A stretch of 63,085 nucleotides of DNA, counting the filler, from Hausera hauseri (Eukaryota), in NCBI GenBank assembly GCA_046269625.1. It is 10 parts of 10 records of this genome, joined end to end, with 100 filler letters (N's around TTAATTAATTAA, not from the genome) between each part and the next. Parts side by side here need not be neighbours in the genome. Positions count along the whole stretch, not along the records: positions 24,975 to 33,524 come from JBJURY010604332.1; 9 more parts are not named here. The stretch is one strand, 5' to 3'. A model generated the notes under the pieces. The model searched no databases. It was given only the letters and a program-made list of their open reading frames with translations, and was not told where the DNA came from. Of the stretch, positions 1 through 63,085 are shown in pieces (position 1 is the first letter of the stretch; each line of letters opens with the position of its first letter). The translations under genes were made by a program, and so were the position numbers.

Positions 1-118
1 GTGCGTGCGTGTATCATTTTTTCTACCCCATGACTCATCCGCGAACCAAACTTTTCCTTCTTTCCGCGGGGGGGGGGTTGGTTTGGTGCGCTCACATCCC
101 CCTACTGACGATCCCTGT

Positions 119-1760
119 AAAAGGCTGAGAAAAAGTATTCCATTACTGAATTAGAAACCTCACCCGTTTAAGAAGCACTTCGACATTTTAGCGTTTACGC
201 ATACGGAGAGAAAATCATAATTGTTACTGATCATAAAGTTGTCACAACCCTGAAAAGGCGGGCAAAAAATACCACCTGTAGGCTGAATAGATGGTTTGAA
301 GAAATTTCTAGATATAATATTGAATTTCAGTATAAGCCTGGCAACAAACACGTGGATGTCAATGCACTATGGAGACTAAAAACCAAGACAAGTGTAACTA
401 CGGTAATGAAGAAAGCTGAGCTTGAAGAATTAATAGACTGTGAACGCGCTTTGACGTTGGACAAAGCACTGAAAATCTCAACCGATCAGAAAAAGGATAA
501 AGTTGTCCAGCAGATTATGGAATTTTCTAAAGGGATACAGTACCGAAAGGACGACAGCTTAAGAAACATTTATGCAGTCATGTACACTAATATTGTGTCT
601 TGAACCATAAAGGCCACGAAGACATTTTGTATTATGTACGGAAAGAAAGGAAATTAATAGTCATTCCAAAAGGCTTACGCACCGAAGTTTTAATGGCAGA
701 ACATGATTCATATTTAGCAGCACACATGTCATGGAAAGAGATGCTGGAAAGAATATTAAATAAATACTTTTGGCCCACTATCTATATTGATATGAAGAAT
801 TGGATAAATGCTTGCAATGTATGTGCAACTAAACAGAAAAAGACGAAAAATTATGTGGCAGAGCAAAAACCAATTGCCGTACCAGACAGACCTATGCAAG
901 CCATGTCAATGGACATTATAGGACCGCTACCTACGATTCACAAAAATAATAAATATATCCTAACTTGTATTGATCGATTAACTCACTTTGTCAAATTGGT
1001 AGCGATAACCGATCAAAGACAGAAACATTGGCAGAAGCTGTAGTAAGAAGAATAATTTGTCGATATTGGCCCCCATATCAAATACTGACAGATGGTGGAA
1101 GAAATTTTACCAGCGAATTGCTTGAGAAAATTATTAAAATATTTGAGATTGAGCGGTTAACAGCCACTACATACCATCCTCAATGTAATGGAATAGTTGA
1201 GTGAATGAATGCAACTGTCATACGCATATTATCCACAGTAGTAGCCAAGGACCAAAAAGGTTGGGACGAATTTTTAGTAGGAACTCAATTTGCCATTAAT
1301 ACAACACAACATCCAGCGACAGGATTTACACCATTCTTCATGATGTATGGACGTGAAGCTGTGTTACCCACAAGTTTAGAAATGACACTATACACGCTCA
1401 ATCCCGAAGATTTTAAACAAAATTTTTTGCAGAAGTGCTACAGACGCGATTGAAAAAATGTTGGGAATTTGCCAAAGAATTGTTTCGAGAATATCAAGAG
1501 CAGTTTTAAAGGCAATATTATAAAAAAGTAAAACCACACGATTTAGAACAAGGAAATTGGGTTTATGTACATTACCCAGTAGCTAAGAAAGGTACGTCGT
1601 TAAAACTGACTCGTACAGGCAGAGGACCATATAAAGTTACTAAAATTACGCCAGCTACGGTGTACATCAACAAGTATGGAAAAGAAGACGTCGTATCAGT
1701 ACAGAGAGGCGTTAAGACATATATACGACCCAATAAACGTTACAACCTACGACAACGAGA
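119..1760 (+). pseudogene. pol: Gypsy pol: RNase H C-terminus plus integrase (zinc-binding, rve core, GPY/F), with stops and frameshifts
   Basis: EHDSYLAAH..YFWP..CNVC (ORF 600-1043), SMDIIGPLP, ILTDGGRNF, YHPQCNG (~1170), TGFTPFFMMYGRE, RGPYKV (~1621). Confidence 0.92.
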
Positions 1761-1764
1761 GATG

Positions 1765-3200
1765 AAAACTTCTTTAATAATTGCTAGACCGATATCATAC
1801 ATTCAGATAGTTTTAGCACTGTCGTTAATTGCTTCTTATATCCCAAAAGCACAAACTCAAGGGTGGAATGATGAAACTACCCTAGGAGACGTATATGGAA
1901 TTCGGAAGAGTGGATTAAAGCCGAAAAACATTATAACGGAAAATAAACCAACGCCCGAAGAGATACAAAAACGAGAAGGCACTATTTTGTTACAACTAAT
2001 GAAGGTTCATTACTTTTTGCCCGACACTGTGTGTGCTGGATTTAAAACTTGGAGACCGCATCACAATTTTGGACGACTTCCAGTTGTACTATACGATGTA
2101 ACACCAAAGAAGTAAAAAACTGAGATTTTGAACCCGGAGATTACACACAGTGCTGCGACATAGATTATTGACATATCTACATCTTTACTTATCGACTGTA
2201 CTTACCAGACTCATCAGAAGTTTATATCGAAGTAAACCAACAACTTCAGTTAGTTATTCCCACTTGGACTAGACGATTCGAAATGAAACTCAACGAAATT
2301 CTACAACCCACCGACCCAAATATAAGGCTATCAGATGAAAACATCAAAAGAATTCAGTAAATAAAGAAAAACAGTGCTTCCAAGTAGATGCTCGAAGAGG
2401 ATTAACTCTACGTCAAGAAATTAGTATCGTTTTTGAAACAGTAAACGGGAAAACACCGAAAATTGAATATTGTTCTGTTCATGCCGGTGTGCAACACCCA
2501 TGTTGTAAGCTACCAATAAACCAAGAATTCAAAATAAGATTTGACTTATATCAAGTACGACCGAAAAAACGGAGCAAACACTTTCAAACATATTACCAAG
2601 AGAATAGAATATAGAGGATTCCAATAGAGACGACAACGAAAAAGCCAACAACTCGAGTTAGCACCATTACTCAAACCGTTACAACAGGTAGTGCACCTAA
2701 AAGAAAATTAGAAAGTGTACCTATCAAGTATTCGGGGCATCGATTTAGAATTGTGTTCTTTGTAGAAGAAAAACTAAATTACGATATAAATATAAGCTGC
2801 CGAACAACGTATAATAACCAAATTGTAACATTACTTAAAAACACTTAATAGACAGAATGCAATTTGTTAAAACCGCAATCCGATTACATAATACACGTAT
2901 ATGCAGAGAATAAACAAAACCAAACAATTACATTGCGTACCTTAGGTGAAATTCGTGCAGAATCGCATATATACGAAAACATAGACGATGAAATCACAAC
3001 TCCAGTCACCATGCAAGTAACAATGGGATTAACCACTTTACCGATAGTATTAATTGTCGTACTATCAAAGTTTGTTCTCATTATATTAATTGCGATTTTT
3101 CGGTTAGTTGCCAAAAATTGTCATTCTAAGCGTACTAAAACTACAGAATGAGAACTAAGGGAATTAGAAACCTCTATTGATCCGTATGATAAAATAACCT
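1765..3200 (+). pseudogene. Retrotransposon-borne type I membrane protein with signal-like segment, Thr-rich stalk, fibronectin type III-like domain and TM helix
   Basis: Hydrophobic IQIVLALSLIASYIPKAQTQ in frame with the integrase tail; LKPQSDYIIHVYAEN (FN3 LxPxxxYxIxVxAxN pattern) and TM LPIVLIVVLSKFVLIILIAIF in ORF 2864-3151. Confidence 0.6.
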
Positions 3201-3314
3201 GACAACTACAGAGCGGGTTATTCTATCATCAAATAAAGGATTGGTTATATTTCAAGACCATCCTTTATTGTAAAAGTAATCCTTACTGTTTATTTTTCAG
3301 ATTAGAGTATTCAC

Positions 3315-5911
3315 ATGGCCGAGCGATGCAGTATCGACAACCAACCAAAAGGAACAAGTCAAGAATTTCGATATAGCATCGACGAGTTTCTTCAGAAATA
3401 TGCCCCGTCTTCCTCCCAAATTCCAAATCCATATATCGATAAATTTATAACGAATTGCATGAGAAAACTTTAGTAAATTACGATCAGACTAGTAGAATTC
3501 CCAATAATTATAAGGTATTACGGAAGAAAATAGAATTGTCTCTCTCTGCGCTATTCGAAAAGACAAGGATGCCCGAGCATACTAACTCAAACAGATGATC
3601 ACGTACGAACATCACCAAAGTTTTATATCCACCTGGCAGACGGTGAGATATACTATTGATTCAAAGATCAAGAATGGAACGCTAATAACGGAAGGCAATA
3701 CAGATTTAGTACCCTTAGCCTACATAGCGGAGATTTGCATCACTATGAGTTAGAATTTCGAGTAGCTGCCCATCTTGTCAAATTGATATTCGAGGCGACT
3801 TACGATGACTATCCCTATATCCAACAGCCACCTTTGAAATTCTATCAACAACCGTCAGAAAAGGATTCGGACACATTCTTACAATCACATATACTAGTGC
3901 AAGATGCCAGAAATACAAGAATCATAGTAATCAATTGTGGAGAAGGGAATGATGAGCAATAGATTCCAATGGAAGTCTCAATTCGATAAGCGAACGGAAC
4001 AGAAGTATATTGTACGATTATTAGCCCGAGAAAAAGAGCCCGCGAGACATACTAGGATACGACAGGAATTCGCAATGAAACACTCCCGAGAGGTACAGAC
4101 GTCAAACTTGTCCAGGTCGAGTTAGAACATTGTTTATATGGATATATCCTCGCTGGATATCACGTCGACAGGATTGCTGAATTACTGGAAATACAAAGCT
4201 CAAGCATCGTAGGAATGCGTGAGATAGGAACACACCCGGTAGTCGCCGAGCAAACTAAACGAATATTGCGAGAAAGAAATTACACTGTGCCGAAAGTTAT
4301 GGATGCCTATTTCTAGTTAATGGTCGACGCCATGAACAGCGAACATGTTAAGATTAGCAAACTGTTAACCGCTAGTCAATACACTCAATACTTGCGCGAT
4401 AATTACGTTGCTTTAAAATGGGACCACGAATGGATACCCAGCAAACCATAACAAAACATACGAAGTTCGTCATATCCAAAAACTATAAACAAAAAGTACC
4501 GGAAGCAGTACCGTCCAGATTCCCCGTACAGGATTGTTGAACCTATGGCACAGGATGATGTAATGATAAATATTCGGAAATCAAATCAAACATGTACCGA
4601 TGTGCCCAGCTCCACTTATAGTTCCCACGACAAATCCAAATTACCCATTGAGAAACCGACTCCGAAACTGGAATCAATAATCAAAGGGATAGCCGCGACT
4701 GAGACATTCAAAGTTCCACAAGTTCCACAGAAAAAGCAGAAAATTGAACTACAAATTCCAGCGGTTAAAAAAAAATATCTCTCTACGACTACTTGTTTAG
4801 AAAGAAAAGCAAGACCGTAAAAGGTAGCTAAAGGAACGAGCTCAACCCAGGTACAAGAAGATCGAACTAATAAAACAAACGAAGACCCCGGAATTTCGGA
4901 GACAAGAACAGCAATCCCAACGACATCCGCAAATAACCAGATGACAATTCTAATCTCAGAAAAACCCAAGAGATCGATACAGAAATACAAGGACCCAGAA
5001 GGCAGATTTAAACAGCTGTTCGCGGAAATTAATGTGCTTCGGAAAAGGAACTACCAGGAAGATGTGCATTTTGCAACAACTAAAGATTACCCGAAAATGC
5101 TAGTGACCACCGAATATTATAGTCACCAAAAAATTAAAGAGGTGATGTTTTTCGTTAAGACCACACCAGCACGAGAAGTTTATGAAAACACTTACATTTG
5201 GAAAAAGCCTAAAATAGGGAAATATATTGCATCAGTTTTTCAGTCGAAAAGAAACGGCAGGTTAACAGTGCCAGTGGACAAGGAAATGAAAGCTTTGTTA
5301 AAGAAACTATATCAAAAGTATCAAACAGATGGTGAAATTCCCGATTTAGATCGAGATACCATCGTTGATTGGACATTAGTATCAGTAGGTTGTGACCCCA
5401 GAAAAAGTTCCGTAACCCCAAACAAAAGAGAATCCATGGTTATCTATACCAAGATAACTATGGCCTGTATTTGAATCCATCGAAATCACAATAAGAGTAA
5501 ACTTAGATGATGAGAAATGGGACAAAGATTAGAACAAATGCCCAGTATGTGAAGCGAACCTCAAACAAGGCTACGTCCGTCCTAGATAACCGCGATTTTC
5601 GACACAAATATTGTCGAGATTGCTTGGAGAAATAGACATTAAACGATGGTTAAACCACTTGCCCCGTGTGTAGAGCCGAGGCAACCGAATTAAAATATTT
5701 TTCGAATGGTAGTTACACCCGTGTAGGCCGCATAAAATCACATTACAGTTATGAATTAGAAACGTATTTCCGAGAAACGCAGCCTAATACGGACGCAGAA
5801 ATGGATTTACGTCGACGAATAAATCTCCTTAGACAACTAGATAATGGAGTCATTTCTCTTCACGAAATTGGCACATCCGAGGATGCCGCTCAGGGAGGAG
5901 ATATGTTGTAA
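3315..5911 (+). pseudogene. Accessory ORF (~860 codons, broken) ending in a C3HC4-type RING finger
   Basis: Continuous A-rich coding-like sequence from ATG 3315; at ~5539-5680 CPVC...FRHKYCRDCLEK*...TTCPVCR. Confidence 0.65.
5892..5903 (+). promoter_or_regulatory. Polypurine tract (plus-strand primer)
   Basis: AGGGAGGAGATA directly before TGT. Confidence 0.7.
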
Positions 5912-6058
5912 AGACGTTCAAAATTTGTAAATACTGTTATAAGCAGCATGTTGTAAATAATTATTATTTTATGGCATTTTTTCATTATTGTACAAAATTA
6001 GAAATTTTAATCGACATTCAACTAGTTAATTAACTAGTTATTAGACTTGTGCATTGAA
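5904..6058 (+). repeat. Start of 3' LTR (truncated by contig end)
   Basis: Begins TGT right after the PPT; sequence switches to AT-rich non-coding. Confidence 0.6.
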
Positions 6059-6158
6059 NNNNNNNNNNNNNNNNNNNNNNNNNNNNNNNNNNNNNNNNNN
6101 NNTTAATTAATTAANNNNNNNNNNNNNNNNNNNNNNNNNNNNNNNNNNNNNNNNNNNN
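6059..6158. other. Artificial contig spacer
   Basis: 44 N + TTAATTAATTAA + 44 N. Confidence 0.99.
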
Positions 6159-8191
6159 CCTGGCATATTCCGCCTCTAATGCCTCTCTCGATCATAAGGA
6201 TCATGTCGTAATCCTTGATGATCTGCAGCCTTATGCCGGTATATCTCTACATAGCTGCTCAGCTCATCCCTGGAGCCGTAAGTAAATGAGGCGGATCCAA
6301 TGCATTGCTCTTCATTGTAACATCCATGAAGCTATCAAAAACACCTGTCAGCAGCAGCACGTCCGTCTTGAGGTATATGTCGCTGTATTCCCTTAATGTT
6401 CGGCATTGGAATGCATACCAGACGTTCTGGTCATGGTGGTAGTCAGCATCACTGATATCGCAATCAGAGAGGATATTGTAAAAGTCCTTCTTGTCAGGCA
6501 ATGAGGTCTCATCAAGTGTTTTTCACATGACATTATGTAGTCATGGAAACACACCTTTCCGCTTAACCAGGTCAAAGGTAGTGGGGAAGAATCGCTTCGT
6601 TTCCTTAAGTTCTTCTGCAGGGAGGTTCTTCACTAAACTCTCTAGTGAAGACGACATAAAACGAAAGCTGTCTATGAATCGAAGACTGATTTTCCCAACA
6701 TGCTTGGTAAAGGCTATATAATTCTCCTCACTGTTAGGGATCACATCTATATTACCATCAATGTTGCCTAATTCTCGGACTATGAAATGGGAGTCACAGC
6801 CCGAGATTATGAAACATTACAGGTACATATGTACATGTTTTGCAGCGGAGATTTCAGTTCTTGCATGCTGCTCCTCAATATGCATCTGTAAAATGGCAAT
6901 GATCCTTGACTATGATTTTCCTTGGTGAAGGACTTTTCGCACAAGTAACATGTTGTTGCCTTGCGATATTCTTCTGCTTGTTTCCACGACATGCTCATTG
7001 TATCCTTATGCTGCTGAAGCAGGTTTTCAAGCTTATGAGCCATATATTCAAGTCGTTGCATAAAATGTTCTGCTGCACCTGGCCCATGAATAGAAATGGT
7101 TCACTGTCCAGTCCTTTGGCATACATGCCATACGATGAGAGTTCATGATATTGGTTTGCCGTTGTGCTGCTATGCATTTTTATTAACGATCCATTCCGGA
7201 AGCTGAATATATGAACTACCCCGCATGGGAGAGTACTTGTGAACATACACAATCTCTTGATGGTTGCCAGTCTATCCGCTCTTCTTACTCTGGCTCTCAT
7301 CGGATTCACGGATCAGCTTTGCATGTTCTTCATGCAGCCATTCTACTATATTGGTGGCTTCAAAAATGGTTCTATTTCTCGTCTTGAAGGTCCTTTTGGA
7401 CTCATCGGCATCAACATTGACGTATGTGGTCTCAAGTTTCATATTAGCCTTTATGGCCTTGAGCTCAGCTATGTTGTCCTGGAGAATTCCCTTTGTTTCT
7501 TCCTCTGTGTACTCCAGGAACTCCTTTATGGTTGTTTGACCAGTTGCATCAATGACATTTTGAGGCATTTCCTCTTTAAGACTGCAGCATCAACTAGCCG
7601 CTGTCTTTGACTCTTTGATGGAGCCGCTGCGCCTGATGCGCGTTTTAGTCCTGCATCTGGTTGTACTGCCGACTGTGGTACTGCAGGCTGTGCTGCCAAA
7701 GCAGGATGCTGATCTTTAAATATGACCTTCTTTGACTTTGATGCGAAGACAGTCAAATAATGTTTATGATCTTCATAAAAATGTATGTATTCTCCATCAC
7801 ATACGGCCTCACATCCTGGTCAGATATAATAGATAATCCTATTGAATTTGTGTCCATAATAGCTCCTCATGGTATTGTGAAAATTCTGAGTGTTGTGTAT
7901 TGCACATGTTCAATACACATATGAACTGCATCTTTGATTTTCCTTTGGCACGAAAGTCGTTATTGGCATATTGGTACTGAATATTTGTTTTTTTGACGTG
8001 GTGAAGGAAATCAAGTGCTGTTTATGGATATCGTAAAAATTTTCATAATTGGTTTGGCACACTACTTCACATGTAGGGCATATATAATACTGAACCCTGT
8101 TGTACATATGGCCAAAGTATTTCTTCATAACACTGTGGCAATTTTCCGGCTCGTGGATTTGAGCCAAACATTCGCTGTAAAGTTTGAACAT
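6159..8191 (-). pseudogene. Polinton/adintovirus-type protein-primed family B DNA polymerase, N-terminal half, degenerate
   Basis: TCYLCEK (endonuclease VII-like region), FIDSFRFMSSSLESLVKNL, RKGVFP, YSDIYLKTDVLLL..VF, LDPPHLLTAPGMS, IERGIRGGI at the contig start. Confidence 0.88.
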
Positions 8192-10160
8192 CTAAAATCA
8201 ACCAATTATTTGAGGAGCACAATTAAAAAACTTACAATTTGTTGAAGTGATTTTGGAAATAATACAAAATATTGCCATATGACCACGTACTGCCTCGCTC
8301 ATTGATTGGTTTTAATGCGCTTTTATTTTAATGCATCAATTAAATTAAATAGAAGGCGGCGCCACATTTAAGGTTTTCTACCATTGGAAATCGAATCGCG
8401 TCATTAGATTCTTCAAATTATTTATGCTTGACCGAATATTCGAGTTCGAATAGCAAAGTATTAGAATTCGAATACCAAATGCCATATTCCGATTCGTTAT
8501 ACATGACTTCATATCCAGTCCCGCTATTAGATTTATCGATTTCCGCTTCACTGGGTTTTAAATGCACATTTTGCTGAATTCGAAATATTGATTTTGTGCC
8601 TATATAGTACATTTTTGTGGAATAATTTTTACGTATTAGTGTGTTTTCATATATGTGGAGTCGATTTTCCCTGTTAGATTTTTCGAATAAATCGATATTC
8701 AATATTCGAGTCAAAAAATATTTGAATTTCGAATATTCGACTCGAGATTCGACATCGCCATAGTCGACTTCCTATCTATCCCTGCTAATTATAATATAAA
8801 ATTTTGCTTCCTTAGGGCCTAAAAACCTATGCGGGATCTCCCTCAGTTGCAATTTGGATCGATATTATTTGAAATCGGCTAGGTAAATTTAAATTCTAAC
8901 TGCACATTCATATACTGCACCATGTTTCCAATTGATACCACCCAGTCATATGTCCTAATCAATATTGGAAATATCGGAAATCCGATATTATTCATTTTTT
9001 CACACTAGCACACGTGTTTTTGCACTGCACATTATATATCAAGATGCATCTCGATGTGCTATATTTACCTGCTGTTAGTTACTGTAATACGAAAACTCAA
9101 AATTGATGGCCGACAAAATCAACAAAACAAACCTGCAGAATCAGCAATAAATATGTCACTGAAACAACAACAATTCCCAATTCTCAAATTGCAAATAAAA
9201 TACAGAATTGCCAATATCGAAATAAAATGACGATTGCAGATCAAAATAGACGAAATAGCAGAAAATCAAAATATCTAAAATATCGATTTATTTAACTCAA
9301 TTGTTTTATATTAGATATCAAAACTGCCAACCATATATATCATATTAAAACAAAATTTATACAATATTCATATGATATCATCAAATTCGTAAAAAATTGT
9401 TTCTCTATCGAACATTGGGAATTGAAAATTAAATAACAAGATCTATGGAACTTTAGACAAAAACATCGATATAATCTCCATGTCAACTTAGAATTCTCCC
9501 GTGTCACATTTCTTGAAGTATGATAACCTTGAAACTGAGAGAATATCCGTAATCCATTGAATTTCAGCGATTGCAATATTAGCAAAAATAAACCGTAAAA
9601 ATGGAAAATAGCACACACTAATCCATTGCTATACAGTAAATATGGGTACTGATAATTATATCCTTTGGAAATATAGAATCCAGTGTGTATAGAAATAGAC
9701 CGTCAAATTTATCATTATGATTAACAGCAGCATTGTCTAAGAAAGATTCCTTTGTAGATTGGTTTGAGTTAATCACCCTAAACAATTCATTCTTGACCTT
9801 GAATATCATCTATACCGTCTTCATAAACTGTTCGTTTTGTTCAAAATCGCACGAGATGCTTTAAATATTCTGCATTTTCTGTATTGTTCAATGTGCGTGC
9901 GAGAATGCGTTGACGCGAAAGTGAGATGATTAAAGGATGCACGAGCATTACGTTGCTTGTTATGATTTTTATTTTTACATTAATTTCAGCATTTGTCAAG
10001 TGTTCGAAATCCTCTGTATACACATTTTTTTGTATAATTCTGTATTGTGTGAGCATTATTTATAAGAATAACACATGGAGATTTGAGACTGGAAATTGCT
10101 AAACATAATTCATCAATGTAGGATGGTTTTTTCAAATATGTTTTAGTTAATTTGACGAAA

Positions 10161-10500
10161 TCAAACCAGAAAAATTTTTATCGGGATATGATCGACAAAT
10201 TTTTTTAGCAGAAGAGTTTTACCGCAACCTTCTGGACCATAGAGACAAAACAGGCCATTAAATTTTTTCATTAAAATTTCCGACAATTTTGTTTCGATTT
10301 CATCTAAGCCGAAGAGTGGTTCAGGGCTTGCGCCATTGTAAATAAATTGAATGGGTGTCACATTTGATATCCTGAAATAAATATTTTCTACGTTGGAATT
10401 TTCATAAATAATGTCATTCAATTTTACTTTGGTTATTGTAAACTTGGTAACGCCATTCTTGGTCATCAATTCATTATCAAAGCGGAAAATCTGGACCCGC
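10161..10500 (-). pseudogene. P-loop (AAA+-like) ATPase fragment
   Basis: LFGLDEIETKL..FCLYGPEGCGKTLLLK (Walker A after a hydrophobic strand); followed by stops, Walker B not seen. Confidence 0.5.
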
Positions 10501-11480
10501 CTATGTGCCCGACTCGCCGGCAACGAAAAACCCGGCCGAGTTATGTTCCTTAGTGACGCCAAGAGTACGCAAGTGTGCTAATGAGGTGCGTAAGAAGTCA
10601 CTGGGTTTTTGTGTGACCAGTGCATTTTCGTTAAAGATGCGTTGCATTATGGAGTCAATTGAAGGTTCGGTCTGTTTTAAGACAGCGTCGAATAATTGGG
10701 TATAAGGGTCAGAATGTTGGAAGATGTCTAGCAAATTATGTATGGAGGCTTTTATGGAGTTTGGGAGAAGATAGAGTAAGCTGTGGGCTTTAGATAAGGA
10801 GTCTGTGATACCACTAGACTGTAGCCAGAGTTGATGAAAGTAAATCCACGTTTTACTGGACTTTTTATTATCTATGAAGTATTCAGTGCAGTGTGGAGTA
10901 TTGGTAGGATTTTTATGGGATTTGCATCGACTAAAGAAAGTAGAGGGTTTGGTTTGGAGTAGTAGAGAATGGGTATTGGCTTTTTGTGGTGGTTGTATCC
11001 GTGGTGTCAATAGTTGGTGGGGAGTTCATTCCACCATGGATACGGAGATGTATATTGAAGCAAGCATGATTTGAAAAAGGAGGTAAAGTCTCGTTGAAAT
11101 GTATGATGGTACCGTGATGGCTAAGATAGAAGTCAGAAGAACCAAGGGTAGAAGAAAGGTTGGTCTGAAGGATGGGGATATGCGGGTGTGTTGTATGAAG
11201 GGTACATATGTGAATGTTATTATAAAAGAAGAGAATGGAGGTGAGGGCAGTGGTGGGCCCGGGGGCGTGATTAAGGGCCGACATTGAAGACGCCCCCCGA
11301 CCGACCGGCGCAGGGTTAGTGGTCGGGACCTCCGCTTTAACGTGGCGGGCAGCAAATTGCTGGTGGGCCGAATTTCCCTTCAGAAATTTAGCGTAGACTG
11401 CCGATATGACATTCAATAAGAACAAATTACTAACGCCATAAGGTCGTGGGGATATCGAGTTGAGAATCTTCTGCTGCTGC
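10500..11480 (-). mobile_element. gag: Gypsy (CsRn1-like) 5' leader and gag fragment
   Basis: W..GITDSLSKA..DPYTQL..QKPSDFLRTSLAHLRTLGV matches the gag at ~41500-41950 (KPSEFLQTSLTQLSTLGV). Confidence 0.7.
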
Positions 11481-11501
11481 AAAAGAAATCACCCTGCTTA
11501 C

Positions 11502-12069
11502 CGATACTGATGGTCGTTAAAGTGGATGGTATCGATGACACAATCGGTGCGCCGATTTGTTGACCGGCACCAAACCCACCAAATGTCGATTATGTCTGTG
11601 CATTGAATCCGTAGCATGTTGTTGATAAATAGACGAATAATTCTGGTTTATTCGTCGCATTGCCGAATAAGTTCAATGTGGTACCAAACGTTGTATATTG
11701 TGACTTCTGTTGGTTACCAAACTACCTTGTTGAGGAAACTCTGACATTCTGTGTCGCTGCTGGAGTCACACCAAAGCTGCTATGTGCAGGAAAAACGCTT
11801 GGTTTCGATGTGACTGATTGTTTATCTTCGTCGATTTTCACGGTCCACTTCGAAATGTGCAAATTTAAATCACTGATGAGCAGATGCTGACTACTAAATA
11901 TGGGGTCGAGTATTGTCGAACTACTCGCACTATTGCTGGTGCTACTAATGAGAGTGGGAAACATAGATGTAACTGGCACAGGTGAATTGGAATGTTCGTT
12001 GCTAAAGGAGTGGCAGTAAGATGGTAGTCTACCAGGACCGGTGACTATGACTTTTCGAAAGCATTTCAC
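11502..12069 (-). pseudogene. Ser/Thr-rich FG-repeat (nucleoporin-like) exon remnant
   Basis: Read-through gives SFG, FG, TFG, LFG, TFGGFG with two stops; ends at a G|GTAAGC donor-like site. Confidence 0.35.
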
Positions 12070-12472
12070 TTGCAGCTTTAGAAATAGTTTTGTAAATACA
12101 TGCCTGTTGGTGTTTGTCGTCTAGTAAATTCTTTCGTTGTGACCACATTTTTATGAGAATGTTTTCAAAGTCAGGAAATACTCCAACGATTTCCATTGGA
12201 GCTAAGGCGGCAGTGAACAAAATCAATACTCCGCAAATAGAGGAACCGTTTATGCGTGAAATAGCAATTGGTTTTGTTATTGACCTTTGCGGACGATAAT
12301 AGCCGCATAATTCAGTAGCAAATTATAGAAAATCTTTATTGGATTTCGGAAGTTTATTTTTGACATTGTTTACTTGAAAGTGCCATACACTCTTAGACTG
12401 CTTAGTTTTTATGTTTCGCACAAAGTTGCTGTCTCGATGTTCCAACAATAATTCCAACAAAAACAATTTATA

Positions 12473-12572
12473 NNNNNNNNNNNNNNNNNNNNNNNNNNNN
12501 NNNNNNNNNNNNNNNNTTAATTAATTAANNNNNNNNNNNNNNNNNNNNNNNNNNNNNNNNNNNNNNNNNNNN
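12473..12572. other. Artificial contig spacer
   Basis: 44 N + TTAATTAATTAA + 44 N. Confidence 0.99.
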
Positions 12573-12927
12573 ACCAATGCTCTCTGATTGGTCCTCTACT
12601 CCTATTGGCTTACTTCCTTCCCCACCATGACGTGTCCTCTTCCCATTCGACAGTTTCACTTCCCCGCGATGACGTGTTCTCCTCATATTGGTTTCCTTCC
12701 TTCCCTGGGGGCGTTGGTGCGAAGTCCTCCCTTCCAACTACTTAAGAAGAGGAAATATGACCAGACAGGGATTACCGCCAGTGCCAAGGGTGGCAAAATT
12801 TTGGAAGTTAAACACAATTTCAATTTAGTCAGCGCAAACATAATTTCTTGTACTGAAAATCGGTTGAAACGAACTTGCCATTGATTCATGTGGCAGTATA
12901 ATCAATTAACGTTAGTTACAGTAAGCG

Positions 12928-13557
12928 ATGGAAAAAATCGACTCAGTGGTTACCAATACGCAAAGTTGAGAATAGAAAAAGAGTAGAAATCAAACAAAAC
13001 TATAGAATCATCGAAAAAAAGGGTTCTACAACATTCGTAGAAACTTCAATGCTAAGTGAACTGGCACCTAAAAGCAGCAACACTGACGATTTGCATAACG
13101 ACAATGATCCGGCTAAATGGTTGATCAACTAAATGACCCATGATTATGTTGTAAAAAACGGCATTAGATAAACTCAGGATATGGACTTTTCAACGTCTAA
13201 AAGAGAATACAACGATGGAGAAATTCGATATTTATCATCCAACATGTTTGAGAGTGTTCTTGCTAACGTGTCTACTCTGAGAGCAAAAATGTGTCTTTTG
13301 TGGCATTTGTCTCCTTTTTCAAAAGATTCTGACAGAAAAACGAAGCTGTGTTCAGATGGTTTCAACGATTGGAAAATTCTTTTTCGCATAGAAATTGTGT
13401 CACAACTTTGAAATTCAGGGAATGTCTTATGGGTCAAATAAATAAGCATTTAAATGAACAAATAGATAAAGAAGCAGCTTATTGGAGAAAAGTTCTTCAT
13501 CGAGTTACAATACCGATGAAAACTCTTGTTTCAAGAGGACTGTGGTGCCCACAATAA
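12928..13557 (+). mobile_element. hAT-family (ZMYM1/TTF zinc finger-like) transposase 5' fragment, degenerate
   Basis: NDPAKW, LYSESKN, GFNDWK, ENSFSHRNC, QIDKEAAYWRKVLHRV..LVSRGL are typical of ZMYM1-like hAT transposase N-termini. Confidence 0.7.
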
Positions 13558-14159
13558 ATACCCCTTCTGATCATCTCATTTTTTGTGTTCTGGAATCTTA
13601 AGATTCATTTATCAGAGTTGCTTGAAAACCTGACTAGACATTTTCAAAAAGACAACGTGAACATAACTCCAACAAAGTTCCTTATTGTGAATTATGTAAG
13701 CCACGGTATCTTAAACTTAATCAAAATGATTGTGCTCTGCATTTAATTTTTCTTCATTTTGATTCTACTGTATTTTATTATTATTGCTGGTCCAAATTAA
13801 CTTTGTTAACAATCAATTTTTTCATCGATTATTTTAGATATTTCAATGATGGATCTTGTAAATTTTTTAGACTATTTGATGTACGTTATATGTATCTTGA
13901 ATTATTACTGAATAGTTGCAATTATGGTTTTATACTAATTCTTCCATTCAAATACAGTTTGCGAGTCGTTACAAAGCTTGTATTATTAGCCATATTTTAT
14001 GATAATCTGGAATATTACAAAAATCGTCCAATTGTTAATTCAAACTGATCTGTCATTGTCTCATATTTCGTGGATCACAATTTCCAATCTAAAAAATAAA
14101 TCGAACCCTTAAGAGCCAATATCTATCAAAAATATTTTAAATCTACGGATATAACATAA

Positions 14160-14940
14160 ACAAAACTATACATATTACCAACTTAAAGCCCTCTTTCTTT
14201 GTCGACGACACCTCACCAGCTGACATGCCAACTTCTTTTCTTACTCCTACACTTCCTGCTATTCCTATATCTATTGCTACATATATTTCAGCTTCCCCTT
14301 CTGCTCCTAACCCTGCTTTATCTTCTACACTTTTTCCTTCTATTCCTACCACTCTTCCTGTCTCTACCACTCCCTGTGTTCCATCTTCCACTTCCACTCT
14401 TTTGTCTAACACAATACTAATCTCTACTTCAACTTTCGTCTCTCCTACTTCACTCGCTACTTTACCTTTGGCCACCCCTTCGTTCTCTAACACTCTCTTC
14501 AAGGCCTTTAACCAACGGTCTGCAAAATCCCTCCTCCTTCTCACTCTTCTTCTCTTTATTCAGACTTATCTTCTCCCGACACAACACCTACACCAAAATC
14601 TAACACCTTTTCCCCCCAACCTCAATCTCTGCAAACAAACACATCGCATAAAGACAAAACACACAGAGTCACATTCAACAAGTATAGCAGGGTAAAATCA
14701 ATAGAAAGTACCCAACGTCTAGTCCAGACTAAGATCAGCTGACACAGACACTTTTCCCTTTTGTGATTTTTCTCTGTCCCTTTTGCCCTTCATAGTTTTT
14801 ACTCTGCCACGGGGGTGATGTGGTGCTCACATCGACCGTCGCCCTCTGGCCCATTTGGTTGGGCACGGCCTGGCGTCCACAACCGCCGTGTCGGGCCTAT
14901 AGGCAGACCCTGATCTCCCTCCCCGAAAGTGTCTCAGATC
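14160..14940 (+). mobile_element. Gypsy (CsRn1-like) 3' end: integrase C-terminal S/T/P-rich tail, PPT and LTR start
   Basis: TIHITNLKPSFF (cf. VYITNVKPAFL at ~45580) runs into ORF 14225-14695; ACGGGGGTGA-TGTGGTGC at 14809-14826 mirrors ACGGGGGTAA-TGTGGTGC at 45997-46014. Confidence 0.65.
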
Positions 14941-17249
14941 TACTATCTCGATAAGCAAACAAAAAATTGTGGAAAGCACCAAATCCAAATAAAGCTTTCA
15001 AGAAACAGAATCATTTCCTAAACGCTATCGAAACTCTGATTAATCGAAAAAGTCTATTCAAGATTATTTAATTCGCTGAAATTCGATTGATATTAGAAAT
15101 ACTTGAAGTAATGGGAGATTTTATCACATTTTCTACTGTGATTCTATGTATCGTCCTTTGACAAAAAATTTAACGGCTGGTCTCGTTGGTCTCAAAATTT
15201 CATCAGACAGTTGCAACCCTTACGAATTCGAAACAATTGCTACACGATTACTGATGGAAAATTTCGGCTGAACTCAGGATTCGACTATGTTAATTTTCAG
15301 TAATACGTTTACCTGTAGTGAATTATGTTCGATTGGCATTTTTATTCTACTGACGTATTTGAGAGAAATTTAAAGAAAACGTGCCATCAGAAAATCATGG
15401 ATTCGGGAGTTCTTTCCTATTAACTTTTGCTTAAAAAATGCTATTAGCTCAAAAAAAAAATTTAACTTTGTAGCAAGCATTTTGGAATCTCATTCATTTT
15501 CAGAATATTTTCTCATTTTTCTGTCTGAAAAACATTTATTGATCCGTATATTTCTGCATCCTTGGTGATAATTGCTGCGAATTTACTATACAGCTTCATT
15601 TTTCCCAAAGTCAGGTAAGCTCAATTCTGGTTTTGTCACGAGAAGAGTTTCATTGCAAAAGCAAAACTGAATATGCCGAATTGAAATCGAAATTGGAAAG
15701 GCATTATCCATTATATTTTATTCACGAAAATCGCTTTGCTGATTGATTGAAGAAATATAAGTTTTGCTCAATGATTCTATATTTGAACGTTTTGCAATTT
15801 AGCATATTTTAATGCGTTTCATGTCGCAATTCGTATTTAAAATTCAAACTCAGTTCAGTTCCTTTTTATCATCATCAAAATTTGACTTTTGCTGAAATTT
15901 ACATTAGCACCAGTACCTTCGCTGCTATTTGCGCAATAACTATTTTTGTAAATATGCGTCCGTTACTTATGTTGGGTCTTACCAAGATTTGTTGCATTAT
16001 TACTTTTGTTAAAACCTGTTACTTTGGTGGCTATATTTATAAATTATATCAATCCGATATTGTAGCACTCCGCACGATAGTTATGTCCTGTTGGAGTTAT
16101 TTATACATCTTTGATATATTGCTGTAGTTCCACTTCCGTTCTTCGAGCTTATAATTCTGGAAAATAATTCGCAATAATGGCAACAGAAAATTCCAGAGGT
16201 CCTGCACATCGCTTGTGAGCAGAGGATAGGATTTTCCAAGTACAACGGAACTTTTCCTGATCCATGTCAGTATGTGGTTATTGTGCTTCACCCTCTGTGA
16301 TCTTCACTTTGGAATTCGTTTGTGCATCATGTTATTTTCTTTTTTTTAATGTTGCTTCTGATCATTTATTGTTGCCGGAATTCTCTCGATTTTCGCGACT
16401 ACTCAGATTTCGTACAGACCTTGTATTGAATATATTGTTTATGTTATATGAGTTCGGTATGGTCCGAGTTTATGTGTGTCTATTGGGGTTTGTGTTGGCT
16501 GTTCAGGTGTGTTATAAATTGGAACGAGTGTGGTAGCTTTTCTCAAAAAAGGCCTGCAAGCAGGTCAACAATGGAACATTCTTTTAATGTGTTTGCGTGT
16601 ATATTAGTACTCTGCTTAATCATCTCCTGTGATAAACCAATTTTTATGTACATGAAAATTCTAGTACTCTAGTTGCGACGATTGCTTCAAGATGTATCAA
16701 TAAGAATGTCTCCTTGTTATTGCAAGCTGTTTTCTTTCAATACGTCAAACAGACCCTTAATATCCATCTTCACTGAAGCATGATTCACGTATCTATAAAA
16801 GTTTTTATTTATAAAACGTTTGTTTCTGAATATTTTGATGATATACCAAAATATGATTGAAAAAGACAAACAACTCATATTGTTGGTGCATCTTTAGAAC
16901 ATTTAGATGTTTTAAATTCTCTATTTTTGGATGAGATTTCATTTATTTCCTTTTTGTGTCCGTGTAAAAAATTGTAACTCAGAAAAAAAATTCTTTAAAA
17001 AAAGTTTTTCCGCGTTTTCAATTTAAATAGTACTGACCATATTGAATCTCATCGTCTGATTTTATTGAGATTTTTGAAAGTTTTGTTTTGCGATTTTTGA
17101 ATTTGATTAATTCCGAATTTTAAATATTGTCGGATCTTATTTGTTCAGCTCATCTGCTACAAGCTAATTTGCACAAGTATTGGAAATTTGGACATATTGA
17201 TCGGAGCCAGATTACCTGCGGAACTCGCCTGCACAATGAAAGTTAAGAA

Positions 17250-17416
17250 CAATAAAAGGCATTCAAGAGAGTGTTAGAAGACGAAGGAACGATAAAAGGT
17301 GTAGTGGCGGTGAAGAAAGAGAGATGAATAGTGGAGCAGAAGTTGGAATTGTATAAGGCGAAAGAGTGGAAGTGGAAGGTGAAACAGAGGTAGTGGTAGA
17401 GAGAGGCAAAGAGATG
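17250..17416 (-). repeat. Diverged inverted copy of the 14350-14510 integrase-tail sequence
   Basis: AAGAGAGTGTTAGA and AAAGAGTGGAAGTGGAAG..GTGGTAGAGA shared with the reverse complement of 14350-14510. Confidence 0.75.
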
Positions 17417-17516
17417 NNNNNNNNNNNNNNNNNNNNNNNNNNNNNNNNNNNNNNNNNNNNTTAATTAATTAANNNNNNNNNNNNNNNNNNNNNNNNNNNN
17501 NNNNNNNNNNNNNNNN
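17417..17516. other. Artificial contig spacer
   Basis: 44 N + TTAATTAATTAA + 44 N. Confidence 0.99.
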
Positions 17517-17879
17517 AATTTGTAATAAGGCCATGACCGAAACATTGAAGGAACTTTAACATCCGATATGTGAAAACAGCCTACTACAACCCTAGAGCCA
17601 ATAGATAACTTGTTGAAACAGAAAGAGAAAGTACCACGGAGACGAATTACATTTTATACTGGTGATGTTAAATCATTACTATAGAAAAAAATTAGATTAC
17701 AAATTTACATATATACCAGCCAGAGCATCTATGTGTCGTGTGTTAAATGTCCAGTGGTGTTGTTGAGACTTTGTTGGATTATAACTGTCTTTTAATGTAG
17801 AAAGTATGATAACGAGTTCCTATGTCGTGTGTATGTATATATTGATGATTTGTGTTGTTGTATCAATATATTTGTCCTT

Positions 17880-18718
17880 CAAACTATACGAAAGTTGTTT
17901 AGATGTTACAAACTTGATGGAATTGCTTCTATTGTATATTTGCTGTCTGGTCTATTTGTAATGCAAAACTAAGCAGATCAGTGTGTTCTAAATCCCTAAT
18001 CAAAAGTCCTTCCTATTGTTTATGAGTTTAGATTTATCTAAAAATACAGACGTTATTTGAAGAAGCATGGAAAAAACAAATCTCCCCTGTCTTCTTGTGC
18101 CTAAGTATAAAATGATGACTATAGTTCATCTTGAAGCGTTTTGTTTTACTTTTGAAAGTATTGTTTATAAGATAGCTCCAGTTTAGGATGTGTTGTATGT
18201 GATCTGTGAAAAGATATGTGTGTTGACAAGTATGTGCTAATATTACAGTGCGTTTCAATTGTTTGGACAATTATCTTTATACAATTTATATAATTCTTCT
18301 GGTAATGTACCCAAAGTGTCATAAGTAACTTTCTGCTACCTTACAATCAGTTGAGGGACCAGATTTGTCTCGTTTAGGCTCAACAAAGATAGTAGGTCTC
18401 TCTTTGAGCAAGTTTATGTTTCTTGGTCTCAGAAGGAATAGCTCTCTCTCTCTTAACAACCAATTTCGATTGCACCCCATCGGCCGAAGTAGAGGGGTTC
18501 TCCTCAGAGAGACCAGTACGCTTGAGAGAGGCTCTATGATCATTCTGGACATGTATTTTTAATTTATTTACTCTTGTAAAATTCCGGCCACACACATCAC
18601 ATGGATGCCCTGGCTGGTATGTATATTTTCCCATGTGCAGATTCAAAGTGGCGACGAACATCACCAACACTGGTAAAACTTCGGTCGCATTCATCACAAG
18701 TGTGTCTTTTTCGGTCAT
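17880..18718 (-). pseudogene. Two-C2H2 zinc finger protein with a domain resembling the one upstream of Polinton-type PolB
   Basis: CDECDRSFTSVGDVRRHFESAH and CDVCGRNFTRVNKLKIHVQNDH, then FKMNYSHHFILRHKKTGE..FFHASSNN and RPDSK; frameshifted. Confidence 0.6.
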
Positions 18719-19344
18719 TTAAAGGCATCTGTGGAATGTAAAATAAATCCCCACATAAATATACTTTTTCACTAAATCAATGCATACATACTTTTCCTTA
18801 GTCGAACTAACACTAAATAGACATATTCTTTTGTAACTAAACTAACAACATTTTTAACAGCCTATTTTTCATTACACTCAAGAGATAAATAATAATGGAT
18901 AACAAATATTCAGTGGTTAATTGAATATTCAAAAGGAATTAATTAGACGGACATGGTGAGATAATAGTGGGCAACAAATGTTCAGTTACATGCAAATGAC
19001 GTCATATAGGAAATAATTAGGCAGGAAAGCTGAAATAATAATAGATAACAAGTGTTCAGTGTTTAATTGATGAGTCTGATGTTCAGTGGTGTAGTGACAA
19101 ACAAACCTTATAGGAAGTATATTTAACTTGTTAGGACATTCTTCCTTAGTTGTACTGTTATTACAAAGAATATTTCGCCCAGGAAACTTTTCTGACCTGG
19201 GTAGTTAGATAGTCATGAATAGGTCTTCAGTTTTAATTATTTTTTTGTGTTAAAGTAACTATGGTTTTTACAGCGACATTGTTTTCGCAACTTTTTGAAT
19301 GGTAATATTTTTTTAGACAAGTCCAACTTTCCCATTCCACAAGT

Positions 19345-19770
19345 ACGTTATAAAAATTTTCAATGCGAAAACTTTTCATCAACAACTTTTCATGGTTGCG
19401 CATTTTCATGGCGAGAACTTTTAATGTCAGCAGCTTTTGATACTGGCAACTTTTGAGTTAAGAAATAATTGTCAGCGCTGTTTCATTTTGGCAATTTTTC
19501 TTGTTGGCATTTTTTCTTATTGGTAAATTTTATGGCTGGCAAATTTTTATATCGATAACTTTTCATGTCGGCAACTTTTCATGTTGGCAACATTTCATGG
19601 TGGTCAATTTTTCATGTCAACAATGTTTTTATGTCGGCGATTTTTTCATGGCGGTAATTTTTCATGGTGGCAGTTATTCATGTCAGCAGCTTTTTGTATT
19701 GGCAACTTTTTTGTATTGACAAACTTTTATGTTGGCAAATATTTTATGTAGGTAACTTTTTATGTTGAAT
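19345..19770 (+). repeat. Degenerate ~20-bp minisatellite (consensus about TTTTCATGTTGGCAACTT)
   Basis: Repeated TTTTCATG..GGCAA units. Confidence 0.8.
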
Positions 19771-20589
19771 GTTGACTTAAAGCTCTCCTAGCTCACATTA
19801 ACTAGGCCTAGTTATAATGTACATTATAATGTACAAACCTTGTTGTATTTCATACGAAGTCTGTCACAGTGTTGTTCAGAAAGCAAAGGCAGGGAGAGAT
19901 TAATCTTCGGGCATATTTATATTATAAGTCTATTTTTGCCCATTTAAAGCACAACAGCTGGAGACATCTGTTGCTAGAGAAAGACACCGGCGAGTAATTG
20001 CTATTTTTTATCTGTAGGGGAAACCTGATCAGTAATGTAGATAATTACATTTTTTTTGCATGAAAAGCAGAGGTATTTCTTTAGAAATTCAAATGAGAAG
20101 GGTAAAAAAACATGATCGATAACAGAATAAGTCAATAGGTGTGAAATTAAACTTTTCAGGTTTAATATCCAAATCGATAACACAACCAAGAAAATAAGTA
20201 ACTCTTTTCCAAGGCAAAGTTATTATGTGTTCGAATATCTTTAATTCTTGTGTGTTTGTGAAAATTCCCTCTTGTTGCATGTGTGTTATGTTTAACTGAT
20301 TTTTAACTTATTTTTGCATCTGGTGCTGAGACAAAGTTATTTTGAACTTGAACTTTTAAACTGTTTACTTTACATTGAAAGCAATTCATGAGTTGACTAA
20401 TCCTGATAATGTAAATGTTATGATTGACCTCCATTCCATTTTTTTTTTAAATTTCCAACTAACGAGTTTACAACCTTCAGTTGTGTGTTTGTAACACATA
20501 AATAGGCAAAATTCCAATAAACAATACATACCAAAGGTGAGGTAGGAACACAAAAGTAGGGTAGGGTAAGTCTCACGTAAGGAAAATGA

Positions 20590-20632
20590 AAAAGACAAGC
20601 TACGTTGCGACCACTAGGTCTTCATCAGGAAC
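20590..20632 (-). ncRNA. Degenerate minimal hammerhead-ribozyme-like motif (Penelope-type)
   Basis: Minus strand CTGATGA-A-GACC-TAGT-GGTC-GCAAC-GTAGCTT-GTC; GAAA core reads GCAA and stem I is not evident. Confidence 0.35.
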
Positions 20633-21294
20633 ACATAAAACACAACACAAAGATAAATGAGACTACAAAAACCAAGACTACATGATGAAATAACTGAATA
20701 AACTATGAAAATAAAAATAAAACTTAGCCAATGTGTCCAGCGTCGAACTGGAGAATGAAGACGCGTGACCTAATGTGTAAAGGGTCCTCTTATCGTTAGT
20801 TACAGTAAATTTCCTAGAGGTCTTATTTGAATCAGAGGTTTAGCATATATCTATATCTATTATTTGTTGTAATTCTTTATTGAGTCGTATACTTGGAGTG
20901 ATGTTTTTAACTCTCTATCAGGAAACCAACTCATCCTTGTCCATAGCCGTTAAAATCAAGAAAAAGATCACATGACCAAGGTCAAATACCAAAAGGTTAA
21001 AGGGAACAAATAAATAGAAACTAAAAATTTGCAAAATAATGGGGTATATAAAAGAGAAAAAGGCCAACATTTTTAAAAAGCCAAAGGAAAAAGGAAAAAG
21101 AAACAAAAAATTTCAGAAAAATTGAGCAAAGAAAAAACCCAAAGCTGTGAAAACAGCAGACGGAAAAAATAAATATAAATGTGAAATTTCAGAAAAATGG
21201 AACATAAAAAGGAGGGAAAAAAAGACCAAATTTGTGAAAACTGTAAGCAATAAAGTAAATAGAAATGGAAATTTCCAAAATAACATACACAGCA

Positions 21295-21840
21295 TACACA
21301 TATTTTTACAGATCAGATACAACACACCCTACAGACTGGAGCTGTCTTTTAAACAATATTTTCAAAAGTTAAATAAGACGCTTCAATATAAACTATAGTC
21401 ATCAATCTATCCTTAGGCACAAGAAGACAGGGGAGCTTCGTTTTTCCCATGCGTCTTCAAATAACGTCTGTATTTTAGATAAATCTAAACTCATAAACAA
21501 TAGGAAGGACTTTACATACAGAGTTTGTTAGGGATTTAGAACACACTGATCCGCTTAGTTTTTGCATTACATAATAGACCAGACAGCAAGTATACAATTG
21601 AAGCACTTCCATCATTAAGTTTTACATCTTTCCTACAGTTTGAAGGGGAAATATACAGATAAAACAATAAAAATCATCAATATATACATACACACGACAT
21701 TAATAACAATTATCTTTGTTATCTTACTTTTTATATTAAAAGACAGTTCCAATCCAACAAAGTCTCAACACCACTCGACATTTAAACACACGACACATAG
21801 ATGCCCTGGCTGGTATGTATATTATGTAAATTTGTAAGAT
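21295..21840 (+). repeat. Diverged inverted copy of 17690-18225
   Basis: e.g. TTAGGCACAAGAAGACAGGGGAG, TTCAAATAACGTCTGTATTTT and ATCCAACAAAGTCTCAACA are reverse complements of the 17.7-18.1 kb sequence. Confidence 0.85.
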
Positions 21841-22309
21841 AGTTATTTCTGTGAAAATGTGTAACCTAAGAAATATGAATAAAATGACTATGATGTAATA
21901 ATTCAACTTATATAAAAAGTATGTTATTTTTGGGTATGTCACTACGTGGTTTTTTTTTAAATATGTCACTACATTTAACTACATTACCGCTACTATCTCA
22001 ATATACGCCCGCGTTCACACCAGCAGTCCTATCAACTACTGTTAACTACAGCGACTAGATTCAAACCAAAGTTGTCTGTCCTTACAACCCGCCCTATGAC
22101 GTCATTCTATCCCCCTCACAACACGAGATCTCCCTATACCATCTGTATCTCGCTACACACAGGCTTATCTTATGATTGCAAGAAAGTACAGCAATCCCCT
22201 CTGAAGACCAGCTTCCTAGAGACATGCTTCATCATTCTAAATACCCAACACACGCCCCAAACTTATTTTACTATTAGCTACACCTTATTATGAGACCATT
22301 TGTTAGGTC

Positions 22310-23490
22310 ACATCCCCGGCACCTGCCTATTTTTCCTCTATGGTTTATACATTTGTCACTATACAGGTCTCTGACTTTGTTCCCATGTCCGTAGGCCCGT
22401 AAACCCCCAGCCCCATTAACACCAGCGTTCTGATTGATTGTATGCCTCTGACAACCACTGCCCTGATAGTATGCCCCTGACAATCAATTCCAGCCTCAGT
22501 AGCCCACCGTCAGTCCCCTGACTTATTTGTCTTGTCAAACGATATATCCTAGGTATTAACGATAATGATAATCGCCACTCAGATGCTATAGGGGTAGCCC
22601 CCGCCTGCCGTTTAGAGTACATAAGAAGAAGACCTAACCATCCTCGATCCCCCGATACCTAAATAATGGCTTATACATTTGTTACTAGAAGGCCTCATGA
22701 CGACTTCTACCAGGGCACATTGTTTGTTTGGCATACGGACAGGTCCACCTCGCGAGTCGCGGTCTCCTTCCCGAAGCACGGGTACTAGGCAAGTCACGAG
22801 ACTTATCTAATGGGGTCCATTCCCATGCGTTGCACAGCCGTTTTGAGTGCACCCTTTGACTGAGGTTCCACATTTTCATCTTCACCCTTAGTGTCTAAGG
22901 TCCTGTGCAGCCATCTTCGGCACAGTCTAGGCTTTGCTGTCTGAGCCATCGCCTGAACCTTGGCTTTCAGGGATTGGATCAGCCAGTGAAATGACCGGGG
23001 ACACCTCCCCCTGCCCGAGTGCAGGAAGAGGCAGCAGTGCCATGTCGGTTCCTAACAAAGAGCACCATGAGCCCCGGCGGACTGCGTGAAGGTAGGGCAC
23101 ATGATATTGATGACTAATATCTACGCTCAATATGCCGAAGAAGAAGCAGAACCATACGCCCTTGGTCCCCCGACGTCTACATAATTGCTTATATGACATA
23201 CCTTTGTCACTATACGACCTCATGACGACCTCTATCAGGGAACAGAATGATGATGACTAATACTATGCTCGAATACGATGACGAGGAAGAAGAAGATCTA
23301 ACCCACCACCGATTCCTCGACATCTAAATACTTCCCTATATGACTTTTGTCACTACAGTGGTCATATGTCCTCCTCTACCAGAGCACATGATGATGAAAA
23401 GAAGAAACACACCCCTATCCCCAAACGCCTAATTATTTTTTTCCATATAACTTATGACTACACGGACCCTTTGACTATATGCCCCTTGCC
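22310..23490 (+). repeat. About five diverged copies of an ~80-150 bp unit
   Basis: Recurrent CCCCGA..CTAAATA..CTTATA..TTTGTCACTATA..CTCATGACGAC..CTACCAGGGCACAT near 22310, 22640, 23165, 23315 and 23420. Confidence 0.6.
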
Positions 23491-23729
23491 CACAAACCTC
23501 TGTGACCCCAGCCCTTCTGACATAACAACATAAGCACCCACTCCTTACATAACAACTATTGCGCCAGCCTTGCGCCAGGTTTTTTTCTTCTTTGCGATAT
23601 AGACGCCTGCAAAAGCCTGCAGTCAAATGATAATCGTTTCCTCGTTACTATGCTACTATCGCATCACCCCATGTTTGTGCATTCTGGAGAGAGACACAGA
23701 TTCTGAATCTCTGAAGTAGAGATAAAGAA

Positions 23730-23960
23730 ATGTCCCTTCCGGGCGATCTCGCGAAGTGCATTAAAGATGTCAGCTCGGTCCATGGCTCTGCCACTCATAA
23801 CAGTAGCAGTACTCGCGATGTTGTCTACTCGTTCGTTTCCTTTGGCTCCTGCGTGGCCGGGAACAAAAATGATAGTGACTCTTTTCAGCACTGTGTGAAA
23901 GCTTTCATAAATAATCTTGTAAAGCCAACTAGTCAGGGATGACAGCTGACATGATTCCCG
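23730..23960 (-). mobile_element. RNase HI-like domain of a non-LTR retrotransposon, fragment
   Basis: VTIIFVPGHAGAKGNERVDNIA (VPGHxGxxGNExAD motif). Confidence 0.75.
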
Positions 23961-24289
23961 AAAAATTAACGCACGACACACTGATATGAAAGTTCTCACT
24001 CCCAGGTAATGTTCGCCAACTGGAATGACAGCTCAGATGTGGGTAACGCACGACGTTTCGGGATGTTAGATCTCAAATAGCCCGAGTACACAATTATGGG
24101 TTGACAGTACAGATGATGCTCAAGATTCTGCGATGACTGATGTCATAATACACACTCCAGAACGATAGTTCTCACAATTCGCAGTTCATGCTGAATACAC
24201 GGTGACAAAAGTGATATTGGTGTACTACATGACATTCTCTCAAGTTGCCCGAATGAACAACAACAGGAGTAATTTTGCTATACCACCGC

Positions 24290-24874
24290 CATTCTGGGAT
24301 GGCAGTGCCGGTGATTCAAGAGTAAAGTAGTAGAATCCTTTGTACTCGCCTAAGAAGGCGTATAGGTAAATGTGGAGTTAGTGTCCACAGAAATACTGTT
24401 GGTTCTTCTGGTTTTAATAAGGTTCAGATATGTCGTCCGGTCTAACGTCCTGGATTTTCGATTAAAGGCATAGTGTAACTAACATTAGCCATTATGTCGT
24501 TCAATGCCCGATAATCTACACAGAATCGGTGGCTTCCGTATTTATTTGAAACTATTACCACGGGTAACGACCATTCTGATCTTCTGCTCTCGATTATGCC
24601 AGCTTGCAGCATTTCATCAAGTGTTTTTTCGACAATTTCTCTGTTCCCTAACGGCGTCTTGCATGGCTTTAAACTTACAGGAGAGTAATCCTTATAGTGA
24701 GTGTGTTTTGCCAAGCATCCTCATGTTTCATCACAAACGTCTCAATCCTCTCTCTATGTACTGGATCTGCTTTTACGTGACTTACTTCTGCTTTCACTTT
24801 TTCGCCACAGACCTTCTCTTATTTCTTTCGACACTTTATCCCTATGTATTCTCATTTGTCATATCGCTTCTGCT
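24290..24874 (-). mobile_element. pol: Gypsy reverse transcriptase N-terminal fragment
   Basis: EMLQAGIIE..SEWSLPVVIV..GSHRFCVDYRALN..YTMPLIE. Confidence 0.88.
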
Positions 24875-24974
24875 NNNNNNNNNNNNNNNNNNNNNNNNNN
24901 NNNNNNNNNNNNNNNNNNTTAATTAATTAANNNNNNNNNNNNNNNNNNNNNNNNNNNNNNNNNNNNNNNNNNNN
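24875..24974. other. Artificial contig spacer
   Basis: 44 N + TTAATTAATTAA + 44 N. Confidence 0.99.
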
Positions 24975-25400
24975 GATAACAGACGATTAAATGATAATAA
25001 CCGAAATCGAGGTTTCGATAATAGAAACGCCCATAATAGAAATCAAAGAAATGATAAAAATTTTAATAATCGAAGCACATACAACTCGTATAATAAACCG
25101 AATTACAGTTCAGATAGAAACCAAAGTGGTTACCGACCTAACGTTAAATACACTGATAATCGAAGTAACGAAATTCGATATGACGGAGATTATAGACAAA
25201 TGTTACAGGGTCAAAGTAAGAATACAAACAGAGCGAAATCGCCCGTGAATGAGGACGGCAGACAAAGGATTTGTCGGAATGGAAATTTAATTTGCTTTAC
25301 ATGCGGAAAAGAAGCTCATATTGCTAGGTCATACCCAAATCCTAGAAGTGTCACATTTACTGAACCAAACAAAACACGTATGATTAAAAATAACTTAGAA
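24975..25400 (+). pseudogene. gag: gag nucleocapsid region: N/R-rich stretch and zinc knuckle
   Basis: GNLICFTCGKEAHIARSYP (CCHC knuckle, last Cys mutated). Confidence 0.8.
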
Positions 25401-28199
25401 GCCATCTGTGGTAAACGAGGTGATATAAGTTTGATCATTGAAATGCAAGATCTACGCAGATCCGTAAGAAATCTATGCGAAACTACAAACCCTCAAATAA
25501 TGAACGCTAGAAAAGAATACGAAAAGAAATTACGATTGATGGAAGTTTATCATGGATTAAGAGAACCACAAGCTGAAGAAGAATGGGCACTAGCACCAAA
25601 TAATACTAATATGGCGCATAAGAAATCTATTCCGCAAGGAATAGCACAGTCGGAGAAACCACCGACATCTCAAAATGTAGAAATAGAAGCAGTAACACAT
25701 AATCCAGATGAAACAACGGATGAAGTCGAAAGTGAATTTATCGGACCCTTAGTTCTCAAGATAACGAAGAATATAGGTAGAAGCCCATCGCCTAAGAGAA
25801 AATCTAAGACACGATCACGATCGCCCATTAAAAGGGATACAGAATAAAAAAGAGATTTTCATACTGCTATCCTAAGAGATGACTCGCCCTTAGAGATTTC
25901 TATTACGCCTATAGGGATTCCATAAGTGTTAGAAACGCCAGAGATGATAAATGTTAATGACGAAATAAACGAAATTTGTCCGATTCCCGCTAGTGAAGAA
26001 GAAACGGACGATAATAATGATCCGGATGCGAGAAAATGGAAAGTTCGACGTTCATGGAAAAATGCTGATAAATTAAAGAGGATGAAAATTAAATGTCACA
26101 ATCCAGAAATACTCCGACATAATTTAGAAAGGCTTAAACAAATCAGTAAACAAACAGATATATCGGGTAAGGGATAACAGTTTGCGGAGAAATTATACCA
26201 ATGTTTAAAATTATGCAGTGAAGGGCAACTCGATAAAGCAATTGAAGTAATACAACCGGAAGAAGAACCACGAGATACGTTGATAAAATGGAACCACGAA
26301 TTAGAGTCATGGATTAAAAGTGGAGTAGAATTTTCGGAAGGATAGAGTAAGGACGAGGATAGCGTCGACATAAGAGTCGCTGAAGCGAAAACATTACTAT
26401 CCAATTTAGAAGCAAATCCCAAGTTGAAAAGAGTAACACGCAACTTAGAACGTAAGATGGACGAAATACGTTATATAATGATAAATCGGCTTAGAGAAAA
26501 ACAGGTTAGCAATAGAAGTAATATCGATTTAGAAATATTGTGTATAGACCCTATGGACATTCCTCCTTTAATAGAGATGATAAAAATGGCCTTTGTCGAA
26601 AACAGACGATGTGCAGACTTAAAGAACCGCATCAAAGTGGAGAATGAAAAAAGATCACAGATCAATAGTTTAAGAAACCAAATTATGTTCCCAAGCCATG
26701 AGGAAACTCAATACGTAATGGAAGCTTGTATCGCAGAACTGGACGAATATAAGGACGAGTTTAGTTATGTCGGTCGGATTATGACTTTCCTAAGAGGACC
26801 GGACGATAAGTTAAAAGATGCGTATAAGATGTTAGATAAGGCTATAATGGCGAAACCAGTAATCGCAAATTAATTGTCGGAATGGTCCGAGCTAGTAAAC
26901 CGACTAAGCAAATTAGTAGAAGACCGAAAAAAAGAATTCCCGCAAAGTGAACCAATGGTAAAGAAGCAGGTAGAAGAAAGTGCACATAATCTAGGCACAA
27001 TGCGAATAGAAATAGATATCCGTAGCAAATTCAAAGCATTAAGAGGGTTAAAATTTATGAAAAGAGAACAAGAAATGTCAACATTGGAGGAGATCTATAA
27101 ATTGATCGAAGAGACGAACTTCACGGAAAAACGAAACATGATTTATGATGTAAACTTAAAGTTAAAGGTTGCTCGACTAGAAAGAATCCAATACTTAACG
27201 GTAAAACTGCTCGACAAAATATCAGCACAAGACACTGAAATCTTAGACATCTGTCCCGGACATCGAGATACGTTAACAGATGCCATAAAATTCTTGCATA
27301 AACCATAAGAATGGATGACCGGATCGGATCAGAATTTTCATACCAAGTTGACAAAATTAAGAGGCGACGTACACTTCAGCTTTCACGAACACAAGTTCGC
27401 AAAGAAATTATCGGATGCAATGGACCCAGACTCGAAAGTCATAAATAAGATATACGAGTTAGCTTATCTCTTGGTAGAAATGGCAGAAATTAGTAATGAG
27501 AAATGAGGCAATTGATGCCCAAGATACAGAAAGTAGAAGAAACATGTACTAAAACCAAACAAAGAGCAACAAGGTTGGACGAACTAACGAAAGAGCTTGG
27601 AGCTTATCGGAACAAATATGCTTTTACTGAGTCAGAGATCAAAAATAAACGAGAATTTATACAAAGATGGCAAAGAAACGTAATTATTGAACTAACTGAT
27701 TATCATCAAAAAGGATTCATTGATTTTAATGGATTAGGCTAACTACTAAAAAAGATTCAGTACGCTTGTGGGAACAGAATAGGTTTCCGAACTACACATA
27801 TGAAAGAAATACAACCAATGCTGAAAGAAATTCGAGAAAATGTGCAAAGAACAAACACAGCTCTAATAAACTGTGGACTCCCAGATATTGGGAATGAACC
27901 AGAATGGGATGCTTACTTAGAAGAAATAGCGGCTGAAAAACCAGTAACTCCAGTACATTTAGAAGAAATAGAAAGGTATCCGCAGAACAGGAAATTCAAT
28001 GTAGAAATGCTCCTCGACTCAGCATTAACCGAGAAGGACATGATGGAATCAGTTAACGTGAACATAACTGAAAATAAGCTCAGAGAGCTCATTCCGACCT
28101 TAACTAAATTATCTAGCGAGAATACAATTTATAACATAGTGCCAAAACTCCTTATAAAGAAGTATGCGAATATTCTGAGAACTTTACCTGAAGTAGTGA

Positions 28200-28420
28200 A
28201 GAAATTAATGATATCATTCGACTAGATAAAAGAAAAAGAGTGTGAAATGACTACTCATTCCTACGTAAAGGATGTAAGAGAATGGTTACTGAACAATGGC
28301 GGAACAAATGAGTTAAATTACAGATTTTACTTTAGAGGAAGAATACTCGACGATTTAGAACAACTAATAGATGTCGGAATCATTCCCGGCGAAACAAATC
28401 GGATAGTAATAATAATAGCC
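28200..28420 (+). pseudogene. Ubiquitin-like domain inside the retroelement polyprotein
   Basis: VKDVREWL..G....YRFYFRGRILDDLEQLIDVGIIPGET.IVI parallels ubiquitin [38 protein letters not shown]. Confidence 0.7.
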
Positions 28421-29109
28421 AACGAACAAACAAAAGAAGAAGACACGCGGAAGGCTAAAGCGGAACACTGTGCAGGACAAATCCTGGGAGTACGAGACGC
28501 AGCAATGTATTTTGAGTACTTACAGACGGATGAAGACAAGGAACAATACAAGAATCTAGTGCCATTAAGTGTACTGCCACCTAATGCTCCAAAACCGAAA
28601 CGACCAGTATGCAGACCTAGGAAGCCCCGAGAAGAAATCGACTATAACGGAGAACTAATCAAAGAGTTAAAACAGATGTCAATTCCCACTTTTAATACAT
28701 ATAATGAAGAATTAAGAGAGTTGATGAGAAATTTAAAACGTATCGTAAATTATTCGAGTCTCCGTGGAGGTACATTAGATGAAAAAGAGAGGGAAATGTT
28801 TAACACAGCTAGAAAAATGAGAAGTTCTCGTTTCAAACTGTCTAAAAGTAGTCTAACCGATGATGTAGTAGTTGAGAAGATCATGGTGGAGAATACGATA
28901 GAAGAGCTAAGAAAAGTATTATTATACTTGGCAATAAAGACAAATCCAACTCGAGAAAATAAACTAAATCAAGCCATGAGTTTGGCACGAAAGGCATCCA
29001 GGAAACTTCCGTGTGAAATAAACAGGCCAAGTGTGGTAACAATAGACTTGAAGACGCCTTACGGAACTTGACGACAACAGACAATATCAACAAGAAGAAT
29101 CAATCAAAT

Positions 29110-31039
29110 TTGTTAATCAGTTTACTCACTATAATGATGTTAATAAAGCAGATGGGTGCTGTCACCGTCTATGATTGTGATAAATTCAAGCTTGGACAAA
29201 AATATTCACTAAGACTTAGAAGCATGGAAAGATGCCAAACCACACAAATTGGAAACAAAAGAAAAGAACTACTTCCTATACCAACAACAAGAATTCATAT
29301 CTCTGGACGGCATGGAATGTATGCTGACACGATCTCGTAGCATTTTTCACTGCGGGTTAATGCATGGACACTCCTCGATAATTAAACCAACAACCCCTCC
29401 AATTCCAATGAATTTAGAAAGACAACATTGCAAACAAGTTTGAGGAACTCGAAGACTGAAATGGGATAGCATGGAATTAGAAATGCAACCCGGAAAAATA
29501 ATCAGAGCATATAAGATAGTAGCCGGAAGACTAGATCTGCATAATGGGCACTGTAGTGGACCGGAATACGATACCGGAAAAGGATTGGAAGAAAACGTAG
29601 TCATAGTAGACTTTTACGAATCGGAAATGCGAGTTCAGAAAGTAATGTTCCATAGTGTCACTAAGCTATATATAAGAATAAAAAATGTCACATGCAAGAC
29701 GGAACTTGCGCCTTCAGAAGTTCTGTCGTCATATGAGAACCGCCCACTGGAAAGGCCTGTAATTTTATTAAGATCAAAGAACTAAAATTTAACGGAAAAC
29801 GATACGTAGATAAATCCGACATCAGTTCAAGAGCATGTGAGGACGTATCAGAGCATCATACACCTACGATATTAATCTCTGATCAACATGGATTGAAATT
29901 CATAAAAAAGGAAATGATTTCGCGATGTGAAGTAGTAATGTTTACCACTAACTACGAAGCGTTCTTCGTCGTAGAAACGGAGATAAACGCGAAAACATAC
30001 AACTTAGAAACACAAGATATTAGAATTGAAGATTATCTGAAAAACCGAGATGATTATTTTTATTATAAAGGACAGGTTGGAATAGCAGAACTATACCACA
30101 AAATGATGACTAACGATTGCAAATTAGATACGGAAATCATGAGGACAAAATTAGCCCTCATTTATGCAAACCTGGAATTAGCCTCACCAATTATTCCCAT
30201 AACAGAAGGAATTTTTGGCCGGGTTACTGGTGAAGTTCTACTGACTTATGAATGCGAGAAAAGAGATGTACCAATTAATGTTGAAGAAAAACGATGTATA
30301 CAAGAGTTCCATGTAATCTACCAGAATGCGCCACGTCTAGCCATGCCCCTCAATAGAGTGTTGCTTGATAATGCAACCCAACCCACGATTTTAAAGGATT
30401 GTAAAGCAAGTTTTGGCGAACCAATGTTTAGGCGTAGAAAAACGGATTGTGTTAACTTACCCAATGGAGCTGTCACTATTATTCCTAAAAACTAACTGTA
30501 ACTAATTTAGCAAAAGGAATTACTGATGACAAGTTCCAGGATACGTCTCAAAAAGGCATTTATTGACCAAAAGAGATCGACGCTTTTCGACAATTTCTCG
30601 CTTTTCCACGACAGCGAACACACGAATTAAACCGAGCTATGGCATCATAGTAAATGACACCCGTTATTAGACTAAATGGGAATCCTTGCTTGGCGCGAAC
30701 TATTACCAACGAGTAACCACCGAAATACTCTGCAAAATATGGAGAAGATTTTTAATTTTTGGACAAGCTGCATCTGGATTCTTACCGATCTATTTTATAG
30801 TACAACTAGTAAATGCGGTAATCCAAGCGGTTATAAGCGGGTACGAAATATTTACGTTAACAGGATTTTCCTGTAAGATCTTAACTGCAATTGTCACACC
30901 GTTAGGCAAAATGCTCAAAGCGTATGAGGAAAATCGATGGAAAAATGACGTTGAACGCCATGTCGGCTATTATAATTACAAACGACGAGCAAGACCCATG
31001 TTTCGATTGAAACACAAGGTTAAAAAACAAATGACGTGA
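29110..31039 (+). pseudogene. env: Chuvirus-like (class III fusogen-type) envelope glycoprotein
   Basis: Signal-like LLISLLTIMMLIKQMGA then VYDC; ECMLTRSRSIFHCGLMHGHSS; LYHKMMTNDCKLD; GEVLLTYEC; CIQEFHVIY; TM IWRRFLIFGQAASGFLPIYFIVQLVNAVIQAVISGY..GFS..ILTA, matching recalled chuvirus G motifs. Confidence 0.8.
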
Positions 31040-31272
31040 AGAAACAATTCAGATGATGATGAGCCTAAGGGAGGAGAAGTAATCCTAGGACCAAATAGAC
31101 ACAAAATGTGTTCAGTAATCAAGGCACCTTTGCCCATCATGCCGCCAACGGCTCCAATATACGAAGATTGCGACAGAACATCTATGGTGTCATATAGACT
31201 GGCATTCTGTCAGAAACCTTTTAGCTATAAAGATCCTTTTAAGGAACAAAACAATACGGAGTAATTAAGAAA

Positions 31273-32523
31273 ATGCAGATCACTAACCAAAGACAAGCGG
31301 AAGATGACCATGAAATATTGTACTCACCGAGAATAGCTTGCAATATAAAGACAAAACCAACAGTCTGGGGAACTCCAGGAATGAAATCGTTCCAAAATCC
31401 GATAGTACAAGTACCATTAATTAGAAACAATGCGAAAAATATGGAAGTTAACAACTTGTACCCTAACGAAGAACTGAAACAGCTGACCGAAAATATTATT
31501 TCATCACCAGAAATAACAATAAACGGACATAAGATTTCTTCGATTAAACTACCAAAGGACGTGTCAAGTTGTTACGGGTCAGTTATGGAAGAAAGACCCT
31601 TCGCAAAAGTTACCATTAAAGATGGGGAAGTCTATGCCTTAATAGACACCGGATCGGAGAAATCATTTATAAAATTAGAATCAATACTGCCGACACTACG
31701 AAAACAACTGCAGACAGCATCATTATCAGACCCCGGCAGCATAGGAGCCTTCGGGCAAGAATCCAAACCAAAATTTAAATGGAGACCCTTGGTCCAGTTA
31801 ATGGGTCAAATTCCTAGACACGAGTTCGCCCTAATGGACCAACATACCGATGGCATAGTATTAGGATATGATATACTGAAACAATTACCTAATATCGCAA
31901 TAAATTTACAGATTGGAAAACTACTTGAAATTGGACCAGTGAAAGGGATTAAAACAATGAAAGAAAAGAAGCAAGGAGAAGTATGGATTCCTGTCGACGA
32001 AAATATTCCGCCTAAAACCGGAATGCTAATTTATGCTCAAATCCGCAAAGAGGATGACCAACTAGTATATTTTGAACCACAAGAGGACGTAAATCCAAAT
32101 ATCATACTTAGTAACATTTTGACAAGAGTAACGACAGGAAGAGTACTAGTCAGATTAGTTAATAACGCACCAATCTCTGTAAAATTGTACACCAATACTA
32201 CGTTGGGTCACACTTATAAGGTGTCAGCAATAATAATCGAAGAAAAACCATATAAATATGCTGAATTTCCACCTCATGTTGAAACAAAGTTTTCGCGGGA
32301 AGCATATTGCCAATTTTACGAACTACTATGCAAATATAAATCAATTATTGCCCAAAATGAAGAAGACATAGGTAAAGCGAAAACCTTAAGATTAACCATT
32401 CCATTAAAAAAGAAACTTGGCTCCAATGATGAAATTGAATTGGAAGAGCAAAAGATGTTAAAATGGTCCTCACCGCCACATTCGTTAAGGCCGGAAATAA
32501 CAAAAGCAGTAGAACGTGTGTAA
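31273..32523 (+). CDS. pro: Retropepsin aspartic protease and spacer domain
   Basis: VYALIDTGSEKSFI and GIVLGYDIL; open 416-aa segment of a broken polyprotein. Confidence 0.85.
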   Translation: MQITNQRQAEDDHEILYSPRIACNIKTKPTVWGTPGMKSFQNPIVQVPLIRNNAKNMEVNNLYPNEELKQLTENIISSPEITINGHKISSIKLPKDVSSCYGSVMEERPFAKVTIKDGEVYALIDTGSEKSFIKLESILPTLRKQLQTASLSDPGSIGAFGQESKPKFKWRPLVQLMGQIPRHEFALMDQHTDGIVLGYDILKQLPNIAINLQIGKLLEIGPVKGIKTMKEKKQGEVWIPVDENIPPKTGMLIYAQIRKEDDQLVYFEPQEDVNPNIILSNILTRVTTGRVLVRLVNNAPISVKLYTNTTLGHTYKVSAIIIEEKPYKYAEFPPHVETKFSREAYCQFYELLCKYKSIIAQNEEDIGKAKTLRLTIPLKKKLGSNDEIELEEQKMLKWSSPPHSLRPEITKAVERV

Positions 32524-33524
32524 AAAGCTGACATAATACGACCAAGCTATCGATCTTGGTACTCACCAATACTCATGGTTAAGAAAAAAAGGTATCACTA
32601 AACACCGGTTCTGTATAGATTACAGAGCCATAAACACACTTATGATGAAAGACTCATGTTCACTACCATCAGTAAAAGAAGCTCTAGATAGATTATCAGG
32701 AGCAAAATGGTTTACCACACTGGATTTACAATCCGGATACTGGGAAGTGGAAATTAAAAAAGATGATCGTTATAAAACAGCGTTCAAGACACACGACGGA
32801 GTTTATGAATTCAACGTTATGTTATTCGGTATAACAACCGGCCCAGCTATCTTCACCAGGATGATGAATAAAATGTTAATGGGACTTGATCATGCGTTCG
32901 CATATTTAGATGATGTAATGATAGCATCAAAAACAGAAAACGAACATCTAAAGGATATCGAGGATACTCTTATGCGATTGGAACAGGCAGGATTGAAACT
33001 GAACCAAAAGAAATGTAAGTGGGCACAAAATGCTGTATCTTATCTAGGACATATAGTCGGAGAAGAAGGGTCAAAACCAGATAATTCTTTACTAAACAAA
33101 ATATCGAATTGTATGGAATCCCAGAACCAGAAAGAGTTGCGACATTGATGAGGCCTATGTGGATATTATGCCACTTATCTGCCAGATAATTCAAAAATAA
33201 ATGCACCATTATATCTACTATTAAAAAAAGGAATCAAATGGAAATGGACCGATGCTGAACGAAAGGCGTTCGACGAAATGAAAAATATTTTAACAAGTGA
33301 ACCAGTGTTGAGATACCCCAATTTTAATTTACCCTATATAATTAAAACAAATGCAAGTAAAGAAGGGATTGGTTATGAATTGGCCAAAAAACGAGAAGAT
33401 GAAGAATTGGAGCATCCGATTGCATATGGAGGACTGGCGATCAAGAGGGCCGAGAAAAATTATTCAGTAACTGAACTAGAAACGCTAGCTGTAAAAGAAG
33501 CCTTAAGGCATTTCAACATTTACG
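32524..33524 (+). pseudogene. pol: Gypsy reverse transcriptase and RNase H
   Basis: RFCIDYRAIN, WFTTLDLQSGYWEV, KTAF, AYLDDVMI, IKTNASKEGIG, PIAYG..AEKNYSVTELE. Confidence 0.95.
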
Positions 33525-33624
33525 NNNNNNNNNNNNNNNNNNNNNNNNNNNNNNNNNNNNNNNNNNNNTTAATTAATTAANNNNNNNNNNNNNNNNNNNN
33601 NNNNNNNNNNNNNNNNNNNNNNNN
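33525..33624. other. Artificial contig spacer
   Basis: 44 N + TTAATTAATTAA + 44 N. Confidence 0.99.
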
Positions 33625-33835
33625 GTTGCTGGAAAACCAATCCGGCGAACCGTATGCTTTTTCGAAAGGCAGTGCAATCGCACAAATCGTTTTTCTTCGC
33701 TATGAAGAGGCGGAATTCAGTGTAATGTCACCGGAACAATGGAAACTGTTTTGTGTCAATGAATCGACAACACGAAATAAACGCAAAGAATTCGGCTTTC
33801 GTAATATGACAAAACCACCTATGTTTAATTTGTGA
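33625..33835 (+). pseudogene. dut: Trimeric dUTPase, C-terminal part
   Basis: LENQSGEPYAFSKGSAIAQIVF (motif IV-like) and TRNKRKEFG (motif V-like). Confidence 0.7.
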
Positions 33836-33903
33836 TAATAATAATTAGTTAGTTGTTTGCTTGTGTTATAAACAAAAATGATTTTGTAAAAAAATGATAA
33901 TTA

Positions 33904-34346
33904 ATGGCGACAGGATTTATAGATGATGATAATGGACGTCGGTAACATTTTCAAACCGCTTCTATACATATTCAAGCCCGATATTGTGTGGAAAGACCTG
34001 ACAAAAAGCGAAAATTACTAACGGATTTCTCTTTCGACATCGTCACGGACTTCATTGGTATGAAGGCAATTACATTTTATGTGCGACGTGTATTATGGGA
34101 GACATTTATGATCGTTTTGACATTGAAAATACCATATTTTACATTAAAGATCAAATTGAAGGACAAAAGTTTACACAACTCCATTCACAGTTTCCCGAGT
34201 TGCGACTGACGACGCATTCAACAACATCAGATAGCTCGCTAGCGATGGTACCTGACAATATCCGATGTCAGTATCGTGATCATGGACCGCATTGTGCTTA
34301 CAAAAAATGTTTACGGCTTTGTATTGACTATATTTCATGCAAATAA
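33904..34346 (+). pseudogene. Small Polinton-associated exonuclease-like protein (copy 1)
   Basis: YIFKP..W..L..FLFRHRHGLHWYEG..FYIKD..K..C.YRDHG.HCAYKKC across frameshifts. Confidence 0.55.
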
Positions 34347-34792
34347 ATATATACGTATTTCTCTGTTTCTTCTTTCTTTCTGTAAACAAGGTTCGTATTG
34401 GTCAACTGAATAGTTCAAAACTAGTGTATGTATCATTGTGATGAGACAATATATATCTTTGTTGTGATATAAGACAATACTTACAAAGTAAATGTTTATT
34501 GTTTACAATGAAAACAAAAGTTGATTTAAATATGGATGTTTTTTCATTTCACTTTGGCTCTGAAATGTCTGCACAACAAAACAACAGCATCTACAATAAC
34601 AACGACACTTCAATTGTGGCAGGTTGCAGTAAGTCCATTTCATTTTTACTTTTTGTCCTTAATATGTATTTATAATGCAACAGTGAGTACAAGTACGGCC
34701 CGTATTCCCTCAGACAGTCCAGAGTGTATAACGGGTACAGTCTACATTTCCTGCGAACCCCCATTCTAGTGAAATTATCAACACCGATCAAA

Positions 34793-35092
34793 ATGAACCA
34801 AGTAAAATATGGCCTGTTGACAAAGAAACTAGGTGACAGTGACTTTGATGCATCGGAGGAAACGATGAAGAAAGTGGTCAATGATTTGATGTTGTCCAAT
34901 GATATTCGGGACACATCCTCGCTTTTCCTTAAAGGCAACATGGCGAAAATCGTGCGTGCAGGTGGACAAACAGCAGTTTTGCCAACGGAAGGAGTAAAAG
35001 GATACCTGACAATGAAGCTGAAAGGATATAAGGAATTGTTTCGTATTAAATCGCCAATGTGGAAGTTGGGGAAGTTTACCCTAATGAATTGA
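34793..35092 (+). CDS. Hypothetical protein of the Polinton-like element
   Basis: Open, coding-like ORF MNQVKYG..SPMWKL.. followed by AATAAA; no recognised motif. Confidence 0.45.
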   Translation: MNQVKYGLLTKKLGDSDFDASEETMKKVVNDLMLSNDIRDTSSLFLKGNMAKIVRAGGQTAVLPTEGVKGYLTMKLKGYKELFRIKSPMWKLGKFTLMN

Positions 35093-35409
35093 CTTTAGTT
35101 TTTTAATGTTTTTAGTTTATGATTTGTAATAAAATTTATTTGAGTTTTTGTGTTGTGTTATGTTGTGTTGTGAAAAGTATCTGAGATTTTGAGTAATATG
35201 AGATTTTTTTTTCGATAACCCAACTTAGGCCACATTTCCATGTTATAAAACAGAAGACAAAAACTAGTGTACAAATACGTTATTGATCACGTGTACAGCA
35301 GATGAATGCAAAACAAACAAAAATCACAAATGTCAATGATCTGGCTGGTCTGAATTGCATCTTTGTACTGACTGAACTGTTTTGTTACTGATTGAATAAT
35401 GAACGTGTG

Positions 35410-38116
35410 TTATCTTAAGCGCCAATGTCCGTACGCCCAACTTTTATTTCTCCCCACCCACTTTCGCTTATCATCGTTGCATGACAAAGCAACCTTTTTA
35501 TTTGTGATGGTATACAGCTGGTGCTCAATCGATCGTATGTTCGTTTGAGACACAACAGCCGTTCCTCCTTCTCCGTCATCTTGTCCATCATAGACACGGA
35601 GATAATCACCGTGATTTATTTCCGTCTGTTTCAGCTGGATGCCTTTTGCCCGCATTTTCGGCCCACAGTCTGTTAGAAGACTGTAACACTTTGGGCACAA
35701 AAATATCCATTCCTTGTATTGAACCCGGCCTTCACTTTCGTCCTTGAAGCAGTCGATTTTGTTTGTTACCGCGCTGCTGTACAGTGAATGGTCCGGTGGG
35801 TAGTTGGACGCGTCCAGTAGTCCATCTGACATCATTTGTCGGAGCAGCTGGTCTCGATTGATGTTTTTCAGATCAAGAAAGAAGCTGTCTGTGTCACCGG
35901 CAACGACACTGATCTTACAGTCGCCGCTGCCGCCGAACATTTTCCGGTAACGTGCCAAGTCGCAATATTTGAGCTCGTACATTCGCAACTTGCTCAGATC
36001 CAATACCACTTGTCCAATGTAGCTTGGCCGGTCCAGTACGACTTCTTCCCAGTTTAGAAGCACGGCGACCAATCCATCGGCAATGTGCATTGACCGTCTG
36101 AACTAAGCCTTGCTGGTGTACGTAACCAGTCGTTTTTCGTTGTTGGACAGGCGCACATTGAGCCGCTTCTTCAGATTTTCCACTGTTTTCCCGTCCAGTG
36201 AATTGTTTTTGAGCTTGTAATAGTCCTTTTCGAACTTTGTACAAATTGCAGCTCGTTTCCCGGAATTTCCATCAATGTATGCCTTGAATATCGGCACCTG
36301 ATTGAAGCGGATTGCACGAATCAGCTGTGTGACGCGTACACCGAGCTGCATGTAAAACTGCAGCAGACGCCAATGAACCACGTAATTCGATTTGGGTTCA
36401 TGTGTTATGATCTGTTTCTTTACTTTTGAGTAGCCGGGTAGACATTGGCTAATTGGTGCGACCGGCAGTTCATCCAGAAAATCATGCACCTCATCCGGTA
36501 CCACGAGATCAACTTCCATTAGGTAACAGACTGAGCTGCTTTCTGTCGTGTTTGCTGCTTGCAGACTGTCCACCAATGTATTTCGTTCTTGTTTGTCCAT
36601 TATCCATTCAAATAAACCTTACTGCAAAGGTTGCGAAAGCGCCCAGCCGTTCGGGTTATTAATATCGATGTACAACATTGACGTTGTATCATCGTCATCA
36701 CTGTTTACGTGATGCTTCTTGACAAATGTCATGCCGCCACGAATGCCAACGTCAAACAGTTGGTATATTCCCGGGTCTTGTAGCAGCTCAATGTCTCGAT
36801 CTAGTGACATTAGTTCCGATGCCCAACTCATTCCCGGTATTGAGTAAAAGTTGAGCGGTTCCAACCTATCTTCATCCAACGCTTTAGCCCAAAATGTCTG
36901 AAACACATTGGCTAATAAGTACACATCGAGCTTTAGATACTGAAGCATGTAGTCCAACATGTTTCTACAATTGAGCTCTGTTCAAGATTCCTGTGCTCTG
37001 TGATATTCATCTTCTGTGATACCTGTCCATCGCGGCGGTAATTCCTCTGTCGTCCGGAGTCGCTCATATGACACGGCAAAGTCATACGGGAATATACCTT
37101 TGCTCCGTGTAATATGTGTGGGAACTGCGTCATTGCTATCGACACATCCGGCAAGGCATTTACCAGCTTCGCCAGCGATTAATTGAGAAATTGCAATGAA
37201 TCGAGGAAGCGTACCTGGAACCGGTTCATGCGTGCCAATAGGGAGAGGTACTTTTCCATCTTTGTTGGGATTATGGATAGCTCCCAGTGCGGAAATCCAT
37301 TTACGGAGCATTTCAGAATATGGTGACAGTCATAACCCCTGAAGTTATGCTTCTCCCAAGTATTGACCAGTGAAATGATCGTGATCCGATACGAGCCGTT
37401 CTAGTGCGTGAAACGGTAATATTTTGTGACACAGGTAACATTCATCGGTCGCAGAGAACATCAGCTGTTCATATTCATCTGTCCAAATCAATGGTTTAGT
37501 GAAATTATTGCGATAGTACGGCTCTATTTCCGTTTCCACTATCGTTTCTAAACGCTGCAGGAAATCACGTACAGAGTTCCAGCCGTGAAAGGCGTAATAC
37601 GGCGGCTGACTGACCGCTTTTATTGGGGCAACCAACATACAAACGGCAATTGGAACGTGTTTTTGATCATACTCGTTGTGCCGTGGTAGAATTGCCTCAA
37701 TATCGGAATATATTATATATGCCAAACTGTCCGTTTTTGACCAGTCACTGAATCGGAAGCTCCTTTTTGAGTGGCATGACGTACATGGTTGTTCCCGTTG
37801 AATTCTGCTTGCACAGCGCCACATGTTTTTCCCATGCTGCCTTTGACCTGAAACCACGCAGACATACAGGACACCATATACATTGTATACGCTTTTGGAC
37901 AAACTGATGGTGATCCATGTTCAACAGTCGGTCCAAATTGGTCACTGTCATGTAACGGAACTTTTCTTTTTGTTCCAGCAGTAACAAATATATTGGGCGT
38001 CCATTGCGTTCCGACTTTGATATATTATGTCTACATGGGGGTTCTTATATATCTCTTCGTTTGCCGGTATTTGTACAATTGTATTGTACCGCAACACATT
38101 TATTACCAGTGTTGGA
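35410..38116 (-). pseudogene. Protein-primed family B DNA polymerase (Polinton/adintovirus type), nearly full length, degenerate
   Basis: CPVC..H..C finger, IIYSDIEA, DHDHFTGQYLG, KGIFPYD, YLKLDVYLL, GIRGG, YIDINN..GWALSQPL, YYKLKNNSLDGKTVEN, GDTDSF, FKDE, PKCY, DDKR. Confidence 0.93.
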
Positions 38117-38216
38117 NNNNNNNNNNNNNNNNNNNNNNNNNNNNNNNNNNNNNNNNNNNNTTAATTAATTAANNNNNNNNNNNNNNNNNNNNNNNNNNNN
38201 NNNNNNNNNNNNNNNN
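38117..38216. other. Artificial contig spacer
   Basis: 44 N + TTAATTAATTAA + 44 N. Confidence 0.99.
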
Positions 38217-38435
38217 CGAAATACAATATTTTACGTAAAAGATCAAATCAACGGTCAGAAGTTTACGCAACCTCACTCCTAATTTCCCGATTTGCTAATG
38301 AAGACATATTCAACATCGAACCACTCAACAATGGTGGTATCTGACAGTATTCCATGTCCGTATCGTGAATATGAATTGCATTGTGCATACAGAAAATGTT
38401 TAGCGCTATGTATAGACTATGTTTCACGTAAATAA
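38217..38435 (+). pseudogene. Polinton-associated exonuclease-like protein, 3' part (copy 2)
   Basis: NTIFYVKDQINGQKFTQ..CPYREYELHCAYRKCLALCIDY, homologous to 34127-34346. Confidence 0.7.
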
Positions 38436-38734
38436 ATATACATATTTCTTTTCTCTTATGTAAATAAGGTTCATGACGCATTGATATGTTGAATTGTTCA
38501 AAATTATAATAAATGTAGGTTATAAGATTAATATTTATGGAAATAGTAGATCAGTTGAAGCAATTGCAAAATTTTGATGGGTTATTAATTTCAGAGTTGG
38601 TACAATGGTGGCAAGTATTTGATAATTATTTAGTTGTAAGAGCAGGAGATTTGGGATTTAAAGAAGATTTGAAAGTAGAAATGGTCGAACACGCATTGCT
38701 AAATTACATTAATTACACTCAGTTCTAGATATCA

Positions 38735-40433
38735 ACGGGTAAAATGATTGTGATCCGGTACGAGCTGTTCCATAGCATTGAACGCTAACCTTTTTTGACA
38801 CAGATAATATTCATCGGTGGCAGCAAAAGCAACTGTTTGTATTCATCTGTCCAGATCAAAGGTTTAGTGAAATTATTGCTATATCACGGTGCTATTTCTG
38901 TTTTTACTATTGTTTCCAAGTGTTACAGGAAATCGCGAATATAGTTACAACCATGAAAAATGTAATACTACAGTTGACCAGTGGATTTTATTGGGACAAC
39001 CCAACATACCGACGGCAAATAGAACATGCTTCTGGTAATAAACGTTGTGCCGTTATAGAATAGCTTCGATATCTACATATACCACATATGCAGGAATGTC
39101 CGTTTTAAATAAGTCACGGAATCTGAGATTCTTGTTAACAAGCATTACGTACATTGTTGTTCCTGATGAATTTTGTTTGCATAACGTCGTATGTTTTTCC
39201 AATGTTGCTTCTGACTTGAAACAATGCAAGCATACAGGACACAATTTACATTGTATACACTTTTTGATGAACTGATCATGGTCCATGTTTAACAATCTGT
39301 TTAAATTTGTCACGGCCACGTAACGAAAATTTTTCTTTTGCTCTAATAGTAGCAAATTTACTAAACAGACTTTCGGGTTCCGACTTCGATAAATTATGTC
39401 CACATGAGGATTCTTGTAAACCTCTCCATCCGTCAGTATTTCTACTATTGCGTTATACAGGAAAAAGTTTATTGATAGTGTCAAATTACGCCGTTCAAAA
39501 GCCGGAATGCTTTTCAGTTTCATTAGCATCCAGCACTCATCAAAGTCCAATTCGAAAAAATATTGCCGATACTGTTTTGGACGATATGCATGATCTCTGG
39601 ACACTTCGTTATATTTTAATACAGCCAGAATGCTGTAAAGAAATCAGTATTCCTCAGTATTTTTTACATTCACTATTGCAAGAGACTGCTTCAGAGCTGC
39701 AGGTGTCGGTATGTATGATCGTCCAGACGAATATATTATATCACTTGGCTTTGTTATAATAAAGTCGAGAGTGATAATTTTTATAATTCTTCATCCACTA
39801 CCTTTTTCGGTAGAGTTGGCGATTTTCTCATCGAGCCTTTCGCCTATATCAGCAATAAATCTTCGGAATAAGGTACAGCTGAATGTAACAGGTACCACTG
39901 TTTCCTGTCACCTTGTACATTTTGAAATTTACATATTGCACTTTGCAGTGGTGTTGGAATTTCTTCACTTCTGATTCTAATCGAATGCCCACACTGGACG
40001 GTACGTGTATTAATTGCAGTGTTGTTCTCGCTGACATGTCCACTTTCATGTCCACGTACGACATGTTTAGAATCTAATCTTTAGATCGTACTTCACAGTA
40101 ATGGGAAGGTAAAGTTCCTACTGATGCTCCTGCTGCTGATGCTGCTGATGACAATGCTGCGTACTGATGCTTTAATGTATTCTTTAAGGCTTGTTAAATC
40201 TTGACGTTTTCTGCTTGTTGAGGGAATGCTTTTGTTTGGTGCGTCCATCACTCTTTGCCTTTTGGAGCGCTAAAACTGGTTAAATGATTCCTATGGTCGT
40301 TATAAAATTGTTCATAGTTGATTTGCGCTAAAACTATTGAACAACCCGGACAAATATAGGCCCGTTTACCATGCACCGTTTTGGTGCCACAGTATTGCTC
40401 CATTTTACTATGACACCCATCAACGTTATGCAC
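38735..40433 (-). pseudogene. pPolB N-terminal region (paralogue of the contig F copy)
   Basis: LLLEQKKNFRYVAVTNLNRLLNMDH, LCPVCLHCF..KHTTLCKQNS, VYVDIEAIL and DHNHFT align with 37350-38100. Confidence 0.85.
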
Positions 40434-41049
40434 TGTTGTACTATTACAGTACTATGGATATACGAGGATTCCACCATCAGTTAAACGAGAATAATTTGAA
40501 CCGTTCCCACCCAAAATGATTGGAAACTGGAATATGGATTACATTGGTTACGTGATATATCAGTATAATGAATTTGACAATATAATGAATTTTTTAGTGG
40601 TCATACAATGAGTATGATTTACAAGCTTAAACTTATTTGTAATAAATTATTTAATCAACCTTGCCTTTATTGAAATGTGCTGAAGAATAATTTTCTTAAA
40701 AGTAAAGAAACTCAACGATAGCTGAAATGAGTAATGATATGTCCATACAAAGAATATTAAAATTATTTCAGAAAATTTCAATTTTTTGTCATAAGTTACA
40801 ATTTTCAGTTTCCAAACAAACTGTTATTATGTATGTTATACTTTATAAATTACCCGATTGCATTGATTACAATTTTCTCGCTACGAGTGCGAAAATATTT
40901 CCGCAGACACATTCAGGAAACGTGTCGGTTTCCAAGTTAGATGATGCAGATAGTGTCCTGATATCTATGGCACAACTCCATAGTCATGCTCTCAATATAA
41001 TTTCCGAACGGCTCTCATTTTTGAACAATCATATTGCTTGTCTACCGGA

Positions 41050-44000
41050 AACCTCCTCTGACCTACCCTCACCATCGAGCGGCGATCGGTGGGCCTTGAC
41101 TGGGGTGGCTGGCATTTGGCTTGAGCGTTTTGAGAGCCATTTCGCCGGAGGTTTTGGCGCGCCCTCAATTCGTGCGACACATCGCGTCCCGGGCATTTTA
41201 GACAATTTTCTATACCTCGTTTCTTTTTCTCAGAATAAACAAGTACACTCATGTTACGTGCGTAAAAAGTCATCAGTTGAAAACTTGTCTGGTGTGTTGT
41301 CACATCAAACTAACTTTAGTAGTTTTCGCCTTAACTTCAATGGTTTTCTTCTTCATCCATCGGACATTCTCACATCTTTTCCCCATTTATCTTTAACACT
41401 TCTGCTCACCATACACCTTTGCTCAGCTGGTCTGATCCAAAAGCCTCATCTAACGAACAACAAAACTTTGTCGACATTTCTGCTCTCAGTGTACCTCTAA
41501 ATCCCCCTCTACCTCCGCCGTCTACCATAAACCTACCTTTCGTAGAATACTTAGCCAACAAGCAACATTCCAGCCGAACATGGCTGGACATCCATGCAGC
41601 TGGGTTAAAGTCAAATAATATGGTCGACTCCTTCCTTAAAGCAAACAGCTTTCTTATACTTTAGCCTACCAACATTAAATCGCCGTTTTCCAACTTTTTG
41701 TAAATATTTCAAAGCAGTGACCCATAAAAAGCACTCTTTAATTAGACCTTAAAAATCACGTAACCATCTCTGGATAATATTATCCACAAATATTTCTATG
41801 ACAACACCATAGGCACATTAAAACCCTCAGAATTTCTTCAAACCTCGTTAACTCAGTTGAGTACTCTTGGCGTTAATCAAGCAAACAACGCCGATTTACT
41901 ACGCAGATATTTTCTGCGCTCTTTACCCAGAGACATACGTGCATTATTAACTATAGTAGAGGATACATCGACACTACAAAAGCTGGCACAATTGGCTGAT
42001 AAAAGCCGTGAGATATTACTCGCACATACAGCCCCATTAGTCATTGCTACGCTGCAAACATGAGCAACACAACAGGTTGACGAAATATCAAACATGAACA
42101 GTCAAATTAATTCTTGACGTACCAAATATGCCAATTTCACTACTCACATCGAAAATCGAAGCTTTGGCCATGCCTAGGCGGAGTCGTTTCGATGCTAACC
42201 ATAGTCGCACTTTGTCTCAAAGTTCAAGACATACGATGTAGCCTACACGATCAATGGTGTGTTACTACTACTCAAAATTTAAATATAATGCCACTAGATG
42301 CTTCATAAGTTGCAGATTTATGTTCCCATTTTAGAGGATACAATATTGTCTGCATTTACCATAATAAGTTTAACTTCAAAGCCACAACTGCATCACAGGT
42401 TGCACCTTTGTTAACCGATCAAATCCATCACAACCTACTTCTTCAAATAACTTAAATACTGTACCTCCAAAAATCTTATAAAGCCACCAGATATTTCGGT
42501 ACATACTGGCACGGTCAAGCGTTTTAATTCTGATAGCTGCACCTACACTGTTTTCACTTTAAAAGCCTCCTTGACATCCAAACCCAGTCAACCAATTAAC
42601 TTCCTTATTGATTCGAGGCCGCTGTCTCTTTGTTGCCATCGTCCATCAAAACAACAGCCATTTCACCATCTAACACCAGGTTGTATACAGCCAACGGCCA
42701 AGCATTATCTGCGTTCTGCACGTCCTAGATCTCATTCACGTTACCACCATTCTCCGACATTTTGAAATGGATTTTCATCATCGCCGACACACAATCCCCA
42801 ATAATTGGCTCTGATTTCCTATCTTTCTGCAACCTCGTTACAGATTGCAAACAACGTCGGATCATTAAAAGCAGTTCAACAAAGCCAACTTCTACAAATA
42901 ACCCCCCACGAACCACGCATCCTATCTCATCTATAAAATCGATATTAAAGAAATCATAAGCCAACGTAAATAAAAACCTTATTGATACCAATATAAATAA
43001 TCCAACGTTTTAGTTGAAGTCCGATAAAAAAGGAACGAAAAGCGTTGACAAAGATGATTGAGGCAACTCGATTTCTACCGTTTCTTTCACTGCGTCCAAT
43101 CAATTCACCGCCATAACGACAACATACTTTACTACGCTTAGCCAAGGATTACGACAGTATTTAATCAAGACATGTTTTCGTACGATAAAAAATATGCAGA
43201 ATTTCGACCAGCTGGCACTACATTCCATCATATATATCACAGAAAATCTTAGGCCTGTTAGGCAGAAACTCCGATCACTTTCAACACACCGTCGACTGGC
43301 TATCCAAGCGGAGTTCTCTTCACTCGAGCAAGCTGGAATAACAAAACGCTTTAAATCAGCGTGGGCATCACCACTCCACGTCGTCCCAAAAAGGTGGCAC
43401 ATTTCGTCCATGGGCGATTATCGCCAACTTAATAATGTCACTACAATGGATGCTTATCCTCTACCGTTGATTAAGGATATGTTACATTCTTTGCAAAAAA
43501 CCACAATTTATTCAACCGTAGATCTTGAAAAAGCCTACCACTAAATACCGGTAGCACTCGAAGACGTCCAAAAACGGCCATAATAACACCCTATGGTCTC
43601 TTCGAATACGCATTCATGCCGTTCGGTTTGAAGAACGTAGCACAAACTTTTCAACGACGCATTGATTCAGTCCTTTCAGGTTTGCCATTTGTACATATAT
43701 ATATCGACGATATACTAGTCGCATCGACATAACCCAAACAACACTAAGTACATTTCAGACTAGTTTTCCAACACTTACACAACTATAATTTGCAAGTTAA
43801 CTTTTCTAAGTGTCCCTTCTTCCAGAAAAAGGTTAATTTCCTTCGCCATGTCATCACACCTAATAATCACAGTCCATAGCCTGATAGCATTCAACAATTA
43901 CGAAACATTGAGTTACCAAAAACTACTACTGACATGCATAGTTTCCTCGGGACGTTACATTTTGCACATAAATACGTCCAACACTGTAGTCAGTTAACTG

Positions 44001-46036
44001 CTGCTTTCGCTCAACCCGGAGCAAGGCCGACAAAAAAACATATATTGCATGTCAGAACTTGTAAACCAGTTTGACGAACTCCGCGACAAGCTTAAAACAG
44101 TTGAAATATTAGCTTAACCAAAATCTGATGCTGACCTCATTTTGAAAACCGATGCATCGGTTCTTCACCAAATATCCCAAGATATAAATAAGCCACTAGA
44201 ATTCTTTTCACGTAGGCTTTAGCCACAAAAACGCCGTTATTCCACATTCGACAAAGAACTCTTGGCCACATTTAGCTCTTAAACATTTTTCTCATTTGCT
44301 TATCGCTCGTTCCTTCACCATTCAAACGGACCACAAATCTCTCGTCCACGTAATGAACACGAAATAATCATCACTCTGACAAGAACGTCTTATCTCGTAC
44401 CTGTTAACATTTAACATTAAAATTTGCATTATTTCTGGTACGGATAATTTAATAGCATATTTCTTATCACGACCAGTCGGTGCAATTAGCGTCACACCCA
44501 TATTCTCCAAAGAACAGTTAATCCAAAATTACCCTTCAGCAAATATTCCTAAACAATACAAATCTGTCCAAATCATCGATGGCGTAGCAATGGACACGTC
44601 GAGACCTTGGCAACATTTACCAATTTTGGCACCTTCTCTCTAACAAATAGCATTTAACTATATCCATTAGTTGCATCATCCAGGTTCCAAGGCTACATTC
44701 CGCCTCCTCAAACGTAACGTAACATGGCCATCAATGAGGTCTGACGTACAAAACCGGGTTAGGCAATGCGTATCTTGCCAAAAATTTAAAGTAGCTAAAT
44801 ATCTTAAACCACCATTATTCCATTTTCCATGTACATCCCGCTTTGAGTCAGTTCACATAGATATCGTTGGCCCATTACCTTCTGATAACGGCCACCAATT
44901 CACCTTAACAATAATGTACCGCGCGTCTCGTTGGCCGGAAGCCGTCCCTTTACGCTCCATCAATATAGACTCCATTGCCAACGCATTCATAAGTATTTGG
45001 ATTAGCCGCTTCGGTTTACCTCGCTATATAATTACAGACCAAGGACCTCAATTTGAGTCAAATCTATTCAAGTCCTTAGCTAATCGACTGGACATAAATC
45101 ACATACACATAACTCCATATCATCCCCAGTCGAACGGCTTGTTGGAACACTTTTATCGCACTCTCAAGATCTCGTTAAAAATCCTGGTCGAAACTAATAA
45201 GAATTAGACAACCATTTTTCCTTTTATTTTACTGGGGTGGTGCAATACGCCGTCTACTACCATTGGTTGCGCACCCGCTAAAGCACTTTTCGGTATCACA
45301 ATTTGTGCACTTTTTGAACTCACCGACTTGGACAACACACCAACTGACGAAACAATTAGGTCTGCACAAATTACTTTGTTCATCTAAACCAGGATTCTAT
45401 CTGCAAAACAGTACATTGTGACAAAACATACTTACCTGACTCACTATTTAATGCAAAGTTTGTGTGGTTAAAAACCCTTCACCTTCCGGTTTTCAACCAA
45501 ACTACTTAAGACTATTTAAAGACCTCAACGTTATCTCACACACAGTTACGACATTAAAAAATGATAAGGAACAAAACGTTTACATAACTAACGTGAAACC
45601 TGCATTTTTGTTAATGATACACCAGACCCCTCAGCTGAGCCTTCAAAAACCTTTCTCGAGTCCTTCAATCCGTCTTTTGTTCTACTTCCACGACAACCTG
45701 CTACTTCAAGACCTGCAGAAATTCAATACACTATACTAAACGACATACCGACCAGTTCTCAAGCTGCTGACATGTTCAATCAAAACCTAACTTCATTTCA
45801 ACCATCTCAACAAACAAGTGAACAGCACGTTAAACAAAGCAAGACGGTTGCCTTCAGCAAATACATCAGAGAACAAAATACCGATAAAATTCAACGTCTC
45901 GTCCATACAAAGACCCATTAGTTCGCTTACACCATTCTGCTTTGTCTCTACTTTCTTCTTTCTACCTTTTTATCTTCTTACAGCGTCTTTTTCGTAACGG
46001 GGGTAATGTGGTGCCGCGGACTCGGGCGCCACCACA
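41050..46036 (+). mobile_element. Gypsy LTR retrotransposon (CsRn1-like), near-complete gag-pol, heavily degenerate
   Basis: gag KPSEFL..FLRSLP..LAQLADK; CHCC-like motifs ~42257 and ~42347; PR INFLIDS; RT SAWASPLHVVPK, GDYRQLN, YIDDILV; RH KTDAS, YSTFDKELLA; IN HHPG..CVSC, VHIDIVGPLP, ITDQGPQF, YHPQSNG; PPT ~45997. Confidence 0.92.
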
Positions 46037-47306
46037 GTCTACCTTACATGAGAAAATCAGCTCTACAATTAAATAAAAATGAAGGTCCTCAAAAGGTCAG
46101 CAGTAGCAGATTTCGAACATAATTTAAGAAATTCCATATCTCAATAAGTTTACCAGCCATTCATTTCTGTCAAACACGATGAAGTAATCGACTCTGAAAT
46201 TATGTTCATCTTCAATCGCGATCGCCAACCCCCACAAACAGTTACGCCTGGCCCGTATACAGCTGTTCATTTTCCCTGACAAATTCTATCACCAACGCCA
46301 ACCATTATTCGGGCAATTGTATTGAGAACCATTTTTGTTCTACCATTATATGAATACAGCCAAAACCAACAGCCGAAACAACCTATGCTTGACCCGAGAA
46401 TTTTTCACTATATAAATAACAATAAAAGCAACAACGACGAAGGTATTGGTGAAGAAAATGTAGACGAAAACGACATGGGAAAACAAATTATATTACCAGT
46501 TGAAATTAAAGATCCGTTTATCATAAATTTTTACGGAACAGATAAAAACCATTGCTAGTTGTTTTCCATTTGCTGTAAAGTCTGTTGTGTTTTAACACGC
46601 CGTCGAGATAAGTGAGACAAAATTCGGATTAAATGCGACAAATGATATTATGGTTTTCAGAAGAATAATAAAGAATATTGCCCGAAAGGTTGTCCGAAGA
46701 TTATTCCCCCGAGCAAAAGATGAAAAATGAAAATGCCACATCGGAATTAAAATTGTGATAAATCATATCAGAAACATTCCAATTACATTCGAAATAGTAC
46801 TGTAAATAGCGATTTTATTGGTTGTTTGCATTTTGGTTAATTAGATTGTTGGATAGTTTGTTGCACACTACAATCACTGAAAACATATCGCATGAAAACA
46901 CGTGGATTTACTATGGACATATTTTTTGATAATGAATTTTAATAGTGCTTGATTATTAAAATTTTAAATAAAGACAATAAATCCTATTTTTGTCATATTT
47001 GTTTTTTGTGTTAAATTTTATCGTAAGTTCATGGAATTTATTGAGAATTGGATTCTAAATAATTTCTCATTTCTCTCGGAATTATTTGTACATAAATTTC
47101 TGAAATACCAGACATTACAGCAACCATCGTACCAAGTCTGAAATTGATAATTCATCAAAATTTTGCAATAGCTTCAGTTGATTGACTATTTCCATGATGA
47201 TGGTGATGATTAATATTATTTCCTGCCCGTATTTTTAGTTAATTCGAATTATTCAACTAACCAATACGGCGTACCTTATTTACCGAAACAAAAAAGAAAT
47301 ATTTAT

Positions 47307-47581
47307 TTATTTGCATGAAATATAGTCAACACAAAGCCCTAGACATTTCTTGTAAACATAATATGGTGCATAATCACGATACGGACATGTAATATTGTCA
47401 GGTACCATCACCAGCGTGTTGTTCGATGTGAAAACGTCGTCATTCGCAACTCGGGAAACTGTAAATGGAGTTGTGTAAACCTTTGTCCGTAAATTTGATC
47501 TTTATTTTAAAATATTGTATTTTCAATGTCAAAATGGTCACAAATGTCTCACATAATACATGATACGCAAAACGTTAAACT
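47307..47581 (-). pseudogene. Polinton-associated exonuclease-like protein, 3' part (copy 3)
   Basis: Reverse complement aligns with 34075-34346 (FDIENTIF.IKDQI.GQ.FTQLH.QFPELR..YRDY..YKKCL.LC.DYISCK). Confidence 0.75.
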
Positions 47582-47681
47582 NNNNNNNNNNNNNNNNNNN
47601 NNNNNNNNNNNNNNNNNNNNNNNNNTTAATTAATTAANNNNNNNNNNNNNNNNNNNNNNNNNNNNNNNNNNNNNNNNNNNN
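47582..47681. other. Artificial contig spacer
   Basis: 44 N + TTAATTAATTAA + 44 N. Confidence 0.99.
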
Positions 47682-47930
47682 GAATGGCATCCTCTTGAAA
47701 CAATACTTGCCACTCCTGATTGAGAATGCGGTCTTCACTTGGGAGTCTTCGTCTAGTTCAACCTGATAGTAGGTGTTACCTAAGTCAATAGATGTAAAGA
47801 ACTTAGCTCCATTTAGTGTGTCTAACATTTCTGAGATTTTGGGTATCGGAAATACCGGCTTTTCGGTTATCTGGTTCAGTTGTCTAAAGTCCAGACACAA
47901 ACGTATGTCCTTCTCGTCCTTTTGCAAACA
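47682..47930 (-). mobile_element. pol: Gypsy reverse transcriptase fragment
   Basis: IRLCLDFRQLN..FPIP..GAKFFTSIDL..YYQV..KTAF..RMPF. Confidence 0.9.
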
Positions 47931-47964
47931 CAGACCCGTGGAGTGTTCCACGATGACTCGCATG

Positions 47965-49270
47965 TCTTAATGATGCCGCGGTGGTATATCTTTCGTAAAT
48001 AAGCATAGGGTTGTCTCTGGTGAAAGCATCAGTCTCTTGTATATAGATGTAAATAATTTTCACGGCTGGGCTTTATCGCAACCACTGTCATTTGCGAATT
48101 TGGTTTGGATATATGATGAGAATAAGTTAAACAGTCTAACTGAACAATTACCCTATATTGACCGTCTCACGGAAAAACGAAGTTGTATTTAAAGTCGACT
48201 TGAGCATTCCTGCTGACAAACATGATAAATTGGACCTACTGCCTCTAGCCCCAATTAATAAACGTCCGCCTGGTTCAAAAGTTAAGAAATTGCTGCTTAC
48301 ACATGAGCGAAAGTCCAACTATATTGTTCACTACCGGCTCTTACAATTGTACATCGATTTAGGCGCTGTAGTTGAAAAGGTACATCGAGCCGTTGAGTTT
48401 GACCAGAGTTATGGCTTTAAGGATTATATCGATTTAATACTTCTAAGAGGGCTGCGGCGGAAAATCCTTTTGAAAAGGACTTTATTAAACTTAAGAACAA
48501 CAGCTTATATGGCAAAACAGTAGAAAATTTGCTGAATAGGTCTTATCTGAGATTGTGCACTAATGCTAAGAAGCTTGTTACATATGCAAGTAAGGCCCAT
48601 TTTATAGAGAGAATAATAATAGCTGATGATCTAGTTGCCGTTCTCCTCAATAAAGACACAGTCACATTAGATAGACCCTCATTCATCGGTCAGACCGTAC
48701 TTGATCTATCCAATTTATGGATGTATGAGCTGAATTATATCGACTTGGAGACGTATAGGCACCAGTTTCAGTGTGAACTTAATGTTGATGCTGGTGACAC
48801 AAACAGTTTTTTCATTGAATGTCGTGGCGCGGATTTAAAATCGCAACTCTTACCGGCAATGATAGCAAATGAGCAGTTAGATACATCGAACTATGATAAG
48901 AGTGATCCGCTGTACTCGACTCGTTTCGCAGCTGTAATTGGGAAATTTAAAGACGAGAGCAAGGGCTGCGTTCAGTATCAAGAGGCAATTTTCCTACGGC
49001 GGAAATCCTATGTCCTCAAAACCGAATCCAAACCAGTGCTCAATTGCAAGGGCATAAATATCAAGCGGACAGACTTGCAGCTCAGTAATTACCTACAGGC
49101 TTATGAAACCGGTTGCAGTACTATGGCGGATAAGGAACGAATTGGCAGTAAAAACCACAAGCTCATGACAATCAGTTCAAAAAAGAAAGCACCGGATCCG
49201 TTCGACGACAAACGCCACTGGATTGAAAAGAATAAAAGTGTTGCATAGGAACATTATTGTATAAATATGT
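47965..49270 (+). pseudogene. pPolB C-terminal polymerase domain (Polinton/adintovirus type), degenerate
   Basis: RGGISFVNK, LLYIDVNN.HGWALSQPL, KLKNNSLYGKTVEN, LDRPSFIGQTVLDLS, GDTNSFF, GKFKDE, DDKR. Confidence 0.92.
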
Positions 49271-50243
49271 GAACATGCGTTATTACACACACAAAATCAC
49301 GAATATCTCTACATACATACAACATTTTGCGGTGATTTTTGGCTTAGCTAATTGCTGTTGACTAGCAGTACAGAATAAGATGAAAAAATATTCTGAAAAT
49401 CGATTTTTAATTAAAAACTGGAAATCGAATATTTCGATTTTTATCGACAGAGGACATCTTCCCGCATCTGACAAAGTTTATCGCACTTCAATACGACGTA
49501 TTGATGCTGAGATATAGCCTTTCGACCATTTTATTCGAAATATTCAAATGTTTATAGATTTGGTTTCTAAGGTCGCATAGATGTGTAACCTATACCATTC
49601 GATAGAGCTCGATAAACTAAACATTTCTGCCCTTCCAACCAAAGTTATTCGAAAATCCGGTAAAAGGATATTCGGGTTCGAAAAAAAAATTTCGAAAAGT
49701 TTGTCCCATCTATATCATGTTGTATAATTCGAAAATACACATTTTTTATTTGTCGAAAATTTCCACCAAATTCGAATAGTGCAGCACACTTTCGAAGCGT
49801 TAAAATCGATGGTACACTGTGGGGAGGGGTTGATCTCACTTCATAAAAAATTTTTAAATAAATTTAAAATTAAAAAAATTTATTGAATATTGATTATCGA
49901 TCCTGGAGGGTTTGACCTTTTGTGCTCACATCTATCTACTAATGACTCATCATGATGAATTGGAATGAGTCAGCAATTTGTAACAACTGTGTAATATTCG
50001 AATTAATGCAAATCCAACATCAGAAATTGTAAATTCTAACATTTCTAATTTTGTTATTAAAATAAATGATTTTTCATAATCGAATATGTCGGATTTGACA
50101 ATGTTTTTTTAGTAAATTGATTTGATAAAATTTGTTAATTTTCACTGAAAATGATGGGATGAGTCAAATGGAAATAAATTTTGTTGCCATGGCAAATAAA
50201 TAAATTGATGAATTCTGTAGTCATTTGTCAAATAAATGTGACG

Positions 50244-50699
50244 TCATTTAGACGGCAATACGCGGCATCTGACTGTCATTGTGTTGTTATGGATGGCACC
50301 TTTTATTGATTTTAATTCTTCATACGTCTTGAATTGAATAAATCCATCTCCATAATTTCTATCATTGATTGGTTTGTTGTATGCTTCTCTTCTGTGTTCA
50401 GGATATTTCCTTTCTGCTGCAGCAGCCAAACAAACTTTTTGTGACAAAACAGGCAATGCAGTTTGTTCATCAACAATTTCAATTAGAATTGTATCCTGCA
50501 TTGGCCATTGCAATTGGTTGTCATTTGGACTTTTCATTAGTTTGAATGTCAGATACAATCTGTATGATGAACTCATCCAATAGTAAAGGCACATTTTGTA
50601 TCCATCATTTCCATTTGAATGAAATGATGGGCTGTATTCACCTTTGCCTATTTTATATTTGTCATCAATTCCTTCAATCCGCAACACAAAAACATGCAT
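50244..50699 (-). CDS. TRAF-type MATH domain protein (C-terminal exon)
   Basis: FVLRI..YSPSFHS..GYKMCL..LYLTFKLMKSPNDNQLQWPM..IEIVD..GFIQF..EEL..NNTMTVRCRV follows the TRAF-C pattern; intact to the stop codon. Confidence 0.82.
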   Translation of the reverse strand: MHVFVLRIEGIDDKYKIGKGEYSPSFHSNGNDGYKMCLYYWMSSSYRLYLTFKLMKSPNDNQLQWPMQDTILIEIVDEQTALPVLSQKVCLAAAAERKYPEHRREAYNKPINDRNYGDGFIQFKTYEELKSIKGAIHNNTMTVRCRVLPSK

Positions 50700-50896
50700 T
50701 TAACACAGGATTCACATTACTTGATGTTGAGGTTCACTGAATTCGTGTTAATACATCACCTTTCAACACTTACTGTTGACAGGTGATGTATATCTAAGAG
50801 AATAATACTCAGTTTCCTTTGATGTTTAACTGGGTCACTTACTGAACATGTTCGTACGTTTGAGTCGGTGATGCAGCTGTTCAAACACAAACAGCT

Positions 50897-50970
50897 GGTT
50901 CTGCTGCCGGTCTGTGCAGGTCCAGGGTTCTGCTGCAGGTCTGTGCAGGTCCAGGGTTCTGCTGCATGTC
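50897..50970 (+). repeat. 29-bp GC-rich tandem repeat, ~2.5 copies
   Basis: GGTTCTGCTGCAGGTCTGTGCAGGTCCAG starting at 50897, 50926 and 50955. Confidence 0.9.
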
Positions 50971-50974
50971 CTGA

Positions 50975-51561
<587 letters not shown>

Positions 51562-51636
51562 TGAGGGCGCTACGGAGATTAGTTGTTTTTAGTTCGCTGA
51601 TGGAGCGTTTTTTTGTTGTTTTTTTGTGCTAACTCG

Positions 51637-51736
51637 NNNNNNNNNNNNNNNNNNNNNNNNNNNNNNNNNNNNNNNNNNNNTTAATTAATTAANNNNNNNN
51701 NNNNNNNNNNNNNNNNNNNNNNNNNNNNNNNNNNNN
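51637..51736. other. Artificial contig spacer
   Basis: 44 N + TTAATTAATTAA + 44 N. Confidence 0.99.
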
Positions 51737-54700
51737 ATGTAAGGCAATTTGGGTAAAATTTGGAGATGAAGCATCATGGGAATAAAGGAGCACCTGCACC
51801 GTCTTTTCTCTAGACTTGAACGCTTAAATACGCTGTACTTATTGTGCGGTGCATGTATAAAACGTTTCAATTAGAAGAAAAACATGTAGGCAATTTGGGT
51901 AAAATTTGGAAATGAAAAATCATAGGAATAAAGGAGAACCTGCACCGTCGTTTCTCTACTTTCGAACGGATAGAAAGGCTGCATTTATTGTGCTGTGCAT
52001 GCAAAAAACTTTGCAATTACAAGGAAAACATGTAGTGCAATTTGGTAATATTTGGCCATGAAGCATCATGGGAATAAAAGTGTACCACCACCGTGTTTTC
52101 TCTACTTTCGAACGCTTAAATACGCTGCATTTATTGTGCTTGGCATGTATAAAACGTTGCAAATACAAGGAAAACATGTAAGCAATTTGGGTAAAATTTG
52201 GAAGTGAAGCATCATCGGAATAAACGAGCACCTACACCGTCATTCCTTTAGTTTTGAAAGGTTAAATACGCTGCATTTATTGTGCTGTGCATGTATAAAA
52301 CTTTGCAAATACAAGGAAAACATGCAGGGCAATTTGGAAATATTTGGCAATGAATCATCATGGGAATAAAAGTGTACCAACACCGTGTTTTCTCTAGTTA
52401 CGAACGGTTAAATACGCAGCATTTATTGTGTTGTGCATGTATAAAACGTTGCAATTACAAGGAAAACATGTAAGGCAATTTGGGCAAAATTTGGAAATGA
52501 AGCATCGTCGGAATGAAGCAGCACCTACACCGTTATTTCTTTAGTTTCGAACGGTTAAATACGCTGCATTTATTGTGTTGTGCATGTATAGAACGTTGTA
52601 AATACAAGGATAACATGTAAGGCAATTTGGGCAAAATTTCGAAATGAAGCATCGCCGGAATAAAGCAGCACCTACATCGTTATTTCTTTAGTTTTGAACG
52701 GTTAAATACGCTGCATTTATTGTGTTGTGCATGTATAAAACGTTGCAAATACAACGAAAACATGTAGGGCAATTTGAATATATTTGGCAATGAAGCATCG
52801 TGGGAATAAAAGTGTACCAACACCGTGTCATTTCTACATTCGAACGCTTAAATACGGTGCATTTATTGTGTTATCCATGTACGAAACGTTGCAAATACAA
52901 AGAAAACATGTAAGGCAATTTGGGTGAAATTTCGAAATGAAGCATCGACGGAATAAAGCAGCACCTACATCCTTATTTCTTTAGTTTTGAACGGTTAAAT
53001 ACGCTGCATTTATTGTGTTGTGCATGTACAAAAGTTTGCAAATACAAGAAAAACATGTAAGGCAATTTGGGAAAATTTTGAGATGAAGCATCATGGGAAT
53101 AAAGGAGCACTTGCACCGTCTTTTCTATAGTTTCGAACGCTTAAAAACGCTGCATTTATTGTGTTGTGCATGTACAAAACGTTGCAAATACAAGAAAAAC
53201 ATGTAAGGCAATTTGGGAAAATTTTGAGATGAAGCATCATGGGAATAAATTAGCACCTACACCGTCATTTCTTTAGCTTCGAACGGTTAAATACGCTCTA
53301 TATTTTGTGTCATACAATTGTGAAATATTGCAAATAAAAGGAAAACATGTAGTGCAATTTGGAAATATTTGGCAATGAAGAATCATGGGAATAAAAGTCT
53401 ACCAACACCGTCTTTCCTCTAGTTTCGAACGCTTAAATACGCTGCTTTTATTGCGTTGTGCATGTATAAAACGTTGCAATTACAAGGAAAACATGTAGGG
53501 CAATTTGGTAATATTTGGCAATGAAGCATCACAGGAATGAAAGAGTACCAACACCGTGTTTTCTACAATTTCGAACGCTTAAATAAGCTGCATTTATTGT
53601 GTTGTGCATGTATAGAACCTTGTAAATACAAGGAAAACATGTAAGGCAATTTTGGCAAAATTTGGAAATGAAGCATCGTCGGAATAAAGCAGCACCTACA
53701 CCGTTATTTCTTTAGTTTCGAACGCTTAAATACGCTGCATTTATTGTGTTATACATGTATGAAACTTTGCAAATACAAGGAAAACATGTATGGCAATTTG
53801 AGTAATATGTGAAATTGAAGCATGATCAGAAAAACGCAGCACTAACGCCGTCATATTTTTAGTATCGAACGGTTAAATGCGCTGAATTTATTGTGTTGTG
53901 CATGTATAAAACTTTGCAAATACAAGGAAAAAATGTACGACAATTTGGGTAAAATTTGGAAATGAAGCATCATGGGAATAAAAGTCTATATACACCGTCT
54001 TTCTTCTAGTTTCGAACGCTTAAATACGCTGCTTTTATTGACTTGTGCATGTATAAAACGTTGCAAATACAAGGAAAACATGCAAGGCAATTTGCGCAAA
54101 ATTTGGTAATCAAGCATCATCGGAATAAGGGAGCACCTACACCGGGTTTTCTCTAGTTTCGAAAGCTTAAATGCGCTGCATTTATTGTGTGGTGCATATA
54201 TAAAACTTTGCAAATACAAGGAAAATATGTAAGGCGATTTGGGTAAAATTTGGAGATGAAGCATCATGAAAATAAAGGAGTACCTACACCGTACTTCCTA
54301 TAGTTTCAAACGCTTAAATATTCTGCATCTATTGTTTTGTGCATGTATAAAACGTGGCATAAACAAGGAAAACATGTGCGGCAATTGGGGAAAAATTTGG
54401 AACTGAAGCATCATCGGAATAAAGGAGCACCTACACCGTCTTTTCTCTAGTTTCGAACGCTTGGAAACGCAGCATTTATTGTGCTGTGCATGTACGAAAC
54501 GTTGCAAATACATAGAAAACATGTAAGGCAATTTGGGCAAAATTTGGAAATGAAGCATCGTAGGGAATAAAGAGCACCTACACCGTCTTTTCTCTAGTTT
54601 CGAACGCTTAGAACCGCTGCATTTATTGTTTTGTGCATGTATAAAACGTTGCATATACAAGGAAAACATGTACGGCAATTTGGGTAAAATATGGAAACGA

Positions 54701-57700
54701 AGCATCATGGGAATAAAGGAGCACCTACACCGTCATTTGTTCAGTTTCGAACGGTTAAGTACGCTGCATTTATTGTGTTGTGCATGAATAAAGCTTTGCA
54801 AATACAAGGAAAACATGTACGGCAATTTGGGTAAAATTTGGAAATCAAGCATCATCGGAATAAAGGAGCACCTACACCGGGTTTTCTCTAGTTTCGAACG
54901 CTTAAATACGCTGCATTTTTTCTGTGGTGCATGCATAAAACGTTGCAAATACAAGGAAAACATGTAAGGTAATTTGAGTTACATGTGGAATTGAAGCATC
55001 ATCGGAATAATGCCGCACTTCCGCCGTCATTTCTTTAGTTTCGAACGTTTAATACGCTGCATTTATTGTGTTGCGCATGTGTAACACTTTGCAAATACAA
55101 GGAAAACATGTAGGGCAATTTGGGTAAAATATGGAAACGAAGCATCATGGGAATAAAGGAGCACCTACACCGTCATTTCTTTAGTTTCGAACGGTTAAAT
55201 ACGCTATATATATTGTGTTATACAAGAGTGAAATGTTGCAAATAGAAGGAAAACATGTAGGGAAATTTGCAAGTATTTGGCAACGAAGCATTATGGGAAT
55301 GAAAGTGTACCAACACCATGTTTTCTGTAGTTTCGAACGCTTAAATACACTGCATTTTTTTGTATTTTATATGTATGAAACGTTGCAAATACAAGGAAAG
55401 CATGTAAGGCAATTTGGGTAAAATTTGGAGATGAAGCATCATGGGAATAAAGGAGCACCTGCACCGTCTTTTCTCTAGTTTCGAACGTTTAAATACGCTG
55501 CACTTTTTGTGCGGTGCATGCATAAAACGTTGTAAATACAAGGAAAACATGTAAGGCAATTTGGGTAAAATTTGGAGATAAAGCATCATCGGAATAAAAG
55601 AGCACCTACACCGTCATTTCTTTAGTTTCGAACGGTCAAATACGCTGCACTTATTGTGTTGAGCATGTATAAAACTTTGCACATAGAAGGAAAACATGTA
55701 TGGCAATTTGGAAATATTTGGCAATGAATCATCATGGGATTAAAAGGGTACCAACACCGTCATTTCTTTAGCTTCGAACGCCTAATTACGCTGCATTTAT
55801 TGTGTGGTGCATGTATAAAACGTTGCAGATACAAGGAATACATGTAAGGCAATTTGGGTAAAGTTTGGAAATGAAGCATCATGGGAATAAAGGAGCACCT
55901 GCACAGTCTTTTCTCTAGTTTTTAACGCTTAAATACGCTGCATTTATTGTGTGGGGCATGTATGAAACGTTGCAAATACAAGGAATACATGTAAGGCAAT
56001 TTGGGTAAAATTTGCAAATTAAGCATCATGGGAATAAAGGAGCACCTCCACCGTCTTTTCTCTAGTTTCAAACGCTTAAAGACGCTGCATTTATTGTGTT
56101 TTGCATGTATAAAACGTTGCAAATACAAGCAAAATATGTACGGCAATTTGGGTTAAATTTGGAGATGAAGCATCATCGGAATAAAGGAGCACCTACACCG
56201 GGTTTTTTCTCGTTTCGTACGATTAAATACGCTGCATTTATTGTGCTGTGCAAGTAGAAAACGTTGCAAATACAAGGAATACATGTAAGGCAATTTGGGT
56301 AAAATTTGGAAATGAATCATCATGGGAATAGAAGTGTACTAACACCGTCATTTCTTTAGTTTCGAACGCTTAATTACGCTGCATTTATTGTGTTATACAT
56401 GTATGAAACGTTGCAAATACAAGGAAAACATGTAAAGGCAATTTGAGTAATATGTGTAATTGAAGCATCGTCGGAATATTGCAGCACTTACGCCGTTATA
56501 TTGTTACATTCAAAGGGTTAAATGCGCTTCATTTATTGTGTTGTGCATGTATAAAACTTTGCAAATGCAAGGAAAACATGTACGGCAATTTGGGTAAACT
56601 TTGGCGATGAAGCATCATGGAAATAAAGGAGCACCTGCACCGTCTTTTGTCTAGTTTCGTACGCTTAAAAACGCTGCATTTATTGTGCTGTGCATGCATA
56701 AAACGTTGCAAATACAAGGAAAACATGTAGGGCAATTTGGGTAAAATTTGGTGATAAAGCATCGTGGAAAAAAAGAAGCACCTACGCCGGGTTTTCTCTA
56801 ATTTCGAACGCTTAAATACGCTGCATTTATTGTGTTGTGCATGTATAAAACTTTGCAAATACAAGGAAAACATGTAGGGCAATATGGAAATATTTGGCAA
56901 TAAATCATCATGGGAATAAAATTGTACCAACACCGTCATTTCTTTAGTTTCGAACGCTTAAATACGCTGCATTTATTGTGTTGTGCATGTATAAAACTTT
57001 GCAAATACAAGGAAAACATGTAAGGCAAATTGGGTAAAATTTGGAAATAAAGCTTCATGGAAATAAATCAGCTCCTACACTGTGTTTTCTCTAGTTTCGA
57101 ACGCTTAAATACGTTGCATTTATTGTGTTGTGCATGTATAAAACTTTGCAATTAGAAGGAAATCATGGAAGGCAATTTAGTTAAATTTGGAGATGAAGCA
57201 TCATGGAAATAAAGGACCACCTACACCGTGTTTTCTCTAGTTTCGAGCGCTTAAATACGCTGCATTTATTGTGTTGTGCATGTATAAACGTTGCAAATAC
57301 AAGGAAATCATGTAAGGCAATTTCCGAAAAATTTGGAGATGAAGGATCATGCAAATAAAGGAGAACCTACACCATGTTTTCTCTAGTTTCGAACGCTTAA
57401 ATACGCTGCATTTATTGTGTTGGGCATGTACAAAACGTTGCAAATACAATGAAAACATGTAAAGCAGTTTGTGTAAAATTTGAAAATAAAGCATCGTGGG
57501 AATAAAGAAGCACTTACACCGTGTCTTCTGTAGTATCCAACGCCTAAATACGCTGCATTTATTGTGTTGTGCATAAATAAAACGTTGCAAATACAAGGAA
57601 AACATGTAAGGCAGTTTGTTTAAAATTTGAAATCAAAGCATCATGGGAATAAGGGAACATTAACACGGTGTTTTCGCTAGTTTCGAACGCTCAAATACGT

Positions 57701-58102
57701 TGCTTTTATTGTGTTGTGCATGTATAAAACGTTGCAAATACAAGGAAATCATGTAAGGCAAATTGGGTAATATTTGGAGATGAAGCATCATGGGAATAAA
57801 GGAGCACCTACACCGTGTTTTCTCTAGTTTCGAACGCTTAAATACGTTGCATTTGTTGTGTTGTGCATGTAAGGCAGTTTGTGTAAAATTTGAAAATAAA
57901 GCATCATAGGAATAAAGGAACATTTAGACGTTGTTTTCTAAAGTTTTGAGAGCTCAAATAGGCTGCATTTATTGTGTTGTGCATGTATAAAACTTTGCAA
58001 ATACAAGGAAATCATGGAAGGCAAATTAGGTAAAATTTGGAGATGAAGCATCATGGGAATAAAGCAGCACCTACACCGTGTTTTCTCTAGTTTCGAACGC
58101 TT
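51737..58102. repeat. Satellite DNA, 146-bp monomer, ~43 diverged copies
   Basis: AA(A/T)TACAAGGAAAACATG recurs at 52161, 52307, 52453 (period 146) and throughout the contig. Confidence 0.97.
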
Positions 58103-58202
58103 NNNNNNNNNNNNNNNNNNNNNNNNNNNNNNNNNNNNNNNNNNNNTTAATTAATTAANNNNNNNNNNNNNNNNNNNNNNNNNNNNNNNNNNNNNNNNNN
58201 NN
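58103..58202. other. Artificial contig spacer
   Basis: 44 N + TTAATTAATTAA + 44 N. Confidence 0.99.
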
Positions 58203-58669
58203 ATTCGTAATTCGTCCCCTGCAACAGAACTTCCTTTGTTTAATTCGTCATCATCTAGACACTTGTGCACGTCAATTGCTGCAATGAGTTTTGTAGCACT
58301 TGTCTGTGAGCGTGAACTGTTTTTATCATAACTGATGCACATGAACCTGCGCACACACTCGTTACCGGCACCCTACCTAAGCCATAATCTCCTCCCTTAT
58401 GTTAACATTGCTGGCAGTTGCGACGCGCTGAGTTGCGATGCGGGATTATTTTGCCTGTATTATGACAATCTTGGCATATGGCATGCTTTGCGCAAAGGAC
58501 TCAATTACTCATACAGTATGAATGAAAGAGAAACATCATTATTATTAAGTGTTATAAAGGAGCACAATTATCTATTAATAAAGGAGTCATTTTGAATATT
58601 CGTAATATTGTCCATCTTGCTCACTTACAATCATCTAACCAATTAAGCTGCCCCGTCACATTCATTCAA

Positions 58670-59861
58670 CATGAGACGACATCAATCTTTCTCGCTAAAT
58701 AGAAAAGCTGAGATCATTAAGGATTATGAGAGAAGTGGTCTCTCAAAGTGTCAAGTGAAACGGCGAACATTCAACTCTTGGTTGCAACTATGAGATGAAA
58801 TCCTGAAGGCTGCTGAGAAGTCCAGTTTCAGTCGAACGCAAGTGAATGAGGACTGCAGCCCATTCAGATGTCGAAGAAATCATGCTGAAGTGATTCAGGT
58901 AGATGCGATCCCAAGGTATTCCTTTCAGCGGCCACCTAACTGCCAAAGAAGTCGATTTTGCCAAGCAATTAGTCATCGATGTTTTAACTGCAACGACGGT
59001 AGACACGATATCGGTCTTCGACTGATTAGCGGTGAGTGTCAGTCGGTGTCGGCATCTGCTATCAGACAGTGGACTGACAGCGCACTCCCGTACTTCTCGA
59101 AGGATATCGCTAATCGACCCATCGACTACTAGACCAAAAAGAAAGGCTGGATGACGGGCGCTTTGTTCGAGGACTACGTCAGAAAGTTCGACTCAGATAT
59201 GAACAGGCAGAAAAGGAATGTTTTGCTGTTCATCGACAATTGTCCAGTCCACCCAGCTATTGAAAATTTCTTCGCCGTTCGTCTTATCTTCCACCCACTA
59301 AACAACGTCACACACAACCAATGGATGCCAGTGTCATTCGTTACCTAAAGACCCATTGCCGTCGCCGTCTTCTTCTGCGATGGTACAGTCCTTCGATACC
59401 CGAATGAAATATAACTCCACTCTGTATACGGCTATTAGCAACTGCTTCTTTCACTTTGACTTCACGAACGTTGTCTCATGTGCTCCGTCGCCACCGTCCC
59501 GTGAGATTTCGGGCCTTGATAACATCTTCGACACAGTTCGAAGGCTCATTGGGCTGTCGACTACTGCCACGACTACCAACTATGTCAGTGTAGATGACAT
59601 CACTACTCACTACCTTAGATGGTGACATCATTGAGAGCGTAGCTGGGCCTTCTGCTCTGGAAGTGACTGATTCAACAGAGGACGAGGAGTTCGATAACAG
59701 CGTGGATATTGCCTCTATCAAAGTAGCTGATGCCATCAATGAGCTAGACACGCAATAAAATATGGATAGCGAGGATTACAAATTAATCAAACTTTCTTTT
59801 ATTCTCTTTAAAAAGTGAGTGCTGGTTTCCAACAGTCGAAGATTACGGACTTCTTTAAATA
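58670..59861 (+). mobile_element. Tigger/pogo-family (CENP-B HTH + DDE) transposase, degenerate with internal deletion
   Basis: SLNRKAEII, HSDVEEIML, RHDIG...ISGE, KKGWMTGALFEDY..FD..M..QKRNVLLFIDNCPVH, QPMD.SVI, C-terminal QSKITDFF. Confidence 0.88.
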
Positions 59862-61649
59862 AATAAGCTGGCAATGGTTTTTACTCTATCTCTATTTCAC
59901 ACTGATGCTGCATGAAATTATTTAGTGTCTGTTCTGAAAAACCGGAATATCGTTCTCTGTTTTTATTTGCTTTAAACTAAGTTATTCTTAACTGTCACGT
60001 ACAAAATCATTCGTGGCATTCATTTTCACCTGAAACGATAGCGAAATATAAGGTCACATTGGATAATTTGTCGTTTTCTGTCAATCCCTTGAGATGTTGA
60101 ATTAATCGTAGTCTACTGTATATACATTCAATTAATTTACGGTTAGAAGCGGATTTTGTCATATTGACTTTACCAGTAATTATAAAATGATGCTTCTTAA
60201 CAATTGTACTTTTAGTACTTTTCACATTTTGTAGTATTTATCCCCGAAACTAACCCATTTGCGTATGTCATATTTAATCTTGAATTCAAATGTAGTGTGA
60301 ATGTAATACAACCACAGAAAGTTCAAGTAAATTCCCATTAACTAAGTTTGGATAACAAATCTGTACCTTTATTTTAATTTGTACACGTGTATCTTAGTAA
60401 TAAAATAGCGAGGAACTGATTTCATAAACTAACATATTATTTCTATTAAAATGAGTCGACTTATTTAAAATAAGTGTAAAAATGTTTAAGCTACAAAAAA
60501 CAATCTATGACGAAATATAACACTTTTTCTGACAAGAAAGAGCATCTTACTGCTAATCAGAGTATTACAAATTTTTCCAGTACAAAATTTTGTGATGATT
60601 ATGTAATAAGGACTTCTAAATGTTATGTCATTTCGCGAAGAATTTTGAAATTTCATAAAAATTTTTGTTTCTTTTTCAACCATTATTTTACTAAAGTCTA
60701 ACTTCCAGTTTCTCGTTCTTATTATGTTAAAGTACAATATATTCGTCTAATTATCACACATCATGGGTATTTCTTCATTCTATATAAATATTAACTTTAC
60801 ACATGAACGATGACATGTTGAGTCAAATATTAGATGGATATTTATTAGGTCAACAAAACCCAATTAGTTAAATGTTACTGGTCGAAAAAATAAAATGTCA
60901 TTAGGGGGAAACTGAAGAAGTGCAAAATCACGTAACATTTAGATGCCTATATTGTATAATTTTACCTTAACTCTGCACTCCATATGTACCGCTGGCGGTG
61001 CAGTTACATGTACATTCAATGCAATATGATTTCTACGATATTACAGTGAAGCAAATAATTATTGTATTGTAGCGCCTAGAAAAAGTTTCTTTTAAGTTTA
61101 GAAATTTTAACTATATTTTTTCAGATGAATTAGAAAAAAACAAAGTATAATTTTATTACAACAAAAATGCAACTAATGAGTTTGGTTGAAACAGTCCATA
61201 CAAAAGCTGAATTATCCACACAGCCATTGCAGATTGTTTTAACCTTTTTGGTTTTTCGCTGCTTTCCGACCGTCTCTGTTTTTTTTTCCTGTAGAGTACG
61301 TAGAAGTGAGCTCTCCACCGCACTTCTCTGATTATTCTGCCGACCCTTTTTCCCCCACTTTATTGGCTATTCTGAACATTTCACTAAAATTTTTCCACGA
61401 CCCCCCAGGAAATGATGTCCAGAAAAGAGGTCCGAATTAGGTGATATCTATAGCGCGTGACGAGGTGAGCAAAATTTAACATAGGTGCGGCTTACAGAAA
61501 TGTAAGGGAGAGGCGCTAGAAGAGTAAGAAGCAAAATAGGAAATTCTCCACGTGTAACGCGAAACATGTTGCTAGCACTGAGAAAATGTGTACAAAGGGT
61601 AAATCGATATTGGCGATTGAAATAGACACTGTTGCAAGTCGGTCAGACC

Positions 61650-62290
61650 AAGGGAACATGGACAAAACCAGTTGGGAAAATTTCCGTCGGGTAAAATTTC
61701 CCTATGTTCAAGTCTGCCGGTGATGGAAATTGGTGTAATACATTGTTCATAAACTGGGGAAAATTTCATATAATAGCCGCCTCATGATCAGACCAATGGA
61801 TCGGGGTGAAAATGCCATCAAACAAACGAACCAACCAAAAAAGCTAAATGTTAAAGTCAAAATCATAGTGGGTAGACGTTTCCTCTCCTGACCACTTCCC
61901 AAAAGTGCTCAGATCAAGCTGGATACCAGTTTTCCTCACCTATCTTGCTTTTCTGAGCAAAAGAAGCAAAACAGGAAATGTTTTATGAGAAGCGAGACAC
62001 GAGTTACGAATTTCGCAATGTTTGGTGCAAATGTCAAATCAATGTCGAGGAATCGAATGCTCATAATTTCAACGTTGTCTGACCATGGGAACATGGGGAA
62101 AAATTGATGGGAATATATCAATGTCTAAAAATTTCCCATTGTTTAAGTCTGCTGGTTGTGGAAATGGGTTGAGCACGTAGCCCATCAGTACTTGAGTATT
62201 TCCTATTATATCCACCTCACGATCAGATCAATGGATTCCGGTGAAAAATGCCGCGAAAAAGACATTGTTAAAAGTCGAAATCATAATAAA
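61650..62290 (+). repeat. Two diverged direct repeats (~220 bp, ~435 bp apart)
   Basis: GGGAACATGG..AAAATTTCCC..AAGTCTGC.GGT..TGGAAAT and CCTCA.GATCAGA.CAATGGAT..GGTGAAAA.GCC..TGTTAAA.GTC.AAATCATA occur at ~61650-61868 and ~62087-62286. Confidence 0.7.
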
Positions 62291-62481
62291 AATCATCGTT
62301 GTAAAAGCGTTCGTTCGTTCGTTCGTTTTGTAGAAAGTCGTGTAAATTTTATTTTGTACTACAAATTCATAATTGAGACTACTACTCACAAAGAGAATGA
62401 TTGTGACATCATGTTATTTCTCATTTGTTCGCTCTTTGATACACAAAACAACAGAAATAAAATAATCCATATATATATATT

Positions 62482-62815
62482 TCACAAATGTGATTGTAAT
62501 GTTTGCCTCAATAAGCAGTAATGTCCACATAGTATAGTCATTGAATGTTCATAATGAACTCGATTATATTCAGTACGGTATGATGATGATTGCCGTTCAA
62601 TTTCGGAAACTAACGATGACGTACAGTAAAATCCGAGCTGCTCGAATACTCCGACGGCGTTGGTAGGATGGAAGTACACAGCAATCGAATGTTCGCCTGG
62701 CAACGATGAAGTTTGTGTATTGACAGTAACGTCGCCACTTTGTCGTAAATCACGCGGCACACCGTACAGTGGAAACACGCCGCGAAATTTCACACCCAAG
62801 AGCAGTTTTCCGTAG
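62482..62815 (-). pseudogene. Adenain-like cysteine protease of Polinton/adintovirus
   Basis: FRGVFP..VNT..SSLPGEH.IAVY..FE.LG..YN..LCGHYCL. Confidence 0.8.
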
Positions 62816-62829
62816 TGACTGAGCTCGGT

Positions 62830-63085
62830 GAAGAATGGATAAATGGACTTAAACAAATCCATCGATATGCCATTGTTGATGTTTTCGTTCAGCAAACCCA
62901 TGTTGCGCACGATGGATTGCATATATGTGCAAAGCTAATCGTCGGTCTCGAAATCCTGCTTGTATGTCTCAGCGAAATCCGCATTGCGACCCAAACTGAT
63001 GTAATTCGCATTGCTATGGGTAAACGTTTCCGAATCGGTGGTATAACTGCCCGTTTGTTGAATAGTCGTTTGAAATGTAACGAGC
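62830..63085 (-). pseudogene. Polinton/adintovirus major capsid protein, C-terminal fragment
   Basis: GSY..F...NANYISL.RN..YKQDF..YMQSI..MG..N.NNGISMDLFKSIYPFF resembles the Polinton double-jelly-roll MCP C-terminus. Confidence 0.6.

Follow-up and report, generated by a model that had tools for sequence, protein, structure and literature searches.

Two contigs in a stretch of Hausera hauseri DNA are probably decayed copies from a single Ty3/gypsy lineage, each belonging to one of two sister families. In this lineage a gB-type envelope glycoprotein (Env) is placed between gag and the protease. After the integrase, both families likely carry an FN3-type membrane protein and a 3' exonuclease-like ORF. 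The basis of this reading is the domain order on each contig, the same overall order in the intact natural ORFs L003, P0007/L001, and L005, and the homology of A's FN3-like domain and 3' ORF to modules of these elements.

Contigs, relatives, and search material

The window, meaning the whole stretch of 63,085 nt, is composed of 10 contigs with N/TTAATTAATTAA spacers between them. Contig A occupies positions 1-6058 and contig E positions 24975-33524. Both are decayed, with many stops and frame changes. Their coding strands are A-rich, with A at 0.38 and 0.40 (contigs A and E) vs 0.28-0.33 in 4 other mobile-element stretches of the window. The original prediction had pointed to this common coding style and to internal signal peptides on both contigs, and a signal-peptide-like stretch lies inside each.

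The pol domains are of gypsy type and follow the Ty3/gypsy order PR-RT-RH-IN, with PR-RT-RH on E and RH-IN on A, and they are nested among gypsy polyproteins in trees. Env (PF24664, three pieces), protease (PR), reverse transcriptase (RT), and RNase H (RH) on E, and RH and integrase (IN) on A, score above the Pfam cut-off. The ubiquitin-like domain (Ubl), FN3, and RING each score below it within the window, and each is backed through relatives.

The comparison panel is composed of 120 listed gypsy polyproteins of 1,566-4,986 aa, found with E's RT/RH. L001-L005 are the best 5 of 80 metagenome-contig loci fetched with E's RT alone, and all come from one metagenome. In run X1, 25,891 contigs match E at an identity of at least 80% and together leave none of the 30 bins empty; this is a single run, and its depth is no measure of copy number. 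Of E's words, 0.29 are present in it. E is a member of a large, multi-copy repeat family. Scans of viral contigs, and of metagenome contigs with the tail alignment, found no relative.

Contig E runs from gag to RNase H

The features of contig E are as follows.

24975..25400, plus strand: gag, C-terminal part, its zinc knuckle decayed (PF00098 at E 0.037, under the cut-off; Asn/Arg-rich stretch as in the gag of P0007 and L003, by eye)
25400..28190, plus strand: charged spacer, probably helical, ~900 codons long and poor in stops (4 stops/526 codons, 2 stops/523 codons)
28193..28420, plus strand: putative Ubl (PF00240, E 0.014, below cut-off)
29107..29160, plus strand: internal signal peptide predicted for Env (P0007, L003, and L005 have the same pattern at this place)
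29161..30940, plus strand: gB-type (chuvirus-like, class III) Env, in several frames (PF24664, E 1.8e-6, 1.8e-16, and 5.6e-15)
31145..31156, plus strand: late-domain-like PTAP motif, located behind Env in the cytoplasmic stretch (shuffle p 0.05; 2 of 3 relatives have a similar motif here)
31588..31887, plus strand: aspartic protease (PF00077, 21.1 bits, cut-off 20.7)
32582..33058, plus strand: reverse transcriptase (PF00078, E 2.5e-35)
33245..33523, plus strand: N-terminal part of RNase H, truncated where the contig ends (PF17919, E 8.8e-28)

Env lies between the zinc knuckle and PR, which gives E a GAG-ENV-POL layout, and is 25-39% identical to the Env of P0007, L003, and L005. The Ubl is the top match in the window to a profile built from relatives (iE 0.017), and the best 60 PDB matches of a joint Ubl profile are all ubiquitin-fold proteins. 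Folding E's Ubl as a single sequence gave a low-confidence model (pLDDT 55) with no Foldseek match. An atlas comparison of the Ubl ORF (0.80-0.85) placed ubiquitin clusters at ranks 12-26, which serve as leads only. Homolog searches with the Ubl ORF and the Env piece, run among longer proteins only and so weak as evidence, returned nothing.

The 900-codon spacer has no Pfam family above cut-off and no match to L003, L005, or P0007. Neither a profile of the helical module that precedes Ubl in relatives nor, in a weak test, a two-sequence profile of the Bcl-2-like stretch of L003/L005 matched E. A dUTPase-like label for the spacer between PR and RT was dropped for want of Pfam support.

Contig A carries an integrase, a second membrane protein, and a 3' ORF

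The features of contig A are as follows.

1..118, no strand: unrelated DNA, with A's copy 5'-truncated here (29% identity to E upstream; protein matches of relatives begin at 109)
119..400, plus strand: C-terminal half of RNase H, of which 123-198 is common with the end of E (PF17917, E 3.4e-8)
591..1760, plus strand: integrase in several frames, with zinc finger, core, and a C-terminal part ending in a YxLRxR motif (PF17921, E 1.6e-16; PF00665 pieces)
1792..1860, plus strand: internal signal peptide, predicted in the frame of the integrase C-terminus (hydropathy 1.95; equivalent hydrophobic stretch after IN in P0007 and L002-L005)
2750..2923, plus strand: FN3-like domain of the second membrane protein, with two in-frame stops (relatives' profile, iE 1.1e-7)
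3044..3094, plus strand: predicted transmembrane (TM) anchor of the second membrane protein (hydropathy 3.2)
3407..5908, plus strand: broken 3' accessory ORF, colinear with the intact 870-aa protein P0003 (tblastn, 35-44% over 3407-5908)
3846..4448, plus strand: DEDD-family exonuclease fold without the catalytic acidic residues, likewise in intact P0003 (profile and alignment)
5539..5671, plus strand: RING finger, frameshifted and with stops (C-terminal half PF00097, E 0.002, below cut-off)
5892..5901, plus strand: candidate polypurine tract (10 purines, 2 nt, then TG, read from the sequence)
5904..6058, plus strand: candidate 3' LTR start, truncated where the contig ends (begins TG after the purine tract)

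The integrase is 32-45% identical to ORF1 of L003, and P0007 is its best match among the 120 listed proteins (325 bits vs 280). The YxLRxR motif at its end is common to A and all five relatives. The FN3-like profile was built from 9 domains that follow the signal peptides of L002-L005; on the window it matches A at iE 1.1e-7 and its next best match stands at 1.1. When the joint profile was compared with the PDB, all 17 matches were FN3-bearing proteins, though weak (best E 0.0034), and Pfam fn3 reaches only E 0.11 on A's domain. The single-sequence fold of this piece was of low confidence (pLDDT 53), with no Foldseek match.

A search of A's tail against 1.84 billion proteins returned P0003, from a 16,242-nt contig, as the sole match (E 1.4e-60). 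The exonuclease fold is supported by a profile of 7 accessory ORFs of L001-L005, which matches A at 3846-4256 (iE 1.6e-10) and P0003 (iE 5.7e-20), and residues 246-331 of P0003 independently match DnaQ (E 8e-4). In the alignment, the four acidic catalytic residues and the general base are missing from A and from intact P0003; they are present in 5 of the 7 accessory ORFs of L001-L005 and missing in the other 2. The A/P0003 domain is thus a member of the DEDD fold and likely not an enzyme, as judged from these residues. A conserved domain is also seen between the exonuclease fold and the RING, at window 5090-5432 (P0003 590-740).

The RING at the end of P0003 passes Pfam (30.8 bits vs a cut-off of 21). 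Its C3HC4 pattern, that of RING-HC E3 ligases, is complete in P0003 and broken in A. The tail had earlier been described simply as a RING. A RING does stand at its end, intact in P0003, but it is not bare: most of the tail is an exonuclease-fold ORF that had been missed. ORFs homologous to this tail are separate in all five close loci, so an arrangement with one ORF running through to the RING is rejected, and A's tail ORF was likely separate from the polyprotein too. The start of the 3' LTR can be given as a candidate only, since the window holds no second copy of it; no LTR pair was found in L001-L005 either.

Contigs A and E overlap in RNase H but are not one copy

The overlap between A and E is identical at 55/76 nt (blastn E 1.4e-5) and, as protein, at 18/26 residues (BLOSUM score 98). 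Scored against A's overlap, E beats all 120 listed gypsy polyproteins, the best of which reaches 15/26 and a score of 73. An unusual motif is common to the overlap of A and E, and the best panel rows carry a different one. The description of this RNase H segment as similar but not identical was accurate.

The original prediction had also held that A begins where E ends. The segment is indeed the same, but the two contigs do not join. Upstream of the overlap, 123 nt of A are 29% identical to E in an ungapped comparison, which is the chance level and indicates that unrelated DNA interrupts A's copy near 109-120. The 26 codons of the overlap comprise 9 identical ones, 9 with silent differences, and 8 that encode another residue. 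The silent and replacement changes point to two families rather than one copy, and a single copy is rejected on the 9 silent codons together with the unrelated first 118 nt of A. The predicted size of at least ~14.3 kb, with E's 5' end missing, is arithmetically right (8,550 + 5,790 - 76 nt).

A wider version of the same idea is that A and E are parts of one family or one copy that was split by assembly. Both contigs do break within the same 76 nt and are alike in base composition, which speaks for such a split. It is nonetheless very improbable, as their 72% identity is below the 80% or more at which the run X1 contigs match E, and the silent codons and the unrelated start of A count against it as well. 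On these sequence comparisons, the one-copy or one-family reading appears largely refuted.

A joint quick tree pairs A and E

Trees were built from 24-61 rows chosen from the 120 proteins and 80 loci, with near-duplicates left out, and their supports are SH-aLRT values from quick trees with long branches. E's RT/RH is sister to P0007 (89) or, in another tree, to P0007 with L002-L005 (91). For A, the RH tail and IN take the sister position to P0007 (92) or to the P0007/L002-L005 group (91). In the joint matrix A and E pair at 98, a value that rests on 26 columns because A and E have only 26 alignment columns in common, and the pair groups with P0007/L002-L005 at 93 on a long branch. RNase H/IN phylogenies had been proposed as a check on kinship, and in these quick trees A and E are the nearest rows of each other. 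In the RNase H block, A and E are 72% identical, vs at most 40% between A and L001-L005. The nearest intact relatives are only 42-45% identical in RT.

One of four trees placed A outside the group. It included a partial control row, taken from a gypsy element on contig G, and this row was left out of later trees. C-rich gypsy elements of a different lineage are present at window 41500-45900 (contig G) and 10500-12300 (contig B), as IN and RT pieces.

The instability of A in that one tree would fit a reading in which A and E are unrelated gypsy elements, their overlap is a motif of all gypsy RNase H, and A's tail is host or foreign DNA. So would the 18/26 identities that E itself reaches with unrelated panel proteins. 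Such a reading is hardly credible against two results. E is A's best match by 25 score points over the 120 listed proteins, and elements fetched by E's RT alone have modules homologous to A's FN3-like domain and tail ORF.

Intact relatives carry the lineage's domain order

P0007, found in a search for long proteins with E's RT/RH, is a single ORF of 2,871 aa. It is composed of gag, a signal peptide, Env, PR, RT, RH, IN, a second protease-like domain, a signal peptide, an ectodomain, and a TM segment. It has neither Ubl nor spacer, and its ectodomain after IN does not match the FN3 profile (iE 1.4). L001 is 99.6% identical to the 3' half of P0007, and L001 ORF2 and P0007 are each on a 13,479-nt contig.

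L003 has a natural single ORF of 3,703 aa, composed of gag with 2 zinc knuckles, 2 Ubl-like domains, a gB-type Env, PR, RT, RH, IN, a signal peptide, 2 FN3-like domains, and a TM segment; separate ORFs come after it. L005 is similar, plus an FN3/TM module between Env and PR. This extra signal peptide/FN3-like/TM module of L005 (L005:2-10279) is accompanied by protease-like domains and keeps the predicted membrane topology. L002 and L004 begin within pol, and in both the IN is followed by ankyrin repeats and FN3-like domains. A second protease-like domain is found in the L001-L005 families either after IN or before PR. The helical module directly before Ubl is a free 3' ORF in L004 (L004:10906-11517) and occurs twice in the polyprotein of L003 (ORF1, ~residues 520-910); it may resemble the TFIIS N-terminal domain.

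Env precedes pol in 2 of L001-L005, and the other 3 start inside pol. The signal peptide/TM pair after IN is found in all five, as are 3' exonuclease-family ORFs, one or two in each. Three of these ORFs pass Pfam RNase_T, and the alignment places a His before the last Asp (DEDDh-type). In L002 and L004, active and dead exonuclease paralogs lie in tandem. The RING pattern is found in none of the five, and L003 extends 3.2 kb beyond its last ORF.

The original prediction had proposed a giant lineage of the form gag-Ubl-Env-PR-RT-RH-IN-FN3/TM-RING-LTR. This holds at the level of the lineage, as P0007, L003, and L005 are single ORFs that have Env between gag and PR and a second signal-peptide/TM protein after IN, and L003 has both Ubl-like and FN3-like domains, but not for a RING in the same ORF. 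A copy with both Env and RING had been named as the thing to look for; no contig carried Ubl/Env plus RING, and none did so among L001-L005. Likewise, of the proposed combination of Ubl, RING, ESCRT motifs, and two membrane proteins in one element, Env and the second signal-peptide/TM protein do occur together in single ORFs, but the RING was not found alongside Ubl/Env.

Whether E's own family ends in an A-type tail, including the RING, bears on this combination, and we lean modestly towards the view that it does. The competing account keeps one lineage with different cargo: E's family would have Ubl and Env with no RING (an active exonuclease such as those of L003 and L005 could stand at its end), A's family would have a RING with no Ubl, and no element would have the full toolkit. 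This is rather unlikely, though it draws on the missing RING in the five close loci, on P0007 with its Env and no Ubl or spacer, on the varying module content of L001-L005, and on the separate families of A and E. Module shuffling is indeed extensive among these elements (0-2 Ubl, a Bcl-2-like stretch by eye, ankyrins, 0-3 FN3-like domains, 1-2 exonuclease ORFs), and sister families can differ because modules are shuffled freely. Against it, Burro1 carries Ubl and RING together (as described in parts of PMC6431247 and PMC13465017). A shared cargo is also the simpler reading, since A and E are far closer to each other than either is to L001-L005.

A model of the polyprotein and the 3' ORF

Hydrophobic stretches form signal/anchor pairs in L002-L005, and after IN in P0007. 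We infer from these pairs that Env and the FN3 protein would be lumenal and Gag and the enzymes cytosolic. The single long ORF would be threaded through the ER membrane, with each internal signal peptide and TM anchor bracketing one lumenal module, first Env and then the FN3 protein. Gag and the enzymes would remain in the cytosol. Signal peptidase and the element's own protease could then release the parts of the polyprotein. Env is a predicted fusogen that would fuse membranes, and the FN3 protein may be its attachment partner or a receptor decoy.

P(T/S)AP or PPxY motifs stand behind Env in 3 of 4 elements, namely E, P0007, and L003 (shuffle p 0.05, 0.02, and 0.09), and not in L005. No late-domain-like motif was found in the gag-side stretches of these four. 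This placement suggests that ESCRT could be recruited through the Env tail, where the motifs would promote budding. The dead exonuclease fold of the separate 3' ORF might serve to bind nucleic acid, and the RING found in the A/P0003 branch might act as an E3 ligase against host RNA-defence proteins.

Fusion and attachment proteins work in pairs in herpesviruses and paramyxoviruses, and gB-type fusogens usually need partner proteins. To our knowledge, envelope-bearing gypsy elements have been described with Env alone. The strongest form of the model is a lineage of invertebrate endogenous retroviruses whose single polyprotein supplies a pair of membrane glycoproteins, the gB-type fusogen ahead of pol and the FN3 attachment protein behind the integrase. 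To these it would add a dedicated counter-defence ligase, a 3' pseudo-exonuclease-RING that would recognise small RNAs, or complexes containing them, and mark host silencing factors with ubiquitin. Taken as a whole, this form is speculative and unlikely.

Other sequences in the window

Window 50900-51600 (contig H) holds part of a PI3K regulatory subunit gene of vertebrate type; the piece is GC-rich, its introns are short, and its SH2 exon matches p85-alpha at E 8e-25. The DNA joined to it is AT-rich and carries a MATH domain (50247-50699) along with fragments of DNA polymerase B and of a gypsy RT. The PI3K piece resembles host DNA, probably from a fish, set within mobile DNA of an invertebrate, or else the join is chimeric. 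Genes for protein-primed DNA polymerase B, decayed and presumably of the Polinton/adintovirus type, lie at window 33625-40000 and 48140-49245 (contigs F, G, and H), and contigs F and G are 75-80% identical over ~1.1 kb. Window 51737-58102 (contig I) is a satellite array with a 147-nt unit, ~42 copies, and 82% matches.

Comparison with known systems

The closest described elements are the planarian giant gypsy elements Burro/GYPSM1. As reported in the part of the source available, they have a long ORF with gag, an Smc-like coiled motif, a Ubi2/SUMO-like domain, Bcl-2, an in-frame Env, and PR-RT-RH-IN (Arkhipova and Yushenova 2019, PMC6431247). Burro also has a RING (AIR1; RING+BIR in Burro1), ankyrins, and a high copy number (parts of PMC6431247 and PMC13465017). 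The likeness includes the long ORF with gag, the coiled motif, Ubl, an in-frame Env between gag and PR, and the PR-RT-RH-IN that follows, as well as the RING, the high copy number, and the ankyrins, which are here found in L002 and L004. On E itself, Ubl comes before Env and Env between gag and PR; the reading frame is continuous in L003, whereas the E copy is decayed. The domain set had been called unrecognised. That claim is rejected, as the text of PMC6431247 already gives Burro a Ubl, a RING, a coiled-coil (Smc) motif, and an Env placed between gag and PR.

The elements also differ. Those described here are ~14-16 kb and Burro is over 30 kb. A's RING ends a 3' exonuclease-fold ORF, whereas the Burro RING is given as lying within IAP. 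The text of PMC6431247 names no post-integrase FN3 membrane protein or exonuclease. Pfam and profile searches found no BIR, MATH, ankyrin, or Bcl-2-like match (all Burro modules) in A or E, and no Burro protein is among the 120 listed long gypsy polyproteins. E would work like a small Burro, and membership is not claimed since BIR, Bcl-2-like, and MATH modules were not found.

GAG-ENV-POL errantiviruses with an HSV/gB-type Env are known from Platyhelminthes, Bryozoa, and Nematoda, according to the portions of the report consulted (Chary and Hayashi 2026, PMC13524379). They share with the present elements a Ty3/gypsy pol, a gB-type Env before pol, and a multi-copy state. Compared by eye with supplement 2 of that report, the N-terminal half of Env in E and L003 is closer to the Schmidtea than to the bryozoan rows. 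Together with the layout, this likeness makes a flatworm the likely host. The reported elements are intact, whereas A and E are decayed, and the main text of the report, in those portions, mentions no RING, ubiquitin, fibronectin, or accessory.

The bdelloid rotifer LTR retrotransposons Vesta and Juno have a DEDDy exonuclease as ORF3, and small TM-bearing ORF3s as well (Rodriguez et al. 2017, text of PMC5408684 in part). A DEDD-family exonuclease as a 3' accessory ORF is thus common to them and the present lineage. The type differs, being DEDDy there and apparently DEDDh in the relatives described here, with active and dead copies in tandem in L002 and L004 and a dead copy with RING in A and P0003. 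RING, fibronectin, and ubiquitin are absent from the text of PMC5408684 that was available.

Anakin, which Dezordi et al. 2020 reportedly described, is said to be a mosquito BEL/Pao element with a chuvirus glycoprotein. It resembles the present elements in having a chuvirus-like glycoprotein in an LTR retrotransposon and differs in being BEL/Pao, where these have a gypsy pol with Env before PR.

Within the text of the literature covered, few subscription papers among it, no report was found of a post-integrase FN3 membrane protein or of a dead exonuclease-RING fusion. The FN3 membrane protein after IN and the pseudo-exonuclease-RING are apparently the unreported parts of this lineage, and Ubl, RING, and the in-frame Env, already known, only extend what is published for Burro. 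The conserved second membrane protein after integrase is a candidate partner of Env that can be tested in intact L003 and L005, and the dead-exonuclease-RING fusion is a concrete candidate for countering host RNA silencing. With five families of giant GAG-ENV-POL-type elements, intact L001-L005 are better study objects than the decayed copies in the window.

Follow-up and report, generated by a model that had tools for sequence, protein, structure and literature searches.

A broken gene for a receptor-like membrane protein of likely FN3 type behind a decayed Gypsy integrase

Introduction

Enveloped retrotransposons have been described with one envelope protein that serves for both binding and fusion. 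Among the Ty3/Gypsy elements, errantiviruses with the order GAG-ENV-POL and an envelope protein of the HSV/gB type are found in flatworms, nematodes and bryozoans (main text of PMC13524379), and the planarian giant Gypsy element Burro (GYPSM1) also has its env between gag and pol, together with a long polyprotein, accessory ORFs, and RING and other cargo (main text of PMC6431247). The cargo named there comprises AIR1/RING, Smc, MATH, BIR, ankyrin, BCL2, Ubi/SUMO and dUTPase. The bdelloid elements Juno and Vesta carry extra ORFs behind pol, usually one ORF3 per element, that include DEDD exonucleases of the DEDDy kind and short transmembrane proteins (main text of PMC5408684).

The locus that we describe here shares several traits with these systems. 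It has a Ty3/Gypsy pol, with a RING finger remnant and a DEDDh-like region behind it, and on a contig related to it a gB-like env precedes pol. It differs from them in that a membrane protein of likely FN3 type is encoded directly behind the integrase. We found no second membrane protein after the integrase named in PMC13524379, no FN3 membrane protein amongst the Burro cargo in PMC6431247 and no FN3 protein for Juno or Vesta in PMC5408684, and the word "fibronectin" is absent from the main text of all three. Full-text literature searches found no LTR element described as having an FN3 membrane protein, while Repbase, figures and supplements may annotate the region; an accessory FN3-type surface protein in this known kind of element is apparently undescribed. 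If a second, FN3-built surface protein is indeed kept across lineages (at 35-49% identity), then attachment and fusion would be separable in such elements, which would offer a handle on the host cells that these abundant elements target and on their movement from cell to cell. It would also mean that a retroelement has domesticated a receptor module of cellular origin, and the dead locus described here would be of value as independent evidence of this architecture from a diverged copy.

Results

The locus and its pol remnants

The DNA that we analysed (the window, 63,085 bases) consists of ten contigs with artificial spacers (N44-TTAATTAATTAA-N44) between them, and because the contigs are joined by spacers, adjacency across a spacer has no positional meaning. 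The locus under study lies on the first contig (1-6058). The plus strand of this contig is A-rich throughout (AT skew 0.20), and all of the features described on it are encoded on that strand. The contig begins within an RNase H gene, and RT and gag are absent from it. The C-terminal part of a decayed Gypsy RNase H and the bridge region occupy 121-600 (PF17917, E 3.4e-8), followed at 591-1761 by an integrase interrupted by frameshifts and stops, in which we recognised H2C2, rve and, at 1624, a GPY motif (PF17921, E 1.6e-16; PF00665, E 4e-5; translation). The order of RNase H and then integrase, with H2C2, rve and GPY/F, identifies the element as Ty3/Gypsy. Positions 1-120 hold a microsatellite and a G-run that do not align to the RNase H of the contig at 24975-33524; they are either eroded pol or unrelated DNA.

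A broken gene and its reading path

The integrase is followed, at 1762-3202, by what was once an intact gene for a type I membrane protein. This copy is dead: it contains two frameshifts and six premature stops (2121, 2169, 2612, 2846, 2849, 3149) before the gene ends at 3202. Frame 1 is free of stops from 1510 to 2112 (201 codons, 0 stops), which was equalled in 0 of 500 shuffles, and this open frame spans the GPY motif, the end of the integrase, a Met codon at 1762 and a hydrophobic stretch at about 1800-1835; the fusion of integrase and ORF in the decayed copy rests on about 10 stop-free codons. The preliminary description had placed the whole surface protein in frame behind the integrase. 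We found that this is so for the first quarter (about 117 codons), and that the remainder is read in frame 3 (about 2109-2354) and then in frame 2 (2357-3199). The stop scarcity of the frame-3 piece is not significant on its own (50 of 500 shuffles), and its assignment rests on an intact relative, P0004.

This relative came from a phmmer search of 1,835,955,588 proteins, with the frame-2 part as the query and X at its stops, which yielded three matches: P0004 (479 aa, E 3.6e-43), P0005 (189 aa, E 4.6e-40) and P0006, which is XP_078000500.1 (E 3.2e-4). P0004 and P0005 are unnamed single-member clusters from ENA. P0004 is 39, 33 and 36% identical to the products of 1780-2097, 2109-2354 and 2357-3199, respectively, and because it matches all three frames, including the two pieces that were absent from the query, it confirms the reading path from 1780 to 3199. 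It is a stand-alone call with its own Met just before the conserved start, known from its protein sequence. P0005 is partial and shares 48-49% identity with the window copy. As called, it lacks everything ahead of the Thr-rich linker, within which it starts, and consists of domain 3, the transmembrane helix and the tail; P0005 could be either a broken copy or a genuine short form. The third match, XP_078000500.1 of Glandiceps talaboti, is fibronectin-like and has nine fn3 stretches, and it was matched over one domain at 32% identity.

Other searches were negative. Word-based protein searches matched 0 of 198, 0 of 77 and 0 of 706 candidates, scans of viral contigs gave no match, the Atlas gave no lead for 1762-2112, and sequence searches of the PDB returned either nothing or chance matches. 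One metagenome locus (L001) was rejected because it lies within a bacterial gene for purine synthesis and matched by chance.

Anatomy of the encoded protein

The protein opens with a signal-peptide-like stretch (1762-1857) that is in frame with the integrase C-terminus. The N-terminus of P0004 is near-identical, with conservation beginning at 1780. The hydrophobic, signal-like stretch that had been noted after the GPY motif is indeed present at about 1800-1835 (best 11-residue hydropathy 2.58), and a putative signal cleavage site was placed by eye near 1857. An ectodomain containing cysteines had also been noted, and we counted 10 Cys positions along the reading path. Its first predicted FN3-like domain (1990-2260, limits approximate) was located by tblastn of P0004; a frameshift near 2100-2112 interrupts it, as do the stops at 2121 and 2169. 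The second (2345-2620), likewise predicted to be FN3-like, is broken by a frameshift near 2355 and the stop at 2612; it retains its four Cys and is identical to P0004 at 25 of 66 residues. A Thr/Ser-rich linker (2630-2692, 57% T+S), with a T-run invariant in all three sequences (the window copy, P0004 and P0005), separates domain 2 from domain 3. The Thr-rich stalk of the preliminary description therefore exists as a sequence but not as a stalk: it lies between two domains, away from the membrane.

Domain 3 (2700-2960), which includes the stops at 2846 and 2849, contains a Cys pair (2798, 2858), an E-F motif (2867-2911) and two N-glycosylation sequons. It is followed by the transmembrane helix that had been noted (3038-3109), whose mean Kyte-Doolittle hydropathy of 3.25 over 19 residues was reached in 0 of 1000 shuffles and which corresponds to a helix at 430-457 in the P0004 model. 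The protein ends in a short basic cytoplasmic tail (3110-3202, with the stop at 3149 in the window copy) that carries a C-terminal Y-x-x-I-T. Domain 3 is the best-kept part of the protein (45-55% identity among the three sequences). The residues invariant in all three include its Cys pair, L375, P377, Y381 and A387 of the E-F motif, and Y475, I478, T479, C454 and basic residues of the tail. That cysteines, domain 3 core and tail are invariant at an overall identity of 35-49% points to selection.

Sequence evidence for FN3-type domains

L-x-P-x-x-x-Y is the E-F motif of FN3 domains. The longer form reported in the preliminary description, LxPxxxYxxxVxAxN, is present at 2867 as LKPQSDYIIHVYAEN; with a pattern that was picked after the sequence had been viewed, this was the sole match in the six frames of the 63,085 bases, and 0 of 1000 shuffles of 1762-3202 gave one. 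Among 24,736 Pfam models, domain 3 of the window copy matched only two, NDNF-FN3 (E 0.027) and fn3 (E 0.14), both below the cut-off. The fn3 scores of the window copy and P0005 were 12.8-13.6 bits, against a gathering score of 25, and P0004 had no fn3 match.

The comparison with XP_078000500.1 is similarly weak. The score of the window copy against a repeat of this protein was reached in 0 of 3000 shuffles, a figure that is circular because the protein was picked by the same query; the fair figures are the E value of 3.2e-4 and the scores of the relatives (13, 42 and 108 of 3000 shuffles). The hhalign probability was 5.7%. FN3-type sandwiches are common to the protein described here, to XP_078000500.1 and to a poxvirus IFN-gamma-binding protein (PDB 3bes), and XP_078000500.1 shares with domain 3 a pair of cysteines in strands C and E. 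Cellular FN3 proteins differ in that the similarity is weak and confined to one domain, that the strand-B Trp is replaced in the protein described here, and that this protein is carried behind an integrase.

We also looked for internal repeats. Domains 1 and 2 of P0004, which have four Cys apiece, repeat one another (0 of 5000 shuffles), while the likeness between domains 2 and 3 is weak (106 of 5000) and that between domains 1 and 3 is nil. All 10 of 10 tests for internal repeats in the decayed window copy were non-significant.

Predicted fold

We modelled P0004 with AlphaFold2 from a three-row alignment. The model, which is of low confidence (pLDDT 46.8, pTM 0.24), consists of a signal helix, a long helix, three beta-sandwiches and the transmembrane helix. 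Its top PDB matches in Foldseek were fragments with three FN3 domains, from fibronectin, gp130, contactin and Tie2 (E 1e-6 to 8e-5, about 340 columns). The best E value was 9.7e-7 and 54 matches reached E 0.001 or better; TM-scores were low because the orientation of the domains is unresolved in the model. In VIA comparisons, domain 1 (residues 74-162 of P0004) aligned to FN3 chains with a Z of up to 6.9 (rmsd 3.0 over 84 residues) and domain 2 (191-285) to a fibronectin FN3 domain with a Z of 7.5 (rmsd 2.3 over 80 residues). All VIA Z values were below 8, and about 29 of 50 rows were FN3-containing chains, as counted from titles and known domain content. The FN3 sandwich of domains 1 and 2 is seen on the P0004 model only, where pLDDT is about 55-65.

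Domain 3 has seven strands with FN3 spacing in the model, and it was matched to FN3 in the three-domain rows only, the single-domain rows being other sandwiches. A single-sequence model of 2687-2986 (pLDDT 51.8) had a best VIA Z of 6.3, to non-FN3 sandwiches, and no Foldseek match at E 0.001, and was uninformative, as were the viral fold matches of the P0004 model, which were mostly phage FN3/Ig proteins. Taken together, the fold evidence for domains 1 and 2 and the sequence evidence for domain 3 make an FN3-type ectodomain likely, though not proven.

The preliminary description would have been undermined had no Ig/FN3 fold been predicted; the FN3-like sandwiches of the P0004 model leave it standing on this point. 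Its central proposal, a receptor-like FN3 membrane protein of type I behind a Gypsy integrase, gains support from the intact relative, the sequence matches and the low-confidence fold, with the amendment that three FN3-like domains, rather than one, are predicted.

The region 3' of the gene

Further decayed coding sequence lies at 3306-5474, where stops are depleted relative to 500 shuffles both for 3660-4439 and for 4452-5471 (0 of 500 in each case). Neither Pfam nor the PDB gave a match for 3306-5474. Within it, 3900-4440 resembles a DEDDh exonuclease (an Atlas lead of 0.87 to the RNase_T clan, and a lead only), although by eye the first of the acidic catalytic residues appear to be missing. 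Being DEDDh-like, it differs from the DEDDy exonucleases of Juno and Vesta. The remnant of a C3HC4 RING finger follows at 5530-5911, where the last ORF also ends (zf-C3HC4, E 0.002, below the cut-off), and 3306-5911 is possibly one long ORF.

At 5892-6058 we found a candidate PPT (5892-5901), followed by a TG (5904) and by the putative beginning of a 3' LTR, which the end of the contig cuts. Three sites in 1500-6058 combine a purine run with TG, and the one at 5892-5901 alone falls outside the interior of coding sequence; at 5904 the T content shifts from 0.23 to 0.41. The contig contains no second LTR copy to pair with this LTR start. The gene had been placed upstream of the PPT, and a candidate PPT does lie downstream of it, but 2.7 kb of further genes intervene, and we found no PPT-like tract directly behind the transmembrane ORF.

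Element family and the place of env

The composition of the gene is that of its surroundings. Its AT skew is 0.20 vs 0.21 for pol, and the trinucleotide r of 1762-3202 is 0.885 with pol, 0.907 with the downstream genes and 0.896 with the contig at 24975-33524; for the 8 other contigs it is at most 0.79 on either strand. The contig at 24975-33524 encodes, in order, a gag knuckle, long frames, a Monjiviricetes-type fusion glycoprotein, a protease, RT and RNase H. PF24664 matches the glycoprotein (E 2e-16 and 6e-15) ahead of RVP and RVT_1, which makes it a gB-like env between gag and pol, and it has its own signal-like stretch. By eye, this contig is similar to the C1a rows for Platyhelminthes in the supplement to PMC13524379. 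It also contains about 3.5 kb of coding frames, of which approximately 28300-28400 has a ubiquitin-like look by eye without Pfam support.

This contig stops where contig 1-6058 starts, in RNase H, and 18 of 26 residues in the shared stretch are identical; the two are relatives and different copies. The RNase H motif in these 26 residues is widely conserved, and for both reasons the tie between the contigs is suggestive only. The same stretch had no match to the other Gypsy element at 43-45 kb. We consider that the element on contig 1-6058 probably belongs to a GAG-ENV-POL family. Another decayed Gypsy pol, with RT, RNase H and integrase, lies at 43062-45400 on the plus strand and is distant (23-35% identity in integrase).

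The preliminary description pointed out that the region behind the integrase is where env normally lies in errantiviruses. No viral fusogen profile matched the window pieces of 1762-3202 or P0004; by contrast, PF24664 matches the env of the contig at 24975-33524. P0004 lacks an R-x-K/R-R furin site and has one 19-residue hydrophobic stretch above 1.6 and no second, and no fusogen appeared among the matches listed for its low-confidence model. Because the fusogen of the probable family lies between gag and pol, the gene at 1762-3202 is likelier to be an additional protein than env, and the idea that it stands in for env is not upheld.

Discussion

We propose that the triple-FN3-type gene encodes a second surface glycoprotein beside a probable gB-like fusogen, likely one for attachment, and we put the probability of this whole reading at about 0.5. 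The hydrophobic stretch after the integrase would act as an internal signal that directs the ectodomain into the ER, where host signal peptidase would free it and leave the integrase in the cytosol. Internal signals cleaved by signal peptidase are known from viral polyproteins. Alternatively, the protein may start at its own Met. P0004 is called on its own and from a Met of its own, so fusion to pol need not occur, and it may vary among lineages. The helix at 3038-3109 would anchor the protein, and its Y-x-x-I tail, which fits a sorting signal, would route it to the membranes at which particles bud. Projected outward by the Thr-rich linker, the distal pair of disulfide-rich domains would then bind a ligand on the host surface and bring the particle, or a carrier cell, to its target, with fusion left to the gB-like Env. 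If fusion is supplied by a gB-like protein, attachment is the simplest role, and some viruses do pair gB with separate binding proteins; as a specific assignment it is nevertheless tentative. The FN3 modules likely came from a host receptor, long ago. A doubtful extension would be a two-part entry machine such as large DNA viruses have: host signal peptidase would cut from one polyprotein both a gB-like fusogen, encoded ahead of pol, and a separate attachment protein of host origin with three FN3 domains, encoded behind the integrase.

The main rival is that the same protein acts instead on the host cell, as a membrane-bound decoy (an option that the preliminary description had raised) or signalling mimic that binds a host ligand or receptor, or as a block to the entry of related elements. 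The tandem of domains 1 and 2 aligns to the two-FN3 regions of cytokine receptors (IL-6R, TSLPR and IL-20R, Z 6.4-6.8) and domain 1 to the poxvirus IFN-gamma-binding protein (Z 6.3), although these values are tied with those of fibronectin and adhesion proteins. WSxWS, the motif of class I cytokine receptors, is absent from P0004 and P0005. The tail tyrosine is conserved, but the tail has only about 25 residues. The neighbouring genes are of host-modulating types (RING, nuclease-like), and the Burro cargo is rich in regulators (main text of PMC6431247); against this, no close host receptor was found among 1.84 billion proteins. On balance we regard action on the host cell as rather unlikely.

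Two other explanations strike us as improbable. In one, the gene is a passenger with no role for the element, derived from a host receptor mRNA by template switching or from a later insertion. The window copy is broken, and P0004 and P0005 are known from protein sequences alone, as this explanation would allow. However, the composition of the gene matches that of the element, the ORF starts exactly at the integrase end, and the 1.84 billion proteins include no close cellular parent, while two relatives at 35-49% identity keep the cysteines, core and tail. In the other, the element is of the ordinary gag-pol-ORF3 kind and has no relation to the contig at 24975-33524, and the protein is its sole envelope-type protein, replacing env. 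Its position 3' of the integrase would suit this, as would the lack of an env on contig 1-6058, which begins in RNase H, and small transmembrane ORF3s that are not fusogens are found in rotifer elements (main text of PMC5408684). Here the evidence on the other side is the missing fusogen profile, the lack in P0004 of an R-x-K/R-R site or a second long hydrophobic stretch, the predicted FN3-type folds, and the affinity to the GAG-ENV-POL contig.

The rest of the window contains several other features. A satellite of 146-147-base units, in about 40 copies of two subtypes, occupies 51737-58102, and a degenerate 16-base tandem array (19387-19726) lies between 181-base inverted arms (18041-18221 and 21296-21476). 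Frames at 35400-39650 (minus strand), 48140-49245 (plus) and 6250-7800 (minus) resemble, by eye, remnants of Polinton-type DNA polymerase B. An isolated MATH/TRAF domain (E 3.5e-15) is encoded at 50247-50699 on the minus strand, MATH being a known Burro cargo.

Follow-up and report, generated by a model that had tools for sequence, protein, structure and literature searches.

A decayed Ty3/gypsy element in the window (the whole stretch of 63,085 nucleotides analysed, made of short contigs joined by N spacers) carries as its last gene before the LTR a broken accessory gene, ORF4, which stands behind a strong predicted splice acceptor. Its product would have combined a predicted oxygenase-like barrel, an exonuclease fold of the ISG20/REXO4 type with its catalytic residues replaced, a further conserved domain and a C-terminal C3HC4 RING finger. 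The same arrangement is present in an open frame in one natural protein, P0005, and genes related to the front half were found in 14 loci (L001-L014) from two metagenome sources. The features are collected in Table 1.

Table 1. Features of the contig at positions 1-6058, with the evidence for each
Feature	Position	Strand	Evidence and remarks
Another repeat, cutting the element off 5'	about 1-120		First bin depth 70802 in run X1
RNase H end of pol, decayed	123..603	+	Pfam RT_RNaseH E 3e-8
Integrase (H2C2 finger, core, C-terminal part), frameshifted	591..1761	+	Pfam Integrase_H2C2 E 1.6e-16, rve E 2e-4 to 1e-3
ORF3 (type I membrane protein, broken), continuing the frame of the integrase end	1762..3151	+	Translations, hydropathy
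Predicted 3' splice site, pyrimidine tract and CAG	3280..3300	+	Best of 185 YAG; candidate tandem AG at 3304-3305
ORF4, decayed accessory gene, about 865 codons	3315..5911	+	35% identity, E 2e-104 to P0005
Predicted double-stranded beta-helix (2OG-Fe(II) oxygenase/cupin-like)	3370..3810	+	Projected from P0005 55-208
ISG20/REXO4-type DEDDh exonuclease fold, catalytic positions of motifs I, II and III replaced	3906..4427	+	Profile, model, motif columns
Linker, less conserved, likely disordered	4428..5069	+	32% identity to P0005; flanking domains 42-45%
Conserved domain, corresponding to P0005 596-735	5070..5485	+	45% identity to P0005
C3HC4 RING, broken (frameshift near 5580, stops at 5633 and 5651)	5539..5674	+	Pfam zf-C3HC4 E 0.002 on the 3' half
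PPT, overlapped by the last ORF4 codons	5892..5901	+	Sequence
3' LTR, 5' part, cut by the contig end (155 bases)	5904..6058	+	TGTTG start

The element and its 3' end

The finding sits on the first of the joined contigs, positions 1-6058, which carries only the 3' part of the element, the 5' LTR, the leader and any splice donor lying off the contig. The gene order is RNase H, integrase, ORF3, a gap of 160 bases, ORF4, PPT and the start of the LTR. The pol order is that of Ty3/gypsy elements, RNase H being followed by integrase in the Pfam analysis, and the 3' end is likewise of this type, with the PPT followed by an LTR beginning with TG. By hydropathy, ORF3 has a signal-like hydrophobic stretch at about 1774-1833 and a transmembrane stretch at about 3005-3115, and it matched no Pfam family above the cut-off and no known env family. 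Two other identifications of ORF3 were rejected as unsupported: an FN3 protein, suggested by an FN3-like look, had no PDB match, and homology to the membrane protein of locus L006 gave a score that was reached by 162 of 1000 shuffles.

In run X1, 12,300 contig pieces fell on the contig at 80% likeness and depth was present in all 30 bins; the element family, ORF4 included, is therefore multi-copy. X1 may itself be the source of the window, and the host is probably an animal. The X1 contigs of other families have 5861-5917 in common and diverge behind 5906-5912, and the stretch 5918-6058 is still multi-copy in X1 with a depth like that of ORF4. The GAGATA/TGTT junction of the window copy recurs in L001-L005, and the C-terminus of P0005 (QGGEML) matches that of the window copy (QGGDML), where the codons concerned are those of the PPT and the LTR start. 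Because of the C-terminal match, the recurring junction and the X1 pattern of divergence and depth, the PPT and the LTR can be assigned to the same element as ORF4, as the earlier note had assumed. The element is a multi-copy Ty3/gypsy LTR retrotransposon, and the window copy is decayed.

The accessory gene and its intact relative

A search of 5.8 billion proteins gave one match among 4096 candidates, P0005, an open frame of 870 amino acids that aligns over the whole of ORF4, including two downstream frames, the RING and the C-terminus. Aligned to it, ORF4 falls into seven frame segments with six frameshifts and 12 internal stops, and the window copy is therefore dead and unable to make the protein. 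The coding path departs from the frame of the ATG at 3315 at about 3405 and returns to it at about 3620, and about 80 codons follow the RING. The earlier note had described this ATG, some 860 codons of broken coding sequence and an accessory gene of an LTR element, all of which were confirmed, with an intact protein aligned over the whole length and a PPT and LTR that belong to the element. Its view that the coding sequence runs up to the PPT was correct in so far as the frame reaches the PPT, but the frame goes on through it and stops inside the LTR at 5909-5911.

Identity between the window copy and P0005 is 42% both in the barrel-side part and in the nuclease, beside the values given in Table 1 for the linker and for the domain before the RING. 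The latter domain had no Pfam family above the cut-off and no match in L001-L014. The complete fused architecture was found in two sequences only, the window copy and P0005. A word-indexed search with P0005 returned no protein besides P0005 itself, and no locus was found either in metagenome contigs searched with P0005 or in viral contigs searched with alignment A2. P0005 is probably itself the gene of an LTR element, a context that is read from its C-terminus.

In the RING frame of the X1 copies, seven of the 11 sites at which these copies are split are at third codon positions (p 0.04), against five of the 19 sites where the window copy is the outlier, the count covering 30 sites from 40 of the 59 X1 rows. 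This third-position bias, together with a frame open over 870 codons at 35% identity, points to selection on ORF4. The 12 stops and six frameshifts of the window copy would also suit a passenger, that is, a captured host sequence decaying neutrally with the acceptor as the remnant of a host intron, but this is very improbable in view of the long open frame kept by P0005 at such a distance. Furthermore, no named host protein with the ORF4 architecture was found among the protein search matches, wherever an LTR or gag could be recognised near a relative, that relative was a gene of an LTR element, and the stop codon of ORF4 lies inside the LTR itself.

The RING finger

The RING of P0005 has all eight ligands and passes the Pfam model PF00097 (zf-C3HC4) with 30.8 bits at a cut-off of 21, so that the full ligand set is present in the family. 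In the window copy the motif recognised by the earlier note is there, but it is interrupted by the frameshift and the two stops and retains only seven of the eight zinc ligands, with Phe at the position of the third Cys. The codon of this third Cys differs from that of the window in 37 X1 contigs (749 of 769 of the summed depth), and most of the X1 depth differs from the window also at the two stops; the RING defects are therefore private to the window copy. The reading of ORF4 as a RING protein thus stands with the complete RING of P0005, but it overlooked the front half of the gene, with the predicted oxygenase-like barrel and the dead DEDDh exonuclease.

The P0005 RING also has a Trp in the helix, a Pro, and an Arg after the last Cys, which are E2-binding or E2-activating residues, and its sequence matches in PDB were RING E3s such as RLIM, RNF4 and TRAF6. 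Among 1.84 billion representatives, 114 matches were found at E values up to 0.001, most of them to the RING region only. Pfam found no TRAF, BIR or BCL2 domain in ORF4.

The dead exonuclease fold

Seven of the 114 matches (P0006, P0008, P0022, P0025, P0045, P0046 and P0108) covered the N-terminal half, and four of these seven passed the Pfam family RNase_T. Residues 246-345 of P0005 matched DnaQ and PolC exonucleases in PDB. A profile of seven sequences found ISG20L2 (E 5e-19) and ISG20 (E 1e-10) and also SDN1, and a profile made of the locus rows only, which are active relatives, found the window at 3906-4427 with an E value of 2e-12. The model of L001 (19 rows, mean pLDDT 85.4) could be superposed on ISG20 with Z 20.0 and rmsd 2.0 over 160 aligned positions, and the Atlas lead was RNase_T (score 0.90).

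The catalytic D-x-E is kept in P0046 and in all 13 locus rows, where the share of active forms is inflated, as L001-L014 were found by patterns from conserved nuclease motifs, one of them including the D-x-E. It is absent in the window copy, P0005, P0006 and P0008, and only the E remains in P0045. All 12 full-length locus rows have the H...D of the third motif, which the window copy, P0005 and P0008 lack; altogether, the nuclease site is kept in L001-L014. In both the window copy and P0005 the D-x-E, the second-motif acid, the H and the final D are replaced. Judged by these columns, the nuclease domain of ORF4 is a pseudonuclease of the ISG20/REXO4-type DEDDh fold that has lost its catalytic residues. 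P0008 is a dead nuclease without a RING, and a pseudonuclease can therefore persist without the ligase.

The predicted barrel

The full-length model of P0005 was poor (mean pLDDT 38.6), and the 55-208 part, folded within the whole protein, was used alone. It resembled ALKBH7 with Z 8.5 and rmsd 3.4 over 137 aligned positions, and nearly all of the 50 matches listed were by title 2OG oxygenases or cupin-type barrels, with middling Z values of 7.3-8.7. The matches included the N-terminal domains of the poxvirus protein C16 of vaccinia. The L001 model also matched ALKBH7 (Foldseek E 3.5e-6), as well as viral 2OG-oxygenase domains. No HxD/E column was conserved across the 19 rows, and P0005 had no such motif; the one conserved His of the barrel (17 of 18) has no acid at +2. 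The N-terminal domain is accordingly predicted to be a double-stranded beta-helix without a conserved HxD/E motif.

The splice acceptor

The acceptor, TCCTTACTGTTTATTTTT/CAG, has pyrimidines at 15 of 18 positions and ends at 3300, just where a pyrimidine-rich tract ending in CAG had been noted earlier. It is the strongest of the plus-strand YAG sites in the 6058-base contig, and under a first-order Markov model with 200 simulations the expected number of equally strong sites is 0.005 per contig. The window copy has an in-frame stop between the AG at 3300 and the ATG at 3315. The N-termini of both P0005 and P0006 start with Phe/Leu-rich stretches, and these could be the result of read-through of the pyrimidine tract.

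Comparable acceptors were present in the related loci, often in the form GTAATTTTAG/ATG. In L001-L014, nuclease starts have a T-rich YAG at most 15 bases ahead of them in 11 of 14 cases and other accessory starts in 12 of 16, altogether 23 of 30, by a rule that was set after inspection of the data and with two of the exonuclease starts being second ATGs picked by alignment. Such a site preceded 35 of 957 control ATGs and was absent (0 of 1) before the gag start. Since the 14 loci are kin and were drawn from the two sources, the recurrence counts as support and not as independent proof. Since the acceptor is strong and recurs before accessory starts in the relatives, ORF4 was likely expressed from a spliced subgenomic RNA by way of the acceptor at 3300. 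The acceptor-led cassettes of the relatives suggest an expression in the style of complex retroviruses in invertebrate gypsy elements.

Genomic context of the relatives

In L001-L005, as in the window, no other long ORF stands between the nuclease gene and the LTR junction. In L001 the accessory ORFs lead to the exonuclease; about 1.6 kb of LTR-like sequence comes next, and then a site resembling a PBS and gag. In L005 the exonuclease is followed by a PPT and then by TGTTG. L002 and L004 have small RING genes as separate units upstream of the nuclease gene, together with a TRAF gene (RING, zf-TRAF and MATH). Neither a RING nor the domain at 5070-5485 was fused to the nuclease in any of L001-L014.

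The TRAF and small RING genes flanking the nuclease gene in L002 and L004 would agree with a ligase acting in signalling instead of against silencing. Comparable to the TRAF/BIR/BCL2 cargo of Burro, such a ligase would adjust apoptosis or innate-immune signalling by way of protein partners, its dead folds serving as mimics that bind proteins. Burro has BIR, BCL2-like and MATH domains (PMC6431247), and the vaccinia C16 domains among the barrel matches are in line with such a role. However, it appears unlikely, given that the best-supported fold of ORF4, in which 42% identity is kept at long distance, is one that binds nucleic acid, and that the TRAF, BIR and BCL2 domains are missing from ORF4 in the Pfam search.

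Proposed function

The preferred reading, for which the chances of being right and wrong are judged about equal, is that ORF4 is a spliced last accessory gene encoding an E3 ubiquitin ligase in which dead enzymes serve as RNA or RNP adaptors. A donor in the 5' leader would be joined to the AG at 3300, and translation would begin at the ATG at 3315. The gene would be derived from an accessory gene of barrel and exonuclease, with the catalytic site retained in distant relatives, and in the lineage of ORF4 catalysis would have been lost and the domain at 5070-5485 and the RING gained. The RING would recruit host E2~ubiquitin, and the dead domains would dock on RNA, most plausibly the transcript of the element itself, or on host RNPs. 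Host proteins thereby placed close to the RING, such as RNA-silencing, decay or antiviral factors, would then be ubiquitinated and the RNA of the element protected. Ubiquitination and RNA docking make up the weakest of the three inferred steps.

The position of ORF4 as the last gene before the LTR and behind a strong acceptor would also suit a regulator, comparable to Rev or CERV, that is made from a spliced message and acts on the RNA of the element itself. The dead folds would bind the genomic RNA so as to export, protect or package it, and the RING would serve as a scaffold or regulate turnover of the protein. The existence of a dead nuclease without RING (P0008) favours such a regulator, but the P0005 RING retains its E2-binding residues, and the several stand-alone RING and TRAF genes in the relatives point to host ubiquitin pathways. 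An element with many acceptors needs export of its unspliced RNA, and CERV of Cer1 is a spliced 3' ORF with such a role, although it has no obvious homology outside nematodes (PMC10309623). On balance the regulator is considered somewhat unlikely.

A wider version of the ligase reading, improbable in its entirety, extends to a whole clade of giant animal gypsy elements. Each gene of a virus-like cassette in these elements (RINGs, TRAF, coiled coils and an ISG20-like RNase) would be spliced separately from an acceptor of its own, and in the present element the RNase would have been turned into an RNA-directed E3, with the dead enzymes sitting on the element RNA and the RING destroying arriving silencing or decay proteins, for example PIWI complexes. 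If true, ORF4 would encode a suppressor of RNA silencing that comes from a retrotransposon and works through ubiquitin, which bears on the resistance of animal transposons to piRNA and RNA-decay defences. The intact natural P0005 makes ligase activity, RNA binding and substrates directly testable.

Comparison with known systems

The ISG20/ISG20L2/REXO4-type DEDDh exonucleases have been grouped together earlier (PMC3985635). Enzymes of this group (1wlj, 7yw5) share the fold of the active relative and gave the best profile matches, but the subfamily of the window is without the catalytic residues, encoded by an element and part of a multi-domain protein.

Burro/GYPSM1 are giant gypsy-like LTR retrotransposons of planarians, with a cargo of RING, MATH/TRAF, coiled-coil, BIR and BCL2-like domains for which interference with host ubiquitination and apoptosis has been proposed (PMC6431247). 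They have a glycoprotein between gag and pol, and most of the extra domains lie within the ORF1 polyprotein (PMC6431247). The present element resembles them in having a RING in a gypsy element and relatives with TRAF genes. Another contig of the window, at 24975-33524, is of a gypsy element with the Burro order of gag, a mononegavirus-type glycoprotein and PR-RT-RH, and its tie to the element of ORF4 is 73% identity over 77 nt between the RNase H ends. From this gene order and the related RNase H, the element of ORF4 is probably Burro-like. The difference lies in the exonuclease, the oxygenase domain and the 3' acceptor-led cassette, which are unmentioned in section 7 of PMC6431247. RING and TRAF cargo has already been described in Burro, which makes a RING by itself less unexpected than the earlier note supposed.

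The Juno and Vesta LTR retrotransposons of bdelloid rotifers also encode an exonuclease of the DEDD superfamily in a 3' accessory ORF, their ORF3 being an RNase D-like DEDDy enzyme with intact catalytic residues, and ORF3s are typically expressed from spliced messages (PMC5408684). In contrast to this DEDDy type, ORF4 has an ISG20/REXO4-like DEDDh fold that is dead and fused to the barrel and the RING; the words RING and ubiquitin have no occurrences in the main text of PMC5408684. Dead DEDD domains that bind RNA are known from Maelstrom and EXD1 (PMC5408684).

An accessory domain of 2OG-oxygenase fold in large gypsy elements is known from orchids, where the AlkB/2-ODD ORF of a Ty3/gypsy element is an active m6A demethylase (PMC9289625). 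Compared with that active enzyme, the fold in ORF4 is a prediction, has no conserved HxD/E motif and is joined to the nuclease fold and the RING. CERV of the Cer1 element of C. elegans is an RNA-export factor made from a spliced 3' ORF, and the account of CERV in PMC10309623 describes no RING-finger or nuclease domain, unlike those of ORF4. In the main text of an eLife survey of env-carrying gypsy elements (PMC13524379), the terms exonuclease, RING, TRAF, fibronectin and splic had no occurrences.

By title and the start of the abstract, the literature found on retrotransposon-encoded E3 ligases and silencing consisted of host factors and reviews, with no element-encoded ligase. The fusion of barrel, dead nuclease and RING was unreported in the literature searched, supplements aside, where Burro annotations could hold ORF4. 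RING, DEDD nuclease and AlkB cargo have each been described separately in LTR elements (PMC6431247, PMC5408684, PMC9289625); as far as searched, the fusion architecture of ORF4 and the acceptor-led cassettes are new.

Accessory cassettes in related elements

In four of the metagenome loci carrying distant relatives of the ORF4 nuclease, L001 (positions 226-4950), L002, L003 and L004, cassettes of three to seven short accessory genes lie before the LTR. The genes encode RING, RING-H2-like, TRAF and coiled-coil proteins and a barrel plus DEDDh nuclease with an intact site, and most of them are immediately preceded by a T-rich YAG. In these four loci the tract before GAGATA|TGTT was the C-rich AAACCCCCCGAGATA in place of the usual purine tract. 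Candidate GTAA donors were present in L001 within the LTR and just 3' of the PBS-like site.

Depth peaks on the main element

When the contigs of sequencing run X1 were aligned to the contig of the main element, approximately 50 bases around the PPT (5861-5917) were found in far more contigs than the flanks, with depth reaching 75884; other families in X1 part from the window sequence just behind the LTR head. Another peak, at the end of ORF3 (3031-3232), reached 13158 compared to 700-2000 in adjacent bins, and perhaps represents a cis element common to other subfamilies.

Other elements in the window and membrane proteins

Further mobile-element remnants, possible ones included, and a satellite in the window
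Feature	Position	Strand	Details
Second gypsy element, decayed	24975-33524	+	gag-like start, long unassigned region, fusion glycoprotein, then PR-RT-RH
Third gypsy-type pol remnant	43062-45204	+	RT fragment, integrase
TRAF/meprin MATH domain ORF	50247-50699	-	Pfam E 3.5e-15
Decayed ORF	6259-7819	-	
Decayed ORF	35413-36618	-	
Decayed ORF	39056-39643	-	
Decayed ORF	48421-49245	+	
Tandem satellite	51737-58102		146-147 base units, ~40 copies, two subtypes

The four decayed ORFs look like protein-primed DNA polymerase B of the Polinton/adintovirus type; a Pfam scan of two pieces of them gave no match. The contig of the MATH ORF, possibly further TRAF cargo of a mobile element, also includes ORFs judged by eye to be DNA polymerase B-like.

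Both the main element (1762-3151, + strand) and metagenome locus L006 (1-1512) encode a type I membrane protein 5' of the nuclease gene, with a signal-like start and a C-terminal TM segment. Homology between the two proteins was not significant when they were compared, and neither matched a known env family.

The glycoprotein of the second gypsy element is of the Monjiviricetes fusion type (Pfam PF24664, E 2e-16), and the RNase H end of this element is 73% identical to window positions 123-199. Its gene order, with env ahead of pol, is like that of Burro, the giant gypsy-like LTR retrotransposons of planarians.

Follow-up and report, generated by a model that had tools for sequence, protein, structure and literature searches.

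An envelope gene placed in frame between gag and pol is known for the planarian Burro elements, as described in the accessible part of PMC6431247, and the order gag-env-pol is recorded in the accessible part of PMC13524379 for elements of nematodes, bryozoans and flatworms. Here we analyse a locus of Hausera hauseri (GenBank assembly GCA_046269625.1) which closely resembles these systems. In our judgement it is very probably a decayed copy of a multi-copy, Burro-like Ty3/gypsy element with an envelope protein (env) of the chuvirus-G/herpes-gB type between gag and protease, active members of which likely express a single membrane-spanning polyprotein.

Results

Organisation of the element

The window, i.e. 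the whole stretch of 63,085 nucleotides that was analysed, is a chain of small contigs with N linkers, of which the contig at positions 24975-33524 harbours the element. As judged from translation, this contig consists of element sequence over its full extent. On the plus strand it encodes, in this order, a zinc knuckle, cargo, a ubiquitin-like domain, env, protease, reverse transcriptase (RT) and RNase H (Table 1). Both contig ends cut the element, and capsid, integrase and both LTRs lie outside. A chance join through an N linker was considered and rejected, because the whole env-pol arrangement is contained within this one contig. The copy is inactivated, as an earlier sequence-only reading of the locus had stated, since its translation reveals frame changes and stops. 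Among the short contigs of runs X1 and X2 no intact copy of the family was seen.

Table 1. Features of the element contig (24975-33524) and of the separate integrase contig; positions count along the window.
Feature	Position	Strand	Basis
gag 3' end: Asn/Arg-rich stretch and degenerate zinc knuckle	24975..25350	+	translation
Cargo: charged, probably helical, RS-rich patch near 25790-25830	25350..28030	+	frame openness
Helical and ubiquitin-like domain, Burro-type cargo, common to relatives	28055..28423	+	profile, tblastn
Internal signal-like hydrophobic segment ahead of env	29113..29169	+	hydropathy 1.82
Envelope glycoprotein, chuvirus-G/herpes-gB type (class III fusogen), broken	29122..30916	+	Pfam, profile, relative's fold
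env transmembrane segment	30779..30835	+	hydropathy 2.01
Aspartic protease (DTG)	31588..31887	+	Pfam RVP E 3.8e-4
Reverse transcriptase (YLDD), Ty3/gypsy type; frame change near start	32582..33058	+	Pfam RVT_1 E 2.5e-35
RNase H, truncated by contig end	33245..33523	+	Pfam RT_RNaseH_2 E 8.8e-28
End of RNase H and integrase, same wider group, separate contig	109..1760	+	Pfam Integrase_H2C2 E 1.6e-16
Second membrane protein behind integrase, broken, separate contig	1774..3100	+	hydropathy, profile
Second membrane protein, signal-like part	1774-1830	+	
Second membrane protein, Thr-rich stretch		+	
Second membrane protein, FN3-like part	2744-2935	+	
Second membrane protein, transmembrane part	3044-3100	+	

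Envelope glycoprotein

The glycoprotein comprises about 620 codons between the degenerate zinc knuckle and the Ty3/gypsy-type protease-RT-RNase H. Three of the 13 pieces scanned against Pfam match PF24664 (Monjiviricetes_fusion), namely those at 29213-29440 (E 1.8e-6; 26.6 bits, slightly below the cut-off of 27), 29737-30492 (E 1.8e-16) and 30671-31036 (E 5.6e-15). Positions 2-609 of the 620 positions of an env profile derived from 13 relatives are covered by five collinear pieces lying in three plus-strand frames. Hence, env contains four frame changes, in addition to which there are at least two in-frame stops. The hydrophobic segment ahead of env aligns with the corresponding segment in relatives, the closest of which are 30-35% identical to the window in env, and the motifs listed in the sequence-only reading are all found in translation (YDC, the HCG motif, GEV...C and CIQEFHVIY as well as DTG and YLDD of pol). 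The fold was computed for the env of a relative, P0010, which is linked to the window's protein by homology across env. This model (mean pLDDT 82) has the Tacheng Tick Virus 4 glycoprotein as its top viral match (E 2e-42) and varicella-zoster gB as its top PDB match (E 8.5e-14). Together with the three Pfam matches, the model supports the chuvirus-like class III assignment made earlier from the motifs, with the window's env predicted to be a gB-like fusogen equipped with a signal segment and a membrane anchor.

The sequence-only reading had further proposed that this gypsy lineage captured a chuvirus G independently and represents a new type of invertebrate retrovirus. Chuvirus glycoproteins are indeed the best structural matches of the relative's env, and in the env tree the branch leading to the window is long. 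The top sequence matches of the window's env in a 50%-cluster search are, however, retroelement polyproteins and not stand-alone glycoproteins. Within the env tree the window groups with such polyproteins, falling in an 11-row set (SH-aLRT 96) which includes eight env-protease polyproteins, and the ubiquitin-like cargo is common to the window and those retroelements. We therefore consider an independent capture very improbable. The claim to novelty fails because the env-before-pol layout has already been published, for Burro in PMC6431247 and for further elements in PMC13524379, as far as the accessible parts of both sources show.

Gag knuckle and cargo

A CCHC gag had been placed ahead of env. 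A knuckle is found upstream in translation (about 25290-25331; C-x2-C-x4-H) and resembles that of the relative L001 (41% over 27 aa, tblastn E 0.001), yet it lacks the fourth ligand, gives no match in a Pfam scan of the knuckle region and lies about 3.7 kb upstream of env, from which it is separated by cargo of helical and ubiquitin-like character amounting to about 1,250 codons. This cargo had been absent from the sequence-only account.

Over 25350-28030 the best plus-strand frame contains 0-5 stops per 200 codons compared to 10-34 in the other two. Pfam reports no family for this part of the cargo at E<=0.001, and every bin of it is covered by other copies among the contigs mapped to the element contig. 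The adjoining domain at 28055-28423 is the sole match of a five-relative profile among 258 window chunks (E 2.8e-13) and is 31% identical to L001 (tblastn E 5.4e-8). Its ubiquitin label is weak, the pointers being a Pfam E of 0.0047 on L001, a gapless low-score ubiquitin match and an Atlas lead of 0.80. A profile of the BCL2-like domain of four relatives finds no match in the window at E<=1; in P0010 this domain yields a Pfam E of 0.00096, under the cut-off. MATH, BIR and ankyrin domains were not detected in the element contig.

Pol

Ty3 RT (E 5.1e-58) and Ty3-G Gag-Pol (E 5.5e-57) head the 12 PDB matches of the window's RT-RNase H, in agreement with the earlier assignment of pol to Ty3/gypsy. 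A BEL/Pao element was rejected as RT-RNase H is Ty3-type, and no BEL/Pao-specific Pfam family occurs among the matches of the window or its relatives. Protease, RT and RNase H follow each other in this order with no integrase ahead of RT; in relatives, integrase comes after RNase H. The closest relatives are 40-47% identical in RT-RNase H, and the protease-RT linker is alignable to relatives as well. One of the eight inner branches of the RT tree is starred, and the window sits on a long branch. Neither Pfam nor PDB sequences provide a match of the window to the dUTPase-like domain which in Burro lies between protease and RT, and for which the Burro review used HHpred.

Copies, relatives and the single frame

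From run X1, possibly the window's source sample, 25,891 contigs map to the element stretch, and from run X2 2,160, most of them less than 95% alike. All 30 bins of the element stretch are covered in both runs, the env bins by many diverged contigs just as the remainder of the element. No joint that skips env occurs among those listed (15 and 10, with 99 more beyond these), and no contig spanning env to protease among the contigs listed for the two runs. These data bear on whether an ordinary gypsy copy received viral cDNA by a one-off insertion, which would make env an endogenous viral element. That gypsy fragments often flank fossils of chuvirus-type glycoproteins, as stated in the accessible part of PMC10084718, and that the window copy is decayed would fit such an event. 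Against it stand the thousands of diverged contigs, the joints, and relatives in which an in-frame env occupies the same position. Env is accordingly a family trait, as the sequence-only reading had assumed, and we regard a one-off insertion as hardly conceivable.

Env, protease and RT stand in one open frame in eight relatives. Among 124 proteins, 119 match the env profile, 15 of which continue into protease and eight into RT, while pol precedes env in none of the 124. Since the profiles were built from these very proteins, Pfam serves as the independent count: it finds env followed by protease in 10 of the 24 relative proteins scanned, with RT following env in five of the 10. P0113, P0117 and L002 are further one-frame env-to-RT relatives, the last of them possessing a 2,693-codon frame which comprises knuckle, env, protease, RT, RNase H and integrase. 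Candidates from IMG/VR were not confirmed (0 of 126 by env alignment, 0 of 9 by RT); the metagenome scan yielded two loci out of 219 candidates.

The earlier statements that env passes into protease without a non-coding gap and that gag, env and pol form one polyprotein thus apply to relatives, whereas in the broken window copy a stop and a frame change separate env from protease. Moreover, in L001 the gag frame is divided from env by a single stop and, therefore, one frame is not universal. Both interruptions would suit a gag-env-pol order with separate frames or a regulated stop or frameshift instead of a single polyprotein, and PMC13524379, in its accessible part, handles GAG, ENV and POL as three ORFs. 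On the other hand, 15 of the 119 env-bearing proteins run stop-free into protease, and the window copy has many other breaks, some of them within env and RT, such that decay alone would be expected to produce a further one at the env-protease junction. Separate frames are in our view very improbable, and the single polyprotein remains the preferred reading.

Second membrane protein behind integrase

The separate contig with the integrase agrees with the end of the element contig at 73% over 77 nt. Its integrase matches that of P0117 with a tblastn E of 1.2e-78, compared to 4e-31 for the window's other integrase. The FN3-like region of the membrane protein encoded behind it is the sole match of a four-relative profile among 258 window chunks (E 3.8e-5). 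Pfam assigns no family to 1774-3100, single-protein PDB and Pfam searches of the FN3-like region return nothing, and the single-sequence fold of this region has a pLDDT of 35. In six of the seven relatives which reach integrase, the protein continues past it with a signal-like segment and another ectodomain, and four harbour an FN3-like membrane protein at this place. Contigs mapped to positions 1-6058 provide no join between this contig and the element contig; their depth, which does not equal copy number, is lower behind integrase than over it. No published description of an FN3-like membrane protein behind integrase was found in the literature searched. With less confidence than for env, we suggest that this protein may belong to the window's element family and would serve attachment.

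Discussion

With the described locus, the enveloped gypsy elements, a group that has been published but has received little study, gain a further, fairly divergent family. As metagenome proteins show, env within the polyprotein is common in this group. With less confidence, we take the host of the family to be a flatworm. In active members the internal signal segment would direct the env ectodomain into the ER, and the env anchor would bring the polypeptide back to the cytosolic side, on which pol folds. Cleavage would be carried out by signal peptidase together with the protease of the element. Trimeric env displayed on Gag particles would mediate their fusion with a neighbouring cell, by analogy to the env of Drosophila gypsy, which acts in this way from soma to germline.

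Attachment and triggering of herpes gB are provided by gD and gH/gL. An FN3-like protein behind integrase would supply the equivalent role if the group were a two-surface-protein retrovirus, in which one polyprotein with four membrane passes comprises a gB-type fusogen and an FN3-like adhesion protein. We put this forward tentatively, considering it rather unlikely. If true, it would be an unusual retroelement case of a two-protein entry system derived from one chain. A second membrane protein acting as attachment factor would speak to the cell entry of gB-only retroelements, a question left by the accessible part of PMC13524379.

Among known systems, Anakin, a mosquito BEL/Pao element, shares the glycoprotein family and its association with an LTR retroelement but differs in its BEL/Pao pol, that of the window being Ty3/gypsy, and in its host group (PMC7642597, accessible part). 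The non-canonical nematode elements of Sacco et al. 2022, as cited in the accessible part of PMC13524379, are metaviruses with env before pol. The 19 nematode C1 env rows of the latter paper, as well as its 10 bryozoan ones, are unlike the window's env, however, as judged by eye only. The HSV/gB-type GAG-ENV-POL errantiviruses of Chary and Hayashi (eLife 2026, PMC13524379) have Ty3/gypsy pol, gB-type env and gag-env-pol order in common with the window, and by eye only the six Schmidtea 'Platyhelminthes_C1a' env rows are alike the window and its relatives. Six short env motifs gave one match in supplementary file 2 of that paper, a mosquito BEL row. Its elements are intact, whereas the broken window copy would fail its filters, and the terms 'polyprotein', 'in frame' and 'fibronectin' are absent from its main text as far as accessible.

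The comparison with Burro/GYPSM1, giant gypsy-like LTR elements of planarians, rests on the published description in the accessible part of PMC6431247. Burro possesses two or three knuckles, compared to the one degenerate knuckle seen in the window contig, which also differs in that MATH, BIR, ankyrin and BCL2-like domains were not detected; a membrane protein behind integrase is not mentioned in that part of the text. Common to both are the gag knuckle, the long cargo, the ubiquitin/SUMO-like domain upstream of env, recognised in the window by its homology to the module of five relatives, and env between gag and protease, which in Burro is mononegavirus-like and stands in frame ahead of protease-RT-RNase H. 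Burro, too, occurs in high copy number, with decayed copies in Dugesia japonica. Since the BCL2-like domain which directly precedes env in Burro was not found, we classify the element as Burro-like, not as Burro.

The env gene of the window copy

The window is composed of ten small contigs with N linkers between them. The contig at positions 24975-33524 consists of element sequence along its full length, with a G+C content of 36-38% and an A-rich plus strand. Three of 13 pieces scanned with Pfam match PF24664 (Monjiviricetes_fusion), and protease, RT and RNase H follow 3' of these matches in that order. Five collinear pieces, distributed over three frames, together span positions 2 to 609 of the 620 in an env profile derived from 13 relatives; therefore, the env gene is full length, though its frame changes four times and at least two stops interrupt it. 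A glycoprotein preceding protease, RT and RNase H, as claimed by the sequence-only reading, is hereby confirmed. Hydrophobic segments flank env (see table). The gag zinc knuckle, whose fourth ligand is absent and which yields no Pfam match in the window copy, lies 3.7 kb 5' of env, and the interval between both contains one frame almost free of stops. The window copy is dead. Ty3 is closest to the window RT-RNase H among 12 PDB matches; the RT tree proposed earlier does not resolve the branching.

The fold of env was modelled for P0010, a relative and not the window protein, using 77 sequences (mean pLDDT 82). Among viral proteins this model is most similar to chuvirus glycoproteins (Tacheng Tick Virus 4, E 2e-42), and among solved structures to herpesvirus gB (E 8.5e-14), in accordance with the class III homology anticipated earlier. 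Since this fold is chuvirus/gB-like and P0010 can be aligned with the window along env (27-35% identity), the assignment of the window env as a predicted class III fusogen holds by homology to the folded relative.

Env as a family trait

The stretch is present in two public runs, X1 and X2, with 30 of 30 bins covered in each. The numbers of aligning contigs (25,891 in X1 and 2,160 in X2, the majority less than 95% alike) represent contig depth rather than copy number, and X1 is possibly the source sample. Had env been a one-off viral insertion, the alternative named by the sequence-only reading, copies of the element devoid of it would be expected. None of the joints listed for X1 and X2 skips env, however (99 others stand beside those listed), and the relatives carry env at the same place, which argues against such an insertion. 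No contig bridging env to protease is present among the X1 and X2 contigs listed.

Evidence independent of both runs comes from the relative proteins. A 252-residue env piece has 112 homologous proteins, 25 of them at E<=1e-10, the best sharing 28-35% identity. Among 24 of these 112, picked by score or length for a Pfam scan, a single frame leads from env to protease in 10 and to RT in 5. The cluster members P0113 (4,844 aa) and P0117 (3,003 aa) join env to pol in a single frame as well, and a 2,693-codon frame of the metagenome locus L002 extends from the gag knuckle through env to integrase. The proposed single reading frame thus exists in relatives but is not universal, as at the locus L001 one stop separates the gag frame from env. 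Profiles, which were built from the same proteins, match env in 119 of 124 proteins, continuing to protease in 15 and to RT in 8; in none of the 124 does pol lie 5' of env. In the env-core tree (68 of 124 rows contained the region) the window falls on a long branch within an 11-row set (SH-aLRT 96), eight rows of which are env-protease polyproteins. Env is a family trait of the element, not an accident.

Cargo region

Between knuckle and env, one segment matches a helical-plus-ubiquitin-like module of five relatives (E 2.8e-13), the only match among 258 chunks; tests of its putative ubiquitin-like identity agree, each one being weak. Several relatives harbour a BCL2-like segment 5' of env (P0010, Pfam E 0.00096), which was not found in the window. 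The remaining cargo region gave no family match. Located 3' of the knuckle, the Arg/Ser-rich run RSPSPKRKSKTRSRSP is possibly a nucleic-acid binder.

A second membrane protein behind integrase

Seven relatives reach integrase. P0019 stops within it, and in the other six the open frame extends further to encode a signal-like segment followed by another ectodomain, as judged from hydropathy for P0002, P0003, P0016 and P0113 and by eye for P0117 and L002. Four of them share a C..L.P.T domain. A profile of these four domains retrieves Tie2, EphA2, IL-20 receptor and pikachurin, chains which contain FN3 domains, in seven of eight rows (best E 0.0059). The Atlas likewise points to FN3 clusters (0.91), although its recognition score is low. 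Because profile and Atlas support it, but Pfam, the single-protein PDB search and the single-sequence fold returned nothing, the domain is likely, though not proven, to be FN3-like.

The contig at positions 1-6058 carries the same domain (E 3.8e-5), flanked by a signal-like segment and an anchor, 3' of an integrase close to that of the relatives. Its start corresponds to the RNase H end of the env-bearing contig (73% alike over 77 nt); aligning other contigs revealed no physical link between the two. Further coding sequence 3' of this protein is broken, has no Pfam family at E<=0.1 and is covered by other copies; it possibly represents accessory genes of the same element. The polyproteins P0113, P0117 and P0003 end in T-A-V, T-Y-V and I-I-V, which resemble PDZ-binding tails, while the end of P0002 does not.

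The boldest reading, a two-surface-protein entry system in this element group, is in our view less likely than not. The second membrane protein itself may be new: no report of an FN3-like protein 3' of integrase was found in the literature searched, although Grohme 2018, Sacco 2022, Repbase Reports or figures may contain one, and "fibronectin" does not occur in the main text of PMC13524379.

Proposed working of the polyprotein

Domain order, many copies, open frames in relatives and the fold of one relative are shown; the membrane and processing steps are inferred from general polyprotein topology. The internal signal segment would direct the env ectodomain into the ER, and the env anchor would halt transfer, placing pol back in the cytosol. 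Signal peptidase and the element's protease would then set free the parts of the polyprotein, and env trimers would enable Gag particles to fuse with another cell. Extra protease domains are present in several relatives (Pfam).

Aspartic-protease domains are repeated in P0002, P0005, P0012 and P0113, some of them 3' of integrase; P0113 shows up to seven such Pfam stretches as well as ankyrin and C2H2 matches. The env-pol polyprotein P0003 is an NCBI hypothetical protein of a Flavobacteriaceae MAG, probably animal DNA misplaced in a bacterial bin.

Other sequence in the window

RT, RNase H and integrase occur among three other gypsy fragments, near which the env profile has no match. Three broken frames look by eye like Polinton-type protein-primed DNA polymerase B; their only Pfam match is Endonuclease_7 (E 0.00037). 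The satellite array shows signs of two unit subtypes.

Features of the window and the evidence for them
Feature	Position	Strand	Evidence or description
Coding sequence 3' of second membrane protein	3150-5500	+	about 2.3 kb; longest open piece 217 aa
Other gypsy fragment	24454-24720	-	
Arg/Ser-rich run	25790-25835		
Module shared with five relatives	28055-28423		
Hydrophobic segment flanking env	29113-29169		hydropathy
Hydrophobic segment flanking env	30779-30835		hydropathy
Broken frame	35410-37920	-	
Broken frame	39053-39643	-	
Other gypsy fragment	43062-45411	+	
Other gypsy fragment	47682-47966	-	
Broken frame	48140-49248	+	
MATH/TRAF domain, separate contig	50244-50699	-	single exon, 151 aa; Pfam E 3.5e-15
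Satellite array	51737-57871		147-bp unit, 41.8 copies, 82% matches

Comparison with known elements

The sequence-only interpretation is partly supported: the chuvirus/gB fold and the family trait stand, whereas a "new type" of retrovirus is not borne out, as the layout has already been published. We file the element as Burro-like rather than Burro (PMC6431247), since the search for a BCL2-like domain in the window had no match and a direct sequence comparison was not possible. MATH domains are a feature of Burro elements; for the MATH/TRAF domain of the window no link to the env-bearing element is seen. Among the env rows of PMC13524379, the six from Schmidtea look by eye like the window and its relatives, which makes a flatworm a possible host; the rows from bryozoans and nematodes are by eye unlike them.
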